A DNA stretch of 64,000 nucleotides from positions 7,367-71,366 of the forward strand of contig JAFWVY010000010.1 in assembly GCA_017523725.1 (NCBI GenBank), written 5' to 3'. Positions 1 to 64,000 of this stretch are shown here, piece by piece. The DNA is from Bacteroidales bacterium. Lineage in GTDB: Bacteria > Bacteroidota > Bacteroidia > Bacteroidales > UBA4181. Both the position numbers and the translations under genes were made by a program. Below the pieces are notes generated by a model that was given only the letters and a program-made list of their open reading frames with translations, searched no databases and had not been told where the DNA came from. Numbering within the stretch: position 1 is the first letter of the stretch; the number at the start of each line of letters is the position of its first letter.

Positions 1-466
1 TGGGACGGGTGTATTGCCGGACGGTCCGCGCCTGTACATAGAATCCCGGCAACTTGTGCATCTGTTCCTGCAGCACGGCGTACATCTCCGACGACATCTG
101 CTTGTAGAAGGCCGAGGCCTTGTACCAGGAGTAGCGTTTGGCAGCCGTCATGCGCTCCTCCACCTGCAGGGTGTCGATCTGCAGGATGGAACACAGGACG
201 GTGGTGTCGAACCCGCCGCGGGTCTGACGCGGCGTGACCATCAGGTCGTACGATGCCGCGTTGGTCACGATTTCGCGCCCTTTCCGGTCGAGAATCAGCC
301 CGCGCGACGGATAGAGGGTCACGTAACGCAGGGAATTATCCTTGGCTGAAGCAATGTACGAGTCGTCAATTACCTGGATGACGAACAGCCGGCATACGAA
401 GAGTACCGCTGTCAGCACAATGGCTGCGCCGATAACGTATTTCCGGGGGGACAGGGGCGATATCAT
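1..466 (-). CDS. mrdA: Penicillin-binding protein 2 (peptidoglycan D,D-transpeptidase MrdA), N-terminal part; the gene continues past the window start
   Basis: Absent from the ORF track because it runs off the window. My translation of the minus strand from ATG 466..464 gives MISPLSPRKYVIGAAIVLTAVLFVCRLFVIQVIDDSYIASAKDNSLRYVTLYPSRGLILDRKGREIVTN..., a membrane anchor followed by the start of a PBP2 dimerisation domain. It follows mreBCD and has an ATGA start/stop overlap with mreD. Confidence 0.75.
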   Translation of the reverse strand, partial: MISPLSPRKYVIGAAIVLTAVLFVCRLFVIQVIDDSYIASAKDNSLRYVTLYPSRGLILDRKGREIVTNAASYDLMVTPRQTRGGFDTTVLCSILQIDTLQVEERMTAAKRYSWYKASAFYKQMSSEMYAVLQEQMHKLPGFYVQARTVRQYTRP

Positions 467-969
467 GCGCTTTCCGAGAAGAGAATTTCACAGGCAAGGA
501 TGAACGCGACGGTCAGCACAGCGCTGCACATCGCACGGAGAAGCGCGGAAGGAAGGTCACCGAAATCGGCCGACTCTGCCATGAACAGACACAGGTGATG
601 GACAATCACCAGCGAGGCGGTGTAGTGGAAGAACCATTTGAATCCGGCCTTGCGCATCGACGGGAACCGGCCGCGGTCGTGTTCTGTCGCGGTGGCGCTC
701 TTCAGCATCAGGTACCGGACGTAGCCGGTGACGACACAGGCGAAGGCGTGCATGCCGAGGGTGCCCGAGAACAGGTCCACCACGATACCGGTCAGGAAAG
801 ACAGCAGCAACAGCAGCGACGGATGGATGCGGTATGGCAGGAAAAGGATGAACCAGACGTACACGTACGGATTGAAGTAACCGCCGATGTGGAGGTGGTT
901 CAGGACGACAACCTGGAACACCAGCAGGATGATAAAGCGGAACAGGATGGTACGCAGGTCCTTCAGCAT
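463..969 (-). CDS. mreD: Rod shape-determining protein MreD
   Basis: 168-aa polytopic hydrophobic protein directly after mreC. This is the conserved mreBCD-mrdA order. ATG confirmed at 969..967. Confidence 0.7.
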   Translation of the reverse strand: MLKDLRTILFRFIILLVFQVVVLNHLHIGGYFNPYVYVWFILFLPYRIHPSLLLLLSFLTGIVVDLFSGTLGMHAFACVVTGYVRYLMLKSATATEHDRGRFPSMRKAGFKWFFHYTASLVIVHHLCLFMAESADFGDLPSALLRAMCSAVLTVAFILACEILFSESA

Positions 970-971
970 GG

Positions 972-1799
972 CTAATTGTGCAGGTTATGTCCTGTTTCCA
1001 GGGCGTTCTGTTCGTCTTTGTACAGGTCTTTTATGACGGTCACATGGTACAGCTGCCTGAAAGAGGAAGCCAGCCGCACCCGGATGTTGTAGAAGTTCCC
1101 GTCGTCCTTGTCGAAGTCCTCGACCGTGCCGACCGGGGTTCCTTCGGGAAACATGGAGGAGAAACCGCTGCAGACGAGCGTGTCGCCGATGTGGACGGGG
1201 GCATGCAGCGGGATGTCGTTCAGGGTGGCGTAGTAGGGGCTCCGGCCGTCCCATACCAGCGATCCGAAAAACTGTGAGGTCAGGAACTTGGCGCTGACGC
1301 TGAAGTCGCGGTTGAGTACGGACAGCACGGTGGCGAAGTGCGGTGACGATGCGGTGACGATACCTACGATGCCGTCGGGCCCGATAACCGCCATGTCGGC
1401 CGTGATGCCGTCCAACTCTCCCCGGTTGAGCGTCAGATAGTTGTATTGCTTGGAGGTGGTATTCTGCACCACTTGCGCCGGAATGCAGAGATACTGCTGC
1501 CGGTAAAGCGTGTCGTAAATGGAGCGTACCCGTCCAAAGGTGTCGCCCGCCTGCAGCAGACGCGTGTGCAGGGAGGCGTTTTCTTCTGAGAGCCTGATGT
1601 TCTCCCGGTTCAGCGAGAGGTAGGCGGCCGTCTTCCGGACCGGCGCGTAAACAGACCCTTGCACCGTGTAAAAGGCATTCGCGAAATGGGTCCTCTGAAA
1701 ACTGTTGTGCTTGACAATCAGGAAGACCGATCCAGCAATCAACAGAATAAAGAGAATGAATGTCTGATACTTGAGAAGGAACCGGAAGAACGATTGCAT
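972..1799 (-). CDS. mreC: Rod shape-determining protein MreC
   Basis: 275 aa with an N-terminal membrane anchor, a coiled-coil region (LSLNRENIRLSEENASLHTRL) and a beta-rich C-terminal domain (GDTLVCSGFSSMFPEGTPVGTV). Lies 3 nt after mreB. Confidence 0.85.
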   Translation of the reverse strand: MQSFFRFLLKYQTFILFILLIAGSVFLIVKHNSFQRTHFANAFYTVQGSVYAPVRKTAAYLSLNRENIRLSEENASLHTRLLQAGDTFGRVRSIYDTLYRQQYLCIPAQVVQNTTSKQYNYLTLNRGELDGITADMAVIGPDGIVGIVTASSPHFATVLSVLNRDFSVSAKFLTSQFFGSLVWDGRSPYYATLNDIPLHAPVHIGDTLVCSGFSSMFPEGTPVGTVEDFDKDDGNFYNIRVRLASSFRQLYHVTVIKDLYKDEQNALETGHNLHN

Positions 1800-1802
1800 G
1801 TA

Positions 1803-2828
1803 CTAGCGCATTAAGAAAGAGAATTTCTCAATGTTGTTCAACGCAATACCGGTTCCGCGCGCCACGGCGTGCAGCGGATCGTCCGAAACCGTGAAGGCGA
1901 TGCCGAAGCGGTTGGTGAGCCGTTTGTCCAGGCCTCTGAGCAGGGCGCCTCCGCCGGTGAGGAAGATGCCGTGCTTGACGATGTCTGCGTACAACTCCGG
2001 CGGCGTGTGCTCGAGCACGTCCAGGATGGCGCTTTCGAGACGTCCGATGGATTTGTCGAGGCAGTGTGCGATTTCCTGATAGGATACCGGCACCTTGATG
2101 GGCAGACCGCTCATCAGGTTCGGGCCGTTGACCTCGTAGGGCTGCGGCGGATCCTCCAGGTTCTCCAGCACGGCGCCCACCTGGATCTTGATCTCTTCGG
2201 CCGTCCGGTCGCCGAGGCGGATGTTGTGCTCCTGACGCATATAGTCCTGCACGTCGGCCGTGAACACGTCACCGGCGTCCGTGATGGACCGCTTGTAAAC
2301 GATACCGCCCAAGGCAATGACGGCGATTTCGGACGTGCCGCCTCCGATGTCGATGATCATGGCACCTTCGGGCGCGGTGACGTCCACCCCGATACCGATG
2401 GCGGCAGCCATCGGCTCATAGATCATGTACACGTCGCGGCCGCCGGCATGCTCCGACGAGTCACGCACGGCGCGGATCTCGACTTCGGTACTGCCCGAAG
2501 GGATGCAGACCACCATCTTGAGGGACGGTGTGTACCACTTGCTGGGATTGACCAGCTTGATCATGCCGCGCAGCATCTGCTCCGCAGCGTCGAAGTTGGC
2601 GATAACGCCGTTGCGCAACGGGCGGATGGTTTTGATGTTGTCGGGCGCACGGCCTTCCATCAGGCGGGCCTGGCTGCCCAGGGCGATCATCTTGCCGGTG
2701 TTCTGGTCTATGGCGACAATCGACGGCTGGTCTACCACCACATTGTTGTTGTGCATAATGATGACATTGGCCGTGCCGAGGTCAATGGCGATTTCCTGCG
2801 TGAATGAGAACAATGAAAACAGTCCCAT
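1803..2828 (-). CDS. mreB: Rod shape-determining actin homologue MreB
   Basis: 341 aa with actin/Hsp70-fold motifs (IAIDLGTANV, IIDIGGGTSEIAVI, IFLTGGGALLRGLD). Confidence 0.97.
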   Translation of the reverse strand: MGLFSLFSFTQEIAIDLGTANVIIMHNNNVVVDQPSIVAIDQNTGKMIALGSQARLMEGRAPDNIKTIRPLRNGVIANFDAAEQMLRGMIKLVNPSKWYTPSLKMVVCIPSGSTEVEIRAVRDSSEHAGGRDVYMIYEPMAAAIGIGVDVTAPEGAMIIDIGGGTSEIAVIALGGIVYKRSITDAGDVFTADVQDYMRQEHNIRLGDRTAEEIKIQVGAVLENLEDPPQPYEVNGPNLMSGLPIKVPVSYQEIAHCLDKSIGRLESAILDVLEHTPPELYADIVKHGIFLTGGGALLRGLDKRLTNRFGIAFTVSDDPLHAVARGTGIALNNIEKFSFLMR

Positions 2829-2834
2829 GGTGTA

Positions 2835-4364
2835 TTAGTGTTTAAAGTGGCGGATGCCTGTACAAACCATCGCCATCTGATGTTGGTTGCAATAATCGAT
2901 AGATTCTCCGTCGCGGATGGAGCCGCCCGGATGGACGACCGCCGTGATGCCCGCATCGTGGGCGATGGCAACGCAGTCGGGGAACGGGAAATACGCATCG
3001 CTCGACATGACCGCACCTTTCAGGTCGAAGTTGAAACGGTGTGCTTTCTCGATGGCCTGCCGCAGGGCGTCCACCCGCGAGGTCTGGCCCATGCCGCTGC
3101 CGAGCAGCTGACGGTCCTTGACGAGAACGATGGCGTTCGACTTGGTGTGTTTCACCAGCCGGTTGGCGAACAGCAGGTCGGCGACCTGTGCCCCGGTCGG
3201 CGCAAGATCCGTGACCGTGCGCAGTTCTTCGGGCGTTTCCGTGTGGAGGTCTTTCTCCTGCACCACGACGCCGTTCAGCAGCGAACGGAATTGCATCTTG
3301 CCGCCCGGGAATCCTTTCTGCTGCAGCAGAATCCGGTTTTTCTTGACTTCCAGAATCTGAAGAGCTTCGTCCGAGAATCCGGGCGCAATGAGAATCTCGA
3401 AGAACAGGGCATTGATCTCCGTCGCCGTGGCCGCGTCGATGGGGCGGTTGGCTATGAAGACACCGCCGAAGGCCGACACCGGGTCGCCCGCCAGCGCTTT
3501 CTTCCATGCTTCGACCAGCACATCGTCCGAGGCGACGCCGCAGGCGTTGTTGTGCTTGAGGATGGCAAAGGTCGGAGCCTCGTTGAAGTCGGCGATGAGG
3601 CTGACGGCAGCATCGATGTCCACCAGGTTGTTGTAGGAGATTTCCTTGCCGTGCAGCTGGGTGAACAATTCGTCGAACGCCCCGTAGAATGCCCCGTGCT
3701 GGTGCGGATTCTCTCCGTAGCGCAGCGGTTTCTCGCCGGAGAGACTGCACTTGAATGCGGGCATGATGCCGTCGGCGTTGAAATAGTTGAAGATGGCCGA
3801 ATCATAATGCGACGATACTTCGAAAGCTGCGGCCGCGAACCGTTTCCGGTCTTCGAGCGAGGTCTCGCCGCCTTTTTCTTTCAGCAGGTTCAGCAGCGGC
3901 AGATATTCGCGCTTGGAGGGTACGATGACCACGTCCTGAAAATTCTTGGCCGCCGCCCGGATGAGCGAAATGCCGCCGATGTCGATTTTCTCGATGATGT
4001 CGGCATCGGATGCGCCGGCCGCCACGGTTTCCTCGAACGGATACAGGTCGACGATGACCAGGTCGATGGCCGGGATGTCGTATTCGGCGGCCTGGGCCAG
4101 GTCTTCCTTCATTTCCCTGCGGTACAGGATGCCTCCGAATATTTTGGGATGAAGCGTCTTGACACGTCCTCCGAAGATGGAGGGATAGCTGGTGACATCC
4201 TCGACGGCCGTGACGGGAATTCCCAGTCCGGCGATGAAATCGCGCGTTCCCCCCGTCGAGTATAAATCAACGTCCAGGTCGTGCAGCGTCTTGACGATAT
4301 CATCCAGGCGATCTTTGTGATAGACAGATATCAAAGCGGATTTTATTCTTCTTAAATCACTCAT
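2835..4364 (-). CDS. purH: Bifunctional AICAR transformylase / IMP cyclohydrolase PurH
   Basis: Start (M)SDLRRIKSALISVYHKD...LYSTGGT...LHPKIFGGIL and end ...VVHPGGSIRD...MVCTGIRHFKH. I place the start at ATG 4364 (MSDLRR), not the track start 4388. A TAnnTTTG box lies upstream. Confidence 0.95.
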   Translation of the reverse strand: MSDLRRIKSALISVYHKDRLDDIVKTLHDLDVDLYSTGGTRDFIAGLGIPVTAVEDVTSYPSIFGGRVKTLHPKIFGGILYRREMKEDLAQAAEYDIPAIDLVIVDLYPFEETVAAGASDADIIEKIDIGGISLIRAAAKNFQDVVIVPSKREYLPLLNLLKEKGGETSLEDRKRFAAAAFEVSSHYDSAIFNYFNADGIMPAFKCSLSGEKPLRYGENPHQHGAFYGAFDELFTQLHGKEISYNNLVDIDAAVSLIADFNEAPTFAILKHNNACGVASDDVLVEAWKKALAGDPVSAFGGVFIANRPIDAATATEINALFFEILIAPGFSDEALQILEVKKNRILLQQKGFPGGKMQFRSLLNGVVVQEKDLHTETPEELRTVTDLAPTGAQVADLLFANRLVKHTKSNAIVLVKDRQLLGSGMGQTSRVDALRQAIEKAHRFNFDLKGAVMSSDAYFPFPDCVAIAHDAGITAVVHPGGSIRDGESIDYCNQHQMAMVCTGIRHFKH

Positions 4365-4389
4365 TATCAGCATAGTTTGATTAACCATG

Positions 4390-4397
4390 CAAAGGTA
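4390..4397 (-). promoter_or_regulatory. Putative Bacteroidota sigma-A -7 box (TACCTTTG) for purH-mreBCD
   Basis: Plus strand reads caaaggta, which is TACCTTTG on the coding strand and matches TAnnTTTG. It ends 25 nt upstream of the purH ATG. Confidence 0.45.
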
Positions 4398-4420
4398 GTC
4401 AAAAGCGAAGAAAAAAGACG

Positions 4421-4452
4421 AAAAAAACGCCCCGAAAATGGAGCGTTTTTTT
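4421..4452 (-). terminator. Rho-independent terminator after the outer-membrane barrel gene (roughly symmetric, A-run/T-run on both sides)
   Basis: Sequence aaaaaaaCGCCCCgaaaatGGAGCGttttttt: a 6-bp stem with one mismatch, followed by T7 on the minus strand. Starts 26 nt after the stop at 4479. Confidence 0.6.
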
Positions 4453-4478
4453 CAACAATAAATCCGGTGAAGAAACGG

Positions 4479-6002
4479 CTACAGGTGCAGCCCGAGCGTG
4501 ACCGCGATGCGGTCGATGTCCGAAGATGTCCGGGCCTCGACGGCGGCGGCGTTGAAGTCGTTGTACAGCCAGATGTCTTCCTTGTTGAAATAGTGCTGAT
4601 AAGCGAAGTCAACGAAACCGATGTCCCCGCGGAAACCGAAACCGGCGGAGAGAATCTGCTGGTTGCGGTTCTTTCCGTTGCTGTAGGACGAATCGATGGG
4701 GTTGCCGATGTTGGCATAGCCGGCCCGCAGATAGGCGACCGGCGAAACGCGCAGTTCACCGCCGATGCGCAGGTTGCCGGTGGAGACGAACTGGTCGCGG
4801 GCTTTCTGCGTCACCTCCTTTGCATAGGTCGGATCGCCTGAGGCTTTCATCTTCGACCGGGAATAGTCAATGAACTCATAGTCGATGCTGATGATACCCG
4901 CGTTCGGGAAGATGTAGGCCCAGCTGGTGATGAACCGTCCCGGTGTGGTCATGTCGAAATCGAAATACGAGTCGGCATCGGTGTAGAAATTCAGCTCTCC
5001 ACTGGTGCTCGGCGAGGTATAGTAATTGGCCTTCATCGTCGTCAGTGCGGAAGAGGTCATGTCATACCAGGTCGGAGAATGGTACGCCAGACCCAGCCGC
5101 ATCTCGGGGATGGGACGGTAGATGGCGCCCAGTTTGAAGTTGACGCCCCAGCCTTCCATGATGAATTCGTCCGTCATGCGGTAATCTTTCAGGTACTGCG
5201 TGGCATTGCGCTGCTCGAAGTGATTGATGTACTCCTTGAAATAAACATCATGGAATCCGAGGGTCCCGCCGAAATACCATACGTCATCTACGTTGAAGCC
5301 CAGCGAGAAGTTGTATTCCTGTATTTCGCCCCTGCGGGAGATGGCCCGGGTCTGGTATTGTCCGTAGACGTCCAGCATGTCGTGGAAGTAGGGCATCGCA
5401 TCGGGGAACCCGGTCTGGGGGTTGGCACCGAAGAAATAGGCCGTGTCGAGGGCATAGACGTCGAAGGCCATCCCCTCGTACCGTCCCAGCGCGCTTGGCA
5501 TCAGCGGGTCCCAGTCGTTGTTGCCGACGGGGTTGTTGGCCGAATAGGCGAATTCATCCAGAATCGAGGACGTCGCCCGGTTGGAGGTGATGCTGATGTC
5601 CTGGTTGAAATCGGCGATGCGGGCATAGGACATTCCCATCGTCATGCTTTTCGTACGGCTCGGCGACAGATTCACAGTGGAGACAAAACCGAAACCGTTG
5701 AACGGGAAGTTCACTTTGGAATCGGTGTCGGTCTCTCCGTTCAGGGTCGCGTCGGTGTGGTTGATTGACAGCATGGGCGTGATGAGAAGTTCATCACCCC
5801 GGTAGGCGCCGATGCCGGCGGGATTCTGTCCCAAGACGGACATGTCGGCTCCCAGGGCACCGAATGCACCGCCCATGGACATGGCCCGTGCGGTACCGGT
5901 CGGATATCTTTGAGAGAGTCTCAGCAGGTCGGAAGAGCCTTGTGCAAGACAAACCGATGTCATGCCGAGCAGAAGGATGGAAGAGAGAACTCTGTTATAC
6001 AT
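4479..6002 (-). CDS. Outer-membrane beta-barrel protein, FadL/OmpP1/PorV-superfamily-like, substrate unknown
   Basis: Signal peptide MYNRVLSSILLLGMTSVCLAQG, then the superfamily N-terminal motif TARAMSMGGAFGALGADMSVLGQNPAGIG. Alternating aromatic/Gly-rich strands run through to the C-terminus. Confidence 0.7.
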   Translation of the reverse strand: MYNRVLSSILLLGMTSVCLAQGSSDLLRLSQRYPTGTARAMSMGGAFGALGADMSVLGQNPAGIGAYRGDELLITPMLSINHTDATLNGETDTDSKVNFPFNGFGFVSTVNLSPSRTKSMTMGMSYARIADFNQDISITSNRATSSILDEFAYSANNPVGNNDWDPLMPSALGRYEGMAFDVYALDTAYFFGANPQTGFPDAMPYFHDMLDVYGQYQTRAISRRGEIQEYNFSLGFNVDDVWYFGGTLGFHDVYFKEYINHFEQRNATQYLKDYRMTDEFIMEGWGVNFKLGAIYRPIPEMRLGLAYHSPTWYDMTSSALTTMKANYYTSPSTSGELNFYTDADSYFDFDMTTPGRFITSWAYIFPNAGIISIDYEFIDYSRSKMKASGDPTYAKEVTQKARDQFVSTGNLRIGGELRVSPVAYLRAGYANIGNPIDSSYSNGKNRNQQILSAGFGFRGDIGFVDFAYQHYFNKEDIWLYNDFNAAAVEARTSSDIDRIAVTLGLHL

Positions 6003-6020
6003 GGCGATTAGGGATTAAGG

Positions 6021-7688
6021 TTATCTTCTGGAAGAACTGCCGGAGGACGATGCTCCGCTGCGTGTGGCACCGCCGCCCGAGGAGAATCCGCCGCTTGATC
6101 CGAAGGACGGAGATGTGCTGAAGGACGGCGTAGAACTGTATGACGGGGCGCTGAAGGTAGAGCTCGACCGGGTGGAGGCAGAACTGCCGAAAGAGGATGC
6201 AGCCGAAGAACGCGTCGCGGCGGAAGAAGCGGAAGAAGCGGCAGATGAGCGGGTCGCCGCCGAAGAGGCCGCCGCGGAGGCGGCAGACCGGGTCGCCGAT
6301 CTTGTGGCGGTTGAACTGTTGTTGTTGCTGCTCTGCGTTGCGGTGCTCCTTGCGGCGCGCCGGGTGGCATTGCCGGAGGATTGCTGTTGCGGCTGCTGTA
6401 CGGCCGGCTGTGTATTGCGCTGCTGCACGGCCGGTTGTGTGCTGCTGCTCTGCGGAGCAGTCCTGGACTGCTGCTGTGCGGAGTTGACAGCCTCCCGGCG
6501 CGGGTTGGCGACAGGGGCGGTCCGCTCCGTGGACGGCGCGGTGTAGGTTCCGGCGCTGCCCTGCCGGGCCGGAACAGCCTGGTCGGCATTGCGGCTGATA
6601 TCGGTACGCGCTGCGCTCTGATTGTAGGTCTGGCCGCTTTGCGTACGGTTGTAGGTCTGTGTGGTGCCGGATCCCGCGGCTGCCTGAGCCTCGTTCAAGG
6701 CCTCACGGCGGGTCCGGGCCGTGCTCTGCGTGCCGCTTGCGGAGGCAGGTTGCGGGCTGCGGGCGGCAGGCGCCGCGCTGCCGGCACTGCTGCCTGTTCC
6801 TGCAGTTCCTGCGGTACGACGGGTCGCGGCCTGCTGTACCGGCACTCTGTCACCCGGCAGCGCAGCGTCCGCGACGTCGGCGGCTACGATGCGGCGGGAG
6901 ACGTTGTTCAGCGTATTCTCCCTGCGGGAGGCAGGTCCATAGGTCGTGTGGTCCGTCCGGGGTCTGGGCGGGTCGATGAACGCGATGACCGGTCTGTAGA
7001 ACGGGTCGTGGTAGAATCCTGTGGCATGGTAGAACAGTGGATCCCATCCCCAGCCCAGGTGAATGCTCCAGCGGGAACGGGGATAGAATCCCCATCCGGT
7101 GGAGTAACCGATGGAGAACCTGGGAGAAGCCCAGCTTCTGTAATAGTAGGGATCTCTGAAGAGATAGCCGTCGTACCAGGGATCGTAATACCACGGATCG
7201 TACCAGGGGTCGTAATACCACGGGTCATACCACGGATCGTCGTAATAGTAATAGTTGTTGACGACCGTGGTCTTGCCGGACTTGGCGGCGGAAGGAGTCT
7301 CTTCAACCGTGGCGGAAGGTCCGGAATAGTAGACGGAACCGTCGTCGGCATAGAACAGTTCGCCTCTGGTTTCGGAAGCCGTAGACTGATGGGCGGCCGT
7401 GCCGGAAACGGCACCGGAGGGCACCGTCGTCTGGGCGGATTCCTTCTCAAGGAGATAACGTTCATAGTCGCTCATCCCGTCTTCGTAACGGATGGCGGGT
7501 GCAGCCTCGGCAGGGGCTGCCGCACCGGAAACAGGCGGAGCCTGTACCACGGTCGTCGCGGGAGTGGCGGGCGCGGGCATGTAATACAGATCGTCGTTGA
7601 CATTCGCAGTGCTTCTCGCGTAGTCTGCAGACGTGCAGGCAGGCAGCATGGGCACAGCCAGCAAGAAAAGAATCATTTTTGCTCTCAT
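6021..7688 (-). CDS. Lipoprotein of unknown function: aromatic DPWY-repeat core plus a long Ser/Ala/Thr/Gln-rich low-complexity tail
   Basis: Lipoprotein signal MRAKMILFLLAVPMLPAC. YYYYDDPWYDPWYYDPWYDPWYYDPWYDGY, followed by a W/Y/G-rich segment. About 300 C-terminal residues of low complexity end in ...SSGGFSSGGGATRSGASSSGSSSRR. This is the only frame with a signal peptide and ATG, and the gene is co-oriented with the downstream barrel gene. Confidence 0.75.
   Translation of the reverse strand: MRAKMILFLLAVPMLPACTSADYARSTANVNDDLYYMPAPATPATTVVQAPPVSGAAAPAEAAPAIRYEDGMSDYERYLLEKESAQTTVPSGAVSGTAAHQSTASETRGELFYADDGSVYYSGPSATVEETPSAAKSGKTTVVNNYYYYDDPWYDPWYYDPWYDPWYYDPWYDGYLFRDPYYYRSWASPRFSIGYSTGWGFYPRSRWSIHLGWGWDPLFYHATGFYHDPFYRPVIAFIDPPRPRTDHTTYGPASRRENTLNNVSRRIVAADVADAALPGDRVPVQQAATRRTAGTAGTGSSAGSAAPAARSPQPASASGTQSTARTRREALNEAQAAAGSGTTQTYNRTQSGQTYNQSAARTDISRNADQAVPARQGSAGTYTAPSTERTAPVANPRREAVNSAQQQSRTAPQSSSTQPAVQQRNTQPAVQQPQQQSSGNATRRAARSTATQSSNNNSSTATRSATRSAASAAASSAATRSSAASSASSAATRSSAASSFGSSASTRSSSTFSAPSYSSTPSFSTSPSFGSSGGFSSGGGATRSGASSSGSSSRR
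7173..7239 (-). repeat. 27-bp tandem coding repeat (2 full units plus a partial unit) encoding DPWYDPWYY
   Basis: Units 7173..7199 and 7200..7226 differ at 2 positions (gtaccagggatcgtaataccacggatc versus gtaccaggggtcgtaataccacgggtc). A partial third unit runs to 7239. Confidence 0.8.
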
Positions 7689-7696
7689 GTCTTTGT

Positions 7697-7702
7697 CCTC
7701 CT
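7697..7702 (-). promoter_or_regulatory. Shine-Dalgarno-like AGGAGG 8 nt upstream of the lipoprotein ATG
   Basis: Plus strand cctcct at 7697..7702. The coding strand reads tatagaAGGAGGacaaagacATG. Confidence 0.35.
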
Positions 7703-7724
7703 TCTATAAACGTTGAAAAATATC

Positions 7725-7732
7725 TATTTTTG
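7725..7732 (+). promoter_or_regulatory. Putative -7 box (TATTTTTG) for proS
   Basis: Exact TAnnTTTG match ending 41 nt upstream of the proS ATG, within the AT-rich divergent intergenic region. Confidence 0.45.
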
Positions 7733-7773
7733 CGGTGTAAATGTAGCAAACAAATTTTATACCAAGTTAGATT

Positions 7774-9246
7774 ATGGCTAAAGTATTGACTCCCCGCGCA
7801 GAGAATTATTCGCAATGGTACAACGACCTGGTCGTGAAGGCGGACCTTGCGGAGACTTCGGCGGTGAGGGGATGCATGGTGATAAAACCTTATGGTTATG
7901 CCATCTGGGAGACGATGCATGACGTGCTGGACCGGATGTTCAAGCAGACCGGGCACCAGAACGCCTATTTCCCCCTGTTTATCCCGAAAAGTTTCTTCAG
8001 CCGCGAGGCGCATCATGTGGAGGGTTTCGCCAAGGAATGCGCCGTGGTGACCCATTACCGCCTCAAAAACGACCCGGAGGGGAAAGGCGTGATCGTCGAT
8101 CCCGAGGCCAAACTGGAGGAAGAACTGATTGTGCGTCCGACGTCTGAAACGATAATCTGGAATACTTACCGGAACTGGATACATTCTTACCGCGATCTGC
8201 CTATTCTGGTGAACCAGTGGGCGAACGTGGTGCGCTGGGAGATGCGCACACGGCTTTTCCTGCGCACGGCGGAATTCCTGTGGCAGGAGGGGCATACCGC
8301 GCACGCCACGGCAGAAGAGGCCATGGAGGAAATGAACAGGATGATAGGCGTGTATGCCGATTTTGTCGAGAATTACATGGCCGTGCCGGTCATCAAGGGT
8401 TACAAGACGGACAAGGAACGTTTCGCCGGTGCGGTGGAGACCATGTCCATCGAAGCCATGATGCAGGACGGCAAGGCGCTGCAGGCCGGGACCTCCCATT
8501 TCCTGGGACAGAATTTCGCCAAGGCGTTCGATGTGAAGTTCGCCAACCGGGAAGGGGCGCTGGAATATGTCTGGGCGACTTCCTGGGGCGTGTCTACCCG
8601 GCTCATGGGGGCGCTGATCATGGCTCATTCGGATGACAACGGGCTGGTGCTGCCGCCGCGGCTGGCACCGATCCATGTGGTGATGGTGCCGATATACCAG
8701 CAGGCGGCGCAGATTCCCGGCTTGGTGGCGGCATTGCAGGCGCTCAAGGTCAAGCTGGAAAACCGTGGTCTGCGCGTGAAACTGGACGACCGCGATACGG
8801 TCAAGCCGGGATTCAAGTTCGCAGAGCACGAACTGAAAGGTATTCCGGTACGCGTGGCGCTGGGACCGAGGGACCTGGCGGCCGGCACCGTGGAAATCGC
8901 ACGCCGTGACACCCTGGAGAAACAGGTGGTGGACATGCAGGCGGCAGAGCAGGTCATCGTGGACCTGATGGAGGAGATTCAGCGGAATATCTTCGTCAAG
9001 GCCAAGGCTTTCAGAACGGCACATACGGTGAATGCGGACACTTACGACGAATTCAAGGCGGCGCTGGACGGGGGCAACTTCGTCATGGCGCACTGGGACG
9101 GCACTTCGGAAACCGAGGAACTGATCAAGGACGAGACCAAGGCGACCATCCGTTGTATCCCATGCGATGCGCCGGAAGAACAGGGCCGCTGCATCCGTAC
9201 GGGACGGCCGTCTGCACGACGGGTGCTGTTTGCCCGGGCCTATTAA
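7774..9246 (+). CDS. proS: Proline--tRNA ligase (archaeal/eukaryote-like class II type, as usual in Bacteroidota)
   Basis: [46 protein letters not shown]...; 490 aa ending ...VLFARAY. Confidence 0.97.
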
Positions 9247-9258
9247 GCACAGCCTGTG

Positions 9259-10074
9259 ATGACAAGCGTCGACAGCCCGCTCGTGATGGGCATTCTCAAT
9301 GTGACGCCGGATTCTTTTTTCGACGGCGGGGCGTATGACGGCGAGCGTGCCGTGGCAACCCGGTGTGAGAACATCCTGTCGGAAGGCGGCGCATGGATAG
9401 ATGTCGGCGGTGTTTCGACGCGTCCCGGGGCTTCGGAGGTTCCGGCCGAAGAGGAATGGCGCCGGGTGTCGGCGGCGCTCCGGACGCTGCGGCGTCATTT
9501 TCCGGATGCCCGGGTTTCGGTCGATACGTTCCGTGCTGAGATTGCCAGACGGGCGGTGTCGGAGTTCGGCATTCAGATGGTCAACGATATTTCCGGCGGG
9601 ACGGACGCAGATATGTTCTCCACGGTGGCGGAACTGGGGGTGGCGTATGTGTTGTCGCACCATCCTGCGGCAGAATCAGGCATGGCCGGTCTGCCGGAAC
9701 CGGTCGTGGAACGGGAGAAATTTTTCTTTGCGCGTCTGGTACCGCGGCTTATGGCATGCGGTGTCCGGGATATATGGATCGATCCGGGTATCGGGTTCGG
9801 GAAAACGTTGGAAGAGAACTTCGCGTTGGTCGCCCACTTGGACGAATTGTCGGAAGATGGTCGGCCTCTGTTGGTGGGCGTATCCAGAAAATCCATGATA
9901 TACAGGCTTCTGGATACGGATCCGGACGGGGCTTTGGCCGGTACGCTGGCCGTTGAGACCCTGGCGCTTCTGCACGGTGCCCGGATGCTGCGCGCACACG
10001 ATGTCCGTGCAGCATCCGACTGTGTCCGCATCGTCGGGAAGTTTTTGTCGTGCCGTCAAAAAGAATGTCTATGA
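9259..10074 (+). CDS. folP: Dihydropteroate synthase
   Basis: Pterin-binding motifs LVMGILNVTPDSFFDGG and IDVGGVSTRPG...VSVDT...WIDPGIGFGKT. The track start 9256 is GTG; ATG at 9259 is more likely. Confidence 0.93.
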   Translation: MTSVDSPLVMGILNVTPDSFFDGGAYDGERAVATRCENILSEGGAWIDVGGVSTRPGASEVPAEEEWRRVSAALRTLRRHFPDARVSVDTFRAEIARRAVSEFGIQMVNDISGGTDADMFSTVAELGVAYVLSHHPAAESGMAGLPEPVVEREKFFFARLVPRLMACGVRDIWIDPGIGFGKTLEENFALVAHLDELSEDGRPLLVGVSRKSMIYRLLDTDPDGALAGTLAVETLALLHGARMLRAHDVRAASDCVRIVGKFLSCRQKECL

Positions 10075-10853
10075 TAACAGCCTTTGTAACCCTGCATGTA
10101 GCCGATGTCGTGGATATCCTGCTTGTAGCCTATCTGCTCTACAAGTTGTATATGCTGTTCAAGGGCACGTTGGCATCCAACATCATGATGGCCATTTTTT
10201 TCATGTTTGTGTTTTGGATGGTGGTCCGGGCTCTGAGGATGGATCTTATGGCGGGCATCATGAAACAGGTTTTCAGCGTAGGACTGGTGGCCATCGTGGT
10301 GGTGTTCCAGCCGGAAATCCGCCGGGCACTGTCCCGTTTGGGAGCGCAGGGGCTGAGTCGGGGGCGTTCGATACAGGAGTGGCTGTTCCCGTCTGCAGAG
10401 TCGGCTTCAGCCGCGGTCGATGCCATTGTGGAAGCCTGTTCGCGGATGAGTGCCGCGCGCCAAGGCGCGTTGATTGTGATACCCGGCTCGGATGACCTCA
10501 GCCAGTACGAGGAAACCGGCGACAGGATCGATGCGTTGCTGACCCCTCGGCTGATTGAAAATATATTCTTCAAAAACAGTCCTTTACATGATGGAGCCGT
10601 CATCATTTCAAAGAATAGAATCTCATCGGCGCGCTGTGTATTGCCCGTGTCGGATTCGCTGTACCTGTCCCCGCAGTATGGCTTGCGTCACCGGGCGGGA
10701 CTGGGTCTGACGGAGGTGACGGACGCGAAGGTCATCATTGTCTCGGAGGAAACTGGAGACATGGCACTGGCCGAGCGTGGCATGCTGTATGAACGGCTGA
10801 CGGCGCAGACACTGAAAGACAGATTGTCGGCCTCTGCGAAGAAGTCTGCGTAA
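10071..10853 (+). CDS. cdaA: Diadenylate cyclase CdaA (c-di-AMP synthase), three N-terminal TM helices plus a DAC domain
   Basis: DAC motifs LHDGAVII and GLRHRAGLG. ATG 10071 overlaps the folP TGA (ATGA), and I prefer it to the track start 10050. Confidence 0.9.
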   Translation: MITAFVTLHVADVVDILLVAYLLYKLYMLFKGTLASNIMMAIFFMFVFWMVVRALRMDLMAGIMKQVFSVGLVAIVVVFQPEIRRALSRLGAQGLSRGRSIQEWLFPSAESASAAVDAIVEACSRMSAARQGALIVIPGSDDLSQYEETGDRIDALLTPRLIENIFFKNSPLHDGAVIISKNRISSARCVLPVSDSLYLSPQYGLRHRAGLGLTEVTDAKVIIVSEETGDMALAERGMLYERLTAQTLKDRLSASAKKSA

Positions 10854-10854
10854 G

Positions 10855-12846
10855 TTATTCGGGGCGCTCCTGTCCCGTTTCCTGGACAAGATAGTAGTCG
10901 TCCGTATAGCGGACCATCCGCAGGGCGCGGTTGACAAAGCCGTCACCGTCGCCGGTGCGTTCGAAGAATACGTCCGACTGGAGCATCCGTGAGGCTTCCT
11001 GCGGAAGGGCGGATGCGAAGTCTTTGCCGTATTTCCGGAGAAGGGGAACGAAGTACGTGGCGATGTCGTATCCCAGGAAGGCGTAATTGTAACCTTTGCT
11101 GAGCATTTCGAACGGTTCTGTGCGGAACAGGTCGCGGTAGCTGTGCAGGAATTCCTGCGTTTTGTTCTGGTTACGGTCGATGAAGAACGGAGCCGTATAG
11201 CGGAACTGCAGCGTGTGGGAATAATCCAGGTCGATGTTGACATAGTGGATCCACGATTCCGGGCCGCAGAGAAGGATATCGCGTCCCTGCGAGGCTACGT
11301 TGAGCTGCGACATGAGATTGGATGCGAACAGTTCATCGGACGACGGGGTAACGAAAATGTAACGGCGTTCACCCGCGAAATAGCCGGCCGGGAAAATGGC
11401 GCGGCGCTCGGCCGGGACGGCGAGCGTGAGGGTGCCCGGGCATTGCTCCTGTAACTGCTGCAGGAAGGAGAAGTCGGCCGTGGACATGCTTTCGGCCGTG
11501 TTGCGCACGAAAACGATCTGCGCATCCTGCTGTCGTTTCAGGTAGTCCAGCATCAGTGCCTGCGTTGAACGGCTGTCGGGGAAAAACTGGAGCATGTACG
11601 GGTTGTTCCTGAGCAGACTGGTGTTTTCGGTGAGCGGAGATACGAAGCAGGTCTGCGTGTTGCGTGCAAAGGCATTCATCCGGCCGAGCATATCCGAGTA
11701 GAACGGTCCGATGAACAAGTCCATCTGTTGCATTTCGGGACGTCTCAGAATGTCGTCGAGGCGGTTGACATCGCGGCCGGTGTCGAAGGTGTGCAGTTCG
11801 ATTTCGTATCCCTGTTGCCGCAGGTCGTACATGGCGGTGAGGAATCCCTGGTAGAATTCCAGGAAATTGAGCGACCGGTCGTACAGTTGCGGCGTCTGTG
11901 CGGCGAGCTCTTCCGGAGAGGATTCGAGGAACGTGTTCTCTTCGAGGAATAGCGGGATGAGTAGTGCAATGCGGAGGGTTCTCCGGTCGAAAAGACTCCG
12001 GAACGTTGAACGGAAGTCCGTTCCCGCCGTGTTGAACGAGATGTTGTCGAAGGAGGCAATGCCGGTATCGGTGCCGGGTTCCGTCAGGGTGTCCTTCCGG
12101 ACGACGACCGTGTCGGTCTGCCGGAATACGAGCGGCAGGGCGATGGGGTTGGCCTCAGACGGGATGCGGAGGCTCTGTCCTGTCTGGATGCGCAGCGTCC
12201 GGCTGTCGATGTCTGGATTGGCTTCGAGGATGTCATTGACGGAAACGCCGTATTTCCGGCTGATGGCGTAAAGGGTCTCGGACGCTTCGACCCGGTGGAT
12301 GACCGTCCCGCTGCCGGGGGCTGCCAGGTCTTCCGTACCTGCTCCTCCTTTCGGAATGACGATGACCTGACCCGGGTCGATGGGGGCGTATTGCAGTTCT
12401 GGATTAAACTTGTACAGGGTGTCCAGAGAAACGCCGTACTGCCGGGAGATGTCCTCTTTCTGCTGTCCTTCTTTGGCAACGTAGAAAACAAAGCGGTCCG
12501 ACTCCAATCCTTTTCCTTCGTAGGTCTCTTTTTCGCCGGGAGCTGGGATCCGGAGTTCCTCTCCAATCCGGATGCCGGTGAAGGCGTTGGGATTGGCGGC
12601 TACGATGTCCTTCTGCAGGACACCATAGGCGTTGGCGATGGAGAAAAGGGTCTCGCCTTTCTTGACGGTGTGCAGGTAGTAGGTTTGTCCGTCAATGACT
12701 TGCTTCTTTTTCGATACGGTGACCTTTACGGGGGAGTTCTGGGCATAGATGCAGTACGAAGCCATAGGTTGGAGTATCATGACTGTAAAGATCAGTGCGA
12801 TACAGACCAACCTGAGGCGTCCGCTGTGGAGTTCGGTACGGTTCAT
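10855..12846 (-). CDS. Signal-anchored protein with three LysM peptidoglycan-binding repeats and a type-1 periplasmic-binding-protein-like domain
   Basis: Three LysM units (VKKGETLFSIANAYGV...LRIP, YVAKEGQQKEDISRQYGV...VIVIP, HRVEASETLYAISRKYGV...LRIP), then an alpha/beta region about 400 aa long. Start trimmed to ATG 12846 (MNRTELHSGRLRLVCIALIF...). Confidence 0.8.
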   Translation of the reverse strand: MNRTELHSGRLRLVCIALIFTVMILQPMASYCIYAQNSPVKVTVSKKKQVIDGQTYYLHTVKKGETLFSIANAYGVLQKDIVAANPNAFTGIRIGEELRIPAPGEKETYEGKGLESDRFVFYVAKEGQQKEDISRQYGVSLDTLYKFNPELQYAPIDPGQVIVIPKGGAGTEDLAAPGSGTVIHRVEASETLYAISRKYGVSVNDILEANPDIDSRTLRIQTGQSLRIPSEANPIALPLVFRQTDTVVVRKDTLTEPGTDTGIASFDNISFNTAGTDFRSTFRSLFDRRTLRIALLIPLFLEENTFLESSPEELAAQTPQLYDRSLNFLEFYQGFLTAMYDLRQQGYEIELHTFDTGRDVNRLDDILRRPEMQQMDLFIGPFYSDMLGRMNAFARNTQTCFVSPLTENTSLLRNNPYMLQFFPDSRSTQALMLDYLKRQQDAQIVFVRNTAESMSTADFSFLQQLQEQCPGTLTLAVPAERRAIFPAGYFAGERRYIFVTPSSDELFASNLMSQLNVASQGRDILLCGPESWIHYVNIDLDYSHTLQFRYTAPFFIDRNQNKTQEFLHSYRDLFRTEPFEMLSKGYNYAFLGYDIATYFVPLLRKYGKDFASALPQEASRMLQSDVFFERTGDGDGFVNRALRMVRYTDDYYLVQETGQERPE

Positions 12847-12973
12847 GGTGTTATGGTTTCGCGAACGGTTGCCCGGTGCTGCACCGTGCAGTTTCCGGCC
12901 GGCCGTCATCCCGCCGGTATTCGGACCGGCGGGACTTCTGCTTTGCAAATATTGTTCCGCTTTTCATCGGAGA

Positions 12974-14638
12974 TTACAGGCTCTCCGTAAAGGCTCCCAG
13001 TTTGAGGTAGGCCTGGTAGAGCGGTTTGTACTTCTCGACGTTCTCGGGAATGGGCTGGAATTCCTGTTCGAAGCCTTGTCCCATGGTTTTCTGCGCGGCG
13101 GCGACGTCGGGATAGACCCCCGCCACGACGGCGGCGAACATGGCGGCCCCGAAGGCGCAGGCCTGCTCGCTGCGGGCCACTTTGATCGGCATGTTCAATA
13201 CGTCGGCCAGGGTCTGCATGACGAACGGCGATTTCTTGGATATACCGCCGATGCCGATGATGGCATCGATTTTCACGCCTTCGCTGATGAAACGGTCCAC
13301 GATGGCCTTCGACCCGAAGGCGGTGGCTTCGACCAGCGCCCGGAAAATCATCGGAGCCGAGCTGCCCAGCGTAAGCCCCATGATGGAGCCTTCGAGCAAT
13401 TGGTTGGCATCGGGTGTCCGACGTCCGTTCATCCAGTCGGTGGCGACGATGTGCGTGCTTCCGATCGGGATTTTCTCCGCTTCGGACGTCAGTGCGGGAA
13501 TGATACGGTCGGCGGCTTCCCGGATGACCTGCTCCTTCTGGGCGTCCGTCAGGGTCGTCGCCTTGCCGATGAGGTTCTTCAGCGGCCATTCCATAACCCG
13601 GCGGAACCAGGCATAGATGTCGCCGAACCCGGATTGTCCGGCTTCCAGTCCGATCATGCCCGGAATGACGGAACCGTCCACCTGTCCGCAGATGCCGCGG
13701 ATGAGTTTTCCGGAGATTTCGTTATAGGAGGAGATGAGGATATCGCAGGTGGAAGTGCCGATGACGCGGACCAGTGTATTCGGTACAATCTCAGCTCCGA
13801 CGGCGCCCATGTGGCAGTCGAAGGCACCGACGCCGACGGCGACCTGGGTGGTGAGTCCCAGCCGTCCGGCCCATTCCGGTGTCAGGAAACCGGCCCGGAA
13901 ATCGCTGGTGTAGGTACGGGTGTACAGCCGTTCGCGGAAGCCTTTGAGCAGCGGGTCGAGCGCAACGAGGAATTTTTCGTCGGGCAGTCCGCCCCACTGT
14001 TCGAGCCACATGGCTTTGTGTCCGGAGGCGCAGCGGCTGCGGTAGAGATTCTCCGGCCGGGTGTTGCCGGTCAGGATGGCGGGCAGCCAGTCGCAGTGTT
14101 CCACCCAGGAATAGGCCTTGGCACGGACTTCCGCATCTTCGCGCAGTACGTGGAGGACCTTGGCCCAGACCCATTCGGAGGAATAGATGCCGCCTTCGTA
14201 GGCGGTGTAGTCTGTATCCCATTTCTTCGCCAGGGCGTTGATCTCGGCGGCCTCGCGGATGGCGGTGTGGTCTTTCCAAAGAACGAACATGGCGTTGGGA
14301 TTCTCTGCGAATTCGGGCAACAATGCCAGTGGCGTGCCGTTTTCGTCTGTGAAGACGGGGGTGCTGCCGGTGGTGTCGAAGGAGATGCCGACCACGTTCG
14401 CCGCCACGTCGGGCGGACATTGTTTCAGGGCTTCACGGACGGTGTATACCAATCCTTCGATGTAATCCAGCGGATGCTGGCGGTACTGGTTAGCTGCCGG
14501 ATTGCAGTATTTTCCGGCTTTCCAGCGCGGATATTCGAAGACGGCTGTAGCCAGTTGCTCGCCGGTTGCGGCGTTGACGATGATGGAACGCACGGAATCT
14601 GATCCGTAGTCGAGTCCGATGCAATATTTGTTGTTCAT
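12974..14638 (-). CDS. araB: L-ribulokinase
   Basis: MNNKYCIGLDYGSDSVRSIIVNAATGEQLATAVFEYPRWKAGKYCNPAANQYRQHPLDYIE is collinear with enterobacterial AraB. FGGY kinase C-terminal motifs are present. Confidence 0.93.
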   Translation of the reverse strand: MNNKYCIGLDYGSDSVRSIIVNAATGEQLATAVFEYPRWKAGKYCNPAANQYRQHPLDYIEGLVYTVREALKQCPPDVAANVVGISFDTTGSTPVFTDENGTPLALLPEFAENPNAMFVLWKDHTAIREAAEINALAKKWDTDYTAYEGGIYSSEWVWAKVLHVLREDAEVRAKAYSWVEHCDWLPAILTGNTRPENLYRSRCASGHKAMWLEQWGGLPDEKFLVALDPLLKGFRERLYTRTYTSDFRAGFLTPEWAGRLGLTTQVAVGVGAFDCHMGAVGAEIVPNTLVRVIGTSTCDILISSYNEISGKLIRGICGQVDGSVIPGMIGLEAGQSGFGDIYAWFRRVMEWPLKNLIGKATTLTDAQKEQVIREAADRIIPALTSEAEKIPIGSTHIVATDWMNGRRTPDANQLLEGSIMGLTLGSSAPMIFRALVEATAFGSKAIVDRFISEGVKIDAIIGIGGISKKSPFVMQTLADVLNMPIKVARSEQACAFGAAMFAAVVAGVYPDVAAAQKTMGQGFEQEFQPIPENVEKYKPLYQAYLKLGAFTESL

Positions 14639-14647
14639 GGGGATGTT

Positions 14648-15334
14648 TTATTTTTGTCCGTAATAGGCGTTCGGCCCGTGTTTTCGCATGAAATGCTTGT
14701 CCAGGATGTCCTGCGAAAACGCCGGCCGGCTGTTGATCTGCAGGGTGTGATGGGCCATCTTGGCCACCTCCTCCATCACGACGGCGTTGTGCACCGCGTT
14801 CATGGCGTCGGTCCCCCAGGCAAACGGGCCGTGGTTGTTGACCAGCACGCCAGGCACATAGTCGGGGTTGACATCGCGGAAGGTCTCGACGATGACCTGT
14901 CCGGTCTCCCATTCGTATTGGCCCTTGATTTCTTCCCGTGTCATCGGGCGGGTGCAGGGGATGGGGCCGTAGAAATAATCGGCGTGCGTCGTTCCCAGCG
15001 CGGGGATGGCACAGCCGGACTGGGCCCACGAAGTCGCCCATTCGGAGTGTGTATGGACCACGCCGCCGATATTGGCGAAGTTGCGGTACAGGCAGATGTG
15101 GGTGGGTGTGTCGGAGGACGGTTTGTAGCGGCCTTCCACTACTTTCCCGTCAAGGTCTACCACCACCATGTCACCGGCCTGCATCGTATCGTAGTCCACG
15201 CCGCTGGGTTTGATGACCACGAGGCCTTTTTCACGGTCGATGCCGCTGACGTTGCCCCATGTGAAAATGACCAGCCCATGCCTGACTAGGGCCAGGTTGG
15301 CTTCGAAAACGGTTTGCTTCAGTGTCTCCAGCAT
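14648..15334 (-). CDS. araD: L-ribulose-5-phosphate 4-epimerase
   Basis: [48 protein letters not shown]...KPSSDTPTH matches AraD almost residue for residue. Confidence 0.95.
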
Positions 15335-15349
15335 AGTTCCAGTTCAGTT

Positions 15350-15385
15350 AAAAAAGGCCGACCAAACAGTTTGACCGGCCTTTTT
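15350..15385 (-). terminator. Rho-independent terminator after the SSF symporter gene
   Basis: aaaaaaGGCCGaccaaacagtttgacCGGCCttttt. The minus strand reads a hairpin followed by T6, 16 nt after the stop at 15401. Confidence 0.55.
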
Positions 15386-15400
15386 CGTTAAGGGTTGCGA

Positions 15401-17260
15401 CTACCAGAATACAGCGTACAGGGTAGCGATGATAATGACGATGCCGAGGGCACCCAGGAAGAATCCACTGTTGGTCTCGAACAGTTCGGTCTTGATTTCG
15501 TAAGCCTTGTCATCTTGCGATGTCGTGCAGGCGTTCGAGAACATGATAACCGAGATGAAGCCCAGCAGGAAGACCAGTACGAAGATGGATTCGAATCCGA
15601 GATTCAGGATGCCGCAGCCGAACAGGTTGGTTCCCCAGATCAGGCCGGCGATAAGGCAGAGACCGGACAGGACAGCGCAGATCCAACCCGCATTGCGGAA
15701 GGAGGCTTTCGTCTTGTCACTCAGCGGAGCAGCGGGAATACGGTGCGTCTTATCGGTGAAGGTCAGCAGCACGGCGCAGATAATCAGCGTGATGGCCACA
15801 TAGCCCATACGCAGGATGAACGGCAGGTCCGGAAGCAGGATCTTCATGGCGATACCGACCGGGATGGTGATGATCGTGGTCCACAATGCGGCGCGGTTGG
15901 TCGCCTTTCTCCACAGCAGACCCATGCCGAAGACCACCACGACTCCCGGATAGATGAATCCGGTGTATTCCTGGATGTACTGGAAGGCCTGGTCCAGACC
16001 GCCCAGCAGGGGCTTCGCAGCGATCATGGCGATGACCAGGGCGGTGATAGCCGTGATACGGCCGATGCTTACCAATTGCTTTTCAGAAGCTTTCGGGTTG
16101 ATGAGCTGTTTGTAGATATCCATGGTGAAGACCGTGGAGGTGCTGTTCAGCATGGAGGCCAGCGAAGAAACGATGGCGGCGACAAGCGCGGCGAATGCCA
16201 GACCGCGGATTCCCGTGGGAGCGAAGTTGCGCAGCAGCCAGGGGTATGCGTCGTCGGCGATGGAAATCTTGCCTTGGATGCCGGCCGGCAGCAGTTCGGG
16301 ATTGGAGAACATCACATAGGCGGTAATGCCCGGAATAACCACGATCAGCGGGATGAGGATCTTGAGGTATCCGGCGAAGATCAGACCTTTCTTTGCTTCC
16401 TGCAGGTTCTTGGCGGCCAGACCTTTCTGGATGATATACTGGTTGAATCCCCAGTATCCCAGATTGGTAAGCCACATGGCACCGAAGATGACGGCCAGAC
16501 CCGGAAGGTCTTTGAACAGGTCGGGTTTCACGTTCTTGTCGATAATCATGTTGAAGTGCATGTCGCCCGGGGTCTCTCTGACTTTGGCCAGAATCATCTT
16601 GAACCCTTCGATGACACCACCCTGGTCGCCGGAAATGGCGTTCAGGGCGAAGGCCGCCGTAATCAGACCACCGCCGACCAGGAACACCACCTGGATAACG
16701 TCTGTCCAGGCAACTGCTTTAAGGCCGCCGTAGATGGAATAGATACCGGCGAAGAGCAACAGGCCGATGACACCGTATGTCGTGGGAATGCCGATAATCT
16801 GCTGCATGGCCAGGGCGCCGAGCCAGGCGACCGACGTCAGATTGACGAAGATGTACACCAGCAGCCAGAAGAACGAGAAGAAAAATGCCACGCCTTTTCC
16901 GTAACGTTCACGGGTGAGTTGCGGCATCGTGAAGATGTTTCGGTCGATCATGGGGGGCAGCAGGAATTTCGCCACAAGAATCAGTGTGACGGCGGCGAGC
17001 CATTCGTAGGCCGCGATGCCCAATCCGATACGGTATCCCGAACCGGACATGCCGATAAAGTGTTCAGCTGAAATGTTGGCGGCGATAAGCGACGCGCCGA
17101 TTGCCCACCAGGCCAGCGTTCCGCCAGCAAGGAAATAATCTTTTGTGTCTTTCTCCTCACCTTTCTTGGTGCGCGAAAGCCACAGTCCCAAACCGACGAT
17201 CACCAAGGCATACAGCACAAAGATGACATAGTCGGCTGTCTGAAAACCAGCATTGTTCAT
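15401..17260 (-). CDS. Sodium:solute symporter family (SGLT-like) sugar transporter
   Basis: About 14 TM helices and SSF signatures (DYFLAGGTLAWWAIGASLIAANISAEHFIGMSG). Start trimmed to ATG 17260 (MNNAGFQTADYVIF...). Confidence 0.9.
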   Translation of the reverse strand: MNNAGFQTADYVIFVLYALVIVGLGLWLSRTKKGEEKDTKDYFLAGGTLAWWAIGASLIAANISAEHFIGMSGSGYRIGLGIAAYEWLAAVTLILVAKFLLPPMIDRNIFTMPQLTRERYGKGVAFFFSFFWLLVYIFVNLTSVAWLGALAMQQIIGIPTTYGVIGLLLFAGIYSIYGGLKAVAWTDVIQVVFLVGGGLITAAFALNAISGDQGGVIEGFKMILAKVRETPGDMHFNMIIDKNVKPDLFKDLPGLAVIFGAMWLTNLGYWGFNQYIIQKGLAAKNLQEAKKGLIFAGYLKILIPLIVVIPGITAYVMFSNPELLPAGIQGKISIADDAYPWLLRNFAPTGIRGLAFAALVAAIVSSLASMLNSTSTVFTMDIYKQLINPKASEKQLVSIGRITAITALVIAMIAAKPLLGGLDQAFQYIQEYTGFIYPGVVVVFGMGLLWRKATNRAALWTTIITIPVGIAMKILLPDLPFILRMGYVAITLIICAVLLTFTDKTHRIPAAPLSDKTKASFRNAGWICAVLSGLCLIAGLIWGTNLFGCGILNLGFESIFVLVFLLGFISVIMFSNACTTSQDDKAYEIKTELFETNSGFFLGALGIVIIIATLYAVFW

Positions 17261-17328
17261 ACTAAGATCTGTTTGGTTAATAATTGATTGTAAATGTTTT
17301 GCGAAAAATAAACCCGTTTTGGGCAAAA

Positions 17329-17336
17329 CAAAGATA
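17329..17336 (-). promoter_or_regulatory. Putative -7 box (TATCTTTG) for the SSF-araDB unit
   Basis: Plus strand caaagata, an exact TAnnTTTG on the coding strand. It ends 68 nt upstream of ATG 17260. Confidence 0.4.
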
Positions 17337-17408
17337 ACATCTTTCTCTTAAAGAGAGATGCTGCGGGCCGATTTTTTTGTATGGCTGTAATGTCTGTGCG
17401 GAGTACAG

Positions 17409-17597
17409 CTATTTGTCACCGACCGGCACGACAATCAGGGCTATGATATAGATGAGAAGCCCGGCGAGTCCGCAGAAAGTCAGAAAGACCCAGATGAGGC
17501 GGACAATGGTGACATCAATGCCGAAATATTCGGCGAATCCTGCGCAGACGCCTCCGATGACGCCTTTGCTCTTGATACGTTGAAGTTTCTTTTCCAT
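17409..17597 (-). CDS. Small PspC-domain membrane protein
   Basis: MEKKLQRIKSKGVIGGVCAGFAEYFGIDVTIVRLIWVFLTFCGLAGLLIYIIALIVVP is the PspC N-terminal domain signature. The longer track ORF (to 17792) overlaps the upstream gene and looks spurious. Confidence 0.75.
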   Translation of the reverse strand: MEKKLQRIKSKGVIGGVCAGFAEYFGIDVTIVRLIWVFLTFCGLAGLLIYIIALIVVPVGDK

Positions 17598-17608
17598 GGA
17601 GAGATTGT

Positions 17609-18517
17609 TTATGATAAAGGTTTGGATGACAGTTGGGCAAGCACCCGGTCCAGCGCTTCCAATCCGAAGTCGGGCACGTAGGCTTCCGAGTTGCTTTCGA
17701 GTTCCTGCAGGTAGCCGTTCTCCATGTTCTTGGAAAACAGATAGTCGCAGACTTCGTCGTATTCGGCCTGCGTCAGCCGGCGCCCCAGACATGCGTCGTT
17801 GCGGACGGCGGGTGTCGGGAAATACTGGGCCATGAGGCTGAGGTAGAGGTCCGGGGAGAGCTGCGCCAGAAAGTCGATGACGCGCTTGCTGTTCTCGAGA
17901 TGTCCCGGCAGGACCAGATGGCGGACCAGCAGCCCTTTTTTCAGCAGGCCGTGCCGGAAAATGTTATGCGGCACCTGGCGGAACATTTCGGTGATGCACG
18001 CTGCGGCGGTCTCGAAATACCGGTCGGCTTCCGACCATGTCCGGGCCAGGTCGTCGTCGGCATATTTGAAATCGGGCAGATAGACATCGACAAGGCCTTC
18101 CAGCCGGCGCAGATGTTCCACGGATTCGTAACCGTTGCTGTTGTACACGACGGGGATGTGAAGCTGCGGCTTGTAACGCTGCAGTGTTTCGGCAATGGGC
18201 TCGGCGAAATGGGTCGGACTGACCAGGTTGATGTTTTCGGCTCCCAGGTCCTGCAGGTACAGCATCAGCTGCCCCAGCGTGTCCGTTGAGATGTCGCGTC
18301 CGCAGGCACCGCGCGAGATGGTTTCGTTCTGGCAGAACCGGCAGCGCAGGTTGCAACCGGTGAAAAAAATGGTGCCGCTGCCTTTCTGTCCGGAGATACA
18401 TGGCTCTTCCCACAGGTGCAGTCCGACCCTTGCGATATTCAGCCCTGTCGTACCGCAGAATCCCTTCCGGGTGACGCGGTCGGCCGGACAGTGTCTCGGG
18501 CAGGATGTGCATCCCAT
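17609..18517 (-). CDS. Radical SAM protein, pyruvate-formate-lyase-activase-like (PflX/COG1313-type), function unknown
   Basis: CxxxCxxC motif within FFTGCNLRCRFCQNETIS and an N-terminal Cys cluster MGCTSCPRHCPADR. Start trimmed to ATG 18517. Confidence 0.85.
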   Translation of the reverse strand: MGCTSCPRHCPADRVTRKGFCGTTGLNIARVGLHLWEEPCISGQKGSGTIFFTGCNLRCRFCQNETISRGACGRDISTDTLGQLMLYLQDLGAENINLVSPTHFAEPIAETLQRYKPQLHIPVVYNSNGYESVEHLRRLEGLVDVYLPDFKYADDDLARTWSEADRYFETAAACITEMFRQVPHNIFRHGLLKKGLLVRHLVLPGHLENSKRVIDFLAQLSPDLYLSLMAQYFPTPAVRNDACLGRRLTQAEYDEVCDYLFSKNMENGYLQELESNSEAYVPDFGLEALDRVLAQLSSKPLS

Positions 18518-18528
18518 GGCGTAGCGGC

Positions 18529-19407
18529 TTAGCGGTTGCGTTGCGTGGCGGCTTGCAGGGTGTTGGTCAGCAGGGAGACGATGGTCATGGGACCGACACC
18601 GCCGGGCACCGGCGAGATGTAGCTGCACTTGGGCGCCACTTCGTCGAATTTGACGTCACCTTTCAAGCGCCATCCGCGCGGTGAGGCAGGGTCGGGAACC
18701 CGGGTGGTGCCCACGTCGATGACCACGGCGCCTTCCTTGACCATGTCCGCCGTTACGAACTCGGGACTGCCGATGGCAGCGATGACGATGTCACCCTGCC
18801 GGACGATTTCCGGGAGGTTGGACGTGCGGCTGTGGCAGACGGTGACGGTGGCGTCGCCGGGCAACGTCTTCTGTATCATGAGCATGCTCATGGGCTTGCC
18901 GACGATGTTGCTCCGGCCGATGATGACGCAGTGTTTCCCGGAGGTCTTGATGTCGTAGCGCCGGAGCAGTTGCATGATGCCGGCCGGCGTGGCGGAGACG
19001 AAACAGGGCAGGCCGAGCATCATCTTGCCGATGTTGACCGGATGGAACCCGTCCACGTCTTTCGACGGGTCGATGGCCTGGATGATGTGCTGGTCGTCGA
19101 TGTGCTTCGGCAGGGGCAGCTGGACGATGAATCCGTCCACGTCGTCGTCGGCGTTGAGCTCTGCGATTCTGCCCAGCAGCTCCGCTTCGGTGACGTCTGC
19201 CTCGTAGCGGATCAGGGTCGATTGGAAGCCGACCTGGGCGCAGGAACGTACTTTGTTGGCCACGTAGGTCTCGCTGCCGCCGTCGTGTCCGACCAGGATG
19301 GCGGCCAGATGCGGCGGACGTTTCCCCTCGGCTGTCATCTGTTTTACCTGTTGTGCTATTTCGGCTTTGATCTGTTCCGAAATCAGTTTCCCGTCAATGA
19401 GTTGCAT
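18529..19407 (-). CDS. folD: Bifunctional 5,10-methylene-THF dehydrogenase / methenyl-THF cyclohydrolase
   Basis: [18 protein letters not shown]...[23 protein letters not shown]...[15 protein letters not shown]. Confidence 0.96.
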
Positions 19408-19425
19408 ATGGCGTAAGGTATAAGG

Positions 19426-20754
19426 TTATCGTCTCGGCATGCGGCGCATCAGTCCGGCCATTTTTTTCTGGTCGGTCATCATGTGCATCATTTTCCGTGT
19501 TTCGTCGAACTGCTTGATAAGGCGGTTGATTTCCTGGATGTCGGTTCCGCTTCCACGGGCAATGCGTTTCCTCCGGCTTCCGTTGATGATGGCCGGCGTG
19601 GCACGCTCTTCGGGCGTCATCGAATGGATGATCGCCTCGATGCCCTTGAAGGCGTCGTCGTCGATGTCCAGATTCCGGATGGCCTTGCCTACGCCGGGAA
19701 TCATGCCAGCCAGGTCTTTCAGGTTGCCCATTTTCTTGATCTGCTGTATCTGCCCCAGGAAATCGTTGAAATCGAACTGGTTCTTGGCGATTTTCTTCTG
19801 CAGGCGACGGGCTTCCTCGGCGTCGAACTGTTCCTGGGCTTTCTCCACCAGGGAGACGATGTCGCCCATGCCCAGGATGCGGTCGGCCATACGGGCCGGG
19901 TGGAAGAGGTCGAGCGCGTCCATCTTTTCGCCCGTCGAAACGAACTTGATGGGCTTGTCGACCACCGACTTGATGGACAGTGCGGCACCGCCGCGGGTGT
20001 CGCCGTCCAGTTTGGTGAGCACGACGCCGTCGAAGTCAAGTCGGTCGTTGAAGGCTTTGGCCGTGTTGACGGCATCCTGTCCGGTCATGGAGTCGACGAC
20101 GAACAGGATCTCGTCGGGAGAGACGGCCTGTTTGATGGCGGCGATTTCCGCCATCATCTCCTCGTCCACGGCCAGTCGGCCTGCGGTATCGATGATGACT
20201 GTGCCGAATCCGTGCGTCTTGGCATGGGCGATGGCGTTTTTGGCAATCTGAACAGCATTGCGGCTGCCTTCTTCGGTATAGACGGGTGCACCGACTTGGT
20301 CGGCCAGGACTTTCAGCTGCTCGATGGCGGCCGGACGGTAAACGTCGCAGGCGGCCAGCAGCACAGAACGCCCTTTCTTGCTCTTGAGCCACTGGGTGAG
20401 CTTGCCGGAGAACGTGGTCTTGCCGGAACCCTGCAGACCGGCGATCAGTACCACGGCCGGGCTGCCCTTGAGGTGCATTTCCGAGGTCTGACTGCCCATG
20501 AGGGCGGTCAGCTCGTCGTGCACGATCTTGACCATCATGTCGCTCGGCTTGACGGCATGAAGCACGTCCATACCCAAGGCTTTCTGCTTCACGTTGTCGG
20601 TGAAGGTCTTGGCCGTCTTGTAGTTGACGTCGGCGTCAAGCAGTGCCTTGCGGACTTCTTTCAGCGTTTCGGCCACGTTGATGTCGGTAATCTTTCCCTG
20701 CCCTTTCAGCAGCTTGAATGCGCGGTCGAGTTTGTCTGATAAATTGTCGAACAT
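19426..20754 (-). CDS. ffh: Signal recognition particle protein Ffh
   Basis: MFDNLSDKLDRAFKLLKGQGKI..., GTPase motifs GLQGSGKTT and DTAGR and TKLDGD, and a Met-rich M domain. Confidence 0.97.
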   Translation of the reverse strand: MFDNLSDKLDRAFKLLKGQGKITDINVAETLKEVRKALLDADVNYKTAKTFTDNVKQKALGMDVLHAVKPSDMMVKIVHDELTALMGSQTSEMHLKGSPAVVLIAGLQGSGKTTFSGKLTQWLKSKKGRSVLLAACDVYRPAAIEQLKVLADQVGAPVYTEEGSRNAVQIAKNAIAHAKTHGFGTVIIDTAGRLAVDEEMMAEIAAIKQAVSPDEILFVVDSMTGQDAVNTAKAFNDRLDFDGVVLTKLDGDTRGGAALSIKSVVDKPIKFVSTGEKMDALDLFHPARMADRILGMGDIVSLVEKAQEQFDAEEARRLQKKIAKNQFDFNDFLGQIQQIKKMGNLKDLAGMIPGVGKAIRNLDIDDDAFKGIEAIIHSMTPEERATPAIINGSRRKRIARGSGTDIQEINRLIKQFDETRKMMHMMTDQKKMAGLMRRMPRR

Positions 20755-20777
20755 GTTATACAGTGTTAAGGCGTTCT

Positions 20778-22577
20778 TTACATGCGTTCGGGGACTTCTA
20801 TGCCGAGCAGTGACATGCCCGACCGGATGATCCAGGCGGTTTTCAGCGACAGCATCAGCCGGAACGAACGGACGGCCTGCTGCGGTTCGTGCAGAATCGA
20901 GAAGTCGTGGTAGAACTGGTTGAATTCTTTAGCCAGGTCGTAGACGTAGGCGGCGATGACCGAGGGATTGAGCGCGTCGCCGGCGGCCTTGACAGCATCC
21001 GGGAATCCGTAGAGTATTTTGACGATGCTTTTCTCTTTGGCGTTCAGGGCATAGGGCTCCGCCATGCTTTCCGGCACCTCCATGCCGTCTTCGGCGGCCT
21101 TCCGCAGAATCGACCGAATGCGGGCGTAGGTGTATTGGATAAACGGTCCGGTATTGCCGTTGAAATCGATGCTCTCCTCGGGGGAGAACATCATGTTTTT
21201 GCGTGGATCGACCTTGAGTATGAAATACTTGAGGGCGCCCAGCCCGATGATGCGGTAGATGTCCTCGGCCTGCTGTCTGGTGTATCCTTCCAGTTTGCCG
21301 GCCGTTTCGGACATGCCGCGGGCCGTGTCGATCATGTCATCCATCAGGTCGTCCGCATCGACGACGGTGCCTTCGCGCGATTTCATCCGGCCGTTCGGCA
21401 GCTCCACCATGCCGTAGGACAGGTGGTGGATGTGGCTCGCCCAGCTGTAGCCGAGTTTGCCGAGGATGAGCGAGAGCACCTGGAAGTGGTAGTTCTGCTC
21501 GTTACCCACGACGTAGATGTGTTCGTCGATGTCGTAGGTCGAGAAACGCTGGCAGGCCGTGCCGATGTCCTGTGTCATGTAAACCGACGTTCCGTCGGCG
21601 CGCAGCAGCAGCTTTTCGTCCAGTCCGTCCTTGGTGAGGTCGCACCAGACCGATCCGTTTTCCTTCCGGTAGAAAATGCCCTCATCCAGGCCGCGCTGGA
21701 CAATCTCCTTGCCCAGCAGATAGGTCTGCGATTCGTAGTAAACCTTGTCGAACGACACGCCCAGTTTGCGGTAGGTGTCGTCGAATCCGTCATAAACCCA
21801 TCGGTTCATGGTTTCCCACAAGGCGAGTGTCTCCGGGTCCCGCGCCTCCCACCGGCGCAGCATCGCCTGGGCCTCCTGCAGCAACGGGGCCTTGGCGGCG
21901 GCCTCTTCCTCTGACATCCCCTGCTCTTGCAGTGCTTTGACTTCTTTCTTGTATTCCACGTCGAACCGGACGTAGTAGTTGCCGACCAGATGGTCGCCCT
22001 TCAGACCGGTGGACTCGGGTGTTTCGCCGTTGCCGAAGCGTTGCCATGCCAGCATGGACTTGCAGATGTGGATGCCCCGGTCGTTCACCAGGTTCACTTT
22101 GATGACCTTGTTGCCGTTGGCTGCCAGGATGCGGGCCAGCGAGAACCCCAGCAGGTTGTTGCGGACGTGGCCGAGGTGCAGCGGTTTGTTGGTGTTCGGC
22201 GACGAGTACTCAATCATGATGGTCCGCGCGCCTTCTTCCGGCTCGGAAATGCCGAACGAGGCATCGGCCAGTGCCGTGTTGACGAAGTCGAACCAGAACC
22301 GGTCGCGGATGCTGAGGTTCAGGAATCCTTTGATGGTATTGAAATCACCTGCCTCGGGACAGTGCTCCGAGAGATATCGGCCGATGGCGGCCGCCGTTGC
22401 GTCGGGTGCGGCGTGCGAAATCTTGAGAAGCGGAAAGACGACGAGGGTGTAGTCGCCTTCGAATTCCTTGCGGGTCTCCTGCCAGGAGACGAGTTCCGGA
22501 CCGACGTCCTGTCCGTAGAGCGCCCGGACGGCCTCGACGGTATATGCTGCGAGAATCTGTTCGATATGCTGGTTCAT
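20778..22577 (-). CDS. argS: Arginine--tRNA ligase
   Basis: The class I HIGH equivalent appears as SSPNTNKPLHLGHVRN. C-terminal DALR anticodon-binding domain. Start set to ATG 22577 (MNQHIEQILAAY...); ATGs at 22598 and 22613 are possible but leave little or no leader after the -7 box. Confidence 0.93.
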   Translation of the reverse strand: MNQHIEQILAAYTVEAVRALYGQDVGPELVSWQETRKEFEGDYTLVVFPLLKISHAAPDATAAAIGRYLSEHCPEAGDFNTIKGFLNLSIRDRFWFDFVNTALADASFGISEPEEGARTIMIEYSSPNTNKPLHLGHVRNNLLGFSLARILAANGNKVIKVNLVNDRGIHICKSMLAWQRFGNGETPESTGLKGDHLVGNYYVRFDVEYKKEVKALQEQGMSEEEAAAKAPLLQEAQAMLRRWEARDPETLALWETMNRWVYDGFDDTYRKLGVSFDKVYYESQTYLLGKEIVQRGLDEGIFYRKENGSVWCDLTKDGLDEKLLLRADGTSVYMTQDIGTACQRFSTYDIDEHIYVVGNEQNYHFQVLSLILGKLGYSWASHIHHLSYGMVELPNGRMKSREGTVVDADDLMDDMIDTARGMSETAGKLEGYTRQQAEDIYRIIGLGALKYFILKVDPRKNMMFSPEESIDFNGNTGPFIQYTYARIRSILRKAAEDGMEVPESMAEPYALNAKEKSIVKILYGFPDAVKAAGDALNPSVIAAYVYDLAKEFNQFYHDFSILHEPQQAVRSFRLMLSLKTAWIIRSGMSLLGIEVPERM

Positions 22578-22610
22578 TGCGGGAACGGTATTTTTCATGA
22601 AAAGAAAAAG

Positions 22611-22618
22611 CAAAGATA
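22611..22618 (-). promoter_or_regulatory. Putative -7 box (TATCTTTG) for argS-ffh-folD
   Basis: Plus strand gcaaagataac. Exact TAnnTTTG ending 33 nt upstream of ATG 22577. Confidence 0.45.
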
Positions 22619-22649
22619 ACTAAAATGAAGTTCCCGCCGTCCCGTCCGG

Positions 22650-23276
22650 TCAGTCTTTGAGATGTTCCGCAAATGTGTGGCGGTAGAACAGCAGAATGAT
22701 GAAGACTCCGATGGTGATGGCCGAGTCGGCCAGATTGAAGATGGGACGGAAAAAGATGAACTCTTCTCCGGCGGAGAACGGGAACCATTGGGGCACCGCG
22801 CCTTTTATGATCGGGAAATACAGCATGTCAACGACTTTCCCCTTCAGGAATCCGGCGTATCCACCGTCTTCCGGAAGGAAGGATGCCACGTGGGAAAACG
22901 TGCTTTGGTCGAAAACCAGCCCGTAGAACATGCTGTCGATGATATTGCCGATGGCCCCGGCGAGAACGAGTGTACAGGCAAGTACGAATCCGGTACGGGC
23001 TTTCATCTTGAGCAGGTAGTGGATGTACCAGCCGATGAGTCCGACGGCGGCGATCCGGAACAGGCTGAGCAGGAATTTACCGATGCTGCCGCCCAGTTCG
23101 AAACCGAAGGCCATGCCGTTGTTCTCGATGAAGCGGATGAGGAACCACTGTCCGCAGACCGGGATGTCCTGTCCGAGGGTCATGTGTGTCTTGATCCAGA
23201 ACTTGACCGCCTGATCGGCAATCAGGACGAAAAAGAACAGTATCAGACATTTGGTGCAGGGAGACAGTCTTTTCAT
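22650..23276 (-). CDS. lspA: Lipoprotein signal peptidase (signal peptidase II)
   Basis: Four-TM protein with motifs DQAVKFWIK, FIENNGMAFG, AGAIGNIIDS and FNLADSAI. Confidence 0.9.
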   Translation of the reverse strand: MKRLSPCTKCLILFFFVLIADQAVKFWIKTHMTLGQDIPVCGQWFLIRFIENNGMAFGFELGGSIGKFLLSLFRIAAVGLIGWYIHYLLKMKARTGFVLACTLVLAGAIGNIIDSMFYGLVFDQSTFSHVASFLPEDGGYAGFLKGKVVDMLYFPIIKGAVPQWFPFSAGEEFIFFRPIFNLADSAITIGVFIILLFYRHTFAEHLKD

Positions 23277-23299
23277 AACAGATCGTTGTCGTGGATTGT

Positions 23300-23929
23300 T
23301 CAGCAGGAGGACATCCGGGTGCGGAGGGCTTCCGTCAGAACGTCCCGGATGGACGGATAGGTCGAGGCGATGATGTCGTCCAGATGATCCGGCTGCCGCC
23401 AGAGCAGGCGGGTGATTCCTTCTTCAATCTGAGGTCTCATCGCCGCCGGTCCGGGCAGCGACATCCGGAACCATGTCGTTTTTTTCAGGACGGGACAGTC
23501 TTCCAGGAAGTATGTATGGAAGGTTTCCGTGAGGAACGAGGCACTGGCCGGCGGTCCGGGCAGTCCGCATTCCTCGGTGACTTCGCGCAGGGCGTTCTCT
23601 TCGGGCGTCTCGCCCTCTTCCTCCTTCCCTTTGGGCAGGTCCCAGCGTCCGTTACGGAAGATAAAAAGCCATTCTCCGCGGTGGTTCTGCAGCAGCCCGC
23701 CGGCGGCGCGGATGCAGCGGAAATACGATTGGAAGGCCTCTATTGTTTCGTCGATATTATTGGTTATCAGACAGATATTTTCTCTTTTCTGCAGTCTTTC
23801 CCATAATTCGGCGATTTGTTTTTTGTTTTGAAACTTTACGACGGGAATACCGGAGTTTCCAGTTGTTTTTGTATTTTTGTCGCAGAGTTCAAGGCAAGCG
23901 TCCAGATAATAGATTTTAATGCTTTTCAT
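23300..23929 (-). CDS. NUDIX hydrolase
   Basis: Nudix box GKEEEGETPEENALREVTEECG. Start chosen at ATG 23929 (MKSIKIYY...); the track start 24016 would overlap pyrE on the opposite strand. Confidence 0.8.
   Translation of the reverse strand: MKSIKIYYLDACLELCDKNTKTTGNSGIPVVKFQNKKQIAELWERLQKRENICLITNNIDETIEAFQSYFRCIRAAGGLLQNHRGEWLFIFRNGRWDLPKGKEEEGETPEENALREVTEECGLPGPPASASFLTETFHTYFLEDCPVLKKTTWFRMSLPGPAAMRPQIEEGITRLLWRQPDHLDDIIASTYPSIRDVLTEALRTRMSSC
23872..23879 (+). promoter_or_regulatory. Putative -7 box (TATTTTTG) for pyrE, embedded in the 5' coding region of the divergent Nudix gene
   Basis: Exact TAnnTTTG ending 64 nt upstream of the pyrE ATG, in a locally AT-rich stretch. Confidence 0.4.
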
Positions 23930-23943
23930 ATAGATAAAAGGTA

Positions 23944-24579
23944 ATGGGAACCTCTGCAGAAGTCGCAAAATATTTGCTGCAAAGTAAAGCAATAAAATTG
24001 GAACCGTCAAACCCATTCACATGGGCTTCAGGTTGGCTTTCTCCTATCTATTGTGACAATCGCAAGACGTTGGGATTCCCGGAGATACGCAGTGCCATCC
24101 GGGATGCTTTCGTACAGCTTATCCGCGAACGGTTCCCGTCCGTGGACACGATTGCCGGCGTCGCCACAGGGGCCATCGCCCAGGGCGCGCTGGTGGCCGA
24201 CCGGATGCAGTTGCCCTTTGTCTATGTCCGTTCGGCCAACAAGACGCACGGGATGGGAAACCGGATAGAGGGACGGATGGAACCCGGTGCAAAAGTGGTG
24301 GTGGTGGAGGATCTCGTCTCCACGGGAGGCAGCAGCCTGTCGGCTACGGCGGCGCTGCGCGAAGCCGGGGCGGAAGTGCTCGGCATGACAGCCATCTTCA
24401 CCTATCAGTTCCCGGTAGCCGCCGCACATTTCGCGGAAGCAGGCGTATCGCTTTACACGCTGACCGATTACGGGACGCTGATTGGCGAGGCACTGTCGGA
24501 AGGCTATATCCGGCAGGAAGATGTGGAAATGCTCAAGGCCTGGCGCCAGTCTCCCGAGACATGGAACGGCAGGGCGTAA
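23944..24579 (+). CDS. pyrE: Orotate phosphoribosyltransferase
   Basis: FTWASGWLSPIYCDNRKTL... and the PRPP-binding motif VVVVEDLVSTGGSS. Confidence 0.95.
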   Translation: MGTSAEVAKYLLQSKAIKLEPSNPFTWASGWLSPIYCDNRKTLGFPEIRSAIRDAFVQLIRERFPSVDTIAGVATGAIAQGALVADRMQLPFVYVRSANKTHGMGNRIEGRMEPGAKVVVVEDLVSTGGSSLSATAALREAGAEVLGMTAIFTYQFPVAAAHFAEAGVSLYTLTDYGTLIGEALSEGYIRQEDVEMLKAWRQSPETWNGRA

Positions 24580-24591
24580 ACAAGAAAGACT

Positions 24592-24993
24592 ATGGAACTG
24601 AAATTAGAGAGCAGAATCGGCAAGGTGTCGCGGGATGCCGGTCAGATTTACGAGTTTCTGTCCGACTTCAATCACTTGAGTGCGTTTGTGCCGCCTGACA
24701 AGGTGCAGGACTGGCAGGTCACGGCCGATACGTGCAGTTTCTCAATGCATGCCGTGGGCAAGATCGCTTTCCGGGTGTTGAACCGCGAACCGCAGCATAC
24801 CATCAAGATGGCGGTGGAAACAATGTACGCCAAGGATGTACTGCTGTGGGTGCAGCTCAAGCCGGCGCAGCCCTACGAAACGCGGGTGAAACTGACGCTC
24901 AAGGCTGAGATGAACCCGATGATGAAACTCTTTGTTTCCAAACCGCTGCAGCAGTTTCTCGACAAAATCATAGACACGCTGGAAGCCATGTAG
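24592..24993 (+). CDS. SRPBCC (START/Bet v1-like) family protein, function unknown
   Basis: 133 aa. The size and predicted beta-alpha pattern fit SRPBCC. It follows pyrE by 12 nt. The family call is a recollection, not a motif match. Confidence 0.55.
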   Translation: MELKLESRIGKVSRDAGQIYEFLSDFNHLSAFVPPDKVQDWQVTADTCSFSMHAVGKIAFRVLNREPQHTIKMAVETMYAKDVLLWVQLKPAQPYETRVKLTLKAEMNPMMKLFVSKPLQQFLDKIIDTLEAM

Positions 24994-24994
24994 C

Positions 24995-26563
24995 CTATGC
25001 CGGCTGCAGCACCACAAACGGAACAATCATCTCTTCCATGGAGATGCCGCCGTGCTGGAAGGTCTGGTGATAGTAACTGGCGAACTGGTTGTAATTTTTC
25101 GGATAGATAAGATAATCGCCGCCGGATGCGAAAATGTAACTGGTGGTGAGCGCTGTCCGTGGCAGTTGGCAGGAAGCCGGCTCCCGGACCTCGAAAATGC
25201 GTTTGTGTTCGAAGGCCAGTTTGCGCCCCTGTTTGTAGCGGATGTTGACTGAGGATTCGCGGTCGCCGACGACCCGGACGGGATTGGTCACCCGGATGGA
25301 GCCGTGGTCGGTGGTAATGATGACACGGACTCCTTTGGCGGCCATTGCCCGGAGCAGGTCCAGCAGCGCAGAATGCTCGAACCATGTGCGCGTCAGGGTG
25401 CGGTAGGCGGCTTCGTCGCCGGACAGCTGTCGGATCATGTCGCTGTCGGTTCGCGCATGTGAAAGCTGGTCCACAAAATTGAACACCAGCGCGATGAGGT
25501 CGTATTGCAGATATTGCCCGAGTTTCTCCGGCAGTTTCTTCCCGGCTTTTTCAGAGGCGATTTTCTCGTAAATCATCCGGACCGGAAGACGGCGTCGTCT
25601 CAGATGTTGCTCGAGCAGTTGCTGCTCGAATTCGTTATGTCCTTCGTCGTGCTCTTCCTCCCCTGTCCAGTATTCCGGCATGGACCGCTGGATCTGCAGC
25701 GGCAGCAGCCCGGCGAAGAGCGCGTTCCGTGCGTACTGGGTCACTGTGGGCAGGATGGCGCTGTACAGCAATTCCTTTTCGGTCTTGAAGTAGGGTGCAA
25801 GCAGCGGGGCGAAGGCCTTCCACTGGTCGTACCGCATGTTGTCGATGACCAGCAGGCAGGTAGGCTGTCCGGTTGCAAGCATCGGGAAAAGTTCCTTCTG
25901 CAGGATGGTGGAAGAAAGAAGCGGGGTCTCCGGACTGTCCGGTGATTGCATCCAGCCGGTGTAGTTCTGCCGGACGAACTTGGCGAAGGCGGCATTGGCA
26001 TCGTTTTTCTGGGTCTGCAGGATGTCCTGCAGCAGGTTGTCTCCGAGCGATTCCAGCTCCATATCCCAGTAAACAAGTTTCCGGTAGAGCTCAGCGTAGT
26101 CTCCGAACGAACGGGCGGCTGCGATGTCGCCGCCCAGTTCTGCGAACGTGGTCTGGTAGGCCGTGGTGGTCCGGGCGCTGACCAGACGCCGGCTTTCGGT
26201 GTTTTTCTTGATGCTCGACAGAATCTGGTTCGGATGGACCGGCTTGATGAGGTAGTCGGCGATTTTGGCCCCGATGGCCTCATCCATGATGTTCTCCTCT
26301 TCGCTTTTGGTAATCATGACCACGGGCGTGTCCGGTGCGGTCATCTTGATGCGTGAAAGCGTCTCGAGACCGCTGAGCCCCGGCATGTTTTCGTCCAGCA
26401 GAATCAGGTCGGCCTGAATCTCTTTCAGCATGTCGATGGCGTCGTAACCGTTGGTCGCCGTGCGTACGTCGTACCCCTTGCCTTGCAGGAACAGGACGTG
26501 CGGGCGGAGCAGGTCGATCTCGTCGTCGGCCCAGAGAATGGTTATTCTGCGATCCGTGCTCAT
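24995..26563 (-). CDS. porX: PorX-type T9SS response regulator: CheY-like receiver fused to a PglZ/alkaline-phosphatase-superfamily domain
   Basis: Receiver ITILWADDEIDLLRPHVLFLQGKGYDV...LILLDENMPGLSG...KPV. PglZ motifs VIDNMRYDQW and ITTDHGS. 522 aa, the size of P. gingivalis PorX. ATGA overlap with the upstream ORF. Confidence 0.8.
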   Translation of the reverse strand: MSTDRRITILWADDEIDLLRPHVLFLQGKGYDVRTATNGYDAIDMLKEIQADLILLDENMPGLSGLETLSRIKMTAPDTPVVMITKSEEENIMDEAIGAKIADYLIKPVHPNQILSSIKKNTESRRLVSARTTTAYQTTFAELGGDIAAARSFGDYAELYRKLVYWDMELESLGDNLLQDILQTQKNDANAAFAKFVRQNYTGWMQSPDSPETPLLSSTILQKELFPMLATGQPTCLLVIDNMRYDQWKAFAPLLAPYFKTEKELLYSAILPTVTQYARNALFAGLLPLQIQRSMPEYWTGEEEHDEGHNEFEQQLLEQHLRRRRLPVRMIYEKIASEKAGKKLPEKLGQYLQYDLIALVFNFVDQLSHARTDSDMIRQLSGDEAAYRTLTRTWFEHSALLDLLRAMAAKGVRVIITTDHGSIRVTNPVRVVGDRESSVNIRYKQGRKLAFEHKRIFEVREPASCQLPRTALTTSYIFASGGDYLIYPKNYNQFASYYHQTFQHGGISMEEMIVPFVVLQPA

Positions 26564-29214
26564 TGTTCTCTGAATAAGCCGGCGTGTCCGGTGCGGAAAC
26601 TGCGGAGATACGACTGGACGGCCCCTGTGGATTCAAGCAGCCGGAGATCTTCTTCTGTAATCAGGAAGAAGAAACCTTCGCCCCGCAAGTGCTCCTGCAT
26701 GGCGGGTGTCTCCGCAAATTTCAGGTAATACTTTTCGGCATCCTGTATGCGCCGGAACGGCGATACCGTGAGGATGACGGCCTCGCGCGGCATGTCGGTC
26801 CGCGAAATTTCGAGGTCGGCTCCCGGATAGTTGCTGACGGTGAAGTCTGTCAGGTCGAAGACAAGCTGGTTGAGGTCTTCCTGGGCCGAAAGATACCAGC
26901 CGAAGATCTGCGGCCGGGCCCGGTCGCAGGTAAATTGCAGCGAGTCGACCTCCCCGGTGTCGGACAGGCGGCCGGCCATTTCTGCCGTTGTCTGGTAATT
27001 GGCGAATGCCGACAGGATATCGGCGGCGGCAGCAGCCACTTCCTCCCGCGGATAGCGTTCGATGACCTGCCGCATTTCCGTCCGGAGGGTGTCGATGTTT
27101 TGGCTGCGCCGGCTGGCGGACAAGGCGCGGAGGTAGGCGAACTGCGGCAGGGAGACGTCGTCGGTGAACAAGTTGAAGGCCTGGTCGGCCATGGCGATGA
27201 CCGCATCGTCCTCCCGTTGCTGGTATTTGTCGTATGTCTGCCGGTACCATTGTTCAGCTGTTTCGCGGGCAGAGGTCCGACGGGCGAGGAATTCCGGGTC
27301 GTCCAGCATGCGTGCATAGACGCTGCCGGGTGCGACGGCGTTCAGGGTACGGCGGCTGGCGGTGGCCCGTTCCGTGTCTCCCAGCGAGGTATAGAGCCGG
27401 GTCAGAGCGAAGTAGGCATAGGGACCATAGTCGGATTCCGGGTACCTGGACAGCAGCTCTTCATATTGTTTCACTGCGGCCGCAGCATCTCCGAGAAAAG
27501 AATCGTAGATGTCGGCGCTGCCGGCAAGGGCCTCCTGAATCTTCCGGTGAGAGAGGGCGAGAGCTTCCTCAGTGCGGGGCAGGTCCTGCGTGTAGAAATC
27601 GTGTTCATGCGTGTCGGTGATACGCGTCTGCTGCGTTGTGTCGGCTTCGGCTGCCGCGGCGGTCTCGGGGGTTCTGTACACGATGTCACGGTTGCTGCGG
27701 CGCCAGTCGTCCTCAAGCGTGCGTTTTCCCCATCGTAGTGCGAATTCGTTGGCTCCACGCGATTTGGCTGTGTTACTGTAGAAGTACCATTGGTTTTCTG
27801 TCCCGGCGATGGCTCCCGACTGCCTTGCGCGCTGGTTGTAATACTGCCTCAGGCGGGCTTGCTCCGCTTCGGCGGCCTTTTGTTCTTTTTCGCGGAGTTC
27901 CCCGATGGTCTGTTCAATCAGAGATTCCAGTTCTTCCTCCGGCATGGCGGCCATCCGTTGCAGGCTGTCTTCGCGCTGGATTGCTTCCAGATGACGCATC
28001 AGGGTTCTCCGGTTTTTTGCGCGGTCCTGTATTTCGGCATATTGCGGATGAAGGGTGGTGATGGCCTGCAGGGTTGAGTCGTAATAGGCACCGGCCGTCT
28101 CATATTGTTTCCGGTCGAAAAAAAAATCGGCCACCCTCCGGCAGGATTCGCCGCGCAGCGGATCCCGTCCCCGGGTCAGTGCCGCTGCCTGGCAATAGAG
28201 CGGGACCGCTTCGTCCAGACGGCCTTCTTCGGCATAGACATTGGCCAGCGCATAATAGATTTGATTGCGTCGCGACTGGTTGCGGGGCCGTTTCGCCATG
28301 ACGGACAGGTCGTGCTTGATGGTTTCCCGGTCGCCCTGTGCCGCCAGAATCTTGGCGTGTTCCATCTGTGCCGCGAAGCGCATCGCCTCGGGCGCGCCGC
28401 TGCGGGCAACCTGTCGGTACTGCTGTCCGGCCCGGCCGTTATCGCCCTTCAGTGCGTAAAGCTGCGCCAGCAGATAGCCGATGCGGTGCTTCGTGCCGCC
28501 GGGAACGGCCCGGCTGTGCTGCAGCTCCTCCAGCATCGGGAGAACCTGGTCGAAGTCTTCCTGTTGCAGCAGCAGGTCGGCCTGCAGCAGCCGCAACTCT
28601 GTCCTGAAAGCGGCCCGGTCGGGCAGTGACCGGTCGTCCAGCAAGGCCTGCAACCGGCTTTGCGCCTGTTTGAAATCCTTCTGTACCAGCAGGGTTCTGA
28701 CGCGCCATAGCTCGGACGTATATACAATCGGATCCTGCGGGAAAATCTCGGTGATGCGGTCGAAGGTCTTTATGGCGTTGTAATAATCCTGCAGATAGAA
28801 ATAGGATTTTCCCGACAGAAGATAGCATTGAGCGATGTACGGGTTGAACTCGTTCTTTGCATAGAACCGCTGTTCGGCTGCGGTCATGTTCTTCTGTCCG
28901 ATGTCGGGCTTGGCTTTGATGGAATGCAGCGAGACAGCCGTTTCCGCTTTCTGGACGGCGGTCTCGAACGACTCGGCACCGGCCGTGACAGGAACGGATT
29001 CGTAAGGGAACAGCGGCAAAGGCCGGGTATAGTCTTCCTGATAGGCATTCGCGACGGCCTCCATGCCGGCCCTGAACTGTTCCTGTGCGTTGAACAGGAT
29101 GTTGTATTTGGTAGTGACGCTGTGGTAGGATCGGGAGAACGGCGTGTTCCTTTGCGTGGAACATCCAGCGAGGCACAGCAGCAGGGCAAGCCCGGCAAAG
29201 ACTTTGCGCAGCAC
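26560..29214 (-). CDS. porW: Candidate nested product from internal GTG 29214: PorW/SprE-like T9SS TPR lipoprotein (884 aa)
   Basis: GTG at 29214..29212 is in frame (codon 403). It would give (M)LRKVFAGLALLLCLAGC, a canonical lipoprotein signal with lipobox LAGC. The following NTPFSRSYHSVTTKYNILFN resembles the PorW/SprE N-terminus as I recall it. Confidence 0.45.
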   Translation of the reverse strand: MLRKVFAGLALLLCLAGCSTQRNTPFSRSYHSVTTKYNILFNAQEQFRAGMEAVANAYQEDYTRPLPLFPYESVPVTAGAESFETAVQKAETAVSLHSIKAKPDIGQKNMTAAEQRFYAKNEFNPYIAQCYLLSGKSYFYLQDYYNAIKTFDRITEIFPQDPIVYTSELWRVRTLLVQKDFKQAQSRLQALLDDRSLPDRAAFRTELRLLQADLLLQQEDFDQVLPMLEELQHSRAVPGGTKHRIGYLLAQLYALKGDNGRAGQQYRQVARSGAPEAMRFAAQMEHAKILAAQGDRETIKHDLSVMAKRPRNQSRRNQIYYALANVYAEEGRLDEAVPLYCQAAALTRGRDPLRGESCRRVADFFFDRKQYETAGAYYDSTLQAITTLHPQYAEIQDRAKNRRTLMRHLEAIQREDSLQRMAAMPEEELESLIEQTIGELREKEQKAAEAEQARLRQYYNQRARQSGAIAGTENQWYFYSNTAKSRGANEFALRWGKRTLEDDWRRSNRDIVYRTPETAAAAEADTTQQTRITDTHEHDFYTQDLPRTEEALALSHRKIQEALAGSADIYDSFLGDAAAAVKQYEELLSRYPESDYGPYAYFALTRLYTSLGDTERATASRRTLNAVAPGSVYARMLDDPEFLARRTSARETAEQWYRQTYDKYQQREDDAVIAMADQAFNLFTDDVSLPQFAYLRALSASRRSQNIDTLRTEMRQVIERYPREEVAAAAADILSAFANYQTTAEMAGRLSDTGEVDSLQFTCDRARPQIFGWYLSAQEDLNQLVFDLTDFTVSNYPGADLEISRTDMPREAVILTVSPFRRIQDAEKYYLKFAETPAMQEHLRGEGFFFLITEEDLRLLESTGAVQSYLRSFRTGHAGLFREQ

Positions 29215-30420
29215 GGCGGCGGTAGCGCCTTTGCCTTGTCCGACGAAACGGCCTGCCTTGTCACCGGCGTCCTTCCGGTGTCCTGCGTGGTCCAGCCAGT
29301 CATTCAGGCACGCTTCCAGCCCTTCGTAGTCCGAAATAGTGCGGGCGCCGCCGCAGGCAATCAGATCGACCGCTTCCTGGAACCCGGTGTAAGCCGGCCC
29401 GAAGATGACGGGAATGCCGTAGACGGCCGCTTCGAGGGTGTTGTGGATGCCGCGTCCGAAACCGCCGCCGATGTAGGCGATGGCGGCATACTGGTAAACA
29501 GCCGACAGCATGCCCATGTTGTCGATGATCATCACTTCGAAACCGGAGAGGTCTCCGGCCGTTCCGGCCTGCGTGTAGCGGACCGCTTTCTTCCGAATGG
29601 CGTCCAGGATGCGTTGTACATGTGCTTCATCGATTTCGTGCGGAGCGATAATCCATTTGAGCGGCCGGTCCGAGGTGTTGAGATACCGGATCAGCAGGGC
29701 TTCGTCGGGCGGCCAGGAACTGCCCGCCACGATGCATGTACGCCCGGCAGCAAAACGTTCGACCGCTGCAATGGCAGGTGCTTCGGCGGCGATACGGCAG
29801 ACCCGGTCGAACCGGGTGTCGCCTGTCACTGTGACGTTGCGGATGCCGATGCCCTCCAGCAACTGCTGCGAACGTTCGTTCTGGACAAACAGGTGTGAGA
29901 ACATGTGGAGCATCTTCCGGAACCATCCGCCGTACCATTTGAAAAACACTTGGCCGGGACGGAAATTTGCCGAGACCAAGAATGTCGGAATGTTCTTGTC
30001 CTGCAAGGCGGCCAGCATATTCCGCCAGAATTCGTATTTGATGAAGAAGGCCTTTTCCGGCCGTATCAGTTGTACGAACCGGCGGGCGTTGGCCCGGGTG
30101 TCTGCCGGCAGATACCAGACATAGTCGGCTTGTGCGTAATTTTTCCGGATTTCGTAGCCTGACGGCGAGAAAAAAGTCAGGACAATCTTGTGTCCGGGAT
30201 GCTGCTCCCGAAGGGCCTCAATGAGCGGCCGCCCCTGCTCGAACTCTCCGAGCGAGGCGCAGTGTATCCAGAACCGCCGTTCGTCCTGCCCGGTTTCCGC
30301 CGCAATGCGGCTCATCAGATGCCGCCTGCCCGCCACCCACTGCGCCGCCTTCTTGTTGCCTGTGGCGGCCGCGATGCGGATGGCCAGCGTATAGAGGAAT
30401 ATGAAGCAGGAATACAGCAT
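26560..30420 (-). CDS. waaA: Single 1286-codon ORF: 3-deoxy-D-manno-octulosonic acid (Kdo) transferase WaaA/KdtA domain (aa 1 to ~400) continuous in frame with a PorW/SprE-like TPR lipoprotein (aa 403-1286)
   Basis: N-terminal part: FWIHCASLGEFEQGRPLIEALREQHPGHKIVLTFFSPSGYE...IGGGFGRGIHNTLEAAVYGIPVIFGP (GT30 Kdo transferase). There is no stop codon before VLRKVFAGLALLLCLAGCSTQRNTPFSRSYHSVTTKYNILFNAQEQF... and the long TPR-like repeats that follow. Confidence 0.8.
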   Translation of the reverse strand: MLYSCFIFLYTLAIRIAAATGNKKAAQWVAGRRHLMSRIAAETGQDERRFWIHCASLGEFEQGRPLIEALREQHPGHKIVLTFFSPSGYEIRKNYAQADYVWYLPADTRANARRFVQLIRPEKAFFIKYEFWRNMLAALQDKNIPTFLVSANFRPGQVFFKWYGGWFRKMLHMFSHLFVQNERSQQLLEGIGIRNVTVTGDTRFDRVCRIAAEAPAIAAVERFAAGRTCIVAGSSWPPDEALLIRYLNTSDRPLKWIIAPHEIDEAHVQRILDAIRKKAVRYTQAGTAGDLSGFEVMIIDNMGMLSAVYQYAAIAYIGGGFGRGIHNTLEAAVYGIPVIFGPAYTGFQEAVDLIACGGARTISDYEGLEACLNDWLDHAGHRKDAGDKAGRFVGQGKGATAAVLRKVFAGLALLLCLAGCSTQRNTPFSRSYHSVTTKYNILFNAQEQFRAGMEAVANAYQEDYTRPLPLFPYESVPVTAGAESFETAVQKAETAVSLHSIKAKPDIGQKNMTAAEQRFYAKNEFNPYIAQCYLLSGKSYFYLQDYYNAIKTFDRITEIFPQDPIVYTSELWRVRTLLVQKDFKQAQSRLQALLDDRSLPDRAAFRTELRLLQADLLLQQEDFDQVLPMLEELQHSRAVPGGTKHRIGYLLAQLYALKGDNGRAGQQYRQVARSGAPEAMRFAAQMEHAKILAAQGDRETIKHDLSVMAKRPRNQSRRNQIYYALANVYAEEGRLDEAVPLYCQAAALTRGRDPLRGESCRRVADFFFDRKQYETAGAYYDSTLQAITTLHPQYAEIQDRAKNRRTLMRHLEAIQREDSLQRMAAMPEEELESLIEQTIGELREKEQKAAEAEQARLRQYYNQRARQSGAIAGTENQWYFYSNTAKSRGANEFALRWGKRTLEDDWRRSNRDIVYRTPETAAAAEADTTQQTRITDTHEHDFYTQDLPRTEEALALSHRKIQEALAGSADIYDSFLGDAAAAVKQYEELLSRYPESDYGPYAYFALTRLYTSLGDTERATASRRTLNAVAPGSVYARMLDDPEFLARRTSARETAEQWYRQTYDKYQQREDDAVIAMADQAFNLFTDDVSLPQFAYLRALSASRRSQNIDTLRTEMRQVIERYPREEVAAAAADILSAFANYQTTAEMAGRLSDTGEVDSLQFTCDRARPQIFGWYLSAQEDLNQLVFDLTDFTVSNYPGADLEISRTDMPREAVILTVSPFRRIQDAEKYYLKFAETPAMQEHLRGEGFFFLITEEDLRLLESTGAVQSYLRSFRTGHAGLFREQ

Positions 30421-30432
30421 CGGACGGAGTGG

Positions 30433-32124
30433 TTATTCTCCCATTTTCCTGGCCCAGGAGTCCTTCATCGTCACCGTGCGGTTGAACACGGGGCGTTCAG
30501 GCGTGCTGTCCGGGTCGGTGCAGAAATAACCGACGCGTTCGAACTGGAATTTGTCGCCGGGCACCGTCCCTTTGAGGAACGGCTCGACCTTGCCGGTAAG
30601 CACGGTCAGCGAATCGGGATTCAGGTTGTCTTTGTAGTCATGCCCTTCGGCGGTGTCATCGGGATTTTCGACGCTGAAAAGCCGGTCGTACAGCCGGATT
30701 TCGGCATCCACGGCGTGCCGTGCCGACACCCAGTGGATCGTGCCCTTGACCTTGCGTCCGTCGGGCGACTGCCCGCCTTTGGAGGACGGATCGTAGGTGC
30801 AGCGCAGTTCCGTTACTTGCCCGTCGGCATCCTTGACAACTTCGTTGCACTTGATGAAATAGCCGTAGCGCAGCCTCACCTCCGCACCGGGGGCCAGCCG
30901 GAAATATTTCTTCGGCGGATCTTCCATGAAATCGTCGCGGTCGATCCACAGGGTCCCGGAGAACGGTACCTGCCGCGTGCCCTGCGACGGGTCTTCCGGG
31001 TTGTTGACGGCTTCCAGCCATTCTTCTCCGTTTTCGGGATAGTTGGTGATGGTCACCTTCAGCGGATGCAGGACGGCCAGTACGCGGGAGGCGATTTTGT
31101 TGAGATGCTCGCGGATGCAGAATTCCAGCAGCGAGTATTCGATGACGTTGTCCCGTTTGGCCACGCCGACACGTTCGGCGAAGTTCCTGATGGATTCGGG
31201 CGTGTAGCCGCGGCGGCGCAGACCGCAGATGGTCGGCATGCGCGGATCGTCCCATCCGGCCACATAGTGCTGCTTGACCAGTTCGAGCAGTTTGCGTTTG
31301 CTCATCACGGTATAATTGATGTTCAGCCGTGCGAACTCAATCTGCTGCGGGGCATGGATGCCCAGTTCCCGGATGAACCACTCGTACAGCGGCCGGTGCA
31401 CCTCGAACTCCAGCGTGCAGACGGAGTGGGTGACGCCTTCGACCGAGTCGCTCTGTCCGTGGGCGTAGTCGTACATGGGATAGATGCACCACTTGTTCCC
31501 TGTGCGGTGGTGCGGCGCATGGATGATGCGGTACATGACCGGGTCGCGCATGTGCATGTTGGGCGAGGCCAGGTCGATTTTAGCCCGCAGGGTTTTCTCT
31601 CCGTCCTTGAATTCGCCGCGGCGCATCCGTTCGAACAGGTCCAGATTCTCCTCCACGGAACGGTTCCGGTACGGGCTCGGTGTTGCCGGTACCTGCGGGG
31701 TGCCCCGGTCGCGGCTGATCTGCTCTTGCGACAGGTCGCAGACATAGGCCTTCCCTTTCTTGATGAGCTGTACGGCCCACGCATAAAGCTGCTCGAAGTA
31801 GTCGGAGGCGTAGAATTCGTTGGCCCAGTTGAACCCCAGCCAGTGGATGTCCTCGCGGATGGCATCCACGTATTCGGTGTCCTCCTTGGCCGGATTCGTG
31901 TCGTCGAACCGCAGGTTGCAGATGCCGTTGTATTTCTGTGCGAGGCCGAAATTCAGGCAGATAGACTTGGCGTGCCCGATATGCAGGTAGCCGTTGGGCT
32001 CCGGCGGGAACCGGGTCTGCACTCTGCCGCCGTTCTTTCCGTTGCGAATGTCTTCTTCGATGATGGCATGGATGAAATTCTGCGATGCCGACTTCTCTTC
32101 GATGGTTGTTCCGTCTGTATTCAT
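30433..32124 (-). CDS. glnS: Glutamine--tRNA ligase
   Basis: [24 protein letters not shown] (HIGH) and VMSKRKL (KMSKS). 563 aa. Confidence 0.97.
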
Positions 32125-32177
32125 ATGCGGTGTTTTGGCCGGTTTCGGCGATGATGCCGGAATGTGGCTTAAAAATG

Positions 32178-32185
32178 CAAATGTA
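32178..32185 (-). promoter_or_regulatory. Putative -7 box (TACATTTG) for glnS-waaA/porW-porX
   Basis: Plus strand caaatgta. Exact TAnnTTTG ending 53 nt upstream of the glnS ATG. Confidence 0.45.
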
Positions 32186-32268
32186 ATGAAAATACCGGAA
32201 AGTATGACGGTTGGGACAGGAATGTCGGCCGTGCGGGCACCATGGATGAAAGTCCGTCCGGCGACGGG

Positions 32269-34284
32269 TTACTCGCCTCCCCGCATGCGTTCGAGCCCCT
32301 GTTGCAGGAATCTGACAAACAAATCGGGGTTGAGGTTGTATCCGTAGACCGGTGCCAGTAATTCTCCGGAAGGAGACTGCAGGAGATAGGCCGGTTCGGC
32401 GCTGACCCCGTATCGCGTCTCGGCGATGTGGGCGTTGATGCGGCCGATGGTTTTCAGCACTTTCCCCGAGACCGTCACCCAGTCCGAAGCTTCCGCCTCG
32501 GTGCGGTCGTCGACATAGAGCGCCACCGGCACATAGTGGTCGCGCAGCAGTTCGAGCACCCTTTCGTCGCTCCATACCCTGGCCTCCATTTCCCGGCAGT
32601 TGACACATCCGTGTCCGGTGAAATCGATGAAAAGCGGTTTCCCTGTCGCGGTGGCGTACGCTTCGGCCTGCTGCAGGTCGAAGAATCCGGTCAGACCGTG
32701 CGGCAGCGACAGTTTGTCGGCATATTTGATGCTGTCGGTCAGACCGTAATCGGCCACCATGCCTGTCGTTTTCTGCGGCGGGAGATATCCGGACAGCATT
32801 TTGAGCGGTGCGCCCCAGAGTCCGGGAATCATGTAGGCGACAAATGCCAGCGTGAGCAGGGCGAACCCGGCCCTTCCCCACGAAAGCCCCTTCCGTTTCT
32901 CGCCGTGGAAACGCAGGATGCGCAGCAGGTAGAGTGCCAGGCAGAGGAAAAGTACAATCCAGATAATCAAGTAGGTAGTGCGTCCCAGGATGCCCCAGTG
33001 ATAGGTCTGGTCCGCCACGCTCAGGAATTTGAATCCGAGTGCCAGTTCGATGAAGGCGATGCTGATCTTTACGGTTTCCAGCCACTGCCCGCTGTGCGGC
33101 CAGCGGGAGAGCCAGGCCGGGAACAAGGCAAAGAGCGTGAACGGCAGCGCGAATGTGATGGCATAGACCGCCATGGCGGCCACCGGAATCCAGAATTCAC
33201 CCGAGAGCGATTTGATGAGGACGGTGCCCACGATCGGCCCGGTGCATGAGAAAGAAACCAGTACCAGCGTGAGTGCCATGAAGAAGATGCCGGTCCATCC
33301 GATGGTCCGGGTCCGTTGGTCGGCCCGGTTCACCCACCGGGCGGGCAGCTGCAGGTTGAAAAAGCCGAAAAAGGAGGCTGCGAAGACCATGAAAACGATG
33401 AAAAACAGCACGTTGGGAATCCAGTGCGTCGAAATCCAGTTCAGCGTGTCGGCGGTGAATACTTGCCGGCCGAAAAGACGTCCCATGCCCACGACGAGGG
33501 CGATGGGCACCGTGTAGATCAGGACGATGCACAGACCGTACAGAAGGGCGCGCATGCGTTTCAACGTGTCGGAGCCTTCTCCGCGCAGGAAGAATGAAAT
33601 CGTCATGGGAACCATCGGAAAAACACAGGGCGTCAGGATGGCGGCTATGCCCCACAGCATGGCCTCGAGAAGCAGGCGCCACCAGGTGGACTGCGTGGTT
33701 GCAGCAGGCACAGTCCTGCCATCGGCCGGCTTGACTTCCGTCGTTCCGCCGAGGTCTCCCGGTATGGGGAACGTTTCGACGGCGAAGCGTGCCGTCTGCC
33801 TGTTGTCGGCCGCTATCGGCACGGCCTGTTCCGCCATGCCGCCGAGGATGACAGTGATGACAGTGTCGCGCGGCGGCATGCAGCTGACATCGTTGCAGAT
33901 CATCCATTCCAGATTCGCTTCGACGCGGACCGGAAGTGTCTGACATGCGATGCGCTGGGAAAAGACGATGGAATCCTTGTAGCTGCCGATTTCCATTTGG
34001 AAAAGTTCCTCGAACGTCTTGTCCGCCGGCCGTTCCGGCCGCACGGAACCGTTGGCAGTTCCCCCTTCCCCGACCTCGCAGACAATGCTGGTCGGATAGG
34101 GTCCGTCGTGCCCGTAGGGTCCGAGGTCGTACATGTGCCACCCTTCCGGAATCGTTGCCTTGAAGGTGATGTCAAAAGCGTTGTCGCCGGCCGGAACGAC
34201 GTCGTGCCGCCACGTCACGGCGGTCCGTGCAGCGGCGGTCGTCAGGGTGAAAAGCATCAGCAGTGCGACGCAGAAGTGTTTCAT
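32269..34284 (-). CDS. dsbD: DsbD-like thiol:disulfide interchange protein (N-terminal periplasmic domain, DsbD transmembrane core, C-terminal thioredoxin domain)
   Basis: TM cysteines in LTPCVFPMVP and SFSCTGPIVG. Thioredoxin CxxC in FTGHGCVNCREME. Start trimmed to ATG 34284 (MKHFCVALLMLFTLTTAAA...). Confidence 0.85.
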   Translation of the reverse strand: MKHFCVALLMLFTLTTAAARTAVTWRHDVVPAGDNAFDITFKATIPEGWHMYDLGPYGHDGPYPTSIVCEVGEGGTANGSVRPERPADKTFEELFQMEIGSYKDSIVFSQRIACQTLPVRVEANLEWMICNDVSCMPPRDTVITVILGGMAEQAVPIAADNRQTARFAVETFPIPGDLGGTTEVKPADGRTVPAATTQSTWWRLLLEAMLWGIAAILTPCVFPMVPMTISFFLRGEGSDTLKRMRALLYGLCIVLIYTVPIALVVGMGRLFGRQVFTADTLNWISTHWIPNVLFFIVFMVFAASFFGFFNLQLPARWVNRADQRTRTIGWTGIFFMALTLVLVSFSCTGPIVGTVLIKSLSGEFWIPVAAMAVYAITFALPFTLFALFPAWLSRWPHSGQWLETVKISIAFIELALGFKFLSVADQTYHWGILGRTTYLIIWIVLFLCLALYLLRILRFHGEKRKGLSWGRAGFALLTLAFVAYMIPGLWGAPLKMLSGYLPPQKTTGMVADYGLTDSIKYADKLSLPHGLTGFFDLQQAEAYATATGKPLFIDFTGHGCVNCREMEARVWSDERVLELLRDHYVPVALYVDDRTEAEASDWVTVSGKVLKTIGRINAHIAETRYGVSAEPAYLLQSPSGELLAPVYGYNLNPDLFVRFLQQGLERMRGGE

Positions 34285-34340
34285 ATTCTTTCCAGAAGAT
34301 GGTGGTTGGATGATTCTGCCCCCATGAAACGGCAACGTGA

Positions 34341-34348
34341 CAAAGTTA
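34341..34348 (-). promoter_or_regulatory. Putative -7 box (TAACTTTG) for the dsbD-like gene
   Basis: Plus strand caaagtta. Exact TAnnTTTG ending 56 nt upstream of ATG 34284. Confidence 0.4.
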
Positions 34349-34390
34349 TGGATAAATGTATTATATTTACCAATTGTTTTTTTTACGGCC

Positions 34391-35503
34391 ATGTCAAAAG
34401 TATATTTTACGAATCTCAGGACGAAACCCAATGACAATCTGCTTGATAAGCTTGAAAGGTTGGTGCGGAGAGCCGGCATGATGTCCATTGCGTTCGACAA
34501 ACAGTTCGTCGCACTCAAGATCCATTTCGGCGAGACCGGCAACATGGCCTATCTGCGCCCCAACTATGCCGCGCGCATGGTCAGTATCATCCGAGGGGCC
34601 GGCGGGAAGCCGTTCCTTACCGACAGCAATACGCTTTACTCCGGATACCGGAACAATGCGGTAGACCACCTGGAATGCGCCGTGGCGAACGGTTACAATC
34701 CGTTGTCGACGGGTGCGAACGTCATTATCGCGGATGGTCTGAAGGGAACGTCCTACAGAGAAATCGACCTCGGAGGGAAGTACTGCCCGAAGCCGAAGAT
34801 CGGCGCGGCTGTCGCTGATGCTGATATCGTCATTTCGCTGAATCATTTCAAGGGGCATGAGATGGCCGGATTCGGCGGGGCGCTCAAGAATCTGGGCATG
34901 GGCAGCGCGTCCGTGGGAGGCAAGCTGGAACTGCACGCAGCGTCCAAGCCCTACATCGACACGCAGTCCTGCCGGGGCTGCGGAGTCTGTGCCCGTTACT
35001 GTGCGCAGCAGGCCATTGCCATCGTGGACCGCAAGGCGTCGATAGACCATGCAAAGTGCGTGGGATGCGGACAATGCGTGGCGCTCTGCCAGTTCGAGGC
35101 GGCCGTCGTGAACCAGGACGAGACGTCCGAACGTCTCAACTACAAAATCGCGGAATATGCACAGGCTGTTGTCAAGGGCAAGCCGAATTTCCATGTCAAT
35201 TTCATCATGAATGTGTCGCCGGAATGTGACTGCTGGGGCCATAATGATGCGGCCGTCGTGCCCGACCTGGGCATCATGGCATCGTTCGATCCCGTTGCGC
35301 TGGACATGGCTTCGGCCGACATGGTGAACAAGGCGCCGGTGCTGCACACGCACAACCGGCTCGGCGACAAGTACCCGGACGACGATCTCTGCGGCCAGGA
35401 CAAGTTCCACCTGATTCATCCCGACACCGACTGGCTGGCCGGCCTGCAGTATGCCGAGCAGATAGGCCTGGGCAGTATGACGTATGATCTCATCGAAGTA
35501 TAA
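34391..35503 (+). CDS. DUF362-family protein with an inserted 2x[4Fe-4S] ferredoxin module, function unknown
   Basis: MSKVYFTNLRTKPNDNLLDKLERL...KIHFGE...FLTDSNTLY (DUF362 core). Two CxxCxxCxxxC motifs (CRGCGVCARYC, CVGCGQCVALC). Start trimmed to ATG 34391. Confidence 0.8.
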   Translation: MSKVYFTNLRTKPNDNLLDKLERLVRRAGMMSIAFDKQFVALKIHFGETGNMAYLRPNYAARMVSIIRGAGGKPFLTDSNTLYSGYRNNAVDHLECAVANGYNPLSTGANVIIADGLKGTSYREIDLGGKYCPKPKIGAAVADADIVISLNHFKGHEMAGFGGALKNLGMGSASVGGKLELHAASKPYIDTQSCRGCGVCARYCAQQAIAIVDRKASIDHAKCVGCGQCVALCQFEAAVVNQDETSERLNYKIAEYAQAVVKGKPNFHVNFIMNVSPECDCWGHNDAAVVPDLGIMASFDPVALDMASADMVNKAPVLHTHNRLGDKYPDDDLCGQDKFHLIHPDTDWLAGLQYAEQIGLGSMTYDLIEV

Positions 35504-35512
35504 CACCGCCAT

Positions 35513-36016
35513 ATGATATCAACAGACAAACCGGTTTCTATTATCGTGGCCGTGGCCGAGAACAATGCCATCGGCTACCGGAACGAACTTCTCTGCCATT
35601 TGCCGGCGGACTTGAAATATTTCAAGCGTGTGACCTCGGGCCACACAGTGGTGATGGGGCGCCGGACCTGGTTCTCGCTGCCCCGCCGGCCGCTGCCGGG
35701 CCGTAAGAACATCGTTGTGACCGACGTGCCGGACGAGATGTTCGAGGGGGCCGTGTCGGTGCGCAGTCTCGAGGAGGCTTTGCAGCACTGCGATGCTGCG
35801 TCAGAGAACTTTGTCATCGGCGGCGGCATGATTTACCGCCAGTTCATGGAAATTGCGCAGAAACTGTACATTACGCATGTGTATCATGCGTTCGAGGCCG
35901 ATACGTTCTACCCGGAGATCTCTCCGGAAACATGGGAGGAGATATCCTCCGAACCGCATCCGGCCGACGCGGACAATCCGTATCCCTATTGCTTTTCAGT
36001 ATATCAACGCAAATAA
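35513..36016 (+). CDS. folA: Dihydrofolate reductase
   Basis: SIIVAVAENNAIGYRNELLCHLPADLKYFKRVTSGHTVVMGRRTWFSLP...FVIGGGMIY. Confidence 0.93.
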   Translation: MISTDKPVSIIVAVAENNAIGYRNELLCHLPADLKYFKRVTSGHTVVMGRRTWFSLPRRPLPGRKNIVVTDVPDEMFEGAVSVRSLEEALQHCDAASENFVIGGGMIYRQFMEIAQKLYITHVYHAFEADTFYPEISPETWEEISSEPHPADADNPYPYCFSVYQRK

Positions 36017-36022
36017 AAGAAT

Positions 36023-37417
36023 ATGAGAAACACTTACAACTTGGCTTATGTGCTGTTCATCGCCCTGATCTCGGCGATGGGCGGGCTGCTGTTCGGTTAC
36101 GACTGGGTCGTCATCGGCGGAGCTGTCAATTTCTATCAGACATTCTTCAATATCGGAGACAATACGGTCCTGCAGGGCGTGGCGACCAGCATCGCGCTGG
36201 TGGGCTGTCTGTTCGGAGCGGTGTTCGCCGGTGCGCTGGCCGACCGTTACGGCCGCAAGCCGCTGCTGATCATTGCGGCTTTCCTGTTCACGATTTCGGC
36301 GGTTGCGACCGGTTTGTTCAATGTCTTTTCGCTGTTCTGCATCGCCCGTTTCGTCGGCGGTGTCGGCATCGGCATAGCCTCGGCGCTCTCTCCGATGTAT
36401 ATCGCTGAGATTTCTCCGGCGGATATCCGTGGCAAGCTGGTTTCGCTGAACCAGATGACCATCGTTTTCGGTATTCTGGCCGCGCAGATCGCCAACTGGG
36501 CCATCGCGCGTCCCGATATCGTATCGGTAGCCGGACTCCACGTCATTGACCCATGGAACATCGAACGTGGCTGGCGGTGGATGTTCTGGGCAGAAACCAT
36601 TCCGGCCGCCCTGTTCCTCATCATGGCCTTCTTCATTCCCGAAAGTCCGCGGTGGACAGCCTTGCACGGCCGGATCGACCAGGCCCACCAGACGCTGGCC
36701 CGCATCGGCGGAGACCATCATGCCGAACTCGAACTGGCGGCCATTCAGGCATCTGCTGCGGCAGAGGTCTCGAAGGAGAAAGTGACGCTCAAGGAACTGT
36801 TTGTCAAGCGTTATGCCAGAATCCTTTCATTGGGTATCATCATTGCGGTGTTCCAGCAGTGGTGCGGAACGAACGTGATCTTTATCTACGCGCAGGATGT
36901 CTTCGCCGGTGCCGGCTATTCCATCAGTGAGGCCTTCCTCAATATTGTGGTCACTGGCATCGCCAACGTGCTGTTCACATTTGTTGCCATCTATACCATC
37001 GACCGCTGGGGCCGCCGTTCGCTGATGCTGTTCGGTGCCATTTCGCTGGCCATTATCTATGCCGTGCTCGGTACCTGCTATGCGATGCACGTCCAGGGCA
37101 TGTTCATGGTGTTGCTGACGGTGATGGCAATCGCCTGCTACGCCATGTCGCTCGCCCCGGTCACCTGGGTGCTGCTTTCCGAGATTTTCCCCAACCGCAT
37201 CCGCGGCGTGGCCATGGCCACCTGTACGTTCATGCTCTGGGTGGGCAGCTGCACGCTGACTTTCCTGTTCCCGTCCATGAACGCTTCGCTCGGCAGCAGC
37301 GGTTCATTCTGGATTTATGCCCTCATCTGCGCGGCCGGGTTCTGCTATTTCCTCAAGTACTGCCCCGAAACCAAGGGTAAGGCGTTGGAAGATCTCGAGA
37401 AGGAACTTGTTGATTAG
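36023..37417 (+). CDS. MFS sugar porter (XylE/GLUT-like sugar:H+ symporter)
   Basis: 12 TM helices. Sugar-porter signatures GGLLFGYDWVVIGGA, LADRYGRKP, PESPRW and TIDRWGRR. Confidence 0.9.
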   Translation: MRNTYNLAYVLFIALISAMGGLLFGYDWVVIGGAVNFYQTFFNIGDNTVLQGVATSIALVGCLFGAVFAGALADRYGRKPLLIIAAFLFTISAVATGLFNVFSLFCIARFVGGVGIGIASALSPMYIAEISPADIRGKLVSLNQMTIVFGILAAQIANWAIARPDIVSVAGLHVIDPWNIERGWRWMFWAETIPAALFLIMAFFIPESPRWTALHGRIDQAHQTLARIGGDHHAELELAAIQASAAAEVSKEKVTLKELFVKRYARILSLGIIIAVFQQWCGTNVIFIYAQDVFAGAGYSISEAFLNIVVTGIANVLFTFVAIYTIDRWGRRSLMLFGAISLAIIYAVLGTCYAMHVQGMFMVLLTVMAIACYAMSLAPVTWVLLSEIFPNRIRGVAMATCTFMLWVGSCTLTFLFPSMNASLGSSGSFWIYALICAAGFCYFLKYCPETKGKALEDLEKELVD

Positions 37418-37426
37418 AAATTGGAT

Positions 37427-39592
37427 ATGAAGAGAATTACTTTTTTATGCATGGTTTTCGGACTGCTGGTCTGCGGTGCAGCCTGCTCACGGCAGGAATC
37501 GCCGGCAGACAGCCGTCTGGAAATGACCTATGCGTGGCAGAAAATAAGCCATCCCGATGTGGAACGTGTTGCTGCACAGTTTGCCACGCCGCCGGCCGAG
37601 AATGCTCCTTGGGTCATCTGGGGATGGGATGGACCGATGACGGAGGAGGTCATCCGCCGCGACCTTGACTCGCTCGCTTCGAGAAACGTGAAAGCCGTGT
37701 CCATCGAGGCGGGATACAACATGGACAATGCGCCTTACCTTTCGGAAGGATGGTTCAAGAATGTGCGTTTTGCGGCGGAACAGGCGGCTGCGCACGGTAT
37801 GAAAGTGTGGATTATTGACGAAGGGAAGTATCCCAGCGGTTTTGCCGGAGGCAAGTTCTCGCAGGAAAAACCGGAACTCCGGATGCGCGGACTGAGCGTC
37901 GCGGAACGGGTGGAGGTCGAAGGTGGAGCGGCGTTTGACCGCACGTTGGACGACGCCACCATTGTCAGTGCCGTGGCTGTGTCGCGCCAGGACCGGCAGA
38001 AGGTGGAGGTGGTGCCCGTGACCGACGGCGCCATTCACTGGACGGCACCGGAAGGCTCGTCATGGCAGGTTTCGCTCGTCCGGGCCGACTTCCGGACGTC
38101 CGTGACCCGCGCTGCCAACAATCCCACGAGAGGCAAGGATGCCACCAACTTGCTTTGCGACTATCTTAGCGAAGCTGCTGTGGCTCAGTTTATCGAATTT
38201 ACGCATGAGCAGTATAAGAAGTATTGCGGCGATCTGTTCGGCTCGGTCATCCTGGGTTTCCGGGGCGACGAACCGGATTACGGGTTCACCCCGTGGACCC
38301 CGGACATGCCCGCGATATTCAAAGCGGCGAAAGGCTATGACATCGTGCCATACCTGGGGGCGGTGAATTCCGGTAACCTGCCGGATGCGCTTCAGCAGGT
38401 CAAGGCGGATTACTGGGATGTCTGGTCCGGCCTGTTCCGGGACAACTTCTTTACGCTTCAGGCCGACTGGCACCGCGCCAACGGCTTGGAGTATCTCGTG
38501 CACCTCAACCATGAGGACCGGATGACGTCGCTGATTACATCTTCGGGAGATTTCTTCCGCAACATGCGCCATGTGCAGATTCCCGGCGTCGATGCCATCT
38601 GGAACCAGATCTGGCCGGGCACCGTGGCGAATTTCCCGAAACTGGCCTCTTCCTCGGCCCACCTTTTCGGCAAACCCCGCGCCTTCAGCGAGAGTTTCGC
38701 CGCCTACAATCCCGGTCCCGATCCGGCTCAGGCCAAATGGGTCATTGATTACCAGCTGGCCCGGGGCATCAACGTGTTCGAGTTCATGTTCTGGGGGTCG
38801 TCCGCGCAGGGATGGCGCGGCCCGTCGGGCTGGATGGGCTCTCCGGAGTTCCCGGGGATCGTGCAGTATGCCAACCGGATGTGCTATGTTTTGTCGCAGG
38901 GAGTCCCCACGGCTTCGGTCGGCATCTATTATCCCACATCTTCGCTCTGGATGGGCGACCAGGCTTCGGACCAGAACACCTGGACGTTGGTGCAGTCCCT
39001 GTTGGACCGGCAGTATGATTTCGATTTTGTGGATGATCAGAGTCTTGGCGAAGTCATGACGCTGTCTGGCGGCAGACTGATGAATCTCAGCGGCCAGTCG
39101 TACGCCACCATTCTGGTGCCGGCGTGCCAGGTCCTGCCGCAAAAGGTTTACCAGCGGCTGAAGAAATTTGCGACGCAGGGCGGCAAGGTCTGTTTCATCG
39201 GATCTTTGCCGACGCGCTTGAGCGGGAAGACTTTCCGGGAGATGACCGAGGTGACCGCCCAGGATTTTGCTTGGGCGACGGTCGATCCGGAAAAGACGCT
39301 TTCGGATGTGACCGACGGCCTGCTGCCCGAAGCGGAGATCAAGCTGGACCAGCCATGTCGCAACTTTACCTTTGCGCACCGGAAACTGAACGATGCCGAG
39401 GTATATTTCCTTTTCAACGAGAACGATTCCCCGGTCTCCCGGACGGTGACCTTCGCTGCTTCCGGTAAAGCCGAGCTGTGGGATGCCGCTACGGGTGAAA
39501 TCACGCCGCTCGAAGCATCCGAAAAGGATGGCGGTATAGCTGTTCCCCTTTCGTTCGAAGGATGGGAATCAAAATGCGTGGTTATCAGATAG
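37427..39592 (+). CDS. Putative glycoside hydrolase lipoprotein, family not assignable by eye (its N-terminal region reminds me of GH106-type enzymes)
   Basis: Lipoprotein signal MKRITFLCMVFGLLVCGAAC. WGWDGPMTEEVIRRDLDSLASRNVKAVSIEAGY...MKVWIIDEGKYPSGFAGG. Lies 9 nt after the sugar porter. The track start 37421 is TTG; ATG 37427 is preferred. Confidence 0.6.
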   Translation: MKRITFLCMVFGLLVCGAACSRQESPADSRLEMTYAWQKISHPDVERVAAQFATPPAENAPWVIWGWDGPMTEEVIRRDLDSLASRNVKAVSIEAGYNMDNAPYLSEGWFKNVRFAAEQAAAHGMKVWIIDEGKYPSGFAGGKFSQEKPELRMRGLSVAERVEVEGGAAFDRTLDDATIVSAVAVSRQDRQKVEVVPVTDGAIHWTAPEGSSWQVSLVRADFRTSVTRAANNPTRGKDATNLLCDYLSEAAVAQFIEFTHEQYKKYCGDLFGSVILGFRGDEPDYGFTPWTPDMPAIFKAAKGYDIVPYLGAVNSGNLPDALQQVKADYWDVWSGLFRDNFFTLQADWHRANGLEYLVHLNHEDRMTSLITSSGDFFRNMRHVQIPGVDAIWNQIWPGTVANFPKLASSSAHLFGKPRAFSESFAAYNPGPDPAQAKWVIDYQLARGINVFEFMFWGSSAQGWRGPSGWMGSPEFPGIVQYANRMCYVLSQGVPTASVGIYYPTSSLWMGDQASDQNTWTLVQSLLDRQYDFDFVDDQSLGEVMTLSGGRLMNLSGQSYATILVPACQVLPQKVYQRLKKFATQGGKVCFIGSLPTRLSGKTFREMTEVTAQDFAWATVDPEKTLSDVTDGLLPEAEIKLDQPCRNFTFAHRKLNDAEVYFLFNENDSPVSRTVTFAASGKAELWDAATGEITPLEASEKDGGIAVPLSFEGWESKCVVIR

Positions 39593-41132
39593 CGGCGATG
39601 CGGTCGGCAACATTCACCCCGTCCATGGCGGATGAGGTGATGCCGCCCGCATAGCCGGCTCCCTCTCCGCACGGATACAGCCCGGATACCTGCACATGCT
39701 GCAGAGAGTCCGCTTCGCGCAGAATTCTCACCGGGGAAGACGAACGTGACTCAACGCCGACCACGACGGCTTCCCGGGTGAGGAATCCGTGCATTTTCCT
39801 GTCGAATTCCCTGAACCCTTCGCGCAGCCGTACGGAGACTTCCTCCGGCAGCCAGAAGTGCAGGGGCGACGGAATCAGTCCCGGCATGTATGAGTTTTCG
39901 GGCAGTGAACCCGACAGCCGGCCTGCCACGAAATCGGTGAGGCGGGCGGCCGGAGCCGTCTGGCCGCCTCCGCCGTTCAGCATGGCAAGATGCTCCACGG
40001 CCTGCTGGTAGCGCAGGCCGGCCAGCGGACCTTCCGCTGCAAAATCTTTAAGATCTTCTTCCCGCACCTCGGTGATGATTCCGGCGTTGGCATACGGGGT
40101 ATGCCGGCGTGAGGAAGACATGCCGTTCACGACCTGTCCCTCGGGCGAAGAGGCTGCGGCGACCATGAATCCGCCCGGACACATGCAGAAAGAATAGACG
40201 CCGCGTCCGCCCGCCTGGGCGGTCAGCGCATAAGTCGCAGCCGGCAGCCAGGCCATGCCGGGGTCGCGGTGATACTGTATTTCGTCGATGAGATCCTGTG
40301 GATGTTCCACCCGGACGCCCATGGCGAACGGCTTGCATGCCAGTGCCAGGCCTTTCCGGTGGAGCATGTCGTAGGTGTCGTGTGCCGAATGTCCCGTGGC
40401 CCAGACGACCGTATCCGTCGTTATCCAGCCGGTCTTCTCCGTAAAGACGCCTTGGATCTTTCCGTCTGCGATACGCAGGTCGGTGACTTTGGCTCCGAAA
40501 ATGACTTCGCCGCCGCATCCGGTGATGGTGGCATACATATGCCGCACGATGTCCGGCAGTTTGTCTGAACCGATGTGAGGATGAGCCTGGTACAGAATCT
40601 TTTCGTCAGCGCCGTGGAAATGGAACCGGGCGAGAATCCTACCTGTGTCACCGCGTTTGGACGACCGGGTGAACAGCTTGCCGTCGGAGAAGGTGCCGGC
40701 GCCGCCCCATCCGAAACAGTAGTTTGACTCTGCATTGAGCCCCAGTCCCCGCGAGAGAGTGGCGATGTCTTTCTTGCGTTCTCCTACCTCTTTTCCGCGC
40801 TCCAGTATGACGGGGCGCAGGCCGTGCTCAATGAGCCGGAGCGAGGCGAACAATCCGGCAGGCCCGCTTCCGACCACTACCACGGGGCGGCCGGCATGTA
40901 CATCCTGGTAACGGAACGGCTCCTGGCCGGCAGCCGGATCCTGCTCATCCGGGGCAAAGACGGCGACGGTGCGGAGAATCCTGACGCCTTGCCGGGACCG
41001 TGCATCGATGGATTCGCGCAATATGCGGGCGCACGGTGTCTCTGCAGTCTGTGCCGCTCTGCGCAGTACTTGCTGCCAAAGTCCGGGGTCCGCCGCTTCC
41101 TGCGGTGACAAGGAGAAATCGAGGATTCGCAT
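39585..41132 (-). CDS. FAD-dependent oxidoreductase (COG2509-type NAD(FAD)-utilising dehydrogenase)
   Basis: Rossmann motif VVVVGSGPAGLFASLRLIEHGLRPVILERG. C-terminal LYPCGEGAGYAGGITSSAMDG. Confidence 0.8.
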   Translation of the reverse strand: MRILDFSLSPQEAADPGLWQQVLRRAAQTAETPCARILRESIDARSRQGVRILRTVAVFAPDEQDPAAGQEPFRYQDVHAGRPVVVVGSGPAGLFASLRLIEHGLRPVILERGKEVGERKKDIATLSRGLGLNAESNYCFGWGGAGTFSDGKLFTRSSKRGDTGRILARFHFHGADEKILYQAHPHIGSDKLPDIVRHMYATITGCGGEVIFGAKVTDLRIADGKIQGVFTEKTGWITTDTVVWATGHSAHDTYDMLHRKGLALACKPFAMGVRVEHPQDLIDEIQYHRDPGMAWLPAATYALTAQAGGRGVYSFCMCPGGFMVAAASSPEGQVVNGMSSSRRHTPYANAGIITEVREEDLKDFAAEGPLAGLRYQQAVEHLAMLNGGGGQTAPAARLTDFVAGRLSGSLPENSYMPGLIPSPLHFWLPEEVSVRLREGFREFDRKMHGFLTREAVVVGVESRSSSPVRILREADSLQHVQVSGLYPCGEGAGYAGGITSSAMDGVNVADRIAAI

Positions 41133-41226
41133 GGGTGTCGATGGATGATGCCGGGATAGTTCCGCTGCGGCGGAACACGGGACAAAAGTAACATTTTCTG
41201 CGGAGAAGCCGGATGGAACCGTCTGT

Positions 41227-41913
41227 CTATTCGAAATAGAACACGAGCGAATAAACCGAGGGCTTCATCGTGCGTATGCCGCTCCGTTCCGAGGCATAAC
41301 GGACGCAGTCCTGCAACCCCCAGGAGCCTCTGAATTCTATCGTGAATTTGAAAAAAGGCAGGTAGAAATCCACTCCGGCACCGGCGTCGAAATAAGGTTC
41401 GAAGCGTTGGAGTTCCAAATCGTATTTGTGTGCTGCCGTAAGCTCTTCATCCGGAGACACGGGTTCGCCGTCCATATCCAGGTCGAAGGCGATTTTATTG
41501 AGCAGATACCGCATCGAACCGCCGGCCGTGACATACGGACGGACATTGCTCGTCCGGTGCGATTTGTACTTTATCAGCAGGGGGATGTCCACATAGCTGA
41601 CCCGCATGCCGTGCTCTTCCTCTCCGAATTTCAGGTTACGGTCGCCGAAACTGATACCCGGTACGGTCCGCAGGTCGAAATACTCATGCAGCCGGAAGTT
41701 GGCCACCGCCTGGATGCTGAATCCGTAGGAAAGCATCTCCAGGCTGGAAGTGCCTTCGATGGCGCAGTCCATGGTGTTCAGTCCCAACGCGAACCCGAAA
41801 TGCACAGGATATTCGTCGTGGGTTGTCTCGTTGAGCAGCCATGAAGTGCGCTGCGCATGCGAGCAGACGCAGCCCAGGCACGAAAGGAGAAAGAGACAGG
41901 CGATTTTTCTCAT
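41227..41913 (-). CDS. porT: Small outer-membrane beta-barrel protein, PorT/SprT-like
   Basis: Signal MRKIACLFLLSCLGCVCSHAQ, 228 aa. HFGFALGLN, LRTVPGISFGDRNLKF, YVDIPLLIKYKSHRTSNVRPYVTAGGSMRY and FEPYFDAGAGVDFYLPFFKFTIEFRGSWGL resemble the PorT family pattern as I recall it. Start trimmed to ATG 41913. Confidence 0.5.
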   Translation of the reverse strand: MRKIACLFLLSCLGCVCSHAQRTSWLLNETTHDEYPVHFGFALGLNTMDCAIEGTSSLEMLSYGFSIQAVANFRLHEYFDLRTVPGISFGDRNLKFGEEEHGMRVSYVDIPLLIKYKSHRTSNVRPYVTAGGSMRYLLNKIAFDLDMDGEPVSPDEELTAAHKYDLELQRFEPYFDAGAGVDFYLPFFKFTIEFRGSWGLQDCVRYASERSGIRTMKPSVYSLVFYFE

Positions 41914-42011
41914 GCGGCAATCCGTACATCTTTTCTGAAAACGCAGGAACCGTCTTTTTATTGCCGTCGCATGCGTTTTTGTCGGAGATGCCACGGCGCT
42001 GTCGCCCGGGT

Positions 42012-43130
42012 TCAGAGCAGGGCATATCTCCTGCCGGGCAGGGTCTGGATAAGTCCCGCTATCTCAAGGTTCAGCAGTGCGGCGGGCAGCATGCCGGCGT
42101 CTGCGAAGGCGAGTGTCCGGTTCATCTCCTCATAGCCGGCCTTCCCGCCGGAATCTTGCAGCAGCCGGACAATCCGCTGTTCTTCCTCGGAGCAGCCGGT
42201 CAGGCGTTCCGCGCGGTCAGCACGCTTCCCTGCTGCGGCATCTTTGGCCTCCCACCCCATGATGTACAGAAGGTCGTCGGCCGATGTCAGCAGATGCGCG
42301 CGTGCCGTCCGGACAAGCCAGTTGCAGCCGGCCGACTGTGCATCGGAGGTCCTTCCCGGTACCGCGAATACTTCGCGGTTGTACGAGGCGGCGATGTCGG
42401 CAGTGATCAGCGAGCCGCCCTTTGCCGCCGATTCCACGATGACGGTCGCATCGGTCAGCCCGGCGATGATGCGGTTGCGGCGGACAAAATTCGCGGGATA
42501 CGTCGGCATGTCGCTGCTGAATTCCGAAACCAGTGCGCCGCCGTTTGACATGATGCTGACAGCGTCCTTCCGGTGGGAGGCCGGGTAGACGTGGCTGAAA
42601 CTGGTGCCGAAAACAGCCACGGTCGAGACGTTGCAATCCAGTGCGGCCCGGTGGGCGCAGATGTCAATGCCATAAGCCAGTCCGCTGACGATCAGTAGAT
42701 TGTCAATCTTTGTCGCCAAGTCTTCAATGAGATGCCGACAGAAGGATTCTCCATATTCCGTCTGCTTCCGCGTCCCGACCACACTGATGGCATGCGCCGC
42801 TTCGAAACAGAGGCTGCCGCGGTAGAAGATCAGCAGCGGTGCGTCTTCGCATTGCCGGAGACGTTCGGGATACATCGGATCGGTGTAGAACAGACAGCCG
42901 ATGTGGTGCTGCTCCATGTAGGCCATTTCCTGTTCCGCCTGCCTGAATGTGTCATGGTTGCCGATGGATTCGGCGATGTCGGCCCGCAGTCCTGCATTGG
43001 TCAGTTCGACGGCAGAGAGATGAAAAATATCGGCGGGTTGGCCGAAGTGCTCCTGCAACTGCTGCGCAGTCCGCAGGTTGATGCCTGGCGTGAAATACAA
43101 GGCCAGTTTGTAGAACAAATCGTTTTGCAT
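42012..43130 (-). CDS. dprA: DNA-processing protein DprA (Smf)
   Basis: Rossmann-like DprA core: ISVVGTRKQTEYG, IVSGLAYGIDICAHRAAL, AVFGTSFSHVYP and GSLITADIAASYNREVFAVPG. Confidence 0.9.
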   Translation of the reverse strand: MQNDLFYKLALYFTPGINLRTAQQLQEHFGQPADIFHLSAVELTNAGLRADIAESIGNHDTFRQAEQEMAYMEQHHIGCLFYTDPMYPERLRQCEDAPLLIFYRGSLCFEAAHAISVVGTRKQTEYGESFCRHLIEDLATKIDNLLIVSGLAYGIDICAHRAALDCNVSTVAVFGTSFSHVYPASHRKDAVSIMSNGGALVSEFSSDMPTYPANFVRRNRIIAGLTDATVIVESAAKGGSLITADIAASYNREVFAVPGRTSDAQSAGCNWLVRTARAHLLTSADDLLYIMGWEAKDAAAGKRADRAERLTGCSEEEQRIVRLLQDSGGKAGYEEMNRTLAFADAGMLPAALLNLEIAGLIQTLPGRRYALL

Positions 43131-43209
43131 GTTGGTGTTGGTAGAATGTTATCAAAAGGCGGTCTCACGACTGCCGGAATTTATGTTCTTGCCGATGACA
43201 AAACCGGTG

Positions 43210-44580
43210 TCAGCGGTTCAGCAGGAAGTCCACGAGGTCCCGCTGGGCGACCTTTGTCTGCTGACCGGTGGCGAGTTCCTTGACCGTGATGCTGCCGGAT
43301 GCCATTTCATCTCCGCCGAGGATGGCCACGAAGGCGATACGTCGGCTGTCAGCATAGGCCAGCTGTTTTTTCATCTTGAGGGGATCCGGATAAATCTCGG
43401 CGCTGATGCCGGCGCGGCGTACCTCGCTGAGCAGCGGGAGTACGGCCCTCATCTCATCTCCGCCGAAATTGACAAAGAGCACTTGTGTGGTCTCGGTCGT
43501 GCTGTCCGGGAATCCGTCTGTCTGCAGAAGTACATCATAGATGCGGTCGGCTCCGAAGGATATGCCGACGCCTGACAGACCCGGCATGCCGAAAATACCC
43601 GTCAGGTTGTCATAGCGTCCGCCGCCGCAGATGCTGCCGATCTTTACGTCGTTTGCCTTGACCTCGATGATGGTGCCGGTGTAGTAGTTCAGACCGCGTG
43701 CAAGCGTCAGGTCGAATTCGACGGCCGTCTGCACCTGCATGTCGGTCACGTAGCCCAGCACTTCGCGCATCTCTGCCACGCCTTTCAGGCCGGTTTCGGA
43801 GGTTCCTTCGAAAAGTGCCGCTATGGCCGACAGCTTTTCTTCGGTGGAACCGGACAGCTGCAGCACAGGCTGCAGGCGTGCGACGGACGCTGCGGAGAAC
43901 CCGCGCTCCAGCAATTCTGCATTGACATTTTCGAGACCGATTTTGTCCAGCTTGTCGATGGCCGTCGTCAAGTCGGTCACTTTCTCCGCCTGACCCAGAA
44001 GCTCGGCGATGCCGCTCAGGATCTTGCGGTTATTGAGTTTCACCGTCACGCTGATCTGCAGCCGGCGGAATACCTGGTCCACCATCTGAACCAATTCTGC
44101 ATCGTACAGCAGCGAGTCGCTGCCTACCACATCTGCATCGCACTGGTAGAATTCGCGGTAGCGGCCCTTCTGGGGACGGTCGGCGCGCCATACGGGCTGG
44201 ATCTGGTAACGCTTGAACGGGAAAACCAGTTCGGCCCGGTGCTGGACGACATACCTGGCAAAAGGCACGGTCAGGTCGTAGCGCAGACCTTTCTCGCACA
44301 GCAGCGCGGCCACGTGTCCGGCATCGTGCGAGGTGAGGACATCCGGTCCCGCATCCGCAAGGAAATCGCCGGAATTGAGAATCTTGAACAGCAACTTGTC
44401 ACCTTCTTCGCCGTATTTGCCCATCAGCGTAGACAAATATTCCATCGACGGGGTCTCGATAGGTTGGAACCCGTAGCTTCGGTACACCGACTTGATGGTG
44501 TCGAAGATATAGTTGCGCCGTGAAATCTCTTCCGGAGAGAAGTCTCTGGTCCCTTTGGGGATGGCGGGTCTGGAAGCCAT
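43210..44580 (-). CDS. hisS: Histidine--tRNA ligase
   Basis: [46 protein letters not shown] and [10 protein letters not shown]. Confidence 0.97.
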
Positions 44581-44582
44581 GC

Positions 44583-44963
44583 TTATTTCTGCTGTTTTGC
44601 TTCGATGCTCAGCGTGGCGTGCGGTACGACGCGCAGCCGTTCCTTCGGAATCAGTTTGCCCGTTTTGCGGCAGATACCGTACGTCTTGTTCTGGATGCGG
44701 ATGAGTGCCGCGTTCAGGTTGTCGATGAACTGCCGCTGCCGGTGCGCCAGCCGTGCCGCTTCCTCTTTCGAGAGCGTGGCTGCACCGTCTTCGATGATTT
44801 TGTACGTGGGGGACGTGTCTTCGGTGTCGTTGCCGCCGGTATTGTCGATGGCACCCTGGTACAGGGCGTAATCCCGCTTGGCAACCTCCAGTTTCTCCAG
44901 GATGATCTGACGGAATTCCTCCAGTTCGGCGTCAGAATACCTTGTTTTTTCTTTCTCTGCCAT
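44583..44963 (-). CDS. DksA/TraR-family protein with a degenerate (single-Cys) zinc-finger region
   Basis: Coiled-coil N-terminus plus C-terminal [29 protein letters not shown]. Only one Cys in the whole protein. Lies between ileS and hisS. Confidence 0.75.
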
Positions 44964-44998
44964 AGTTTAAAATTTTATCCAAGATACGGAGTTTTTTC

Positions 44999-47900
44999 TT
45001 ATCCCACAAATTTTTTCAAACTTATTTGCAAAGAAGTTCCATCCATGTCGGCGACTGCTGCGCCGGGGATGTTTTCAGTCGTTGCAACAAGCGATACAGC
45101 AAGTACTTGCGAGGCGATATAGTCGCGGTGAACGCGGACGGCGTCGCAGACGGCCTCGGACGATGCGATGTCCACCGAGATCTTGTCAGTGACTTCCAGT
45201 CCGGAGTCCTTGCGCAGGTTCTGGATGCGGTTGACCAGTTCACGGGCGATGCCCTCCCGGCGCAGATCGTCGGTCAGGACGATGTCGAGGGCGACGGTCA
45301 GTCCGCCTTCGGTCACCACCTCCCATCCCGGAATATCCTCCGAGGAAATGATGACGTCCTCCCTGGTCAGCGCAATGTCGGTTCCGTCCACGGCAATCGT
45401 CGCAGAACCGGTGCGTTCCAGCCGGGCGATATCGTCCTGCGAGAAAGCCTGGATGGCAGCCGAAATGCCTTTCATCAGTTTGCTGTATTTCGGTCCGAGT
45501 ACCTTGAAATTGGCCTTGATTTTCCGGTCGAGCAATCCGGCAGTATTTTCGATATATTCGATCTTCTTGATATTCACCTCGTTCTTGATGAGGTGGCTGA
45601 CGGCCTCGATCTGGGTCCGGGTGCGCTCTTCCAGAATCGGAATCATGATGCGGCTGAGCGGCTGGCGTACTTTCAGATTGGCCTTGCGGCGCAGCGCCAG
45701 CACCATCGAGGAAATCTGCTGCGCGAGTTCCATCTTCTCTTCGAGATCGCGGTCGATGAGGGAGGCATCGCTCTTCGGGAAACTGGCGAGGTGTACCGAT
45801 TCGAATGTCTCCTTGCCGGTGGCTTCGTTCAGGTCCAGGTAGAGGCGCTCCATGAAGAAGGGCGCGATGGGAGACGCCAGCTTGGCAACGGTGTCCAGGC
45901 AGGTGTAGAGCGTCTGGTATGCGGCCAGTTTGTCTTCGTTCATCGCGCCGCCCCAGAATCGCTTGCGGTTGAGCCGGACATACCAGTTGCTCAGGTCTTC
46001 TGTCACGAACTGCTGAATCAGACGTCCGGCCCGTGTCGGTTCGTAGTCCTCGTAGCTTTCGGCAACCCGGTCGATGAGGGTGTTCAGCAGCGATACGATC
46101 CATCGGTCGATCTCCGGCCGCGCCGCGACCGGGACTTCCGGTTCGCTGAACGTGAAGCCGTCCACATTGGCGTACAGGGCGAAGAAGGAGTAGGTGTTGT
46201 ACAGGGTCCCGAAGAACTTGCGCATCACTTCCTCGATGCCGTCCATGTCGTTTTTCAGGTTGTCCCAGGGCGAGGCGTTGGTAATCATGTACCAGCGCAG
46301 GGCATCGGAACCGTATTTGTCGATGGTTGAGAACGGATCGACGGCGTTGCCCAGGCGTTTGGACATCTTGCTGCCGTTCTTGTCCAGAACCAGACCGTTC
46401 GAGATGACGTTCTTGAAGGCCACGGAATCTTTGACCATGGTCGAAATGGCATGCAGCGTGAAGAACCATCCGCGCGTCTGGTCGACGCCTTCGCTGATGA
46501 AATCGGCCGGGAAGAAACTGCCCGAATCGACAAGTTCCTTGTTCTCGAACGGATAGTGCAGCTGTGCATACGGCATGCTGCCCGAATCGAACCACACGTC
46601 GATGAGGTCGGTCTCCCGGCGCAGGGGCGCTCCGGAATCCGATACGAGCACAATGTCGTCCACATACGGCCGGTGCAGGTCGATGCGGTCGTAGTTCTCC
46701 TTGGTCATGAGACCCGGGACGAACCCTTTCGCCTTGTAGGGATTTTCCTTCATAAGGCCGGCGGCCACCGATTTCTCGATCTCATGGTACAGCTCCTCGA
46801 CGCTGCCGATGCAGATTTCCTCGCGGGTTTCGCGATTCCGCCAGACGGGCAGCGGCGTGCCCCAGTAGCGGCTGCGCGACAGATTCCAGTCGTTCAGGTT
46901 TTCCAGCCACTTCCCGAAACGTCCGGTGCCGGTCGCTTGCGGTTTCCAGCGGATGGTTCCGTTGAGTTCCACCATGCGGTCGCGGCATGCCGTCGAACGG
47001 ATGAACCAGCTGTCCAGCGGATAGTACAGCACAGGCTTGTCGGTACGCCAGCAGTGCGGATAGTTGTGCACATGTTTCTCAATCTTGAAAGCGGAACCTT
47101 CCTGCTTCATCTCCATGCAGATGAAGATGTTCAGGTCTTCGTCCTTCGTCGCTGCGGCCTCGTCGTATTTGCCGCCGACGTTGTATTTCGGTGCGTAGGC
47201 GTTCTTGACGTAGTCGCCGGCGTGGCGGCTGTAGGCTGCCTTGTCGACACAGCGGTCGATGAAGACGGAGTCGCAGTCTTCGAGCAGATAGTACTTTCCC
47301 GTCAGATCCACCATGGGGCGCGTTTCTCCTGCGGTATTCACCATGAAGAGGGCCGGGATGCCGGCATTCTTGGCTACTCTGGCATCATCGGCGCCGAAGG
47401 TCGGCGCAATGTGGACGATGCCCGTGCCGTCCTCCGTAGTGACATAGTCGCCCGGAATGACCCGGAAGGCCAGTTCGGACAGCTCCACGAAGGCGTCCTG
47501 CCCGGAGCGGAACACTTTGTCAGGATGCGTTTCGGCATAGGAGCGGAAAGCGTCGGCCACCGTGTCGGACAGTTTGTCCAGGGGCTTGACCCAGGGCATG
47601 AGCTGTGCATAGTGCATGCCGACCAGGTCGCTGCCTTTGTAACGTGCGGCAATGCGATACGGCACCGTCTTGTCGCCGGGTTTGAAATCATCCATGTCTT
47701 TGGCGGCGCCGTCGGGTTTCAGGTAGGCACCGAGCCGCTCTTCGGCCAGGATGACGGTGATTTTTTCTCCATTGTACGGATTGTAGGTCTGGACGGCCAC
47801 ATAGTCGATGGACGGTCCGATGCAAAGGGCTGTGTTCGACGGCAGCGTCCACGGAGTCGTGGTCCATGCCGCGAAGTACGGCGTACCCCATGCGGTCATA

Positions 47901-48559
47901 TCCGGCCGGGGATCCGTAATCCGGAACAATCCGGTCACGGTGGTGTCCTTGACGTCCCGATAGCAGCCCGGCTGGTTCAGTTCGTGGGTGCTGAGCCCGC
48001 TTCCTGCGGCCGGAGAATAGGGCTGGATGGTGTATCCCTTATAGAGCAAACCTTTGTTGTACAGCTGTTTGATGAGCCACCACAGGGTTTCGATATACCG
48101 GTTGTCGTAGGTGATGTACGGGTCGTTCATGTCAATCCAGTACCCCATCTGCCGGGTCAGGTTCTCCCACTCTTTCGTGAATTTCATCACTTCACGGCGA
48201 CAGGTCCGGTTGTACTCGTCAACCGAAATCTTTTTTCCGATGTCTTCCTTGGTGATACCCAGCGATTTTTCGACACCCAGTTCCACCGGCAGACCGTGGG
48301 TGTCCCATCCGGCCTTGCGGTTGACGCGGAATCCCTGCAGCGTCTTGTAGCGGCAGAAGATGTCCTTGATGGTGCGCGCCATGACATGGTGGATGCCGGG
48401 TATGCCGTTGGCTGAAGGAGGTCCTTCATAGAACACGAAAGAAGGTGCGCCTTCCCGCGTCGCCAGACTTTTCTCGAAAGTGTGCTGCTGCTCCCAGTAT
48501 GCCAGAATCTCCCGGTTGATGCCGGGCAGGTCCAGTTTTTTGTATTCTTTGAAACCCAT
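44999..48559 (-). CDS. ileS: Isoleucine--tRNA ligase (long, type-2 form)
   Basis: FVFYEGPPSANGIPGIHHVMARTIKD (HIGH region) and KMSKRLGN (KMSKS). Start trimmed to ATG 48559 (MGFKEYKKLDLPG...). Confidence 0.97.
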   Translation of the reverse strand: MGFKEYKKLDLPGINREILAYWEQQHTFEKSLATREGAPSFVFYEGPPSANGIPGIHHVMARTIKDIFCRYKTLQGFRVNRKAGWDTHGLPVELGVEKSLGITKEDIGKKISVDEYNRTCRREVMKFTKEWENLTRQMGYWIDMNDPYITYDNRYIETLWWLIKQLYNKGLLYKGYTIQPYSPAAGSGLSTHELNQPGCYRDVKDTTVTGLFRITDPRPDMTAWGTPYFAAWTTTPWTLPSNTALCIGPSIDYVAVQTYNPYNGEKITVILAEERLGAYLKPDGAAKDMDDFKPGDKTVPYRIAARYKGSDLVGMHYAQLMPWVKPLDKLSDTVADAFRSYAETHPDKVFRSGQDAFVELSELAFRVIPGDYVTTEDGTGIVHIAPTFGADDARVAKNAGIPALFMVNTAGETRPMVDLTGKYYLLEDCDSVFIDRCVDKAAYSRHAGDYVKNAYAPKYNVGGKYDEAAATKDEDLNIFICMEMKQEGSAFKIEKHVHNYPHCWRTDKPVLYYPLDSWFIRSTACRDRMVELNGTIRWKPQATGTGRFGKWLENLNDWNLSRSRYWGTPLPVWRNRETREEICIGSVEELYHEIEKSVAAGLMKENPYKAKGFVPGLMTKENYDRIDLHRPYVDDIVLVSDSGAPLRRETDLIDVWFDSGSMPYAQLHYPFENKELVDSGSFFPADFISEGVDQTRGWFFTLHAISTMVKDSVAFKNVISNGLVLDKNGSKMSKRLGNAVDPFSTIDKYGSDALRWYMITNASPWDNLKNDMDGIEEVMRKFFGTLYNTYSFFALYANVDGFTFSEPEVPVAARPEIDRWIVSLLNTLIDRVAESYEDYEPTRAGRLIQQFVTEDLSNWYVRLNRKRFWGGAMNEDKLAAYQTLYTCLDTVAKLASPIAPFFMERLYLDLNEATGKETFESVHLASFPKSDASLIDRDLEEKMELAQQISSMVLALRRKANLKVRQPLSRIMIPILEERTRTQIEAVSHLIKNEVNIKKIEYIENTAGLLDRKIKANFKVLGPKYSKLMKGISAAIQAFSQDDIARLERTGSATIAVDGTDIALTREDVIISSEDIPGWEVVTEGGLTVALDIVLTDDLRREGIARELVNRIQNLRKDSGLEVTDKISVDIASSEAVCDAVRVHRDYIASQVLAVSLVATTENIPGAAVADMDGTSLQISLKKFVG

Positions 48560-48595
48560 CGTTCGTTTACGGCAAAAGTTGTTTTTGAAAAACTG

Positions 48596-48603
48596 CAAAG
48601 ATA
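48596..48603 (-). promoter_or_regulatory. Putative -7 box (TATCTTTG) for ileS-dksA-like-hisS
   Basis: Plus strand gcaaagataac, the same 11-mer as upstream of argS. It ends 36 nt upstream of ATG 48559. Confidence 0.45.
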
Positions 48604-48679
48604 ACGCTTTTGATGGTTTGAGTAAAAAAGAAGGCGGCGGATAATTTTACGTTCCGGCCCGCAGCGGGGCGGTGGGGAC

Positions 48680-48713
48680 AAAAAAAGAGGGCGAAAGAAT
48701 GTCCACCCTCTTC
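48680..48713 (-). terminator. Weak rho-independent terminator after uxaC
   Basis: On the minus strand, AGAGGG(14-nt loop)CCCTCT is followed by T7. Short stem and a large loop. Confidence 0.4.
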
Positions 48714-48750
48714 AAATCCCGCGACAAAGCGCAGGGAACCTTGGCGCCGA

Positions 48751-50157
48751 TCAGAACTGGAAGAAGTTCTTGGCGTTGTTGTAGCTGATGTTCTCGACCA
48801 TCTGACCGATGAAATCGATCTCGGAGGCCGGCAGCAGTCCGTTTTCGACGTCGTTGCCCAGCAGGTTGCAGAGCGTCCGGCGGAAATACTCATGCCGCGG
48901 ATACGACAGGAAACTGCGCGAGTCGGTCAGCATGCCCACGAAGCGGCTGAGCAGGCCGAGCAGCGAAAGCGCGTTCATCTGTTTCTCCATGCCGTCTTTC
49001 TGATCCAGGAACCACCAGCCCGAGCCGAACTGGATCTTGCCGGCGACCGTTCCGTCCTGGAAGTTGCCCAGCATGGTAGCCACCACTTCGTTGTCACACG
49101 GATTCAGGTTGTAGATGATGGTCTTGGTGAGTTTGTCCTGCGAAGCCAGCCGGTTCAGGAATTTCGACATGGCCTTGGCCGTGTTGAAACTGCCGATGGA
49201 GTCGAATCCGGTGTCGGGGCCGAGCAGCTTGAACATGCGGGAGTTGTTGTCGCGGATGGCGCCATAGTGGAACTGCTGCGTCCAGCCTTTGGCATGGTCC
49301 ATCTCGCCGAAGATGACCATCATGGCCGATTTGAATTTCAGCACTTCTTCCCGGCTGAGCGTGGTGCCGCCGTACACTTTGTTGAAGATAGCCTTGATTT
49401 CGGCATCGGTGTAGTCTTCGGCATAGAATTCCTCGATGCCGTGGTCTGACAGCTTGCATCCCATCGAAGCGAAGAAATCCTGACGTTTCCGGAGAGCAAG
49501 GATCATGTCGTCGAACGAGGAAATGTTCACGCCGGACACATCGGAGAGTTTCTCGACGTAGGCGCGGAAATTGGCTGCGTTCTCGACGGCCATGGCCTTG
49601 TCGGGACGCCATGCCGGCAGCATCTTGATTTCAAAGCCGTCGTCCTTGACTTTCTGGTGGTATTCCAGCGAATCGACCGGGTCGTCGGTGGTGCAGACCA
49701 CCTCGACGTTGTAGCGACGCATGATGTTGCGGGCCGTGTAGGCGGGTGTGGCGAGCTTGGCGTTGCATTCGTCGAAGATCTCGCGCGCAGTGGCGGGGCT
49801 GAGCAGTTTCTCGATGCCGAACGCCGTCTTCAGTTCGAGGTGGGTCCAGTGATAGAGCGGATTCCGCATAGTGTACGGAACAGTCTCTGCCCATTTCTCG
49901 AATTTCTCCCAGTCGGTGGTGTCCTTGCCCGTGCAGTATTTCTCGTCGATGCCGTTGGTCCGCATCGCGCGCCATTTGTAATGGTCGCCGCCGAGCCAGA
50001 TTTCGGTGATGGAACGGAACTTGTAGTCATCGGCCACCATCTTCGGAATCAGGTGGCAGTGATAGTCGATGATGGGCATCTTGGCTGCATGCTCGTGAAA
50101 CAGTTTCTGCGCGGTTTCGGTCTGCAGCAGGAAATCTTTCGACATAAAATCTTTCAT
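48751..50157 (-). CDS. uxaC: Glucuronate isomerase (uronate isomerase)
   Basis: MKDFMSKDFLLQTETAQKLFHEHAAKMPIIDYHCHL...GGDHYKWRAMR. Confidence 0.95.
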   Translation of the reverse strand: MKDFMSKDFLLQTETAQKLFHEHAAKMPIIDYHCHLIPKMVADDYKFRSITEIWLGGDHYKWRAMRTNGIDEKYCTGKDTTDWEKFEKWAETVPYTMRNPLYHWTHLELKTAFGIEKLLSPATAREIFDECNAKLATPAYTARNIMRRYNVEVVCTTDDPVDSLEYHQKVKDDGFEIKMLPAWRPDKAMAVENAANFRAYVEKLSDVSGVNISSFDDMILALRKRQDFFASMGCKLSDHGIEEFYAEDYTDAEIKAIFNKVYGGTTLSREEVLKFKSAMMVIFGEMDHAKGWTQQFHYGAIRDNNSRMFKLLGPDTGFDSIGSFNTAKAMSKFLNRLASQDKLTKTIIYNLNPCDNEVVATMLGNFQDGTVAGKIQFGSGWWFLDQKDGMEKQMNALSLLGLLSRFVGMLTDSRSFLSYPRHEYFRRTLCNLLGNDVENGLLPASEIDFIGQMVENISYNNAKNFFQF

Positions 50158-50180
50158 GGTATATTTTTTTTTGAGGATTA

Positions 50181-50218
50181 AACGAAAAAATGCCGGCCGG
50201 AACGGGTCCGGCCGGCAT
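50181..50218 (-). terminator. Strong rho-independent terminator after the uxaE-like gene
   Basis: Perfect 12-bp stem ATGCCGGCCGGA/TCCGGCCGGCAT with a 5-nt loop, followed on the minus strand by TTTTTCGTT. Confidence 0.75.
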
Positions 50219-50229
50219 GGGAGAACATA

Positions 50230-51477
50230 CTACTGGAACAGACGCATGATGTGGCGGTCGTACATGTTTTCAATCACCTGCTGGCCTACGATGGCTTTGT
50301 TGCGCTTGAGGGCGTCGGTGTATTCCTTTCCATATTCGGCGGCCACCTTGTAACCCACGTGGATCAGCTGGCGGAAACTCGGATTGTAATTCGGATTGCT
50401 TTCGACGTGACGCAGTGTCTCGGCGAACTTCACGCCGTCCCATTTCTCGATTTCCTTCGGTGCCGGCAGTTTGGAGGCATCGATGTCGATGACGGTGGCA
50501 TACGGGGCGCAGAGTTCTTCCTGACGGCCGTAGGCGTTGGCGTAAATTCCCTTGGCCAGGTCCAGTGCGGCCTCGTCGGCCAGTGCCAGTCCGATGACTT
50601 CCTCAAGCCAGGTCGTACCGGCGGTTTTGAGGTGGATGCCGCTGTCGTGTTTTTTGATGAGGCTGCCCATGATGGGATAGATCGAGAATTTGTCACTGCC
50701 CGAGTGGATGCTCAGCTTCAGGTTGTCCGGAAGACCGAATTCCTTGATGGCGAACTTGATGACGAGCAGGTCTTCTTCGAATTCCTTGGTGAACTGGGCG
50801 ATGTCGCCGACATAGTCCACGCCCTTGTTGAAACGTCCCGTGAATTTGGGGGCGATGGTCTGGGCCGGGACATTGTTGGCGGCGAGTGCGCTCAGGATGA
50901 AGAACATTTCGATGGGGGTCTGCGGGTCGTTCACTTCGTCCATCGAAACCTCGGGGACGAAATTGTCGGCCCCCTTGACGGCAGCAATATGGCTGTAGAT
51001 CCGGCCGGCTTCCTCGGCAGCCCACAGGAACTTGTTGGCGGCTGCGACAATCACGTCTTTTGTGACGTTGAACGGTTTTTCGATGCCCGGAATGACCAGC
51101 GAGCCCATATATTTCTCATTCCTCTTGATGAAGGCGTCCACCGAGGCGGCCGAAGCCTGTTTGCCGATGAAGTCTGCCAGGTCGATGGTGAAGAAATCCG
51201 ACGAACTCATGAATTTGTCGACGTTCGACATGTTGATGTGGTCGGCATCCACGAAATAGGCGCCCGTGTAGCCGCAGGCCTTGACCGCCGCGTCGGCTTC
51301 GATGCGGGTGTCTTCGGGGACGGAGTTGACAATGGTGTGCTCACGGTTGGACTTGTTCCATACGGGAATGATTTCCAGATTCAGTTCCTTGCGTGCTTTC
51401 ATCAAAGCCTGTAACTGGGCTTCTCCTTGATGGGCGAAACGGTCGCCGATGCCGAATGAGTATTTTCCGATTTTCAT
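50230..51477 (-). CDS. uxaE: Tagaturonate/fructuronate epimerase (UxaE-family) candidate
   Basis: MKIGKYSFGIGDRFAHQGEAQLQALMKA...VWNKSNREH...YFVDADHI matches my recollection of the UxaE family. Adjacent to uxaC. Confidence 0.6.
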   Translation of the reverse strand: MKIGKYSFGIGDRFAHQGEAQLQALMKARKELNLEIIPVWNKSNREHTIVNSVPEDTRIEADAAVKACGYTGAYFVDADHINMSNVDKFMSSSDFFTIDLADFIGKQASAASVDAFIKRNEKYMGSLVIPGIEKPFNVTKDVIVAAANKFLWAAEEAGRIYSHIAAVKGADNFVPEVSMDEVNDPQTPIEMFFILSALAANNVPAQTIAPKFTGRFNKGVDYVGDIAQFTKEFEEDLLVIKFAIKEFGLPDNLKLSIHSGSDKFSIYPIMGSLIKKHDSGIHLKTAGTTWLEEVIGLALADEAALDLAKGIYANAYGRQEELCAPYATVIDIDASKLPAPKEIEKWDGVKFAETLRHVESNPNYNPSFRQLIHVGYKVAAEYGKEYTDALKRNKAIVGQQVIENMYDRHIMRLFQ

Positions 51478-51563
51478 GATTAATATGGATTAAGTTGTAA
51501 AAATGTATGCTGTAACCGTGCGAAAATACAAAAAAATAGTGGTCTTGCTACCCTTTCTTTTGT

Positions 51564-51571
51564 TACATTTG
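51564..51571 (+). promoter_or_regulatory. Putative -7 box (TACATTTG) for the SDR gene
   Basis: Exact TAnnTTTG ending 71 nt upstream of ATG 51643, in the divergent AT-rich intergenic region. Confidence 0.4.
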
Positions 51572-51581
51572 CAAAAAAAAT

Positions 51582-51596
51582 GATGCCGTCGGCATC
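51582..51596. promoter_or_regulatory. Perfect 7-1-7 inverted repeat GATGCCG-T-CGGCATC (operator-like) just downstream of the -7 box
   Basis: Read directly from the sequence. It sits between the putative promoter and the SDR start codon. Confidence 0.3.
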
Positions 51597-51642
51597 TTGA
51601 ATGTGGCATTTCATCATTTCTAACATTAAAATACACCGCATC

Positions 51643-52491
51643 ATGACAACATCATTCGACGACTTGAAAGGTAAAGTATGTGTCTTTACCGGAGGCTACG
51701 GCGTACTTGGCAGTGCTCTGGCGCGCGGCCTGGCCGCAGTGGGCATCAAAACCGCCATCCTCGGCCCGAACGGCACCGCTGCCGCGGCGCTTGCGGCCGA
51801 ACTTCAGAAGGAATACGGCGTCAAATGTCTCGGCATTTCGTCCAGCGTGCTCGACAAGGATTCGCTGCTCGCCGCCAAGGAAACCATAAACAAGGAACTG
51901 GGCAAGATCGACATTCTCATCAACGGTGCCGGCGGCAACTCTCCGCTCGCGACCTGCGGCGTGGAGCAGATGGACGCTTCGTCGCTCGAGCACCTCGACC
52001 AGACTTTCTATGGTCTTGGCATGGAGGGATTCCAGAAAGTGTATGACTTGAATTTCAAGGGTATGCTGCTTTCTACGATGGTCTTCACGCAGGATATGCT
52101 CGAAATCGGCAAGGGCAATGTGCTGAACATTTCCTCGATGAATTCCTACCGTCCGCTCACCAAGATTCCCGCTTATTCGGCAGCGAAGGCGTCGCTGAAC
52201 AATTTCACGCAGTGGTATGCGGTGCACGTCGCCAAGGTGGGCATCCGGGTCAATGCCATTGCGCCGGGTTTCTTCCTGACCAAGCAGAACCGCTTCCTGC
52301 TCACCGACGAGCAGACCGGCGCGCTGAAACCGCGCGGCAACAAGATCATCGCCAATACGCCGATGGGCAAGTTCGGCGAACCGGACGACCTGATCGGGAC
52401 CATGCTGTTCCTGCTGAGCGACATGTCGTCGTTCGTCACCGGTGTCTGCATTCCGGTGGACGGCGGTTACAGCGCATTCGGCGGCGTATAG
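51643..52491 (+). CDS. SDR-family oxidoreductase, UxuB-type (D-mannonate/fructuronate oxidoreductase-like)
   Basis: TGGYGVLGSALA (TGxxxGxG), NGAG, and catalytic YSAAK. Sits in the hexuronate neighbourhood. Start trimmed to ATG 51643. Confidence 0.75.
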   Translation: MTTSFDDLKGKVCVFTGGYGVLGSALARGLAAVGIKTAILGPNGTAAAALAAELQKEYGVKCLGISSSVLDKDSLLAAKETINKELGKIDILINGAGGNSPLATCGVEQMDASSLEHLDQTFYGLGMEGFQKVYDLNFKGMLLSTMVFTQDMLEIGKGNVLNISSMNSYRPLTKIPAYSAAKASLNNFTQWYAVHVAKVGIRVNAIAPGFFLTKQNRFLLTDEQTGALKPRGNKIIANTPMGKFGEPDDLIGTMLFLLSDMSSFVTGVCIPVDGGYSAFGGV

Positions 52492-52511
52492 GCGCATCCC
52501 GTGCAGCATAG

Positions 52512-52547
52512 AGGGCGGCCGGAACCGTTCGGCCGCCCTTCTTTTTT
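52512..52547 (+). terminator. Strong rho-independent terminator after the SDR gene
   Basis: 10-bp perfect stem AGGGCGGCCG/CGGCCGCCCT, 8-nt loop, then TTCTTTTTT. Confidence 0.8.
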
Positions 52548-52597
52548 ATCCGGCACAGACCGCCGGGCAGAGACCAAACCAGACAAAACTTTCCAAG

Positions 52598-53878
52598 ATG
52601 TTATATTTCAGCAGAGGTTCGAAAGACGACCGTATCACTCCCGACGAAGTGCGTCGGATCCTGAAGGAAACCTTCGACAAGATGGGCCCGCGGAAACGCG
52701 TGCTGGCCATCCCGCCCGATTTTACCCGGTTCAACTCGTATGCAGGGCAGATTACCGAAATGGTCAACGATTATTTCGGCGACCGGCTGACCGATGTGAT
52801 GCCGGCGCTCGGTACGCATGCGCCGATGACGCCGGAGCAGGTCAAAACCATGTTCGGCCGTGTGCCGGCCGGGAAATTCCGTGTGCACGACTGGCGCAAT
52901 GACGTGGTGACGGTCGGTGAGGTGCCGTCAGAGTATGTGCACAAGGTGTCGGAAGGCCGGCTCGACTATGTGTGGCCGGCACAGGTCAACAAACTGCTGC
53001 TCGACCCGTCGTTCGACTTGATTCTGTCCATCGGGCAGGTGGTGCCGCACGAGGTCATCGGCATGGCCAACTACACCAAGAACCTGTTTGTCGGCGTGGG
53101 TGGTTCGGAAGGCATCAACAAAAGCCATTTCATCGGGGCGACCTATGGCATGGAACGCATCATGGGCCGGGCTTCGTCGCCGGTGCGCGATGTGATGGAG
53201 TATGCCCGTCAGCATTTTATCAAGGACCTGCCAATTGTCTTCATCCTGACGGTGATGGCCAAGAATCCCGCAACGGATGCCATGGACGTCAAGGGCCTTT
53301 TCATCGGAGACGACTTCGAATGTTTCCAGAAGGCGGCCGACTTGTCGCTCGAGACGAATTTCATCATGGTGGAGAAGGAAATCAAGAAGTGTGTCGTCTA
53401 TCTCGATCCGGAGGAATTCAAGAGCACGTGGTTGGGCAACAAGGCGGTTTACCGTACCCGCATGGCGCTGGCCGACAATGCCGAACTGATTGTCCTTGCA
53501 CCGGCGCTCAAGGAATTCGGCGAGGACAAGACCATCGATGGTCTCATCCGCAAATACGGCTACAAAGGGACGCCCCACACGCTGAAGTGTACGGCTGAGA
53601 ACAAAGACCTCCAGGACAACCTGGGCGCATCGGCCCATCTTATCCATGGCTCGTCCGAGGGGCGGTTCACCATCACTTATTGCCCCGGTCCGCTGGTGAC
53701 GCGGGAGGAAATCGAGGGCGTCGGTTTCAAGTATGGCGACCTGGCGGAAATGACGAAGCGCTATCCACCCGAAAGCCTGAAGGATGGCTGGAACACCATG
53801 CCCGACGGAGAGGAGATTTACTATATCTCGAATCCGGCGCTAGGCTTGTGGGCTTATCCGGACCGCTTCAAGGACTGA
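52598..53878 (+). CDS. LarA-like (lactate racemase N-terminal domain / DUF2088) protein; candidate nickel-pincer-dependent 2-hydroxyacid racemase/epimerase
   Basis: 426 aa. PALGTHAPMTPEQV and SIGQVVPHEVIGMANYTKNLFVGVGGSEGINKSHFIGA resemble the LarA His/Lys cofactor-binding segments. Start trimmed to ATG 52598. Confidence 0.7.
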   Translation: MLYFSRGSKDDRITPDEVRRILKETFDKMGPRKRVLAIPPDFTRFNSYAGQITEMVNDYFGDRLTDVMPALGTHAPMTPEQVKTMFGRVPAGKFRVHDWRNDVVTVGEVPSEYVHKVSEGRLDYVWPAQVNKLLLDPSFDLILSIGQVVPHEVIGMANYTKNLFVGVGGSEGINKSHFIGATYGMERIMGRASSPVRDVMEYARQHFIKDLPIVFILTVMAKNPATDAMDVKGLFIGDDFECFQKAADLSLETNFIMVEKEIKKCVVYLDPEEFKSTWLGNKAVYRTRMALADNAELIVLAPALKEFGEDKTIDGLIRKYGYKGTPHTLKCTAENKDLQDNLGASAHLIHGSSEGRFTITYCPGPLVTREEIEGVGFKYGDLAEMTKRYPPESLKDGWNTMPDGEEIYYISNPALGLWAYPDRFKD

Positions 53879-53894
53879 AGGCGAACGTGGCGTC

Positions 53895-55058
53895 ATGAAG
53901 ATTGTCTGTGACGACAAGATCCCGTTCCTGAGGGGTGTTTTCGAACCTTGGGCCGAGGTCGTGTACCTGAAGGGTTCCGCTATTTCGGCACGCGACGTGC
54001 AGGATGCCGACGCGCTTATCGTGCGCACCCGTACCCGGTGCAACGCTTCTCTGCTGCAGGGCAGCCGGGTGCGTATCGTGGCTACGGCCACCATCGGCTA
54101 CGACCACATCGACACGGACTGGTGCGAGCGGCACGGCGTCCGGTGGGTCAACGCTCCGGGGTGCAACGCCTCCAGTGTGAAACATTACCTTGCGTCCGTG
54201 CTCTGCACGCTTTCGGAAAAACTGCCGCTTGACTTGCACCGGGCCGTAGTCGGTGTGGTGGGGGTCGGACATGTGGGGCGCAAGGTTGCCGCCGCGGCCG
54301 AGGCTCTCGGATGCCGGGTGCTCTGTAACGACCCGCCGCGCAGCCGGACGGAGCCGGATCTTCCTGCCGACCTTTTTGTCCCGCTTGACGAATTGCTTTC
54401 CCGCTGTAATATCCTGACACTGCATGTGCCGCTGTCGTATACGGGACCTGATGCCACGCACCATCTGTTCGATGAGGAACGGTTGCGCCAGTGGCTCGGA
54501 CGGCCGTCGTTCAAGCCGCTGTCGGATGCGTGTCCCGCCGTGCTGGTCAACGCCTCGCGCGGGCCTGTCGTGGACAACGAAGCGCTGAAGCGGGCTGTCG
54601 TCCGCTACAGGCTGGGTGCCGTGCTCGACACGTGGGAGAACGAGCCGGACATCGACCGGGACCTTCTGCGGCAATGTCTCATCGCCACGCCGCATATCGC
54701 CGGTTATTCCGCCGACGGGAAGGCCAATGGCACCCGGCGTTGCGTACAGGCCGTCGCAGCCGAACTCGGGCTTCCGCTGGCCGGATGGAAACCTGCAGAC
54801 ATCCCTCGTCTCCAGCCAGGACTTCTTACCATACCGGCGACCTGCGATACACCCGACCGGATACTGAAGCATTGTATTCTGCAGACCTATGCCGTCGCAG
54901 AGGATGACATGCGTCTCCGGGCCGCACCGGAGGCGTTCGAAAAATTGCGCGGCAACTATCCGATTCGTCGTGACATTGAAAGTTATTCCGTATCTTTGTC
55001 CGTTAAGGATGCTGCTGCGGCCTGTGCCCTGCGGCAACTCGGATTCAGGAACGTATAA
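53895..55058 (+). CDS. pdxB: 4-phosphoerythronate dehydrogenase
   Basis: MKIVCDDKIPFLRGVFEPWAEVVYLKG...DALIVRTRTRCN...ATIGYDHIDTDWC...NAPGCNASSV is collinear with E. coli PdxB. Contains GVVGVGHVGRKV. Confidence 0.85.
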   Translation: MKIVCDDKIPFLRGVFEPWAEVVYLKGSAISARDVQDADALIVRTRTRCNASLLQGSRVRIVATATIGYDHIDTDWCERHGVRWVNAPGCNASSVKHYLASVLCTLSEKLPLDLHRAVVGVVGVGHVGRKVAAAAEALGCRVLCNDPPRSRTEPDLPADLFVPLDELLSRCNILTLHVPLSYTGPDATHHLFDEERLRQWLGRPSFKPLSDACPAVLVNASRGPVVDNEALKRAVVRYRLGAVLDTWENEPDIDRDLLRQCLIATPHIAGYSADGKANGTRRCVQAVAAELGLPLAGWKPADIPRLQPGLLTIPATCDTPDRILKHCILQTYAVAEDDMRLRAAPEAFEKLRGNYPIRRDIESYSVSLSVKDAAAACALRQLGFRNV

Positions 55059-55084
55059 GACAATCATTTATAAATAATCCTGTT

Positions 55085-56542
<1,458 letters not shown>

Positions 56543-56555
56543 CAAAGTTGTGATT

Positions 56556-56600
56556 CAAAAAAACGGGCGATGCCACCGGCGCCGTCCGTTTTTTTTTTAT
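56556..56600. terminator. Probable bidirectional terminator between convergent gnd and the S41 protease gene
   Basis: aaaaaaaCGGGCGatgccaccggCGCCGTCCGtttttttttt: an imperfect GC stem flanked by A7 and T10. Confidence 0.45.
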
Positions 56601-56626
56601 CCGTTTCCTGCAGTCCGTGCCGGCCT

Positions 56627-58300
56627 CTACGGCTCCGTCGGCGTTTCCGACGGAACCATATTCTGAAGTTCTTCCAACGCCTTCAGAAAGACGGGATTGG
56701 TTTCGTTGTACAGTTTCCAATAGGCCTCGCTGCCCCACAGGTTGCGCACCAGTGCCTGCTTGATGTACAGAGCCTGGTTTTCCGGGTCTTCCTGCCGGCC
56801 ACCTCTGGGGCGGTTGTCCGTCTGGATTTGCGCCAGCATGTCCGGCGTGATATCCACGTGTCGGATGAAACTGTCGGCGTCTCTGTACTGGCGCAGCCAC
56901 AGGTGGCCGTACCTGTCGATGAGACCGGCCACGGTCTGGTTCAACCATTCTGCATGCCGGGCGTTGTGACGTGCTGCGGACATCGAATCCGGTGCCACGT
57001 AAACATCCGGCAGGATGCCGCCGCCACCGAGCAGTGGCCGCTGCGCAATCAGGCTCCTGTAGGCGGAGGCGGTATCCGGACGATGAGACCAGAAATTGAA
57101 TTCCGCACGGGCATCACGGGAGAAGGCCTCGCGGTTGTAATCCTCCCGCGTGTCCATGTAAGGTTTCTGGATGACACGTCCCGAGGGCGTGTGGTATCGG
57201 GCGACGGTGAGTCGGATCATGCTGCCGTCCTGCAGGACGATCTGACGTTGCACCAGTCCCTTGCCGAAGGTCCGGCGACCTATGAGGATGCCGCGGTCCC
57301 AGTCCTGGATGGCGCCCGCCAGAATCTCGCTGCCCGAGGCAGAGCCTTCGTCAATCATCAGAGCAAGCGCTCCGGAATGGAAAAGTCCGGCCCTGGTGGC
57401 GACGTAATCGGTGCGTTGTTGCCGGTCTCCCTCGGTATACAGAATCAACTGCCCTTCCGAAAGGAATTCGTCGGCTACCTTGACCGCGGCGTCGAGCAGA
57501 CCTCCCGAGTTCTCGCAGATATCCAGGATCAGCCGCTGCATGCCCTGCCATTGCAGACGACCGATGGCCTTGACCATTTCTTCGTAGGTCGTGTTCGAGA
57601 ATCGGGCCAGTTTGATGTAACCGATGGTGGGGGTGACCAAGTAGGCCGCCTCTATGCTTTCGACGGGGATGTTGCTCCGGACAATGGGGATGGACAGCAA
57701 GCGGGAGACATGTTTCCGCTTGATGCCGAGGATGACGCGCGTCCCACGTTCGCCCCGCAGCGTCTGCTGCAGTATGTCCCGGTTCAATGTGCGGCCGGTG
57801 ACAGGCTGCATGTTGACGGTCACGATGCGGTCTCCGATTTGGATGCCGGCCCGGGCTGCCGGTCCGTTCGGCGACAGCGAAACCACCATGGCCGTGTCGC
57901 GGTAGATGGTCGTTGCGATGCCGATTCCCTCGAAGTGCCCCCGCATGGACTCGTTCATGACCCGCGCTTCTTCGCGGCTGAGATAGGACGAGTGCGGATC
58001 GAGCCGCCGCAGCATGTCTCGCAGCGATTCTTCCTCCATGCCGTTCATGTCCAAACTGTCGGCATCCACGTACCAGTTCTGTACGAGGGAAAAGGCCTGG
58101 GCGATTTTGGTTCCGGGGCGCATCTGGAACTGCGGCTGGCGCATCGAGGCTCCTTCGTTGGTCCGTTCATAGGTTTGCGGCGGATACCCGAACGGCGTGA
58201 ATACATTCCGGCCGGACTCCGTTGCCGGGACCTGCGCCTGAACGCAAAGGCCGACAAGCAGCAGACATGTCGCCAGTATGTATGTCATTTCTTTTTTCAT
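56627..58300 (-). CDS. S41-family C-terminal processing peptidase with PDZ domain
   Basis: Signal peptide MKKEMTYILATCLLLVGLCVQAQ. PDZ (GIQIGDRIVTVN). Catalytic Ser in DEGSASGSEI and Lys in RRTFGKGLVQ. Confidence 0.9.
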   Translation of the reverse strand: MKKEMTYILATCLLLVGLCVQAQVPATESGRNVFTPFGYPPQTYERTNEGASMRQPQFQMRPGTKIAQAFSLVQNWYVDADSLDMNGMEEESLRDMLRRLDPHSSYLSREEARVMNESMRGHFEGIGIATTIYRDTAMVVSLSPNGPAARAGIQIGDRIVTVNMQPVTGRTLNRDILQQTLRGERGTRVILGIKRKHVSRLLSIPIVRSNIPVESIEAAYLVTPTIGYIKLARFSNTTYEEMVKAIGRLQWQGMQRLILDICENSGGLLDAAVKVADEFLSEGQLILYTEGDRQQRTDYVATRAGLFHSGALALMIDEGSASGSEILAGAIQDWDRGILIGRRTFGKGLVQRQIVLQDGSMIRLTVARYHTPSGRVIQKPYMDTREDYNREAFSRDARAEFNFWSHRPDTASAYRSLIAQRPLLGGGGILPDVYVAPDSMSAARHNARHAEWLNQTVAGLIDRYGHLWLRQYRDADSFIRHVDITPDMLAQIQTDNRPRGGRQEDPENQALYIKQALVRNLWGSEAYWKLYNETNPVFLKALEELQNMVPSETPTEP

Positions 58301-58306
58301 GATCGT

Positions 58307-58996
58307 TCAGGACAGCCAGTATTGGATATAATAGAAGTCTTCCGGGTACGTCAGTTTCATGTTTGCAGGTTCGCCCCGCACAATGAAGATGGACTCGTCC
58401 GGCAGATATTTTTTCACAATCGAACAATCATCGGTCTGCAGACAGCCGTCGTCGTCCGCCGCACGGGCATAGGCCGCCGCAATGACGCTGCGTCGGAAGG
58501 CCTGCGGGGTCTGGCTGCGCTGCCAGTACTGCCTGGGCGGCACTTCTTCGATGGTTTTTCCGTCCGCATCGGTGCGCATCAGTGTATCCGCCGAAGGCAC
58601 GCAGACGTTCACAGCCCGCCATTGTCCGAGGGCGGCTGTCACGTCGCCGATGATGCGCTGGCTGACCAGCGGACGGGCGGCGTCATGGAAAATCAGGTTG
58701 TCTTCGTCCTCCGTGTAGGCCCGGAGCGCGGCCAGGGTCGAATCACGCCGCGTAGCGCCGCCGGGAATCGTACGGCTCCATTTCCGGTACGTCCCTTTCT
58801 TGCGGAGGTCCTCCATTCGCTTCATGTAGTCCGGGTGGCATACCAGGCAGATCTCGTCTATGGTGCAGTGACGGTCAAAGGCTGCGAGGGCGTATTCCAC
58901 CACAGGGCGGTCTTTCAGCATGGAGAACTGTTTCGGTTCCTCCATGCCGGCGCGTCTGCCCGAACCGGCCGCCAGTATGACTGCGATATTCCTCAT
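58307..58996 (-). CDS. ispD: 2-C-methyl-D-erythritol 4-phosphate cytidylyltransferase
   Basis: MRNIAVILAAGSGRRAG...KQF... and HDAARPL. Confidence 0.93.
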   Translation of the reverse strand: MRNIAVILAAGSGRRAGMEEPKQFSMLKDRPVVEYALAAFDRHCTIDEICLVCHPDYMKRMEDLRKKGTYRKWSRTIPGGATRRDSTLAALRAYTEDEDNLIFHDAARPLVSQRIIGDVTAALGQWRAVNVCVPSADTLMRTDADGKTIEEVPPRQYWQRSQTPQAFRRSVIAAAYARAADDDGCLQTDDCSIVKKYLPDESIFIVRGEPANMKLTYPEDFYYIQYWLS

Positions 58997-59002
58997 GGCT
59001 TG

Positions 59003-62000
59003 TCATCGTCTGGGTCCGCCCATCATGCCGCCGAATCCGCCGCCGAATCCGCCGCCGCCTCTCGGGCCGCCAAATCCACCTCTCTGGTCGTTACCCCATC
59101 CCTGGTTGATAATCCGGATGGAAGTGCTGCCGGCGTCACGACGAACGAACCGCACCGCATCGGCAATCAGGAACCGGAGGCGCGTGTCGTTGGAAAGCAC
59201 GACCTGCGCCGTGTCGGCAGGGAGCACCACCGTCGTCAGGTAGTTCCAACCCGTATAGCAGCGCCGGAATTCCAGCGAGGCCTTCACATCGATGGTGTCG
59301 CCCTGCGTGATGCGAAAGTCGTAGCTCGCATTCCAGTCCATGCCGATGGCATTGTTGTCGCGCCACATGTTGTAATATACATCGTATCTTCCAGCCTCTT
59401 TTATCGGCACTTTCCACGTGGCGGTCTGGCCGCTGATGCCACCGTTGCGTCCCGAACGGATGACATTGGCCGAGCGGACATACTGTCCGTAGTAGAAGTT
59501 GTTGGTGGTCGGCGTCCATTTCAGCGGCGGCCGCCAGGCCGAGAATCCGTGGTATTTGTAGATGGAGGTCTCCTCTTTGGCCAGCCAGCGCGGCAGCAGC
59601 CCGTAAATCCGTGGTTCCGAAGTAGAGAACAATTCCTTGTCTTCGTTGTCCACGATGATCTCGTTCTCGGGCACGAAGTTGACGGCATGTTCTATGGTGA
59701 AAATGCCGGGCTTCCGCAGGTCACGCCGGAGAATACGCCCCCAGTTGTTCAGCGAGGTCTCGATGCGTCCCGGCAGGTTCTCGGAGAGTAATGTCCGGAC
59801 GATGATGGCGCGCGGCCGTTCTTCCGATACGAACACGGCTTCCTTGGTTTCGTGCGGGCCCATCATGACCGGGATGTAATCGATGTCCTCCCAGCCGAAC
59901 TGCAGCATCAGGATAATCATGCCTTCCTTGTCGGAGTCGTTCGTGATAATCTGCGACACTTCGTATTTGACTTCCAGATCCTCGCGCACCCGGTAGAATT
60001 CGGTTTGCGCGAAAAGATAGCGGGGGGCACCTTTGTCGCGGTACCAGCCATCGATCCGGTCCTTGAGGTCCACGCCGGTCGAGTCGGCCAGCCGGTCCAG
60101 AAACTCTTCGAACCGGAGATTCCGGAAAGGATGGGCTGTCACGATGTCGGAGAAAATGTTTTCGAAACTGTCCCGTCCCAACTCCATTTCCCCATAGGCG
60201 AAAAGTTGTTCCGCCTTGAGCTGTATAATGCTGGAAATCAAATCATTTTTGGAAGTATCTGCCACCAGCTCCTCCAGCGACTGCTCCTGCAGCAACAGGC
60301 TGGCCTGCTCCTCGGAACTGATGCCGATGACGTTGCGCCGGAAGTTGTTCGCATTGCCCATCTCATCGCGCTGCATATAGACAGACACCAGCCGGTTGGC
60401 CATCGGGATGTCGGGCGAATAGACATTATAGATAAAGTCGAACAGCTGTGGGAACTGATACCACGGGTTGCCCGACCGTCCGACCGCCACGCCCGCCGAG
60501 GTACGGATTCCTGTCCAGCCCTGCCGTCTTTGGAAGGTGTACAGGAAATTCGTGAAGGCAAACGTCTCCAGTTCTGCCTCCGTTGCCTCGACCCTGCGCC
60601 AGCGTTTTCGCCGTTTGATGTCGGATGTGAAGTCGACGGAATTCATCGAAAACCCTTTCTCCGGGAAGAAGACCATGGACGGCTGCGTCCATTCCCATGC
60701 CTGCGTCCAGGCGCGCGAGTAGGCGGTGAAGGTGCCTGGTACCTCTACCAGCGAGAACCGGTTGTACTGGTACGGCAGCGCGTTTTCACGCTCGAAGTCT
60801 TCCATGCTCTCCTCGATGAGTGTCGGAATGTCGCCCTTGATGCTGTCCAGCATGTGCCGGAAGAAGTCGTGGCCCTTGATATAGTAGAGTTCGTAACTGA
60901 GCCCCGCCGTATCGACCGCCAGGTATTCGTAGTCGCCGATGACCAGTGAAATCTGCGGCAGCGGTGTTTCAGGACAGAAACGATACCATCCGTCACCGGC
61001 CTCCGAATAGGCACCCTGCACGATGGCCATCTGGCCTTCAACGGGTTTCACTTTGACGTCGAAATCGCTGAAGAAGGCCTGCTGCCAGTCCGAATGGAAC
61101 ATCGTGAACGACGTTCCCGCTCTTGGATACCAGTAGGTTTCGGGAGTCAGCATACAGAAATCTGGTCCCAGGAAAGCGTATTTCTTCGGAATCTTCACCA
61201 TGTTGATCTGCTGGCGGGCATCACGGACGGCATCCGGCATGTCGAGGTAGCACAGATTCTCATCTATGCCGCCGTTGTAGCGGATGGTCAGCTGCACCGT
61301 GTCGGAGGTCCGCAGTGTCCGGCCGAAGTCTACCAGCAGCAGCTGGCGCTTTCGCTCGAATGCCACCGGCATGCCGTCCGAAGTCACCTCCGATACGGTC
61401 AGACCGGGGTTCAGACAGAATACGAACGTGGTCGAGTCGCGTCGCGGCACGGCGGTCATGTCGGCCTTGACATCAATGGCTTCGGGCAGTTGTTCCACCT
61501 CCATGTCGTATGACAGCACCGACAGTATGGGGTAGTGGCCGTACGTGTCGTTCAGCAGAATCAGTTCGGCTCGTTCATGCTTGCCAGACTGTACGCCCTG
61601 GATGTGCCGCATGCCGATCTGTCCGGCCGCGGCCAGCAGGACGAGCGCACCGGCCAGCCAGATGTAACGCATGCGCGGGTTGGCCGGCAACCGGGCGAAG
61701 AGGAACACCGTCAGGAATACAAACGCAACGCCGGCGAGCAGGTACATCACCCGGAGTGCGATGATGGTCTCCATGCCCGTGAATCCGGTGATGGTCGATT
61801 TGAACATCGGCAGACTGTAAGCCATGTAGTCGAACAGGTAGTAATACTTGTCCTGCAGGTAGAACAGCGAGTACATGATGTACCCCAGCAGCACGATGAA
61901 CGTCAGGGCCTGGTTCTTGAGCAACAGCATCATGAAGAACGACAGACCCATGATGAAGATCAGCGTCGGGATACTGATCAGCAGGAAATAGACTATGTAC

Positions 62001-62437
62001 GACGAAAAATCGATATAGGTGTTCACTGCCGTCAGGTTGAAGATGAATCCGACAGCCAGTACGATGAGGTTCAGCAGCAGAAACACCCGCAGGTTGCCCC
62101 AGGTCTTGCCGAATACGTACTCTGCGTTACTGAGCGGCCGGACATAAAACACTTCCGAGGTGTCCAGCTGTTTGTCGCGCTTGATGAATTCCGACGACAG
62201 GAACACCGCGATGATGGCCTGTGCTACGTTCAGCATCAGGATGTTCATGTACGGGATGGTGGACGGGACCGCACGGTACACCCACGGCGACCCGCCGGTG
62301 TCGGTGAGTTGTGCCATGTCGTAGAACAGGATGACCGCGATGGCCAGAAAACTGAATAGCTTGAAGAACCAGCTGCGGGTCAGCAATTTGCTCTCGTAGC
62401 GCGCAACGGACAATATGTTATGGATCGTCGTCCACAT
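59003..62437 (-). CDS. Large membrane protein: N-terminal ABC-2-type-permease-like polytopic domain, central M1-aminopeptidase-like region lacking the zinc motif, golvesin-C-terminal-like domain, Gly/Arg-rich tail
   Basis: About 7 TM helices in the first ~290 aa. LTPETYWYPRAG recalls the M1 N-domain. No HEXXH or GAMEN anywhere (checked by eye). GQTATWKVPIKEAGRYDVYYNMW...FLIADAVRFV fits the golvesin-like pattern. The tail is QRGGFGGPRGGGGFGGGFGGMMGGPRR. The track start 62452 is TTG; ATG 62437 (MWTTIHN...) is preferred. Confidence 0.8.
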   Translation of the reverse strand: MWTTIHNILSVARYESKLLTRSWFFKLFSFLAIAVILFYDMAQLTDTGGSPWVYRAVPSTIPYMNILMLNVAQAIIAVFLSSEFIKRDKQLDTSEVFYVRPLSNAEYVFGKTWGNLRVFLLLNLIVLAVGFIFNLTAVNTYIDFSSYIVYFLLISIPTLIFIMGLSFFMMLLLKNQALTFIVLLGYIMYSLFYLQDKYYYLFDYMAYSLPMFKSTITGFTGMETIIALRVMYLLAGVAFVFLTVFLFARLPANPRMRYIWLAGALVLLAAAGQIGMRHIQGVQSGKHERAELILLNDTYGHYPILSVLSYDMEVEQLPEAIDVKADMTAVPRRDSTTFVFCLNPGLTVSEVTSDGMPVAFERKRQLLLVDFGRTLRTSDTVQLTIRYNGGIDENLCYLDMPDAVRDARQQINMVKIPKKYAFLGPDFCMLTPETYWYPRAGTSFTMFHSDWQQAFFSDFDVKVKPVEGQMAIVQGAYSEAGDGWYRFCPETPLPQISLVIGDYEYLAVDTAGLSYELYYIKGHDFFRHMLDSIKGDIPTLIEESMEDFERENALPYQYNRFSLVEVPGTFTAYSRAWTQAWEWTQPSMVFFPEKGFSMNSVDFTSDIKRRKRWRRVEATEAELETFAFTNFLYTFQRRQGWTGIRTSAGVAVGRSGNPWYQFPQLFDFIYNVYSPDIPMANRLVSVYMQRDEMGNANNFRRNVIGISSEEQASLLLQEQSLEELVADTSKNDLISSIIQLKAEQLFAYGEMELGRDSFENIFSDIVTAHPFRNLRFEEFLDRLADSTGVDLKDRIDGWYRDKGAPRYLFAQTEFYRVREDLEVKYEVSQIITNDSDKEGMIILMLQFGWEDIDYIPVMMGPHETKEAVFVSEERPRAIIVRTLLSENLPGRIETSLNNWGRILRRDLRKPGIFTIEHAVNFVPENEIIVDNEDKELFSTSEPRIYGLLPRWLAKEETSIYKYHGFSAWRPPLKWTPTTNNFYYGQYVRSANVIRSGRNGGISGQTATWKVPIKEAGRYDVYYNMWRDNNAIGMDWNASYDFRITQGDTIDVKASLEFRRCYTGWNYLTTVVLPADTAQVVLSNDTRLRFLIADAVRFVRRDAGSTSIRIINQGWGNDQRGGFGGPRGGGGFGGGFGGMMGGPRR
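59027..59062 (-). repeat. 12-bp tandem coding repeat (gccgccgaatcc x2 plus a degenerate third unit) encoding the GFGG tail
   Basis: Units 59027..59038 and 59039..59050 are identical. 59051..59062 is diverged. Confidence 0.7.
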
Positions 62438-62526
62438 GGTCTTGTCAGGCAAAATGCCCCGCCGAATGAGAGGGGCGAAATCTTATCTTACTATTAATCA
62501 GTATATTAAATTATATATAAAGCGGA

Positions 62527-62534
62527 CAAAATTA
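62527..62534 (-). promoter_or_regulatory. Putative -7 box (TAATTTTG) for the large membrane protein-ispD-S41 unit
   Basis: Plus strand caaaatta. Exact TAnnTTTG in the AT-rich spacer, immediately downstream of the dnaG terminator. Confidence 0.4.
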
Positions 62535-62537
62535 GCA

Positions 62538-62569
62538 AGAAAAAGACGCCCTGCCAAGTGTCGGGCGTC
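62538..62569 (-). terminator. Rho-independent terminator after dnaG
   Basis: 7-bp stem GACGCCC/GGGCGTC with an 11-nt loop, followed on the minus strand by TTTTTCTT. Confidence 0.55.
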
Positions 62570-62627
62570 GAATGAGGTGAATTTAAAATTCTTTAAGATT
62601 CTTTAATGAACGCGGCGGTTTCGCTGT

Positions 62628-64000
62628 TTACCGGAATACCCTCTCGCCCAGCGTTTCGGCCAACTGTTTTTTGAGTGCGCTCAGGGCATCGTAGCGCGAC
62701 AGCAGAGCGGCGAGCTGGTTCTCGTCAACCGGTATGGCGCTCTGGGCTTCCCGGATTTTTTCCATTTCCTGCCGGAGCAGTTCGGATACCTTGGTTGCCT
62801 TGTAGGCCATCAGTTGCATCGGCACCACCTCGTTCAGATGGTTCTCCTCCTTCCGGACAGAGACCTTGGTGCTGCCACTGTTGGCGTGTGTATCGAAAAT
62901 CTTGCTCAGCGTATATTTCCCGGCGAAGAACGAGGCGGCCAGCTCCACCACCTCCGGTTCCCTGTGGCGGACGAAAAACTGCTCGCCGGTCGTCTCCCCG
63001 CGGCCGTTGCGTTCGCCGATTTCTTCCGCGATGCGCCGGTACAGGGGCCGTTCGAAATACAGGTCGTCGGCCTCCATCTCTCCGAGAATATACTCGGCGA
63101 CCGTGCAGTCCGGCCCGTCCGGTTCAGGCTTGATCTGCCGGGATCCATACATCATCATCAGCCGGATAATCTCGCGTTCGGCAATGTCCAGTTCGTCCGG
63201 CGCATGCTGTATCCGGACCGCGGTTTCCATCGACTCACGCTCCGGCGTGCCCTCACCCTCTGAAGACGGGACACCGTGTTCACGACCGAGTTCCACCCGC
63301 CGGCGCTGCTGCTGAAACTGCTGTTCCGCCGCCTGCACCCGCCGCTTGTCCACCTCGGCCACCATCATCCGTTCTTCCACCTGCAGCGTGCGGCAGCATT
63401 CCTGGATGTATACCGACCGCATCACGGCGTCGGGAATGACGGAAATCGACCGGATGATATCGCTGATGAGTTTGCCGCGCTGGATGGGGTCGTCCTGGGC
63501 CTCGCTGAGCAGCAGCCGGGTCTTGAACGTGATGAAATCCACCTCTTCCGCCGCGAGGAACGCCTTCAGTTCGGCCGTGCTGTGCGATTGCGCATACGAA
63601 TCGGGGTCTTCGCCGTCGGGCAACAGGACAATCCGGACGTGCAACCCTGCCTCCAGAATCATGTCGATGCCGCGCAGCGAAGCCTTGATGCCGGCCGCAT
63701 CGCCGTCATACAACACGGTGACATTCGACGTGAAACGGGAAATCAGCTTGATCTGCTCCGTGGTGAGCGATGTGCCCGACGACGCCACGACATTCTCGAT
63801 GCCCGACTGTGCCATGGACAGTACGTCGAGGTAGCCCTCCACCAGATAGCACTTGTCCTCTTTGCCGATGGCCTGCCTGGCCTGGTAGATGCCGTAGAGG
63901 TGGTCGCTCTTGTGGTAGATTTCAGACTCGGGCGAATTGACATATTTGGCTACTTTCTTGGTCTTGTCGGTCGTCAGCACCCGTCCGCCGAACGCCACGA
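62628..64000 (-). CDS. dnaG: DNA primase DnaG, TOPRIM and C-terminal domains; the N-terminus lies beyond the window end
   Basis: GRVLTTDKTKKVAKYVNSPESEIYHKSDHLYG, TOPRIM motifs YLVEGYLDVLS and VLYDGDAAGIKA. The ORF is open to the window edge. Confidence 0.9.
   Translation of the reverse strand, partial: VAFGGRVLTTDKTKKVAKYVNSPESEIYHKSDHLYGIYQARQAIGKEDKCYLVEGYLDVLSMAQSGIENVVASSGTSLTTEQIKLISRFTSNVTVLYDGDAAGIKASLRGIDMILEAGLHVRIVLLPDGEDPDSYAQSHSTAELKAFLAAEEVDFITFKTRLLLSEAQDDPIQRGKLISDIIRSISVIPDAVMRSVYIQECCRTLQVEERMMVAEVDKRRVQAAEQQFQQQRRRVELGREHGVPSSEGEGTPERESMETAVRIQHAPDELDIAEREIIRLMMMYGSRQIKPEPDGPDCTVAEYILGEMEADDLYFERPLYRRIAEEIGERNGRGETTGEQFFVRHREPEVVELAASFFAGKYTLSKIFDTHANSGSTKVSVRKEENHLNEVVPMQLMAYKATKVSELLRQEMEKIREAQSAIPVDENQLAALLSRYDALSALKKQLAETLGERVFR

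What the first reader, a model, noticed from the sequence alone, without database searches (positions are those of the whole stretch)
6021..7688. Lipoprotein with a DPWY/aromatic repeat core and a ~300-aa Ser/Ala/Thr/Gln low-complexity tail
The ORF has a clean lipoprotein signal (LPAC). It then carries NNYYYYDDPWYDPWYYDPWYDPWYYDPWYDGYLFRDPYYYRSW, followed by a W/G/Y/F-rich block (GYSTGWGFYPRSRWSIHLGWGWDPLFYHATGFYHDPFY). The rest is almost pure S/A/T/Q/R low complexity with internal repeats (TQPAVQQRNTQPAVQQ; SAATRSSAASS twice), ending in SSGGFSSGGGATRSGASSSGSSSRR. The DNA shows a 27-bp tandem repeat (7173..7239) and GC-rich triplet repeats at 6150..6450, which are potential slippage hot spots. 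I do not recognise a characterised family. The aromatic-Pro-Asp repeats plus a disordered tail suggest a surface or periplasmic scaffold or polymer-binding protein.
Basis: seen in the sequence. Interest (0 to 1): 0.6.

Follow-up and report, generated by a model that had tools for sequence, protein, structure and literature searches.

The report
Disordered lipoprotein partner of FadL-type barrel
This is a real gene for an almost entirely unstructured outer-membrane lipoprotein from an unnamed family found across the Bacteroidota, always encoded just upstream of one FadL-type barrel, the same barrel family that a Bacteroides fragilis toxin uses as its receptor; its function is unknown.

Summary
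Window 6021-7688 (-) is an intact 555-aa ORF with a lipoprotein signal, five DPWY units (27-bp repeat, 7171-7240), a W/G/Y/F block and a ~320-aa S/A/T/Q/G/R tail ending in RR.

It is a real gene. Synonymous changes outnumber non-synonymous ones between strains, and all indels are in frame.

It matches no Pfam, NCBIfam or PDB entry, but it is not an orphan. The downstream FadL-type barrel has relatives in at least 577 Bacteroidota species. In all 74 loci with enough upstream DNA, the gene just before the barrel has the same three-part build:
- an acidic N-terminal linker with a DDxYY motif;
- an aromatic core of about 135 aa;
- a polycationic tail whose last residue is R or K in 67 of 71 members.

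proS lies divergently upstream in 62 of 80 loci. F. johnsoniae has the same order (Fjoh_4939-4941), and both proteins are detected there by MS. Published peptides of the B. fragilis BSAP-1 receptor B1R/OmpS match this barrel family (E 2.6e-52).

AlphaFold2 predicts disorder nearly throughout. There is no lipoprotein export signal, so the protein probably faces the periplasm.

Best reading (inferred, confidence about 0.4): a disordered accessory subunit of the barrel whose cationic tail contacts anionic envelope polymers.

The parts
6021..7688 (-). Gene for the 555-aa disordered lipoprotein (the finding), stop codon included
   Evidence: ORF list. A 97%-identical allele sits in the same synteny. 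Synonymous changes exceed non-synonymous ones. The family profile hits homologues.
7635..7688 (-). Signal peptide and lipobox (MRAKMILFLLAVPMLPAC, aa 1-18)
   Evidence: Read from the sequence. C18 is nearly invariant in the 66-member alignment. A lipobox is found in 60 of 71 family members.
7575..7595 (-). DDLYYMP motif (aa 32-38), the most conserved motif of the family
   Evidence: D32, D33 and Y35 are invariant and P38 nearly so. A DDxY[YF]-type motif is present in 67 of 72 members. In members with an SPase I signal it lies at the mature N-terminus.
7428..7472 (-). Short amphipathic helix SDYERYLLEKESAQ (aa 73-87)
   Evidence: The only high-confidence AlphaFold2 element (helix 74-87, pLDDT about 91). 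E76 and Y78 are invariant among the closer relatives.
7323..7361 (-). Small beta-hairpin ELFYADDGSVYYS (aa 110-122)
   Evidence: AlphaFold2 strands 110-113 and 119-122, pLDDT about 80.
6984..7259 (-). Aromatic core (aa 144-235; Y 22, P 12, D 11, W 11 %)
   Evidence: Composition. The family core has a median of 135 aa and 36% Y/W/F. AlphaFold2 pLDDT is about 35.
7171..7240 (-). 27-bp tandem repeat encoding the five DPWY units
   Evidence: Tandem Repeats Finder: period 27, 2.6 copies, score 112. The unit number is constant in three complete alleles.
7041..7121 (-). Two strand-like stretches with alternating aromatic and small residues (RFSIGYSTGWGF ... RWSIHLGWGWD, aa 190-216)
   Evidence: Read from the sequence. 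The longest alternating run beats composition shuffles at p<=0.05 in 32% of family members, and at p=0.023 in the window protein.
6024..6983 (-). Polycationic low-complexity tail (aa 236-555, net charge +21) ending in RR
   Evidence: Composition and charge. AlphaFold2 pLDDT is about 40. In-frame length variation between strains. The family C-terminus is R or K in 67 of 71 members, binomial P 6e-52.
4479..6002 (-). Co-transcribed FadL-family outer-membrane barrel (507 aa), 18 nt downstream and in the same frame
   Evidence: Pfam Toluene_X 34.6 bits against a cut-off of 29.7. A deep profile hits TbuX 3bry at E 2.8e-7. The top fold-search hits are all FadL-family, from a low-confidence model. Peptides of B. 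fragilis B1R-S match the family.
4419..4454 (-). Terminator-like hairpin with a T-run after the barrel gene, closing a two-gene operon
   Evidence: Terminator scan: 15-pair stem followed by TCTTTTTTCT.
7689..7773 (.). 85-bp divergent intergenic region shared with proS
   Evidence: Sequence. No sigma-70-type promoter match lies in this region, as expected for Bacteroidota.
7774..9246 (+). proS, the conserved divergent neighbour
   Evidence: ORF and Pfam domains of the orthologue in L001. proS lies divergently upstream of the partner gene in 62 of 80 loci.

Best explanation
The ORF encodes a genuine outer-membrane lipoprotein that is intrinsically disordered over almost its whole length. It is the window organism's member of an unnamed family found across the Bacteroidota. 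That family is always encoded directly upstream of, and in an operon with, one particular subfamily of FadL-type barrels. This subfamily contains the B. fragilis BSAP-1 receptor B1R/OmpS and, by synteny, F. johnsoniae Fjoh_4941, whose partner is Fjoh_4940.

Proposed working:
1. The precursor is exported by Sec, lipidated at Cys18 and placed in the periplasmic leaflet of the outer membrane, because it has no lipoprotein export signal.
2. The short conserved elements of the acidic N-terminal part (DDxYYxP, the SDYERY helix, a small hairpin) and the Tyr/Trp/Pro/Gly-rich core, with its strand-like W-G-x-S-x-G-W-G stretches, bind the cognate barrel and fold only on binding.
3. The ~320-aa Ser/Ala/Thr/Gln/Gly/Arg tail (net +21, almost no hydrophobic or acidic residues, ending in RR) stays extended in the periplasm. 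There it contacts anionic envelope components such as peptidoglycan or lipid head groups.

On this reading the protein is an accessory or tether subunit of the barrel rather than an enzyme or a transporter.

Shown here: the gene is real; the family exists; its strict linkage to the barrel and to proS; the three-part charge and composition pattern; the conserved basic C-terminus; the predicted disorder; the lack of an export signal.

Inferred: the physical complex, which segments make contact, and what the tail binds.
For: The gene is real.
- Synonymous changes exceed non-synonymous ones, and only in-frame indels occur across 3 complete and 5 partial alleles.

The family exists.
- phmmer against 1.84 billion representatives finds 12 relatives; a profile search finds 26. 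All are 'hypothetical'.

Linkage to the barrel.
- A scan with the barrel profile found at least 577 species.
- In 58 of 80 kept loci the upstream ORF hits the family HMM.
- By composition, 74 of 80 loci have the partner. The other 6 have 820 nt or less of upstream DNA.
- The gap is 18 nt in the window, and a terminator follows the barrel.

Synteny with proS.
- 62 of 80 loci.
- Fjoh_4939 (Pro-tRNA ligase), Fjoh_4940 (SPII, periplasm-facing, function unknown) and Fjoh_4941 (FadL) lie in the same order. Both proteins are seen by MS and both rise on TamL depletion. The authors suggest a functional link (PMC12045153).

Architecture (family medians).
- N-terminal part net -8; core 135 aa with 36% Y/W/F; tail 265 aa, net +23.
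- The C-terminal residue is R or K in 67 of 71 members, P 6e-52.

Disorder.
- AlphaFold2 mean pLDDT is 45. Only the helix at 74-87 and the hairpin at 110-122 are confident.

No export signal.
- 57 of 60 relatives have no acidic residue at positions +2 to +7 after the Cys. The criterion is taken from PMC12578637.

Precedent.
- In the Bacteroidota BAM complex, the FadL-type barrel BamG holds the N-terminus of the lipoprotein BamH in its lateral opening. BamG2 and BamH2 are an operon (PMC12578637, PMC12611786).
Against: - No direct evidence of a complex.
- B1R-S expressed alone in B. uniformis or B. thetaiotaomicron is functional as a toxin receptor. It was purified and imaged as a 1:1 complex with BSAP-1 with no extra subunit reported (PMC4999547, PMC12853789). 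So the barrel does not need its cognate partner to fold or reach the surface, although a host orthologue might substitute.
- About 7 of 71 members have an SPase I signal instead of a lipobox, so the lipid anchor is dispensable.
- Nothing shows that the tail binds peptidoglycan or lipids.
- Sequence conservation outside DDxYY is low (mean column identity 19%).
Confidence: 0.4

Rival explanations
1. Exported or threaded cargo. The barrel is a dedicated outer-membrane device that lets the disordered chain, or its cationic tail, reach the cell surface. This would resemble RcsF threaded through OmpA/C/F, Slam-dependent surface lipoproteins, or CsgG/FapF exporting unfolded subunits. On the surface the tail would coat or bind anionic LPS or capsule, or the barrel's own extracellular loops.
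For: - Strict gene pairing with a barrel.
- The chain is unfolded and so could in principle be threaded.
- The barrel family is surface-exposed in B. fragilis. An Arg-rich, acid-free, disordered 38-aa toxin tail ending in RRP binds its extracellular loops (PMC12853789 and bioRxiv 10.64898/2026.08.05.742979). That tail resembles the partner tail, which ends in RR.
- Between B. fragilis strain types, the 3' part of the upstream exported-protein gene is replaced together with the barrel gene (PMC4999547).
Against: - There is no lipoprotein export signal.
- FadL-type lumens are plugged by the N-terminal hatch, and the hatch motif is the best-conserved part of this barrel.
- The negative patch that binds the toxin is absent from the resistant but functional orthologue OMP-R, so it is not a conserved feature of the family.
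- Fjoh_4940 is classed as periplasm-facing.
Confidence: 0.2
2. Accessory of hydrophobic-substrate uptake. The barrel is a true FadL-type importer of fatty acids or other hydrophobic molecules. The aromatic-rich disordered core of the lipoprotein would act as a periplasmic acceptor or sponge that takes over the substrate.
For: - The barrel passes the Pfam Toluene_X threshold. It matches TbuX by profile and FadL/TodX/CymD by fold.
- Published papers predict hydrophobic transport for B1R and Fjoh_4941.
- The core is 33-36% aromatic.
Against: - No substrate is known for this subfamily.
- In FadL, substrates leave sideways into the membrane rather than into the periplasm (as described in PMC12611786).
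- The idea does not explain the long polycationic tail or the conserved basic C-terminus.
Confidence: 0.15
3. A self-associating material. The Tyr/Trp-rich core and Arg-rich tail would act as stickers and spacers, as in FUS-like proteins. They would form a gel or condensate in the periplasm near the barrel, or an amyloid-like or elastomeric assembly.
For: - The composition fits: 36% aromatic core, a tail with 14% R/K and 42% S/T/G, and only 4.5% L/I/V/M/F/W/C in the last 200 aa.
- Disorder is predicted throughout.
- Composition is conserved much better than sequence.
Against: - Purely compositional reasoning.
- Proline every 4-5 residues in the DPWY units argues against amyloid.
- No precedent in the periplasm.
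- The idea does not explain the strict pairing with one barrel.
Confidence: 0.1
4. Not a functional gene: a chance ORF in GC-rich DNA, or a decaying pseudogene whose low-complexity region drifts freely.
For: - GC-rich DNA here yields long spurious ORFs on other frames, for example + strand 6381-7709, 442 aa.
- The tail sequence is poorly conserved.
Against: - The ORF is intact in every allele, and indels are always multiples of three.
- Synonymous changes exceed non-synonymous ones, also in the tail.
- The same architecture recurs in 74 loci across the phylum.
- The F. johnsoniae counterpart is detected by mass spectrometry.
Confidence: 0.01

Closest known systems
Fjoh_4940 / Fjoh_4941 of Flavobacterium johnsoniae (PMC12045153)
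   Same: The gene order is the same: Pro-tRNA ligase, then an SPII lipoprotein of unknown function, then a FadL/OMPP1 barrel. The lipoprotein is classed as periplasm-facing. Both proteins are detected and co-regulated on TamL depletion.
   Different: Orthology rests on synteny only; the Fjoh_4940 sequence could not be read here. Several Flavobacteriales loci with the same order were checked (L021, L035, L043, L052). No function is assigned in the paper.
B. fragilis BSAP-1 receptor B1R-S/OmpS (BF9343_1563) and its upstream exported protein (BF638R_1644 / HMPREF1080_01555)
   Same: Published B1R-S peptides match the barrel-family profile (E 2.6e-52). They align at 31% identity with the Bacteroidaceae-type barrel of L007 and at 25% with the window barrel (E 1e-18). 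The gene upstream of B1R encodes an exported protein whose 3' part varies between strains. That fits the partner family members with an SPase I signal, P0031 and P0032.
   Different: B1R is about 50 aa longer, with longer extracellular loops. The upstream B. fragilis protein was not seen as sequence here, so calling it a partner orthologue is an inference. All published work concerns the barrel as a toxin receptor and colonisation factor, not the partner.
BamG-BamH (and the BamG2-BamH2 operon) of the Bacteroidota BAM complex
   Same: A FadL-type 14-strand barrel is paired with a lipoprotein whose N-terminal segment is held at the barrel's lateral opening. BamG2 and BamH2 are adjacent genes (PMC12578637, PMC12611786). 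Fold search places BamG among the best matches of the window barrel model.
   Different: No sequence match to any solved BamG or BamH chain. BamH is a folded, surface-exposed lipoprotein with an export signal, whereas this partner is disordered and lacks that signal.
PorV/PorQ of the type IX secretion system
   Same: FadL-like barrels that bind a partner polypeptide rather than transporting lipids. There is a weak NCBIfam PorV_fam hit (29 bits).
   Different: The hit is far below the cut-off of 90 bits. PorV ranks only 47th in the fold search. The partner has no T9SS C-terminal domain.
RcsF-OmpA/C/F and Braun's lipoprotein Lpp (from general knowledge, not tested here)
   Same: These are outer-membrane lipoproteins that work through an unstructured, basic segment associated with a barrel (RcsF), or through a basic C-terminus that contacts peptidoglycan (Lpp ends in ...YRK).
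   Different: There is no homology. The partner ends in Arg in 56 of 71 members and in Lys in only 11, so Lpp-type covalent linkage through a terminal Lys cannot be general. It has no coiled coil and no folded signalling domain.
Tyr/Gly/Asn-rich extracellular loop 3 of Bacteroidota BamA
   Same: This is another conserved, flexible, tyrosine- and glycine-rich outer-membrane segment of unknown function in the same phylum (PMC12578637).
   Different: It is a 38-residue loop of a folded barrel on the outer face, not a separate 500-aa protein. The resemblance is in composition only.

Membership tests
Bacterial lipoprotein (signal peptidase II substrate) | N-terminal signal peptide ending in a lipobox with an invariant Cys | tested here: met
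   The sequence MRAKMILFLLAVPMLPAC has a basic n-region, a hydrophobic core and L-P-A-C (Pro at -2 is unusual). The Cys column is at least 90% conserved in 66 relatives. A lipobox pattern is found in 60 of 71 relatives.
Bacterial lipoprotein (signal peptidase II substrate) | Actual acylation and cleavage | not testable with these tools
   This needs globomycin sensitivity, palmitate labelling or mass spectrometry.
Surface-exposed Bacteroidota lipoprotein | Lipoprotein export signal: two or more acidic residues just after the lipid Cys (criterion as used in PMC12578637) | tested here: not met
   The window protein reads C-TSADYA, with one Asp. In relatives, 57 of 60 have no acidic residue at positions +2 to +7.
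Unnamed barrel-partner family (Fjoh_4940-like), defined in this report | Encoded immediately upstream of, and on the same strand as, the B1R/Fjoh_4941-type FadL barrel | tested here: met
   The gap is 18 nt in the window. The partner is present in 74 of 74 loci with enough upstream DNA.
Unnamed barrel-partner family (Fjoh_4940-like), defined in this report | DDxY[YF] motif near the mature N-terminus, an aromatic core, and a basic S/T/G/R tail ending in R or K | tested here: met
   The window protein has DDLYYMP at aa 32-38, a core at aa 144-235, and a tail of net charge +21 ending in RR. In the family the motif is in 67 of 72 members and a basic C-terminus in 67 of 71. The window protein lacks the SRIxRFHSPY motif seen in many relatives.
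FadL/TodX/TbuX family (Pfam PF03349), for the neighbouring barrel | Profile score above the curated threshold, and an N-terminal hatch with the NPA motif | tested here: met
   Toluene_X scores 34.6 bits against a cut-off of 29.7. The hatch motif GTAR..MGGA.GALG.D.S....NPAGIG is invariant or nearly so. The profile hits TbuX at E 2.8e-7.
FadL/TodX/TbuX family (Pfam PF03349), for the neighbouring barrel | 14-stranded barrel with a lateral opening | tested here: inconclusive
   The AlphaFold2 model from 8 sequences is all-beta but of low confidence (pLDDT 45.5, pTM 0.48). Even so, its 23 best PDB matches are all FadL-family barrels, with target-normalised TM-scores of 0.45-0.57.
BamG/BamH pair of Bacteroidota BAM | Sequence relatedness to BamG and BamH; BamH is a folded surface lipoprotein | tested here: not met
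   No solved BamG or BamH chain is matched at E<=10 by the barrel, the barrel profiles or the partner profile. The partner is predicted disordered and lacks the export signal.
PorV/PorQ family and T9SS cargo | NF033709 score above the cut-off for the barrel; a T9SS C-terminal sorting domain on the partner | tested here: not met
   PorV_fam scores 29 bits against a cut-off of 90. The partner and 66 relatives have no Pfam or NCBIfam domain.
Braun-type lipoprotein covalently bound to peptidoglycan | C-terminal Lys as the attachment residue, and a trimeric coiled coil | tested here: not met
   The window protein ends in Arg-Arg. In the family the last residue is R in 56 and K in 11 of 71. No helix is predicted beyond aa 74-87.
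Curli/Fap-type functional amyloid subunit | Imperfect strand-turn-strand repeats that model as a beta-solenoid, plus a dedicated export channel | tested here: inconclusive
   AlphaFold2 predicts no beta-solenoid. The DPWY units carry a Pro every 4-5 residues. No Pfam curlin or Fap hit. Aggregation was not tested.
Bacteroidota O-glycoprotein | D-(S/T)-(A/I/L/V/M/T) glycosylation motif (rule from general knowledge) | tested here: not met
   There are no such motifs in the window protein, and the family median is zero, despite 37% Ser+Thr in the tail.

The most novel reading that the evidence does not exclude
The disordered chain is not confined to the periplasm. Its polycationic tail ending in RR would be passed through or alongside its FadL-type barrel and lie on the barrel's extracellular loops or the anionic cell surface. 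On this reading, the Arg-rich, acid-free, disordered C-terminal tail of the B. fragilis toxin BSAP-1 (ending in RRP) evolved as a mimic of this endogenous ligand. That would make the pair a new kind of barrel-dependent display of an unfolded protein. It would also explain why the 3' end of the partner gene is swapped together with the receptor gene in toxin-producing strains.
Probability: 0.1. Interest if true: 0.85.

Novelty: new variant of a known kind. Interest (0 to 1): 0.62.

Why it matters
The Bacteroidota build their outer membrane largely from barrel-lipoprotein complexes, and several such pairs have only recently been understood (SusCD, BamGH).

This pair is as widely conserved as those: at least 577 species, usually next to proS. 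Its barrel is already known to matter. It is needed for competitive gut colonisation by B. fragilis and is the receptor that decides which strains the toxin BSAP-1 kills.

The gene in front of the barrel has never been studied and has no family model. Assemblies often truncate it because contigs break in its repeats.

Recognising it as a conserved, almost fully disordered partner gives a concrete target for experiments: deletion, co-purification and localisation in F. johnsoniae or B. fragilis. Those experiments could explain what this barrel does. They could also show how a long unfolded, protease-exposed protein is kept and used in the periplasm.

Tried and rejected
Searches that led nowhere:
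- Homology search with the full-length protein was swamped by low-complexity candidates and found only the near-identical allele. The N-terminal 290 aa found one relative. The exhaustive phmmer search was needed.
- The search for related loci with the partner alignment failed because no stretch was conserved enough. The barrel alignment was used instead.
- Pfam, NCBIfam and PDB searches gave nothing consistent for the protein itself, for five typical relatives, or for all 66 aligned relatives. Rfam found nothing in the window.
- The exact-DNA search of metagenome contigs returned only the contig already known. More alleles came from the barrel's cluster.
- A full-text search for DPWY-type peptide strings found nothing. 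A search of the BAM paper's supplements for other FadL paralogues found nothing. The BSAP-1 tail sequence is only in a figure image.

Structure prediction:
- AlphaFold2 on the partner gave no fold (pLDDT 45), so no fold search was run on it.
Its fold search is used only as weak support.

Ideas considered and rejected:
- BamH, BamG or PorV identity: no sequence match.
- Lpp-like covalent anchoring: the terminal residue is mostly Arg.
- O-glycoprotein: no motif.
- T9SS cargo: no C-terminal domain.
- Phase-variable on/off switch: all repeats and indels are multiples of three.
- The antisense ORF at 6381-7709: the pattern of substitutions fits the minus frame.
Full report
**What is there.**
Window 6021-7688 on the minus strand is an uninterrupted 555-aa ORF. 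Tandem Repeats Finder confirms a 27-bp repeat at 7171-7240 (2.6 copies, score 112), which encodes the five DPWY units. It also finds shorter in-frame repeats in the tail: 9 bp at 6220-6245 and 27 bp at 6387-6453. These are not true triplet repeats.

By composition the protein has four parts:
- a signal peptide with lipobox, aa 1-18;
- an acidic Ala/Thr/Ser/Pro-rich linker, net charge -10;
- an aromatic core, aa 144-235 (Y 22, P 12, D 11, W 11 %);
- a tail of about 320 aa (S 25, A 20, T 12, R 9, Q 9, G 8 %; net +21) that ends in Arg-Arg.

**Is it a gene?**
Yes. A 97%-identical allele lies in identical synteny in a public Bacteroidales MAG. Between the two alleles, 17 codons differ synonymously and 8 non-synonymously. 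Three of the 8 are alignment effects at an indel, and most of the synonymous changes lie in the tail.

Following the barrel protein's cluster gave a third complete allele (549 aa) and five partial ones. All differences in length are in-frame indels inside tail repeats: TAG, one TQPAVQ unit, TG, AASA/SAAS. The number of DPWY units is constant and the C-terminal SRR is kept.

The long ORF on the opposite strand (6381-7709) is a GC-content artefact. The window organism is an uncultured Bacteroidales bacterium.

**Surroundings.**
Eighteen nucleotides downstream, in the same frame, starts a 507-aa protein (4479-6002). It passes the Pfam FadL/TodX threshold (34.6 against 29.7 bits) and is followed by a strong terminator-like hairpin (4454-4419). 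The two genes therefore look like a two-gene operon. Upstream, 85 bp away and divergent, is proS. Downstream of the terminator lie purH and mreBCD.

**The family.**
The protein itself, five typical relatives and all 66 aligned relatives hit nothing consistent in Pfam, NCBIfam or the PDB.

Word-indexed searches were swamped by low complexity. An exhaustive phmmer search of 1.84 billion representatives found 12 relatives, and a profile of the N-terminal halves found 26. All are unnamed, and many are 'partial' because contigs end inside the tail.

The relatives share these features:
- a lipobox;
- a (Y)DD[LVI]Y[YF]xP motif;
- often [ML]SDYE[KR]YR, VxNNYY, SRIxRFHSPY (absent in the window protein) and YYDPWYYDxWY;
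- a strand-like RFSxSxGFGWGY stretch;
- a Tyr/Gly/Trp-rich run;
- an S/T/G/R tail.

**Link to the barrel.**
I scanned one genome per species with a profile of the barrel. Eighty loci were kept.
- In 58 of them the ORF just upstream on the same strand hits the partner HMM.
- With a composition criterion, 74 of 80 have the partner. The six exceptions all have 820 nt or less of upstream DNA, and three of those still show the end of an S/R-rich tail.
- The pairing also holds in the more distant Bacteroidaceae-type loci L006 and L007. There the partner has an SPase I signal (AQ|DDMYF...) and the divergent neighbour is prmA.
- proS is the divergent neighbour in 62 of 80 loci.

**Family statistics**.
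- Length 359-673 aa, median 512.
- Lipobox in 60 of 71 members; about seven have SPase I signals.
- No acidic residue at positions +2 to +7 after the Cys in 57 of 60.
- N-terminal part: median net charge -8.
- Core: median 135 aa, 36% Y/W/F.
- Tail: median 265 aa, net +23, 42% S/T/G, 14% R/K, 4% D/E. Only 4.5% L/I/V/M/F/W/C in the last 200 residues.
- Last residue is R in 56 and K in 11 of 71, giving a binomial P of 6e-52 against the tail's own R/K content. The C-terminal consensus is S-S/G-S-G/S-G-G/R-R-R/K.
- In 32% of cores, the longest run of alternating aromatic and small residues exceeds composition shuffles at p<=0.05. This suggests one or two amphipathic strand-like segments. In the window protein they are RFSIGYSTGWGF and RWSIHLGWGWD.
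- The Bacteroidota O-glycosylation motif is absent.

**Structure.**
AlphaFold2 with a 29-sequence alignment gives a mean pLDDT of 45. Only a short helix (aa 74-87, SDYERYLLEKE, about 91) and a small hairpin (aa 110-122, about 80) are confident. The aromatic core scores about 35 and the tail about 40.

The protein is therefore best described as intrinsically disordered, with a few short elements of the kind that fold on binding. I ran no fold search on this model because it would be meaningless.

**What the barrel is.**
- A 32-sequence profile matches only TbuX in the PDB (E 2.8e-7). It matches no BamG or PorV chain.
- The NCBIfam PorV family scores 29 bits against a cut-off of 90.
- A low-confidence AlphaFold2 model (pLDDT 45.5, pTM 0.48) still finds only FadL-family barrels among its 23 best PDB matches. 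These include FadL, TodX, CymD and the three BamG structures. PorV ranks 47th.

So the barrel is a separate subfamily within the FadL fold.

**Literature links.**
1. In F. johnsoniae, Fjoh_4939 is Pro-tRNA ligase, Fjoh_4940 is an SPII 'periplasm-facing lipoprotein, function unknown', and Fjoh_4941 is a FadL/OMPP1 barrel. Both proteins are detected by mass spectrometry and both increase when TamL is depleted. The authors note a possible functional link (PMC12045153). This is the same gene order as in the window and in the Flavobacteriales loci examined here. I infer orthology from synteny, because I could not read the Fjoh_4940 sequence.
2. The B. fragilis BSAP-1 receptor B1R-S/OmpS (BF9343_1563, 556 aa) is described as a FadL-family barrel (PMC12853789). 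Its published tryptic peptides match the barrel-family profile:
   - E 2.6e-52 when ordered along the barrel, and E 5e-36 to 7e-27 in random order;
   - 31% identity with the L007 barrel (E 1.5e-48);
   - 25% identity with the window barrel (E 1e-18).

   Hence the window barrel belongs to the B1R family. Deleting that barrel causes a gut-colonisation defect but no growth defect in rich medium (PMC4999547). The gene upstream of it encodes an exported protein whose 3' part differs between strain types. That is what one expects of the partner, but this identification is again inferred.
3. The recently solved Bacteroidota BAM complexes contain a FadL-type barrel (BamG) that grips the N-terminus of a lipoprotein (BamH), and BamG2H2 form an operon (PMC12578637, PMC12611786). 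This is the nearest described precedent for a FadL barrel working with a cognate lipoprotein, but there is no sequence relationship.

**How it most likely works.**
I commit to the following, at about 0.4 confidence. The protein is exported and lipidated, and it stays on the periplasmic face of the outer membrane (no export signal; the F. johnsoniae classification agrees). Its short conserved N-terminal elements and aromatic core bind the cognate barrel. The hydrophobic-poor, acid-poor, Arg-rich tail remains extended in the periplasm and contacts anionic envelope material. Its composition and basic end would also make it a poor substrate for periplasmic proteases that recognise hydrophobic stretches and apolar C-termini; that last point comes from general knowledge.

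Shown: gene, family, linkage, architecture, predicted disorder, absence of the export signal.
Inferred: the complex, the contact sites and the ligand of the tail.

Against an obligate complex: B1R-S works as a receptor when expressed alone in other Bacteroides species and was purified without a reported extra subunit. Also, some family members are not lipoproteins.

**Rivals.**
- Export or threading of the chain to the surface (0.2). It is attractive because BSAP-1 binds the barrel's loops through a disordered, Arg-rich, acid-free tail ending in RRP. It is weakened because the acidic patch is missing in the functional resistant orthologue and because the export signal is absent.
- An acceptor for hydrophobic substrates of a true FadL transporter (0.15).
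- A self-associating sticker-and-spacer material (0.1).
- A non-gene (0.01, effectively excluded).

**Novelty and verdict.**
The barrel is a known kind, and its Bacteroides member has published biology. The partner has no family model, no structure and no study. It appears in the literature only as 'function unknown' or 'exported protein'.

I rate it a new variant of a known kind: a Bacteroidota barrel-lipoprotein pair whose lipoprotein is an almost fully disordered protein of extreme composition. Interest is 0.62. The phylum-wide conservation, the fixed position next to proS and the tie to a colonisation factor and toxin receptor make it a worthwhile and directly testable target, but its function is still unknown.

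Noticed in passing
window 7689-9246, and loci L009-L088: proS lies divergently upstream of the partner gene in 62 of 80 Bacteroidota loci, and in F. johnsoniae (Fjoh_4939-4941). In the Bacteroidaceae-type loci L006 and L007 the divergent neighbour is prmA instead. Why a tRNA ligase gene keeps this position across a phylum is unexplained.
   Followed up: partly
L091-L095 (contig starts) and proteins P0004, P0013, P0017, P0022: Short-read assemblies often break inside the partner's low-complexity tail. As a result many database entries of this family are truncated and labelled 'partial', which hides the family from routine annotation.
   Followed up: partly
L003 4279-9189: This contig carries frameshifts that split proS, the partner gene and the barrel gene into several called ORFs. 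Since three adjacent genes are affected, these are most likely assembly errors rather than pseudogenes.
   Followed up: no
L018, L051, L074 (partner proteins, between the N-linker and the aromatic core): Some partners (Sanguibacteroides, Odoribacter, Marinifilum) carry an extra conserved segment of about 70 aa, GYWIGGF.G...D..E..R....YP.GF......DSDWNVY....WW.P. It looks foldable and is absent from the window protein.
   Followed up: no
window 6381-7709 (+) and 7462-9663 (-): Long ORFs of 442 and 733 aa lie antisense to the partner gene and to proS. They are by-products of the high GC content. The substitution pattern and the homologues support the annotated frames.
   Followed up: partly
window 10855-12948 (-): A 697-aa ORF has a hydrophobic N-terminal segment and repeated LysM-like stretches (TYYLHTVKKGETLFSIANAYGV..., FVFYVAKEGQQKEDISRQYGV..., VIHRVEASETLYAISRKYGV...), followed by a large C-terminal domain. 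I ran no domain search on it.
   Followed up: no
literature: PMC12578637: Bacteroidota BamA has a conserved, flexible Tyr/Gly/Asn-rich extracellular loop (EL3) of unknown function. Its composition resembles the partner's aromatic core, which hints at a phylum-specific use of Tyr/Gly-rich flexible segments at the outer membrane.
   Followed up: no
literature: bioRxiv 10.64898/2026.08.05.742979 and PMC4999547: In B. fragilis the block exchanged between BSAP-1 producer and sensitive strains includes the toxin gene, the barrel gene and the 3' part of the upstream exported-protein gene. The acidic patch bound by the toxin is present only in the sensitive barrel allele.
   Followed up: partly

Follow-up and report, generated by a model that had tools for sequence, protein, structure and literature searches.

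How can a single reading frame encode both a cytoplasm-facing enzyme and an outer membrane lipoprotein? The question is raised by a minus-strand ORF in the window (the whole 64-kb stretch of Bacteroidales DNA analyzed here), which begins as the Kdo transferase WaaA and continues, without a stop codon, as the T9SS lipoprotein PorW/SprE. A sequence-only reading had offered three explanations: (i) porW is a nested in-frame gene starting at an internal GTG, (ii) the fusion polypeptide is real and is processed by Lgt and LspA, or (iii) a stop codon was lost or the assembly is in error. The uninterrupted ORF was confirmed, with one terminal stop (Table 1), as was the lspA gene to which this reading had pointed. 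The fused product is identical to NCBI MBR3286365.1, a record annotated as one “tetratricopeptide repeat protein”; a contig search with the window protein itself as query found no record, and there is no further copy of waaA or porW within the window. Upstream, glnS is likely the first gene of the operon, and the glnS-waaA gene order is also found in the relative L001. Directly downstream, the ATG of porX overlaps the porW stop codon (ATGA), and porX provides T9SS context.

Table 1. Features of the waaA::porW locus (positions in the window; aa, residues of the fused product).
Feature	Residues (aa)	Position	Strand	Basis or remark
TAnnTTTG motif		32178..32185	(-)	Only one on this strand within 26000-32500; 61 nt upstream of glnS
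glnS		30433..32124	(-)	12 nt upstream of waaA; Pfam tRNA-synt_1c
Single ORF waaA::porW	1-1286	26560..30420	(-)	1286 aa; sole stop codon at 26560..26562
WaaA N-terminal hydrophobic membrane anchor	1-21	30358..30420	(-)	Hydropathy/charge scan; AF2 helix 2-19
WaaA Kdo transferase, GT-B fold, predicted cytoplasmic catalytic module	22-402	29215..30357	(-)	PF04413; AF2/Foldseek
Shared segment GATAAVLRKVF	398-408	29197..29229	(-)	Alignment with 60 standalone WaaA C-termini
Internal lipoprotein signal peptide (predicted)	403-419	29164..29214	(-)	n-region LRK, h-region VFAGLALLLCL
Lipobox L-A-G-C	417-420	29161..29172	(-)	Cys420 predicted lipidated +1; Ser421 +2
Mature PorW/SprE T9SS lipoprotein module, TPR repeats	420-1286	26563..29163	(-)	NF052312; TPR Pfam matches
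porX, T9SS response regulator		24995..26563	(-)	NF052313, 738 bits
lspA, signal peptidase II		22650..23276	(-)	Peptidase_A8, 119 bits

The two modules

Residues 1-402 make up a complete WaaA, a predicted Kdo transferase, as had been proposed. Glycos_transf_N (PF04413) matches aa 44-206 with 163 bits, against a Pfam gathering score of 23.9, and the AF2 model of the module (pLDDT 89.4) has chains of the solved WaaA structure 2XCI as its top Foldseek matches (E 1.7e-21, target-normalised TM 0.78-0.81). The motifs SLGE, FFSPSG, KYExW, GDTRFD, and GGxxxxGxHNxLE are all present, in columns that are invariant in a 21-sequence alignment; following the work on 2XCI, they are presumed to hold the catalytic residues. 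The NCBIfam WaaA models align over aa 3-407, with a best score for the lipid IV(A) Kdo transferase equivalog of 166.9 bits, under its cutoff of 524. The other fusion proteins tested have WaaA modules that likewise score well under the NCBIfam equivalog cutoffs, and these low scores may reflect the taxonomic scope of the models rather than a defect in the protein.

The assignment of the second module to PorW/SprE also held. The PorW/SprE equivalog NF052312 matches aa 414-1134 over essentially its full length (model positions 2-715 of 716) with 531-533 bits, against a cutoff of 250. A total of 571 homologues of this module were found; among the best 120 of them, a WaaA domain is present in just two (P0001 and P0002). 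From the other side, 148 of the 150 closest WaaA cluster representatives are standalone proteins, and the two fusions among them are both partnered with another lipoprotein, TamL. By these counts, WaaA-TPR fusion is not a common, already annotated architecture.

The junction

Alignments from both sides bear out the earlier proposal of shared codons for the last WaaA helix and a signal peptide. In standalone WaaA proteins the alignment extends through “GATxxILxxVF”, with a stop 3-15 residues further on, while standalone PorW proteins start with a ~20-aa signal ending in L-A-G-C-S-T-(E/Q)-K-N-T. In the fused protein, GATAAVLRKVF is at once the last WaaA helix and the source of the basic n-region (R405, K406), and in the AF2 model one unbroken helix (399-423) runs from the last WaaA helix into the signal segment. 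Codon 403 is the GTG at 29214..29212, and the sequence there is as had been described, VLRKVFAGLALLLCLAGC followed by STQRNTPF. A lipoprotein regular expression (basic n-region, uncharged core, [LVI][ASTVI][GAS]C), used together with a hydropathy scan, finds one match in the 1286 aa, K406-C420, so that the internal signal peptide and LAGC lipobox noted previously are the only candidates in the protein. They lie far from the N-terminus of the translation product, and LspA is predicted to cut after G419. The mature end that would result, C-S-T-Q-R-N-T..SR.YH..T.KYN, fits the mature N-terminus of standalone PorW, which is almost invariant (118 homologues), including the Cys+1/Ser+2 that is a signature of the family (PMC8754138).

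Conservation of the fusion

An alignment of the waaA-porW junction across relatives found a stop codon in none of them: it is missing from no fewer than seven independent assemblies, with amino acid identities of 98.5%, 90.5%, and 61% (L010, L011, L001, and cluster members P0297-P0301), and the alignment is gapless. What is retained is a basic n-region, a hydrophobic core, and an A-G-C lipobox, although the core residues diverge; the h-regions of L001, P0297, and P0299 are divergent yet hydrophobic. Between strains, omega is 0.02 for WaaA and 0.05-0.08 for PorW, and relative to L001 it is 0.17 and 0.27, respectively, at a dS of about 1.3-1.4. Strain differences are mostly synonymous, 14 of 15 in WaaA and 44 of 52 in PorW. 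These patterns indicate that purifying selection acts on both modules, and that waaA::porW is a genuine, evolutionarily maintained fusion which has persisted over a dS of about 1.3.

An assembly or sequencing error, a recent stop loss, or pseudogenisation at the waaA-porW boundary is therefore extremely improbable, and the third of the earlier explanations can be set aside. Such a reading could draw on the fact that the lineage is known from metagenome assemblies only, but independent assemblies from NCBI, ENA, JGI, and Logan have the same junction or a homologous one, the 61%-identical relative among them. It could also draw on a nonsense codon further downstream in L010/P0301 (codon 993); this, however, falls where mismatches cluster close to the end of a contig, and no other assembly has it. 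When GTDB species representatives were scanned with the PorW alignment, only PorW loci of ~25% identity came up, without waaA upstream, and a metagenome scan gave two near-identical strains only. The GTDB scan thus gave no close split-gene relative from which to reconstruct the ancestral junction.

Internal initiation

The GTG at codon 403 is the sole candidate for an internal porW start. It was compared with the real starts in the window, using a start-site model that is approximate, being built on about 35 first-ATG calls from one 64-kb window. The AT fraction at -20 to -1 is 0.25 (0.57 for real starts), the PWM score -9.2 (+1.7), and the MFE -22.9 kcal/mol (-8.7 kcal/mol). These values fall among the lowest 3-6% of real starts, and on all three measures the context of the GTG is not above that of the mean internal codon. 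The Bacteroidota-type -7 promoter motif TAnnTTTG does not occur in waaA, nor does the shorter TAnnTTT, so an internal promoter for porW was rejected; the only such motif on this strand within 26000-32500 is upstream of glnS (Table 1). Of the 11 minus-strand TAnnTTTG motifs in the window, seven are <100 nt upstream of a gene start. A programmed frameshift or termination event releasing WaaA alone was also considered and rejected, as the out-of-frame stops are distant (116 and 264 codons). Nor does the local fold at the junction stand out, at about 1.3 SD below that of internal codons.

Some low-level initiation may occur at the GTG, but a nested gene is unsupported as the main route. In that explanation, most functional PorW would come from initiation at 29214, with an 18-residue signal peptide, fM-LRKVFAGLALLLCLAG, ahead of the lipobox Cys, and the read-through WaaA-PorW chain would be a tolerated by-product. 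The GTG is indeed placed exactly at a textbook signal peptide start, it and the following CTG-CGC are identical in 61%-identical L001, and one WaaA-TamL fusion (P0008/L012) has an ATG at the equivalent site. The conservation of the GTG does not require a role as start codon, however, because the Val it encodes fills the conserved hydrophobic position in the WaaA “GATxx[IV]L” helix, and several TamL fusions have no start that would leave a charged n-region. The fusion chain would nonetheless be produced whenever WaaA is. Together with the internal-codon-like context and the lack of a promoter motif, these points make it unlikely that porW functions chiefly as a nested gene.

Topology and proposed processing

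The fused protein had been thought topologically awkward, but this is not so. A hydropathy scan finds two hydrophobic segments only, aa 1-21 and 400-421, and a charge scan gives each a flank of net +5, predicted to be cytoplasmic; in the case of the anchor, this is the flank that follows it. Because of this, a coherent topology with two membrane spans is predicted, which puts the WaaA domain on the cytoplasmic side and PorW on the periplasmic side, each module where it is required.

The reading that fits best is that waaA::porW is probably an obligatory polyprotein, split between Gly419 and Cys420 by Lgt and LspA. Since WaaA has no stop codon, every ribosome making it would continue into PorW, yielding a single 1286-aa precursor. 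The N-terminal anchor of WaaA would bring the nascent chain to the inner membrane, with the Kdo transferase domain remaining in the cytoplasm. The segment at aa 403-419, behind the basic residues of the last WaaA helix, would then insert N-in/C-out as a signal peptide and start the export of PorW (867 residues) through Sec; Lgt would lipidate Cys420, and LspA would then cleave the Gly419-Cys420 bond. One product would be a normal mature PorW lipoprotein, sorted to the outer membrane by the Lol pathway, and the other would be WaaA with the spent signal peptide left on as a short membrane tail at its C-terminus. One ORF would thus give two proteins in a 1:1 ratio. Of the second of the earlier explanations, the real fusion thus stands, while insertion, lipidation, cleavage, and sorting are predictions from the sequence.

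Alternatively, the segment could be a permanent transmembrane helix, with PorW tethered to the inner membrane through WaaA and the T9SS architecture of this lineage altered. An internal hydrophobic stretch of 13-17 residues could serve as a stop-transfer sequence or signal anchor, and in the AF2 model it does continue the WaaA helix. The lipobox (L/V-A-G-C) and Cys+1/Ser+2 are strictly retained, however, across 61% divergence and several h-region variants, which a plain transmembrane helix would not need. The core also has the length of a signal peptide's rather than a transmembrane helix's, and lspA is present. Finally, PorW bridges the outer membrane protein Sov to the PorK/N ring, acting from the outer membrane side (PMC8754138). 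An uncleaved, bitopic fusion is thus quite improbable.

Implications

To our knowledge, the action of Lgt and LspA on a deeply internal signal peptide has hitherto been shown only with engineered constructs. If cleaved as predicted, waaA::porW would be a natural case in which they use a signal peptide 400 residues into a polypeptide. The signal peptide would then amount to a self-removing linker, making fusions between an inner membrane enzyme and an exported protein nearly cost-free, and this would account for the range of fusion partners of WaaA, among them TamL, PorW, and a Porin_10-family protein. A fusion that is not neutral would point to a functional connection of LPS core synthesis with outer membrane machinery. 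It is conceivable, but doubtful, that WaaA-anchored polyproteins are a recurrent, selected strategy in the Bacteroidota that couples LPS synthesis to the assembly of such machinery; the coupling would be one of stoichiometry (1:1), time (co-translational), and place (a common Sec site), and these proteins would constitute the first class of naturally occurring polyproteins split by LspA.

There are also consequences for annotation. Fusion ORFs are named after one half, so that waaA seems to be missing from such genomes, and predictors that inspect only N-termini miss fused PorW and TamL. Inventories of T9SS and TAM genes in lineages bearing these fusions should take them into account.

Comparison with known systems

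The WaaA module shares the N-terminal anchor, GT-B fold, invariant motifs, and C-terminal “GATxxIL” helix of standalone WaaA/KdtA (GT30; 2XCI, Aquifex aeolicus), but where the standalone protein ends after this helix, in the fusion it passes without a stop into the signal peptide. Likewise, the PorW module has the TPR architecture, lipobox, Cys+1/Ser+2, and mature N-terminus of P. gingivalis PorW and F. johnsoniae SprE (PMC8754138). It differs from them in that 402 residues precede its type II signal peptide, which is thus internal, and that no start site or promoter of its own is recognizable.

The fusion also resembles the many ORFs of uncultured Bacteroidales in which an internal lipobox links WaaA to the lipoprotein TamL, often without a usable internal start (e.g., MBP3254448.1, “BamA/TamA family outer membrane protein”). 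The design is the same: WaaA without a stop, an n-region supplied by its helix, a hydrophobic core, a lipobox, and an outer membrane lipoprotein. The TamL modules match NF052279 with 604-625 bits, and every fusion carries a single lipoprotein motif, located at the junction; several have no ATG ahead of the core, and their only n-region K/R are those of the WaaA helix. One of these fusions occurs unchanged on 16 contigs, and the TamL parts diverge down to 34% identity. Besides the different partner, the clade is far broader and older than that of WaaA-PorW. In the Bacteroidota examined to date, TamL has proved essential (PMC12045153). As read from their sequences, the WaaA-TamL fusions are an independent parallel to WaaA-PorW, and further WaaA partners include a Porin_10-family protein and other secreted proteins. 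No description of the WaaA-TamL architecture was found in the TamL literature searched, nor was either architecture described in the literature found for PorW with WaaA, TamL with WaaA or Kdo fusion, internal lipobox or LspA, and fused Bacteroid Kdo transferase.

Further afield, an internal signal sequence marks where the cytochrome b-c1 precursor FbcH of Bradyrhizobium japonicum is split, and polyproteins of the flavivirus type are cut by host signal peptidase. These follow the same plan, with one ORF encoding in turn a module embedded in the membrane or facing the cytoplasm, an internal signal sequence, and a module that is exported, and waaA::porW similarly combines two otherwise independent proteins in one ORF with a correctly oriented internal signal sequence. 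They rely on type I signal peptidase, however, whereas waaA::porW would rely on Lgt and LspA, and its product would be an outer membrane lipoprotein. For the latter route there is an engineered precedent: Hayashi and colleagues (1985, J Biol Chem 260:5753) reportedly found that an internalised prolipoprotein signal, placed behind an N-terminal extension, was still modified and processed. Those constructs were artificial, with short extensions, whereas the arrangement in waaA::porW is natural, conserved, and located behind a 400-residue enzyme.

The waaA–porW Reading Frame

The minus-strand ORF at 26560..30420 comprises 1286 codons, and its sole stop is the terminal one. The sequence-only reading had described waaA and porW as joined without an intervening stop, through a GTG at codon 403 (29214..29212), and this was borne out; the sequence after the GTG, VLRKVFAGLALLLCLAGC-STQRNTPFSRSYHSVTTKYNILFNAQ, is identical to the one it gave. 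Its identification of the two modules also holds. Pfam Glycos_transf_N covers residues 44-206 (163 bits), and the PorW/SprE equivalog NF052312 covers residues 414-1134 (531 bits, cutoff 250). NCBIfam WaaA models align with residues 3 to 407, with scores below the equivalog cutoffs; the WaaA parts of the other tested fusions fell short of them too. No second waaA or porW is present in the 64 kb of the window.

Given the short glnS–waaA gap and the stop–start overlap with porX, glnS-waaA::porW-porX resembles one tightly coupled operon, for which a single promoter-like motif was found. The lspA gene that had been placed nearby was confirmed. Among the other window genes, three large ORFs have coding-like GC3 and no NCBIfam match, and a low-GC3 trio may be of foreign origin or reflect miscalled frames; the 733-aa ORF of this trio has no NCBIfam match.

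Features of the window and of contigs with related fusions
Feature	Position	Strand	Remarks
waaA::porW	26560..30420	-	1286 codons
glnS	12 nt upstream of waaA	same as fusion	
Promoter-like motif	32178-32185		glnS-waaA::porW-porX
porX	start ATG overlaps fusion stop as ATGA, 26560-26563	same as fusion	NF052313, 738 bits
lspA	22650..23276	-	Peptidase_A8, 119 bits
ffh (SRP54)	19426..20754		
Low-GC3 ORFs	6008-6589, 6908-7465, 7462-9663	-	GC3 0.50-0.60 vs ~0.75 elsewhere
ORF, 507 aa	4479-6002	-	no NCBIfam match at E <= 1e-10
ORF, 515 aa	39585-41132	-	no NCBIfam match at E <= 1e-10
ORF, 1144 aa	59003-62437	-	no NCBIfam match at E <= 1e-10
WaaA-TamL in-frame fusions (P0003-P0023)	L012:3001-6600, L013:3001-6612, L016:3001-6672		internal lipobox

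Where WaaA Ends and PorW Begins

The closest standalone WaaA relatives (n=60, 44-53% identity) align with the fusion through the motif GATxx[IV]Lxx[VL]F, after which they end within 3-15 hydrophilic residues. The window counterpart of this terminal helix, GATAAVLRKVF, is followed directly by AGLALLLCLAGC. Standalone PorW signals are ~20 residues long and end in (L/V/I)-x-(A/G/S)-C, with a nearly invariant mature N-terminus (C-S-T-(E/Q)-K-N-T..SR.YH..T..YN..FN), which the window protein fits from Cys420 on. The join is a tight one, since the last WaaA helix provides the basic n-region of the PorW signal peptide, an overlap already noted from the sequence alone. A lipoprotein regular expression has just one match in the 1286 residues (K406-C420), and there are only two hydrophobic segments, aa 1-21 and aa 400-421.

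Conservation of the Fusion

An identical protein, MBR3286365.1, is annotated at NCBI as a single “tetratricopeptide repeat protein.” Other MAGs contribute further full-length members of 1286 aa to its 90% cluster (MCR5713833.1 with 98.5% identity, an ENA copy with 90.5%), which also contains partial copies with the hydrophobic core FAGIVLLLSLAGC; the junction is stop-less in all of them, and likewise in two JGI metagenome contigs, L010 and L011 (~98% nucleotide identity), where nearly all differences from the window are synonymous. The Logan contig L001 encodes a more divergent 1284-aa homolog, P0002 (61% identity overall, 73% in the WaaA part and 55% in the PorW part), in the same gene order, glnS–fusion–downstream gene. 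Its junction aligns without gaps and retains the frame, the basic residues, and the A-G-C lipobox; eight of 17 signal peptide residues are changed, and the segment is still hydrophobic. Nei-Gojobori omega is 0.02 for WaaA and 0.05-0.08 for PorW between strains, and 0.17 and 0.27, respectively, against L001, at a dS of ~1.3-1.4. Synonymous sites have thus been substituted more than once each, on average, while the fusion persisted, and both halves have been under constraint. A lost stop codon or an assembly error, one of three explanations proposed earlier, is refuted by this constraint together with the stop-less junction across assemblies; no stop or frameshift was found there in the cluster copies, L010, L011, or L001.

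The gene after the L001 fusion begins 2 nt past the fusion stop, with one base between. Within porW in L010, codon 993 of the fusion is changed from TAC to TAG (L010:5368-5370), giving a 992-aa product (P0301). This codon sits among dense mismatches, several of them non-synonymous, close to the contig end; a chimeric assembly or poor sequence quality at that end is the probable cause, not a true truncation.

Possible Initiation at the Internal GTG

PorW could instead be the product of a nested gene, started internally at GTG 29214, as had also been suggested. A start-site model was built from 35 window genes and compared with 859 internal in-frame ATG, GTG, and TTG codons. For real starts, the AT fraction (-20..-1) is 0.57 ± 0.14, the leave-one-out PWM score is 1.7 ± 5.7, and the local MFE is -8.7 ± 6.1 kcal/mol, vs. 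0.40, -4.9, and -17.1 for the internal codons. The GTG, at 0.25, -9.2, and -22.9, is on no measure above the average internal codon. Of 11 copies of the Bacteroidota -7 motif TAnnTTTG on the minus strand, seven lie no more than 100 nt ahead of a gene start. The interval from 26000 to 32500 contains a single copy, 61 nt upstream of glnS, and neither this motif nor the relaxed TAnnTTT occurs within waaA. L001 contains no copy of the motif. Conservation of the GTG needs no start-codon explanation, because Val403 is a conserved hydrophobic residue of the WaaA helix. Some internal initiation may occur, but a nested gene is unsupported, by start context and promoter motifs alike. With no stop to end waaA, any synthesis of WaaA must also yield the full-length chain.

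WaaA Fused to PorW and to Other Partners

Among the best 120 PorW homologs, only P0001 and P0002 have a WaaA domain, and the next PorW is just 35% identical. An exhaustive HMMER search of 1.84 billion cluster representatives with the WaaA part only gave, as its best 150 matches, 148 standalone proteins (~400-440 aa) and two fusions (~1200 aa). No waaA was found within 4 kb upstream of PorW loci in other Bacteroidota. By these PorW, WaaA, and locus comparisons, the WaaA-PorW fusion is limited to a narrow, uncultured Bacteroidales lineage. The window protein and P0002 are themselves absent from those best 150 matches in the 50%-identity representative library, though P0001 is present in the 90% collection; clustering or coverage could be the cause.

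A further ~20 clusters of 1200-aa ORFs came from the first homology search. Their C-terminal parts are the lipoprotein TamL (NF052279, 604-625 bits, cutoff 400), and their sole annotation is “BamA/TamA family outer membrane protein.” Junctions include GATAKILKHVSLLIVAIVIMCSC-SPNRH, GATKKILSYLSIFLIAIVLLVGC-SPSKH, and GSTRKILSKLTLLSLILILLSSC-SASKY. The carriers form a broad clade of uncultured Bacteroidales, which is old, judging from TamL parts as little as 34% identical between fusions; one protein, P0022 (MBP3254448.1), was recovered in identical form from 16 ENA, NCBI, and Logan contigs. Each has the lipoprotein motif once, at the junction, except for one whose N-terminus gives a second match. 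A usable internal start is missing from many of the ORFs. In several, the n-region K/R residues are all within the WaaA helix and the hydrophobic core has no ATG ahead of it, and in L013 and L016 the sole candidates, GTG or TTG, would leave the n-region uncharged. TamL is reported to be essential in two species, F. johnsoniae and C. canimorsus (PMC12045153), which makes the fusion precursor the most plausible source of functional TamL in these uncultured lineages.

Other WaaA fusions have type I signals. One of these, P0018, has a Porin_10 domain partner. Another, P0025/P0305 (WP_187465395.1, 709 aa), is from the cultured isolate Neolewinella lacunae; its WaaA passes directly into a type I-like signal (…HWMALSLALLFWAIPGTCVRA|QPEL…), with a ~270-aa domain after it, and it could serve as an experimental model for WaaA-signal-peptide fusions. 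In P0017 (1005 aa), WaaA runs on into a ~45-residue linker, which resembles a translated intergenic region, and then into a signal peptide with its own ATG (“MKKILLLSLLATASMTATA…”); this protein seems to be a more recent, stop-loss form of a WaaA-exported-protein fusion. P0020 (936 aa) and P0021 (922 aa), with a long acidic low-complexity C-terminal extension and no signal peptide, represent a different kind of WaaA extension.

The TamL literature examined makes no mention of WaaA, Kdo, or a fusion, and no description of a WaaA–lipoprotein architecture was found in the literature searched; it is already in public databases under generic one-sided names.

Topology, Probable Processing, and Comparison with Known Systems

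The fusion had been called topologically awkward, and this was not borne out. Just after the N-terminal hydrophobic helix (AF2 helix 2-19) comes a flank with a net charge of +5, which puts the GT-B domain on the cytoplasmic side, where that of E. coli WaaA also lies. A net +5 flank also precedes the second segment, which should then insert N-in/C-out in the manner of any signal peptide, with the downstream part exported. An AF2 model of aa 1-450 (pLDDT 89.4) has a single unbroken helix at 399-423, and its top structural match is a solved WaaA, 2XCI. Proteins in which a single transmembrane segment links a cytoplasmic domain to a large extracytoplasmic one are common; PASTA kinases and MacB are examples.

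Of the remaining proposal, a real fusion cleaved by Lgt and LspA, the first part stands, in that the fusion is conserved and constrained, and the second is favored: on sequence grounds, we consider it rather probable that this is a processed polyprotein. The WaaA anchor would be inserted by SRP and Sec, and after synthesis of the catalytic domain the internal signal would engage Sec for export of PorW. Lgt would lipidate Cys420 and LspA cut at Gly419|Cys420, leaving WaaA with a short hydrophobic C-terminal tail. Mature PorW would continue to the outer membrane, for which its Cys+1/Ser+2 is the signature and where PorW joins Sov to the PorK/N ring (PMC8754138). If cleaved, the fusion would enforce 1:1 co-translational coupling, and selection for coupling is one possibility. 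Such fusions should also be nearly neutral, because cleavage restores two normal proteins, and this would account for their repeated origin with whichever exported protein follows waaA.

There is reportedly a precedent for the mechanism in the engineered, internalized prolipoprotein signals of Hayashi and co-workers in 1985. Bradyrhizobium FbcH and the flavivirus polyproteins are analogs of type I, whereas in the waaA::porW product the internal signal peptide at which the fusion, or polyprotein, is probably split is of the lipoprotein type.

Follow-up and report, generated by a model that had tools for sequence, protein, structure and literature searches.

We consider it fairly probable that the LarA-like gene of the window, by which we mean the whole 64-kb stretch of DNA that was analysed, encodes a GntE-type C2 epimerase, dependent on the nickel-pincer nucleotide (NPN), of LarAH group 18 (LarAH18) that interconverts D-mannonate and D-gluconate. 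The epimerase hypothesis is not new. A route from uronate to gluconate through an epimerase had already been put forward by Rodionova 2012 (cited in PMC6978723); Desguin 2020 hypothesised group 18 to be a hexonate epimerase and recorded its association with SDR and 6PGDH genes (PMC7583248, Table S1 and main text); the assignment is built into the family model NF052594; and a probable orthologue has been assayed (PMC11770544). The gene order reported in the preliminary description, with uxaC and a uxaE-like gene on the minus strand followed by a UxuB-type SDR, the LarA-like gene, pdxB and gnd on the plus strand, is confirmed by profile matches:

48751..50157, minus strand: uxaC, glucuronate/galacturonate isomerase (Pfam UxaC, 681.5 bits; NCBIfam NF002794, 660 bits)
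50230..51477, minus strand: uxaE-like tagaturonate/fructuronate epimerase (Pfam PF16257, 185 bits, cut-off 27)
51601..52491, plus strand: UxuB-type SDR, fructuronate to D-mannonate (NCBIfam NF006132, D-mannonate oxidoreductase, 353 bits, cut-off 281)
52511..52547, plus strand: intrinsic-terminator-like hairpin (52511..52540) and T tract, between the SDR and LarA-like genes
52598..53878, plus strand: putative hexonate (D-mannonate/D-gluconate) 2-epimerase gene of LarAH group 18, ATG start, 426 aa
53895..55058, plus strand: pdxB, 4-phosphoerythronate dehydrogenase family, 16 nt past the LarA-like gene (NF001309, 412 bits, cut-off 434)
55085..56542, plus strand: gnd, decarboxylating 6-phosphogluconate dehydrogenase, 26 nt past pdxB (TIGR00873, 769 bits)

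The reading frame of the LarA-like gene has GC1/2/3 values of 0.57/0.38/0.76, with GC3 in line with that of the adjoining genes. A longer, GTG-started frame from 52442 was rejected because it extends over both the terminator and the 3' end of the SDR gene, and because it lacks homologue support, all homologues of the protein beginning MLY or MIY. The protein matches Pfam Lar_N (PF09861) at 35.2 bits (cut-off 23.3) and NCBIfam NF052594 at 655.8 bits, above the curated equivalog cut-off of 500, with residues 10-419 aligned to profile positions 2-410 of 411. These matches, together with a fold search that returned only LarA-family structures, bear out the earlier placement of the protein in the LarA superfamily. 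NF052594 is named "nickel-dependent putative hexonate epimerase" (NPN_18_hexonate) and corresponds to LarAH group 18 ("G2E3") of Desguin et al. 2020 (PMC7583248). Among the NCBIfam models, only this one clears its cut-off. The protein is 59-61% identical to the listed group-18 members ACP_2683 and Acid345_4308, its residues at 20 diagnostic positions are those of the group-18 row in Dataset S1 (PMC7583248), and we found no protein-level difference from the group, which also lists a member from the Bacteroidales, Tannerella forsythia BFO_3309. Paludibacter, Draconibacterium and Mariniphaga sediminis are further isolates whose genomes carry a gene of this group. Exact-sequence look-ups with three proteins of the window returned no record. 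A cluster representative listed at 100% identity, P0001, lies on MAG contigs of GCA_024699385.1 and GCA_016283675.1; in GenBank this identical protein carries the name "lactate racemase domain-containing protein".

All of the LarA-like His and Lys motifs quoted in the preliminary description are present: PALGTHAP (H74), VPHEV (H151), YTKN (K161) and NKSH (H177). H74 and H151 correspond to the catalytic histidine pair of LarA (H108, H174), K161 to the Lys184 tether, H177 to the His200 nickel ligand, and D41, R44 and K282 to LarA D72, R75 and K298; all are invariant in 203 relatives. The spacing of 10 residues from H151 to K161 and 16 from K161 to H177 is exactly that of LarA, and the phosphate-binding Asp and Arg of the Lactiplantibacillus plantarum enzyme are likewise equally spaced. 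By analogy with LarA, His74 and His151 would alternate as base and acid while substrate C2 transiently gives up a hydride to C4 of the NPN pyridinium, the cofactor being held by Lys161 and His177, with His177 ligating nickel. The group-18 residues HEV (151-153), WLGNK (278-282) and SAHLIHGS (345-352) are present as well, in the row shared by ACP_2683 and BFO_3309 (Dataset S1, PMC7583248).

The same positions bear on the suggestion, which might be drawn from the GenBank name of P0001 and the Lar_N match, that the enzyme is a lactate racemase. Lactate racemases have F, F, W and E/Q at LarA positions 175, 176, 358 and 359 (PMC11770544), whereas the window protein has E152/V153 in place of F/F and no Trp in its alpha-14 segment, that is, no counterpart of Trp358. 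LarA-type models are unmatched, and neither lactate-related genes nor a lar operon lie nearby, so that we give this reading almost no credence. Turning to the preferred reading, the 2024 signature of GntEs is E, V, A and H at LarA positions F175, F176, W358 and T359 (PMC11770544). E152 and V153 match it; A346-H347 fall in alpha-14, yet the 2020 register reads L/I there, and with pLDDT <50 the comparison is ambiguous. In the AF2 model it is this alpha-14 substrate segment, SAHLIHGS, that has the lowest confidence, a point that counts against a D-mannonate/D-gluconate assignment.

The AF2 model as a whole has a pLDDT of 76.6, and in the fold search all 17 significant PDB matches were to LarA-family structures (E <=1e-10). 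The best was 4NAR, T. maritima GntE2 (TM0442, group 20), the nearest solved structure, which matches at E 7e-28 by sequence and at E 1e-23 with a TM of 0.69 by fold and shares the H-E-V/S loop, although it belongs to another LarAH group and is only ~19% identical in structural alignment. L. plantarum LarA (5HUQ) has the same fold (Foldseek E ~7e-11), but by sequence it gives no phmmer match at E <1. Set among characterised LarA homologues, the protein is in the superfamily branch that contains demonstrated D-gluconate 2-epimerases (NF052594; GntE2 as best match), as had been anticipated.

Activity in this branch is known from the literature. D-mannonate has served as substrate in assays of GntE1 and GntE2 (PMC7583248), and LarAH15 of Phytophthora nicotianae is a narrow-spectrum D-mannonate/D-gluconate epimerase with a kcat of 111 per s (PMC11770544, Urdiain-Arraiza et al. 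2024). The LarAH15 cloning primer encodes MATLLFAEG, matching the MTLLFAEGSK... of the group-18 entry PITG_09435, and judged by this primer-encoded N-terminus LarAH15 appears to be the orthologue of PITG_09435. A database search with the PITG_09435 fragment returned only two exon-sized pieces. LarAH15 and the window protein both carry the motif PPDFTRFxSYA (P0241), although LarAH15, unlike the window protein, is eukaryotic. Two points from the literature weigh against our assignment: we found no assayed bacterial group-18 enzyme there, and the assayed GntEs have Km values for free mannonate of 9.4-120 mM (PMC7583248, PMC11770544).

Several signals accompany the genes in the window. The sequence TACATTTG at 51564..51571 (+), upstream of the SDR gene, fits the Bacteroidetes -7 consensus, TAnnTTTG, and is a candidate promoter judged by sequence; the NF006132 alignment to the SDR begins at residue 19, and the true start of this gene is probably the ATG at 51643. 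A terminator-like hairpin (50218..50190) follows the uxaE-like gene. The strong terminator that the preliminary description raised as a caveat is indeed there, with a 13-bp stem containing 9 G-C pairs, a loop of 4 and then CTTTTTT (tail CTTTTTTATC), and it is identical in the related loci L001 and L002. Because the operon of sister loci ends with the SDR gene, we read the hairpin as probably the SDR gene's own terminator, moved along with it in a rearrangement. Between the terminator and the LarA-like start codon we see no evident promoter, which argues against the main explanation; a sigma-70 promoter scan of the window is not valid for Bacteroidetes. The window gave no matches in Rfam or tRNA scans.

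Every gene of the 64-kb window was annotated, and none is larB, larC, larE, a gluconokinase, uxuA, kdgK, eda, zwf or pgl. The canonical uxuA/kdgK/kdgA continuation is thus absent from the window, gnd is apart from zwf/pgl, and the remaining caveat of the preliminary description, the lack of gluconokinase and larBCE genes, was correct. Neither a PfkB kinase nor a GntK or FGGY gluconokinase is present in the window, the sole FGGY kinase being the ribulokinase AraB (12974..14638, 735 bits).

To place this neighborhood in a wider context, we compared 83 scanned loci, 81 of them independent and 44 with full flanks, calling genes by clustering all ORFs with a GC3 filter; on the contigs of P0001 the readable flank was 10 kb on each side. 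Across the 81 independent loci the usual string is LacI, SDR, a PfkB-type kinase (PfkB2), LarAH18, sometimes GFO and PdxB, and then Gnd. Where flanks are complete, the SDR is found in 35/44 loci, Gnd in 34/44, a kinase in 33/44, uxaC in 18/44 and the uxaE-like gene in 19/44, and gnd lies downstream of LarAH18 on the same strand within 4.5 kb in 38/52 related loci. The SDR-LarAH18-Gnd association recurs across phyla. The published context of group 18 includes SDR at 36% and 6PGDH at 32% (PMC7583248), and both genes flank LarAH18 in the window; the published associations of the group (SDR, 6PGDH, a ribokinase-family kinase and UxaC) are the same. The window locus departs from the usual arrangement: the kinase gene expected immediately upstream is missing, and the SDR gene and terminator occupy its place, which also counts against the main explanation.

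Read as a pathway, this gene string would begin with UxaC converting glucuronate to fructuronate and galacturonate to tagaturonate, and UxaE converting tagaturonate to fructuronate. The UxuB-type SDR would then reduce fructuronate to D-mannonate, LarAH18 would epimerise D-mannonate to D-gluconate, and a kinase would supply 6-phosphogluconate, for which the candidate is the PfkB-type protein in most Bacteroidota relatives and GntK in Acidobacteria, the window itself having none. Finally, Gnd would yield ribulose-5-phosphate, CO2 and NADPH. Such a route would be redox-neutral, with UxuB using one NAD(P)H and Gnd making one, unlike the UxuA/KdgK/Eda branch. In L040, UxaC-KdgK-Eda-SDR-UxuA is followed by PfkB2-LarAH18-Gnd, so that both branches stand side by side. 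The route from fructuronate through D-mannonate, D-gluconate and 6-phosphogluconate to Gnd had been put forward in the preliminary description, and the parts that could be examined favour it, namely the family, the context, the acidobacterial GntK and L040. Its logic is that of the Thermotoga route (UxaE/UxuB/GntE/GntK/Gnd; Rodionova 2012), with UxaC, UxaE, an SDR-type fructuronate reductase, an epimerase, a kinase and Gnd. The Thermotoga kinase is named gluconate kinase (gntK), whereas most Bacteroidota relatives have a KDG-kinase-like PfkB protein, and Bacteroidia-type loci, unlike those of Thermotoga, often have pdxB and sometimes a GFO-family oxidoreductase ahead of gnd.

The identity of the kinase raises an alternative, that LarAH18 is a 6-phospho-D-mannonate/6-phospho-D-gluconate 2-epimerase and that the PfkB-type kinase of the relatives acts on mannonate first, feeding Gnd. 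PfkB2 is the upstream neighbour of LarAH18 in 42/70 loci, and in sister loci 3-6 nt separate its stop codon from the start of LarAH18. In Bacteroidota this protein is KDG-kinase-like and no gluconokinase: its best NCBIfam matches are all under their cut-offs, its best PDB match is the KDG kinase 2AFB, and it forms a separate clade with 30-32% identity to KdgK of the same genome, yet 81% identity between orders. A precedent for phosphorylation before epimerisation comes from Lactobacillus suebicus, whose extracts convert mannonate to 6-phosphomannonate and on to 6-phosphogluconate and do not turn free mannonate into gluconate (PMC6978723). The L. suebicus route (Valk et al. 2020) has the same UxaC, UxaE and UxuB steps, ends in the same way with 6-phosphogluconate and Gnd, and is redox-neutral; its order of phosphorylation and epimerisation is the reverse of that in our main explanation, and its genes were not identified. 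Km values in the millimolar range, as measured for GntEs acting on free mannonate, also fit a phosphorylated substrate, and we found no LarA homologue tested on 6-phosphomannonate in the literature.

Several observations nevertheless favour free mannonate as the substrate. In the acidobacterial loci L048 and L082, a GntK/IdnK-type gluconokinase (NCBIfam, 145-146 bits, cut-off 114) is found beside LarAH18, and homologues from the same ORF cluster adjoin it in the acidobacterial L065 and L076. The group-18 orthologues next to these GntKs are 59-65% identical, with identical active-site residues, and E. coli GntK reportedly does not use mannonate, as cited in PMC6978723. For LarAH15 and GntE2, turnover of free mannonate is 111-197 per s (PMC7583248, PMC11770544), and the authors of the L. 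suebicus study pointed elsewhere, to an unlinked candidate gene (PMC6978723). We therefore regard a phospho-epimerase as unlikely, though it carries some weight, and the more specific proposal that PfkB2 and LarAH18 of Bacteroidota are the missing mannonate kinase/6-phosphomannonate 2-epimerase pair of the redox-neutral galacturonate route as somewhat more doubtful still. Were that pairing true, LarAH18 would be the first LarA homologue to act on a phosphorylated sugar acid. For the window organism we continue to infer free D-mannonate as the substrate.

A different sugar acid of the uronate pathway is also conceivable, with LarAH18 a merely GntE-like C2 epimerase of L-gulonate/L-idonate, D-altronate/D-allonate or an aldarate. 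Both NCBI and Desguin et al. purposely write "hexonate" and not gluconate, and GntE1 (group 19) is suspected of having another native substrate (PMC7583248). Further oxidoreductases adjoin LarAH18, with GFO/IDH/MocA an immediate neighbour in 18/72 loci and PdxB immediately downstream in 25/72, all of the latter of Bacteroidia type. Against these points, UxaC, UxaE and the SDR converge on D-mannonate, the string closes with Gnd, an enzyme that requires 6-phosphogluconate, gluconokinase adjoins LarAH18 in Acidobacteria, and the LarAH15 spectrum is narrow, covering gluconate and mannonate only (PMC11770544). Given this convergence, another sugar acid seems improbable, and D-mannonate/D-gluconate remains the preferred pair.

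The neighbouring pdxB was described earlier as looking genuine, and this holds: the window protein matches Salmonella PdxB (3OET) over its full length at E 5e-69, and its NF001309 score falls just under the cut-off of 434, which the copies in L003, L056 and L066 exceed (453-463 bits). PdxB and the GFO oxidoreductase are not alternative occupants of one slot, as both co-occur. A PdxB-LarAH18 linkage outside Bacteroidota, suggested by two "Gammaproteobacteria" loci, was rejected because LarAH18 of these loci nests in a Draconibacterium clade. Related loci and profile matches yielded no positive evidence for PdxB as a disguised pathway enzyme; the operon-embedded PdxB-family dehydrogenase, acting on a phosphorylated 2-hydroxy acid, possibly has a pathway role beyond vitamin B6 synthesis.

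Cofactor supply is the remaining element of the proposed function. When the 83 loci were scanned for larB/C/E motifs, only two acidobacterial loci and a single spirochaetal one contained them: L048 and L053 carry larB and larE at a distance of 3-7 kb from LarAH18, and L082 has ORFs with LarB and LarC motifs together with an ORF that clusters with the larE genes of L048 and L053. In ~60 Bacteroidota-type loci no larB/C/E was found within 10 kb of LarAH18, which again weighs against the main explanation. When the spirochaetal LarB was used to query the whole database, every match was either from Chloroflexota or name-less, with no Bacteroidales names among them, and we found nothing in the literature on larBCE in Bacteroidales. 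This distribution, the kinase lost from the window locus and the strong terminator just ahead of the gene, which no recognisable promoter follows, could together indicate an apo-enzyme remnant, or an enzyme that works free of the nickel-pincer cofactor, in a genome without larBCE and the pathway kinase. The gene is, however, under strong purifying selection (dN/dS 0.06-0.11, similar to gnd), the cofactor-binding residues, Lys161 and His177 among them, are all invariant, and pdxB and gnd follow at close, operon-like distances. It has >8000 close homologues in metagenomes and occurs in at least 593 species representatives. Cofactor genes also need no linkage, LarB, LarC and LarE being missing from the group-18-associated genes in the published context table (PMC7583248). 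We consequently hold a remnant or cofactor-free enzyme to be very unlikely and presume, for the preferred GntE-type epimerase, a supply of the cofactor.

Should the assignment be correct, uronic acids from pectin and hemicellulose would enter the pentose-phosphate pathway in many gut and rumen Bacteroidales, by a redox-neutral route that would run instead of, or beside, the classical KDG route and would need the nickel-pincer cofactor. Models of carbon and redox flow in fibre fermentation would be affected, and these anaerobes would have a nickel requirement.

The preliminary description had proposed that fructuronate is reduced to D-mannonate by the SDR, epimerized to D-gluconate by the LarA-like protein, and passed via 6-phosphogluconate to Gnd. 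Pfam and NCBIfam annotation of every gene in the 64 kb window bore out the gene order that it gave; the strong terminator that it placed between the SDR and LarA-like genes is likewise present:

48751..50157, minus strand: uxaC (681 bits)
50230..51477, minus strand: uxaE-family gene (185 bits)
51601..52491, plus strand: SDR gene (D-mannonate oxidoreductase model, 353 bits against a cut-off of 281)
52511..52547, plus strand: terminator hairpin (13-bp stem, nine of the pairs G-C, then CTTTTTT)
52598..53878, plus strand: LarA-like gene (LarAH18), ATG start, 426 residues
53895..55058, plus strand: pdxB, beginning 16 nt past the LarA-like gene
55085..56542, plus strand: gnd (769 bits), beginning 26 nt past pdxB

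As also stated there, larB, larC, larE, gluconokinase, uxuA, kdgK, eda, zwf and pgl are all absent from the window; its sole FGGY kinase (12974..14638) is the ribulokinase AraB (735 bits), which lies beside an AraD-like class II aldolase and a sodium:solute symporter in an L-arabinose-type cluster (12974..17260, minus strand). The LarA-like gene looks native, since its codon-position GC (0.57/0.38/0.76) resembles that of the adjoining genes. We rejected an extended frame that would open with GTG at 52442: it runs over the 3' end of the SDR gene and the terminator, and homologues all start with MLY or MIY. Although the SDR ORF opens with an ATG at 51601, its family alignment starts only at residue 19, and the second ATG at 51643 (MTTSFDDLKG...) is the more likely start. 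Strong terminator-like hairpins follow both uxaE (50190..50218, minus strand) and uxaC (48684..48713, minus strand), so the two neighbors, though on one strand, may be transcribed separately.

The Pfam Lar_N match of the LarA-like protein is modest (35 bits), while the NCBIfam equivalog model NF052594, whose name points to LarA-homologue group 18 of Desguin et al. 2020 (PMC7583248), matches over the whole length with 655.8 bits against a cut-off of 500. The protein shares 59-61% identity with two listed group-18 members and carries the group-18 residues at the diagnostic positions of that study. LarA D72/R75 correspond to D41/R44 (PPDFTR), H108 to H74, H174 to H151 (with E-V next), K184, to which the nickel-pincer nucleotide is tethered as a thioamide, to K161, the nickel ligand H200 to H177, and K298 to K282; the H151-K161 and K161-H177 intervals are identical to the LarA spacing. 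None of these seven positions varies among 203 group-18 sequences, of which 83 come from loci of several phyla and 120 are database matches. The LarA-superfamily membership earlier read from His/Lys segments is confirmed. Among solved structures, a sequence search found only 4NAR (E 7e-28), a T. maritima protein afterwards shown to be the gluconate 2-epimerase GntE2. An AlphaFold2 model (pLDDT 76.6, pTM 0.75) matched 17 PDB chains at E ≤1e-10, all of the LarA family, with 4NAR at the top (E 1e-23, TM 0.69). Within the clade of the window, dN/dS of the gene is 0.06-0.11, a range that is shared with gnd and indicates strong purifying selection.

The proposed reaction has precedents. Rodionova et al. 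2012, as cited in PMC6978723, proposed mannonate to gluconate conversion for the Thermotoga LarA homologue gntE, located between fructuronate reductase and gluconate kinase genes, and noted homologues in Acidobacterium and Terriglobus. D-mannonate/D-gluconate epimerase activity has been demonstrated for LarAH groups 19 and 20 (Desguin et al. 2020, PMC7583248). For group 18, whose members include Tannerella forsythia BFO_3309 and Phytophthora infestans PITG_09435, Table S1 of the same paper lists as associated genes SDR (36%), 6-phosphogluconate dehydrogenase (32%), ribokinase-family kinase (16%), and MFS transporter, glucuronate isomerase and KduI (12% each). In 2024 the same laboratory described LarAH15 of Phytophthora nicotianae as a narrow-spectrum D-mannonate/D-gluconate epimerase with a Km of 9.4 mM and a kcat of 111 per s (PMC11770544). 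The LarAH15 forward cloning primer codes for M-A-T-L-L-F-A-E-G, in agreement with the internal MTLLFAEGSKTAELSDERL of PITG_09435, and two Phytophthora exon fragments extend this stretch into VIVPPDFTRFHSYA, the group-18 motif. On the basis of this N-terminus and the published grouping, LarAH15 appears to belong to group 18, so the proposed reaction has very probably been demonstrated already for an orthologue of the window protein.

In a survey that took a single genome for each species, relatives turned up in at least 593 species; we clustered the ORFs of 80 loci (up to 10 kb per side) together with those of two MAG loci from the same species as the window, annotated the recurrent clusters, and left the two same-species loci out of neighbor counts. 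Directly upstream of LarAH18 lies a PfkB-family kinase (PfkB2) in 42/70 loci and an SDR in 5/70, and directly downstream PdxB in 25/72, a GFO/IDH/MocA oxidoreductase in 18/72 and Gnd in 11/72; in 38 of 52 loci Gnd follows within 4.5 kb and is read in the same direction. The 44 fully flanked loci contain SDR (35), Gnd (34), a kinase (33), PdxB (24), UxaE (19), UxaC (18) and a LacI regulator (18). The fullest layout, carried by Prolixibacteraceae, Paludibacter and several Bacteroidales, has MFS-Eda-KdgK-UxaC-UxaE on one strand and LacI-SDR-PfkB2-LarAH18-(GFO)-PdxB-Gnd on the other. A Carboxylicivirga locus (L040) reads UxaC-KdgK-Eda-SDR-UxuA-PfkB2-LarAH18-Gnd on a single strand, so that the classical KDG branch and a LarAH18/Gnd branch both leave mannonate side by side. 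The GFO/IDH/MocA oxidoreductase (~337 aa) lies between LarAH18 and PdxB at L067:11363-12376 and in 22 other loci, from Prolixibacteraceae, Draconibacterium, Mariniphaga and Petrimonas; its IolG/Gfo6-like matches are all sub-threshold.

In Bacteroidota, PfkB2 (~359 aa) adjoins the 5' side of LarAH18 at L003:8918-9997, L063:7282-8361, L066:8470-9549 and about 40 more loci, and is not among the annotated genes of the window. In the window's sister loci, 3-6 nt separate its stop codon from the LarAH18 start. Its closest solved relative is the KDG kinase 2AFB, and none of the NCBIfam curated models claims it. It is distinct from the KdgK of the classical branch: it forms its own clade and shares only 30-32% identity with the Eda-linked KdgK encoded alongside it in a genome; between Prolixibacteraceae and Bacteroidales it retains 81% identity, above the conservation of LarAH18 itself. 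We regard PfkB2 as a candidate 6-kinase for hexonates (gluconate or mannonate). In the Acidobacteria loci L048 and L082, a canonical GntK/IdnK-type gluconokinase (145-146 bits against a cut-off of 114) lies beside LarAH18, UxaE and SDR, and acidobacterial L065 and L076 have homologues of the same ORF cluster. This gluconokinase is the best argument for free gluconate as the group-18 product, with PfkB2 as a non-orthologous hexonate kinase. The reverse order, in which the kinase would act first and LarAH18 would epimerize 6-phosphomannonate, is less probable but conceivable in Bacteroidota; it is known biochemically in L. suebicus (PMC6978723). Neither a distinct, highly conserved PfkB2 accompanying the epimerase in Bacteroidota nor the question of which step comes first was found in the literature searched.

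Nickel-pincer cofactor genes occur near some relatives: larB (282-288 bits) and larE (320-338 bits) lie 3-7 kb from LarAH18 in L048 (Edaphobacter) and L053 (Spirochaetota), the latter with an additional LarC-motif ORF, and L082 (Acidobacteriaceae) contains ORFs with LarB and LarC motifs along with one that clusters with these larE genes. This proximity ties group 18 to nickel-pincer biosynthesis. In Bacteroidota, every locus lacks larB/C/E within 10 kb of LarAH18, and the best 120 database matches to LarB include no sequences named as Bacteroidales; the invariant tether lysine and nickel-ligand histidine and the low dN/dS argue that the cofactor would be available. Near larE/larB, larC is split over two overlapping reading frames (L053:17117-18395 and L082:16253-17300, both minus strand), recalling the larC1/larC2 frameshift of Lactiplantibacillus plantarum. 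The window also encodes a DUF362 protein with two 4Fe-4S motifs (34391..35503, plus strand); as DUF362 is the outgroup of the LarA superfamily in a 2024 JBC tree, this is another relative of the LarA N-domain, albeit a very distant one.

In the LarAH18 tree, the window clusters with loci of the layout PfkB2-LarAH18-PdxB-Gnd-UxaE-SDR, of which it is a rearranged version, with the kinase missing, UxaE inverted and the SDR directly upstream of LarAH18. Because the SDR is the final gene of the sister operons, the hairpin is most simply the SDR's own terminator, moved with the rearrangement, which would account for the terminator that the preliminary description had raised as its first caveat. A putative Bacteroidetes-type -7 box, TACATTTG at 51564..51571, lies upstream of the SDR gene, with a small hairpin (51582..51596) between the two; no -7 box was seen in the 57 nt from the hairpin stem to the LarAH18 start. 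Kinase-less SDR-LarAH18 layouts also occur in five other loci (L024, L035, L046, L047 and L054).

The window PdxB looks, as previously judged, genuine: it belongs to the PdxB family and matches 3OET over its full length (E 5e-69), slightly under the NCBIfam equivalog cut-off (412 vs 434) because of two small insertions of 11 and 3 aa, and the copies of related loci L003, L056 and L066 pass that cut-off (453-463 bits). PdxB genes occur in 43 related loci, are missing from several Bacteroidota loci, and lie between LarAH18 and gnd only in Bacteroidia-type loci. Linkage outside Bacteroidota was rejected: in L050 and L056, MAG contigs binned as Gammaproteobacteria, LarAH18 nests in the Draconibacterium/Prolixibacteraceae clade and the LarAH18-PdxB order is of the Bacteroidia type, reflecting either mis-binning or recent transfer. 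PdxB evolves much faster than its neighbors, with 54-57% amino-acid identity where LarAH18 and Gnd of the same genomes have 79-91%. We read it as a genuine pdxB riding in the operon; a role in the uronate pathway itself is conceivable, although nothing supports it. An operon-embedded pdxB was not found in the literature searched.

Elsewhere in the window, a XylE-like sugar porter (36023..37417) and a GH106 rhamnosidase (37427..39592), with the arabinose cluster, fit a consumer of plant-cell-wall sugars. A fusion of a response regulator with a PglZ domain (24995..26563, minus strand) and a PorT/SprT gene (41227..41913, minus strand) are type IX secretion-related by family name and place the organism in Bacteroidota. 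A 555-aa ORF (6021..7688, minus strand) without a Pfam or NCBIfam match adjoins a FadL/TodX-like outer-membrane protein gene (4479..6002).

Group-18 membership, gene context and the assayed probable orthologue support a probable mannonate/gluconate-type epimerase. The finding is real and the reasoning behind it good, and it is already known: the family has a curated model, its function has been hypothesized in print on the same gene-context grounds, and that orthologue has been assayed. PfkB2, the operon-embedded pdxB and the order of phosphorylation and epimerization are modest leads rather than surprises.
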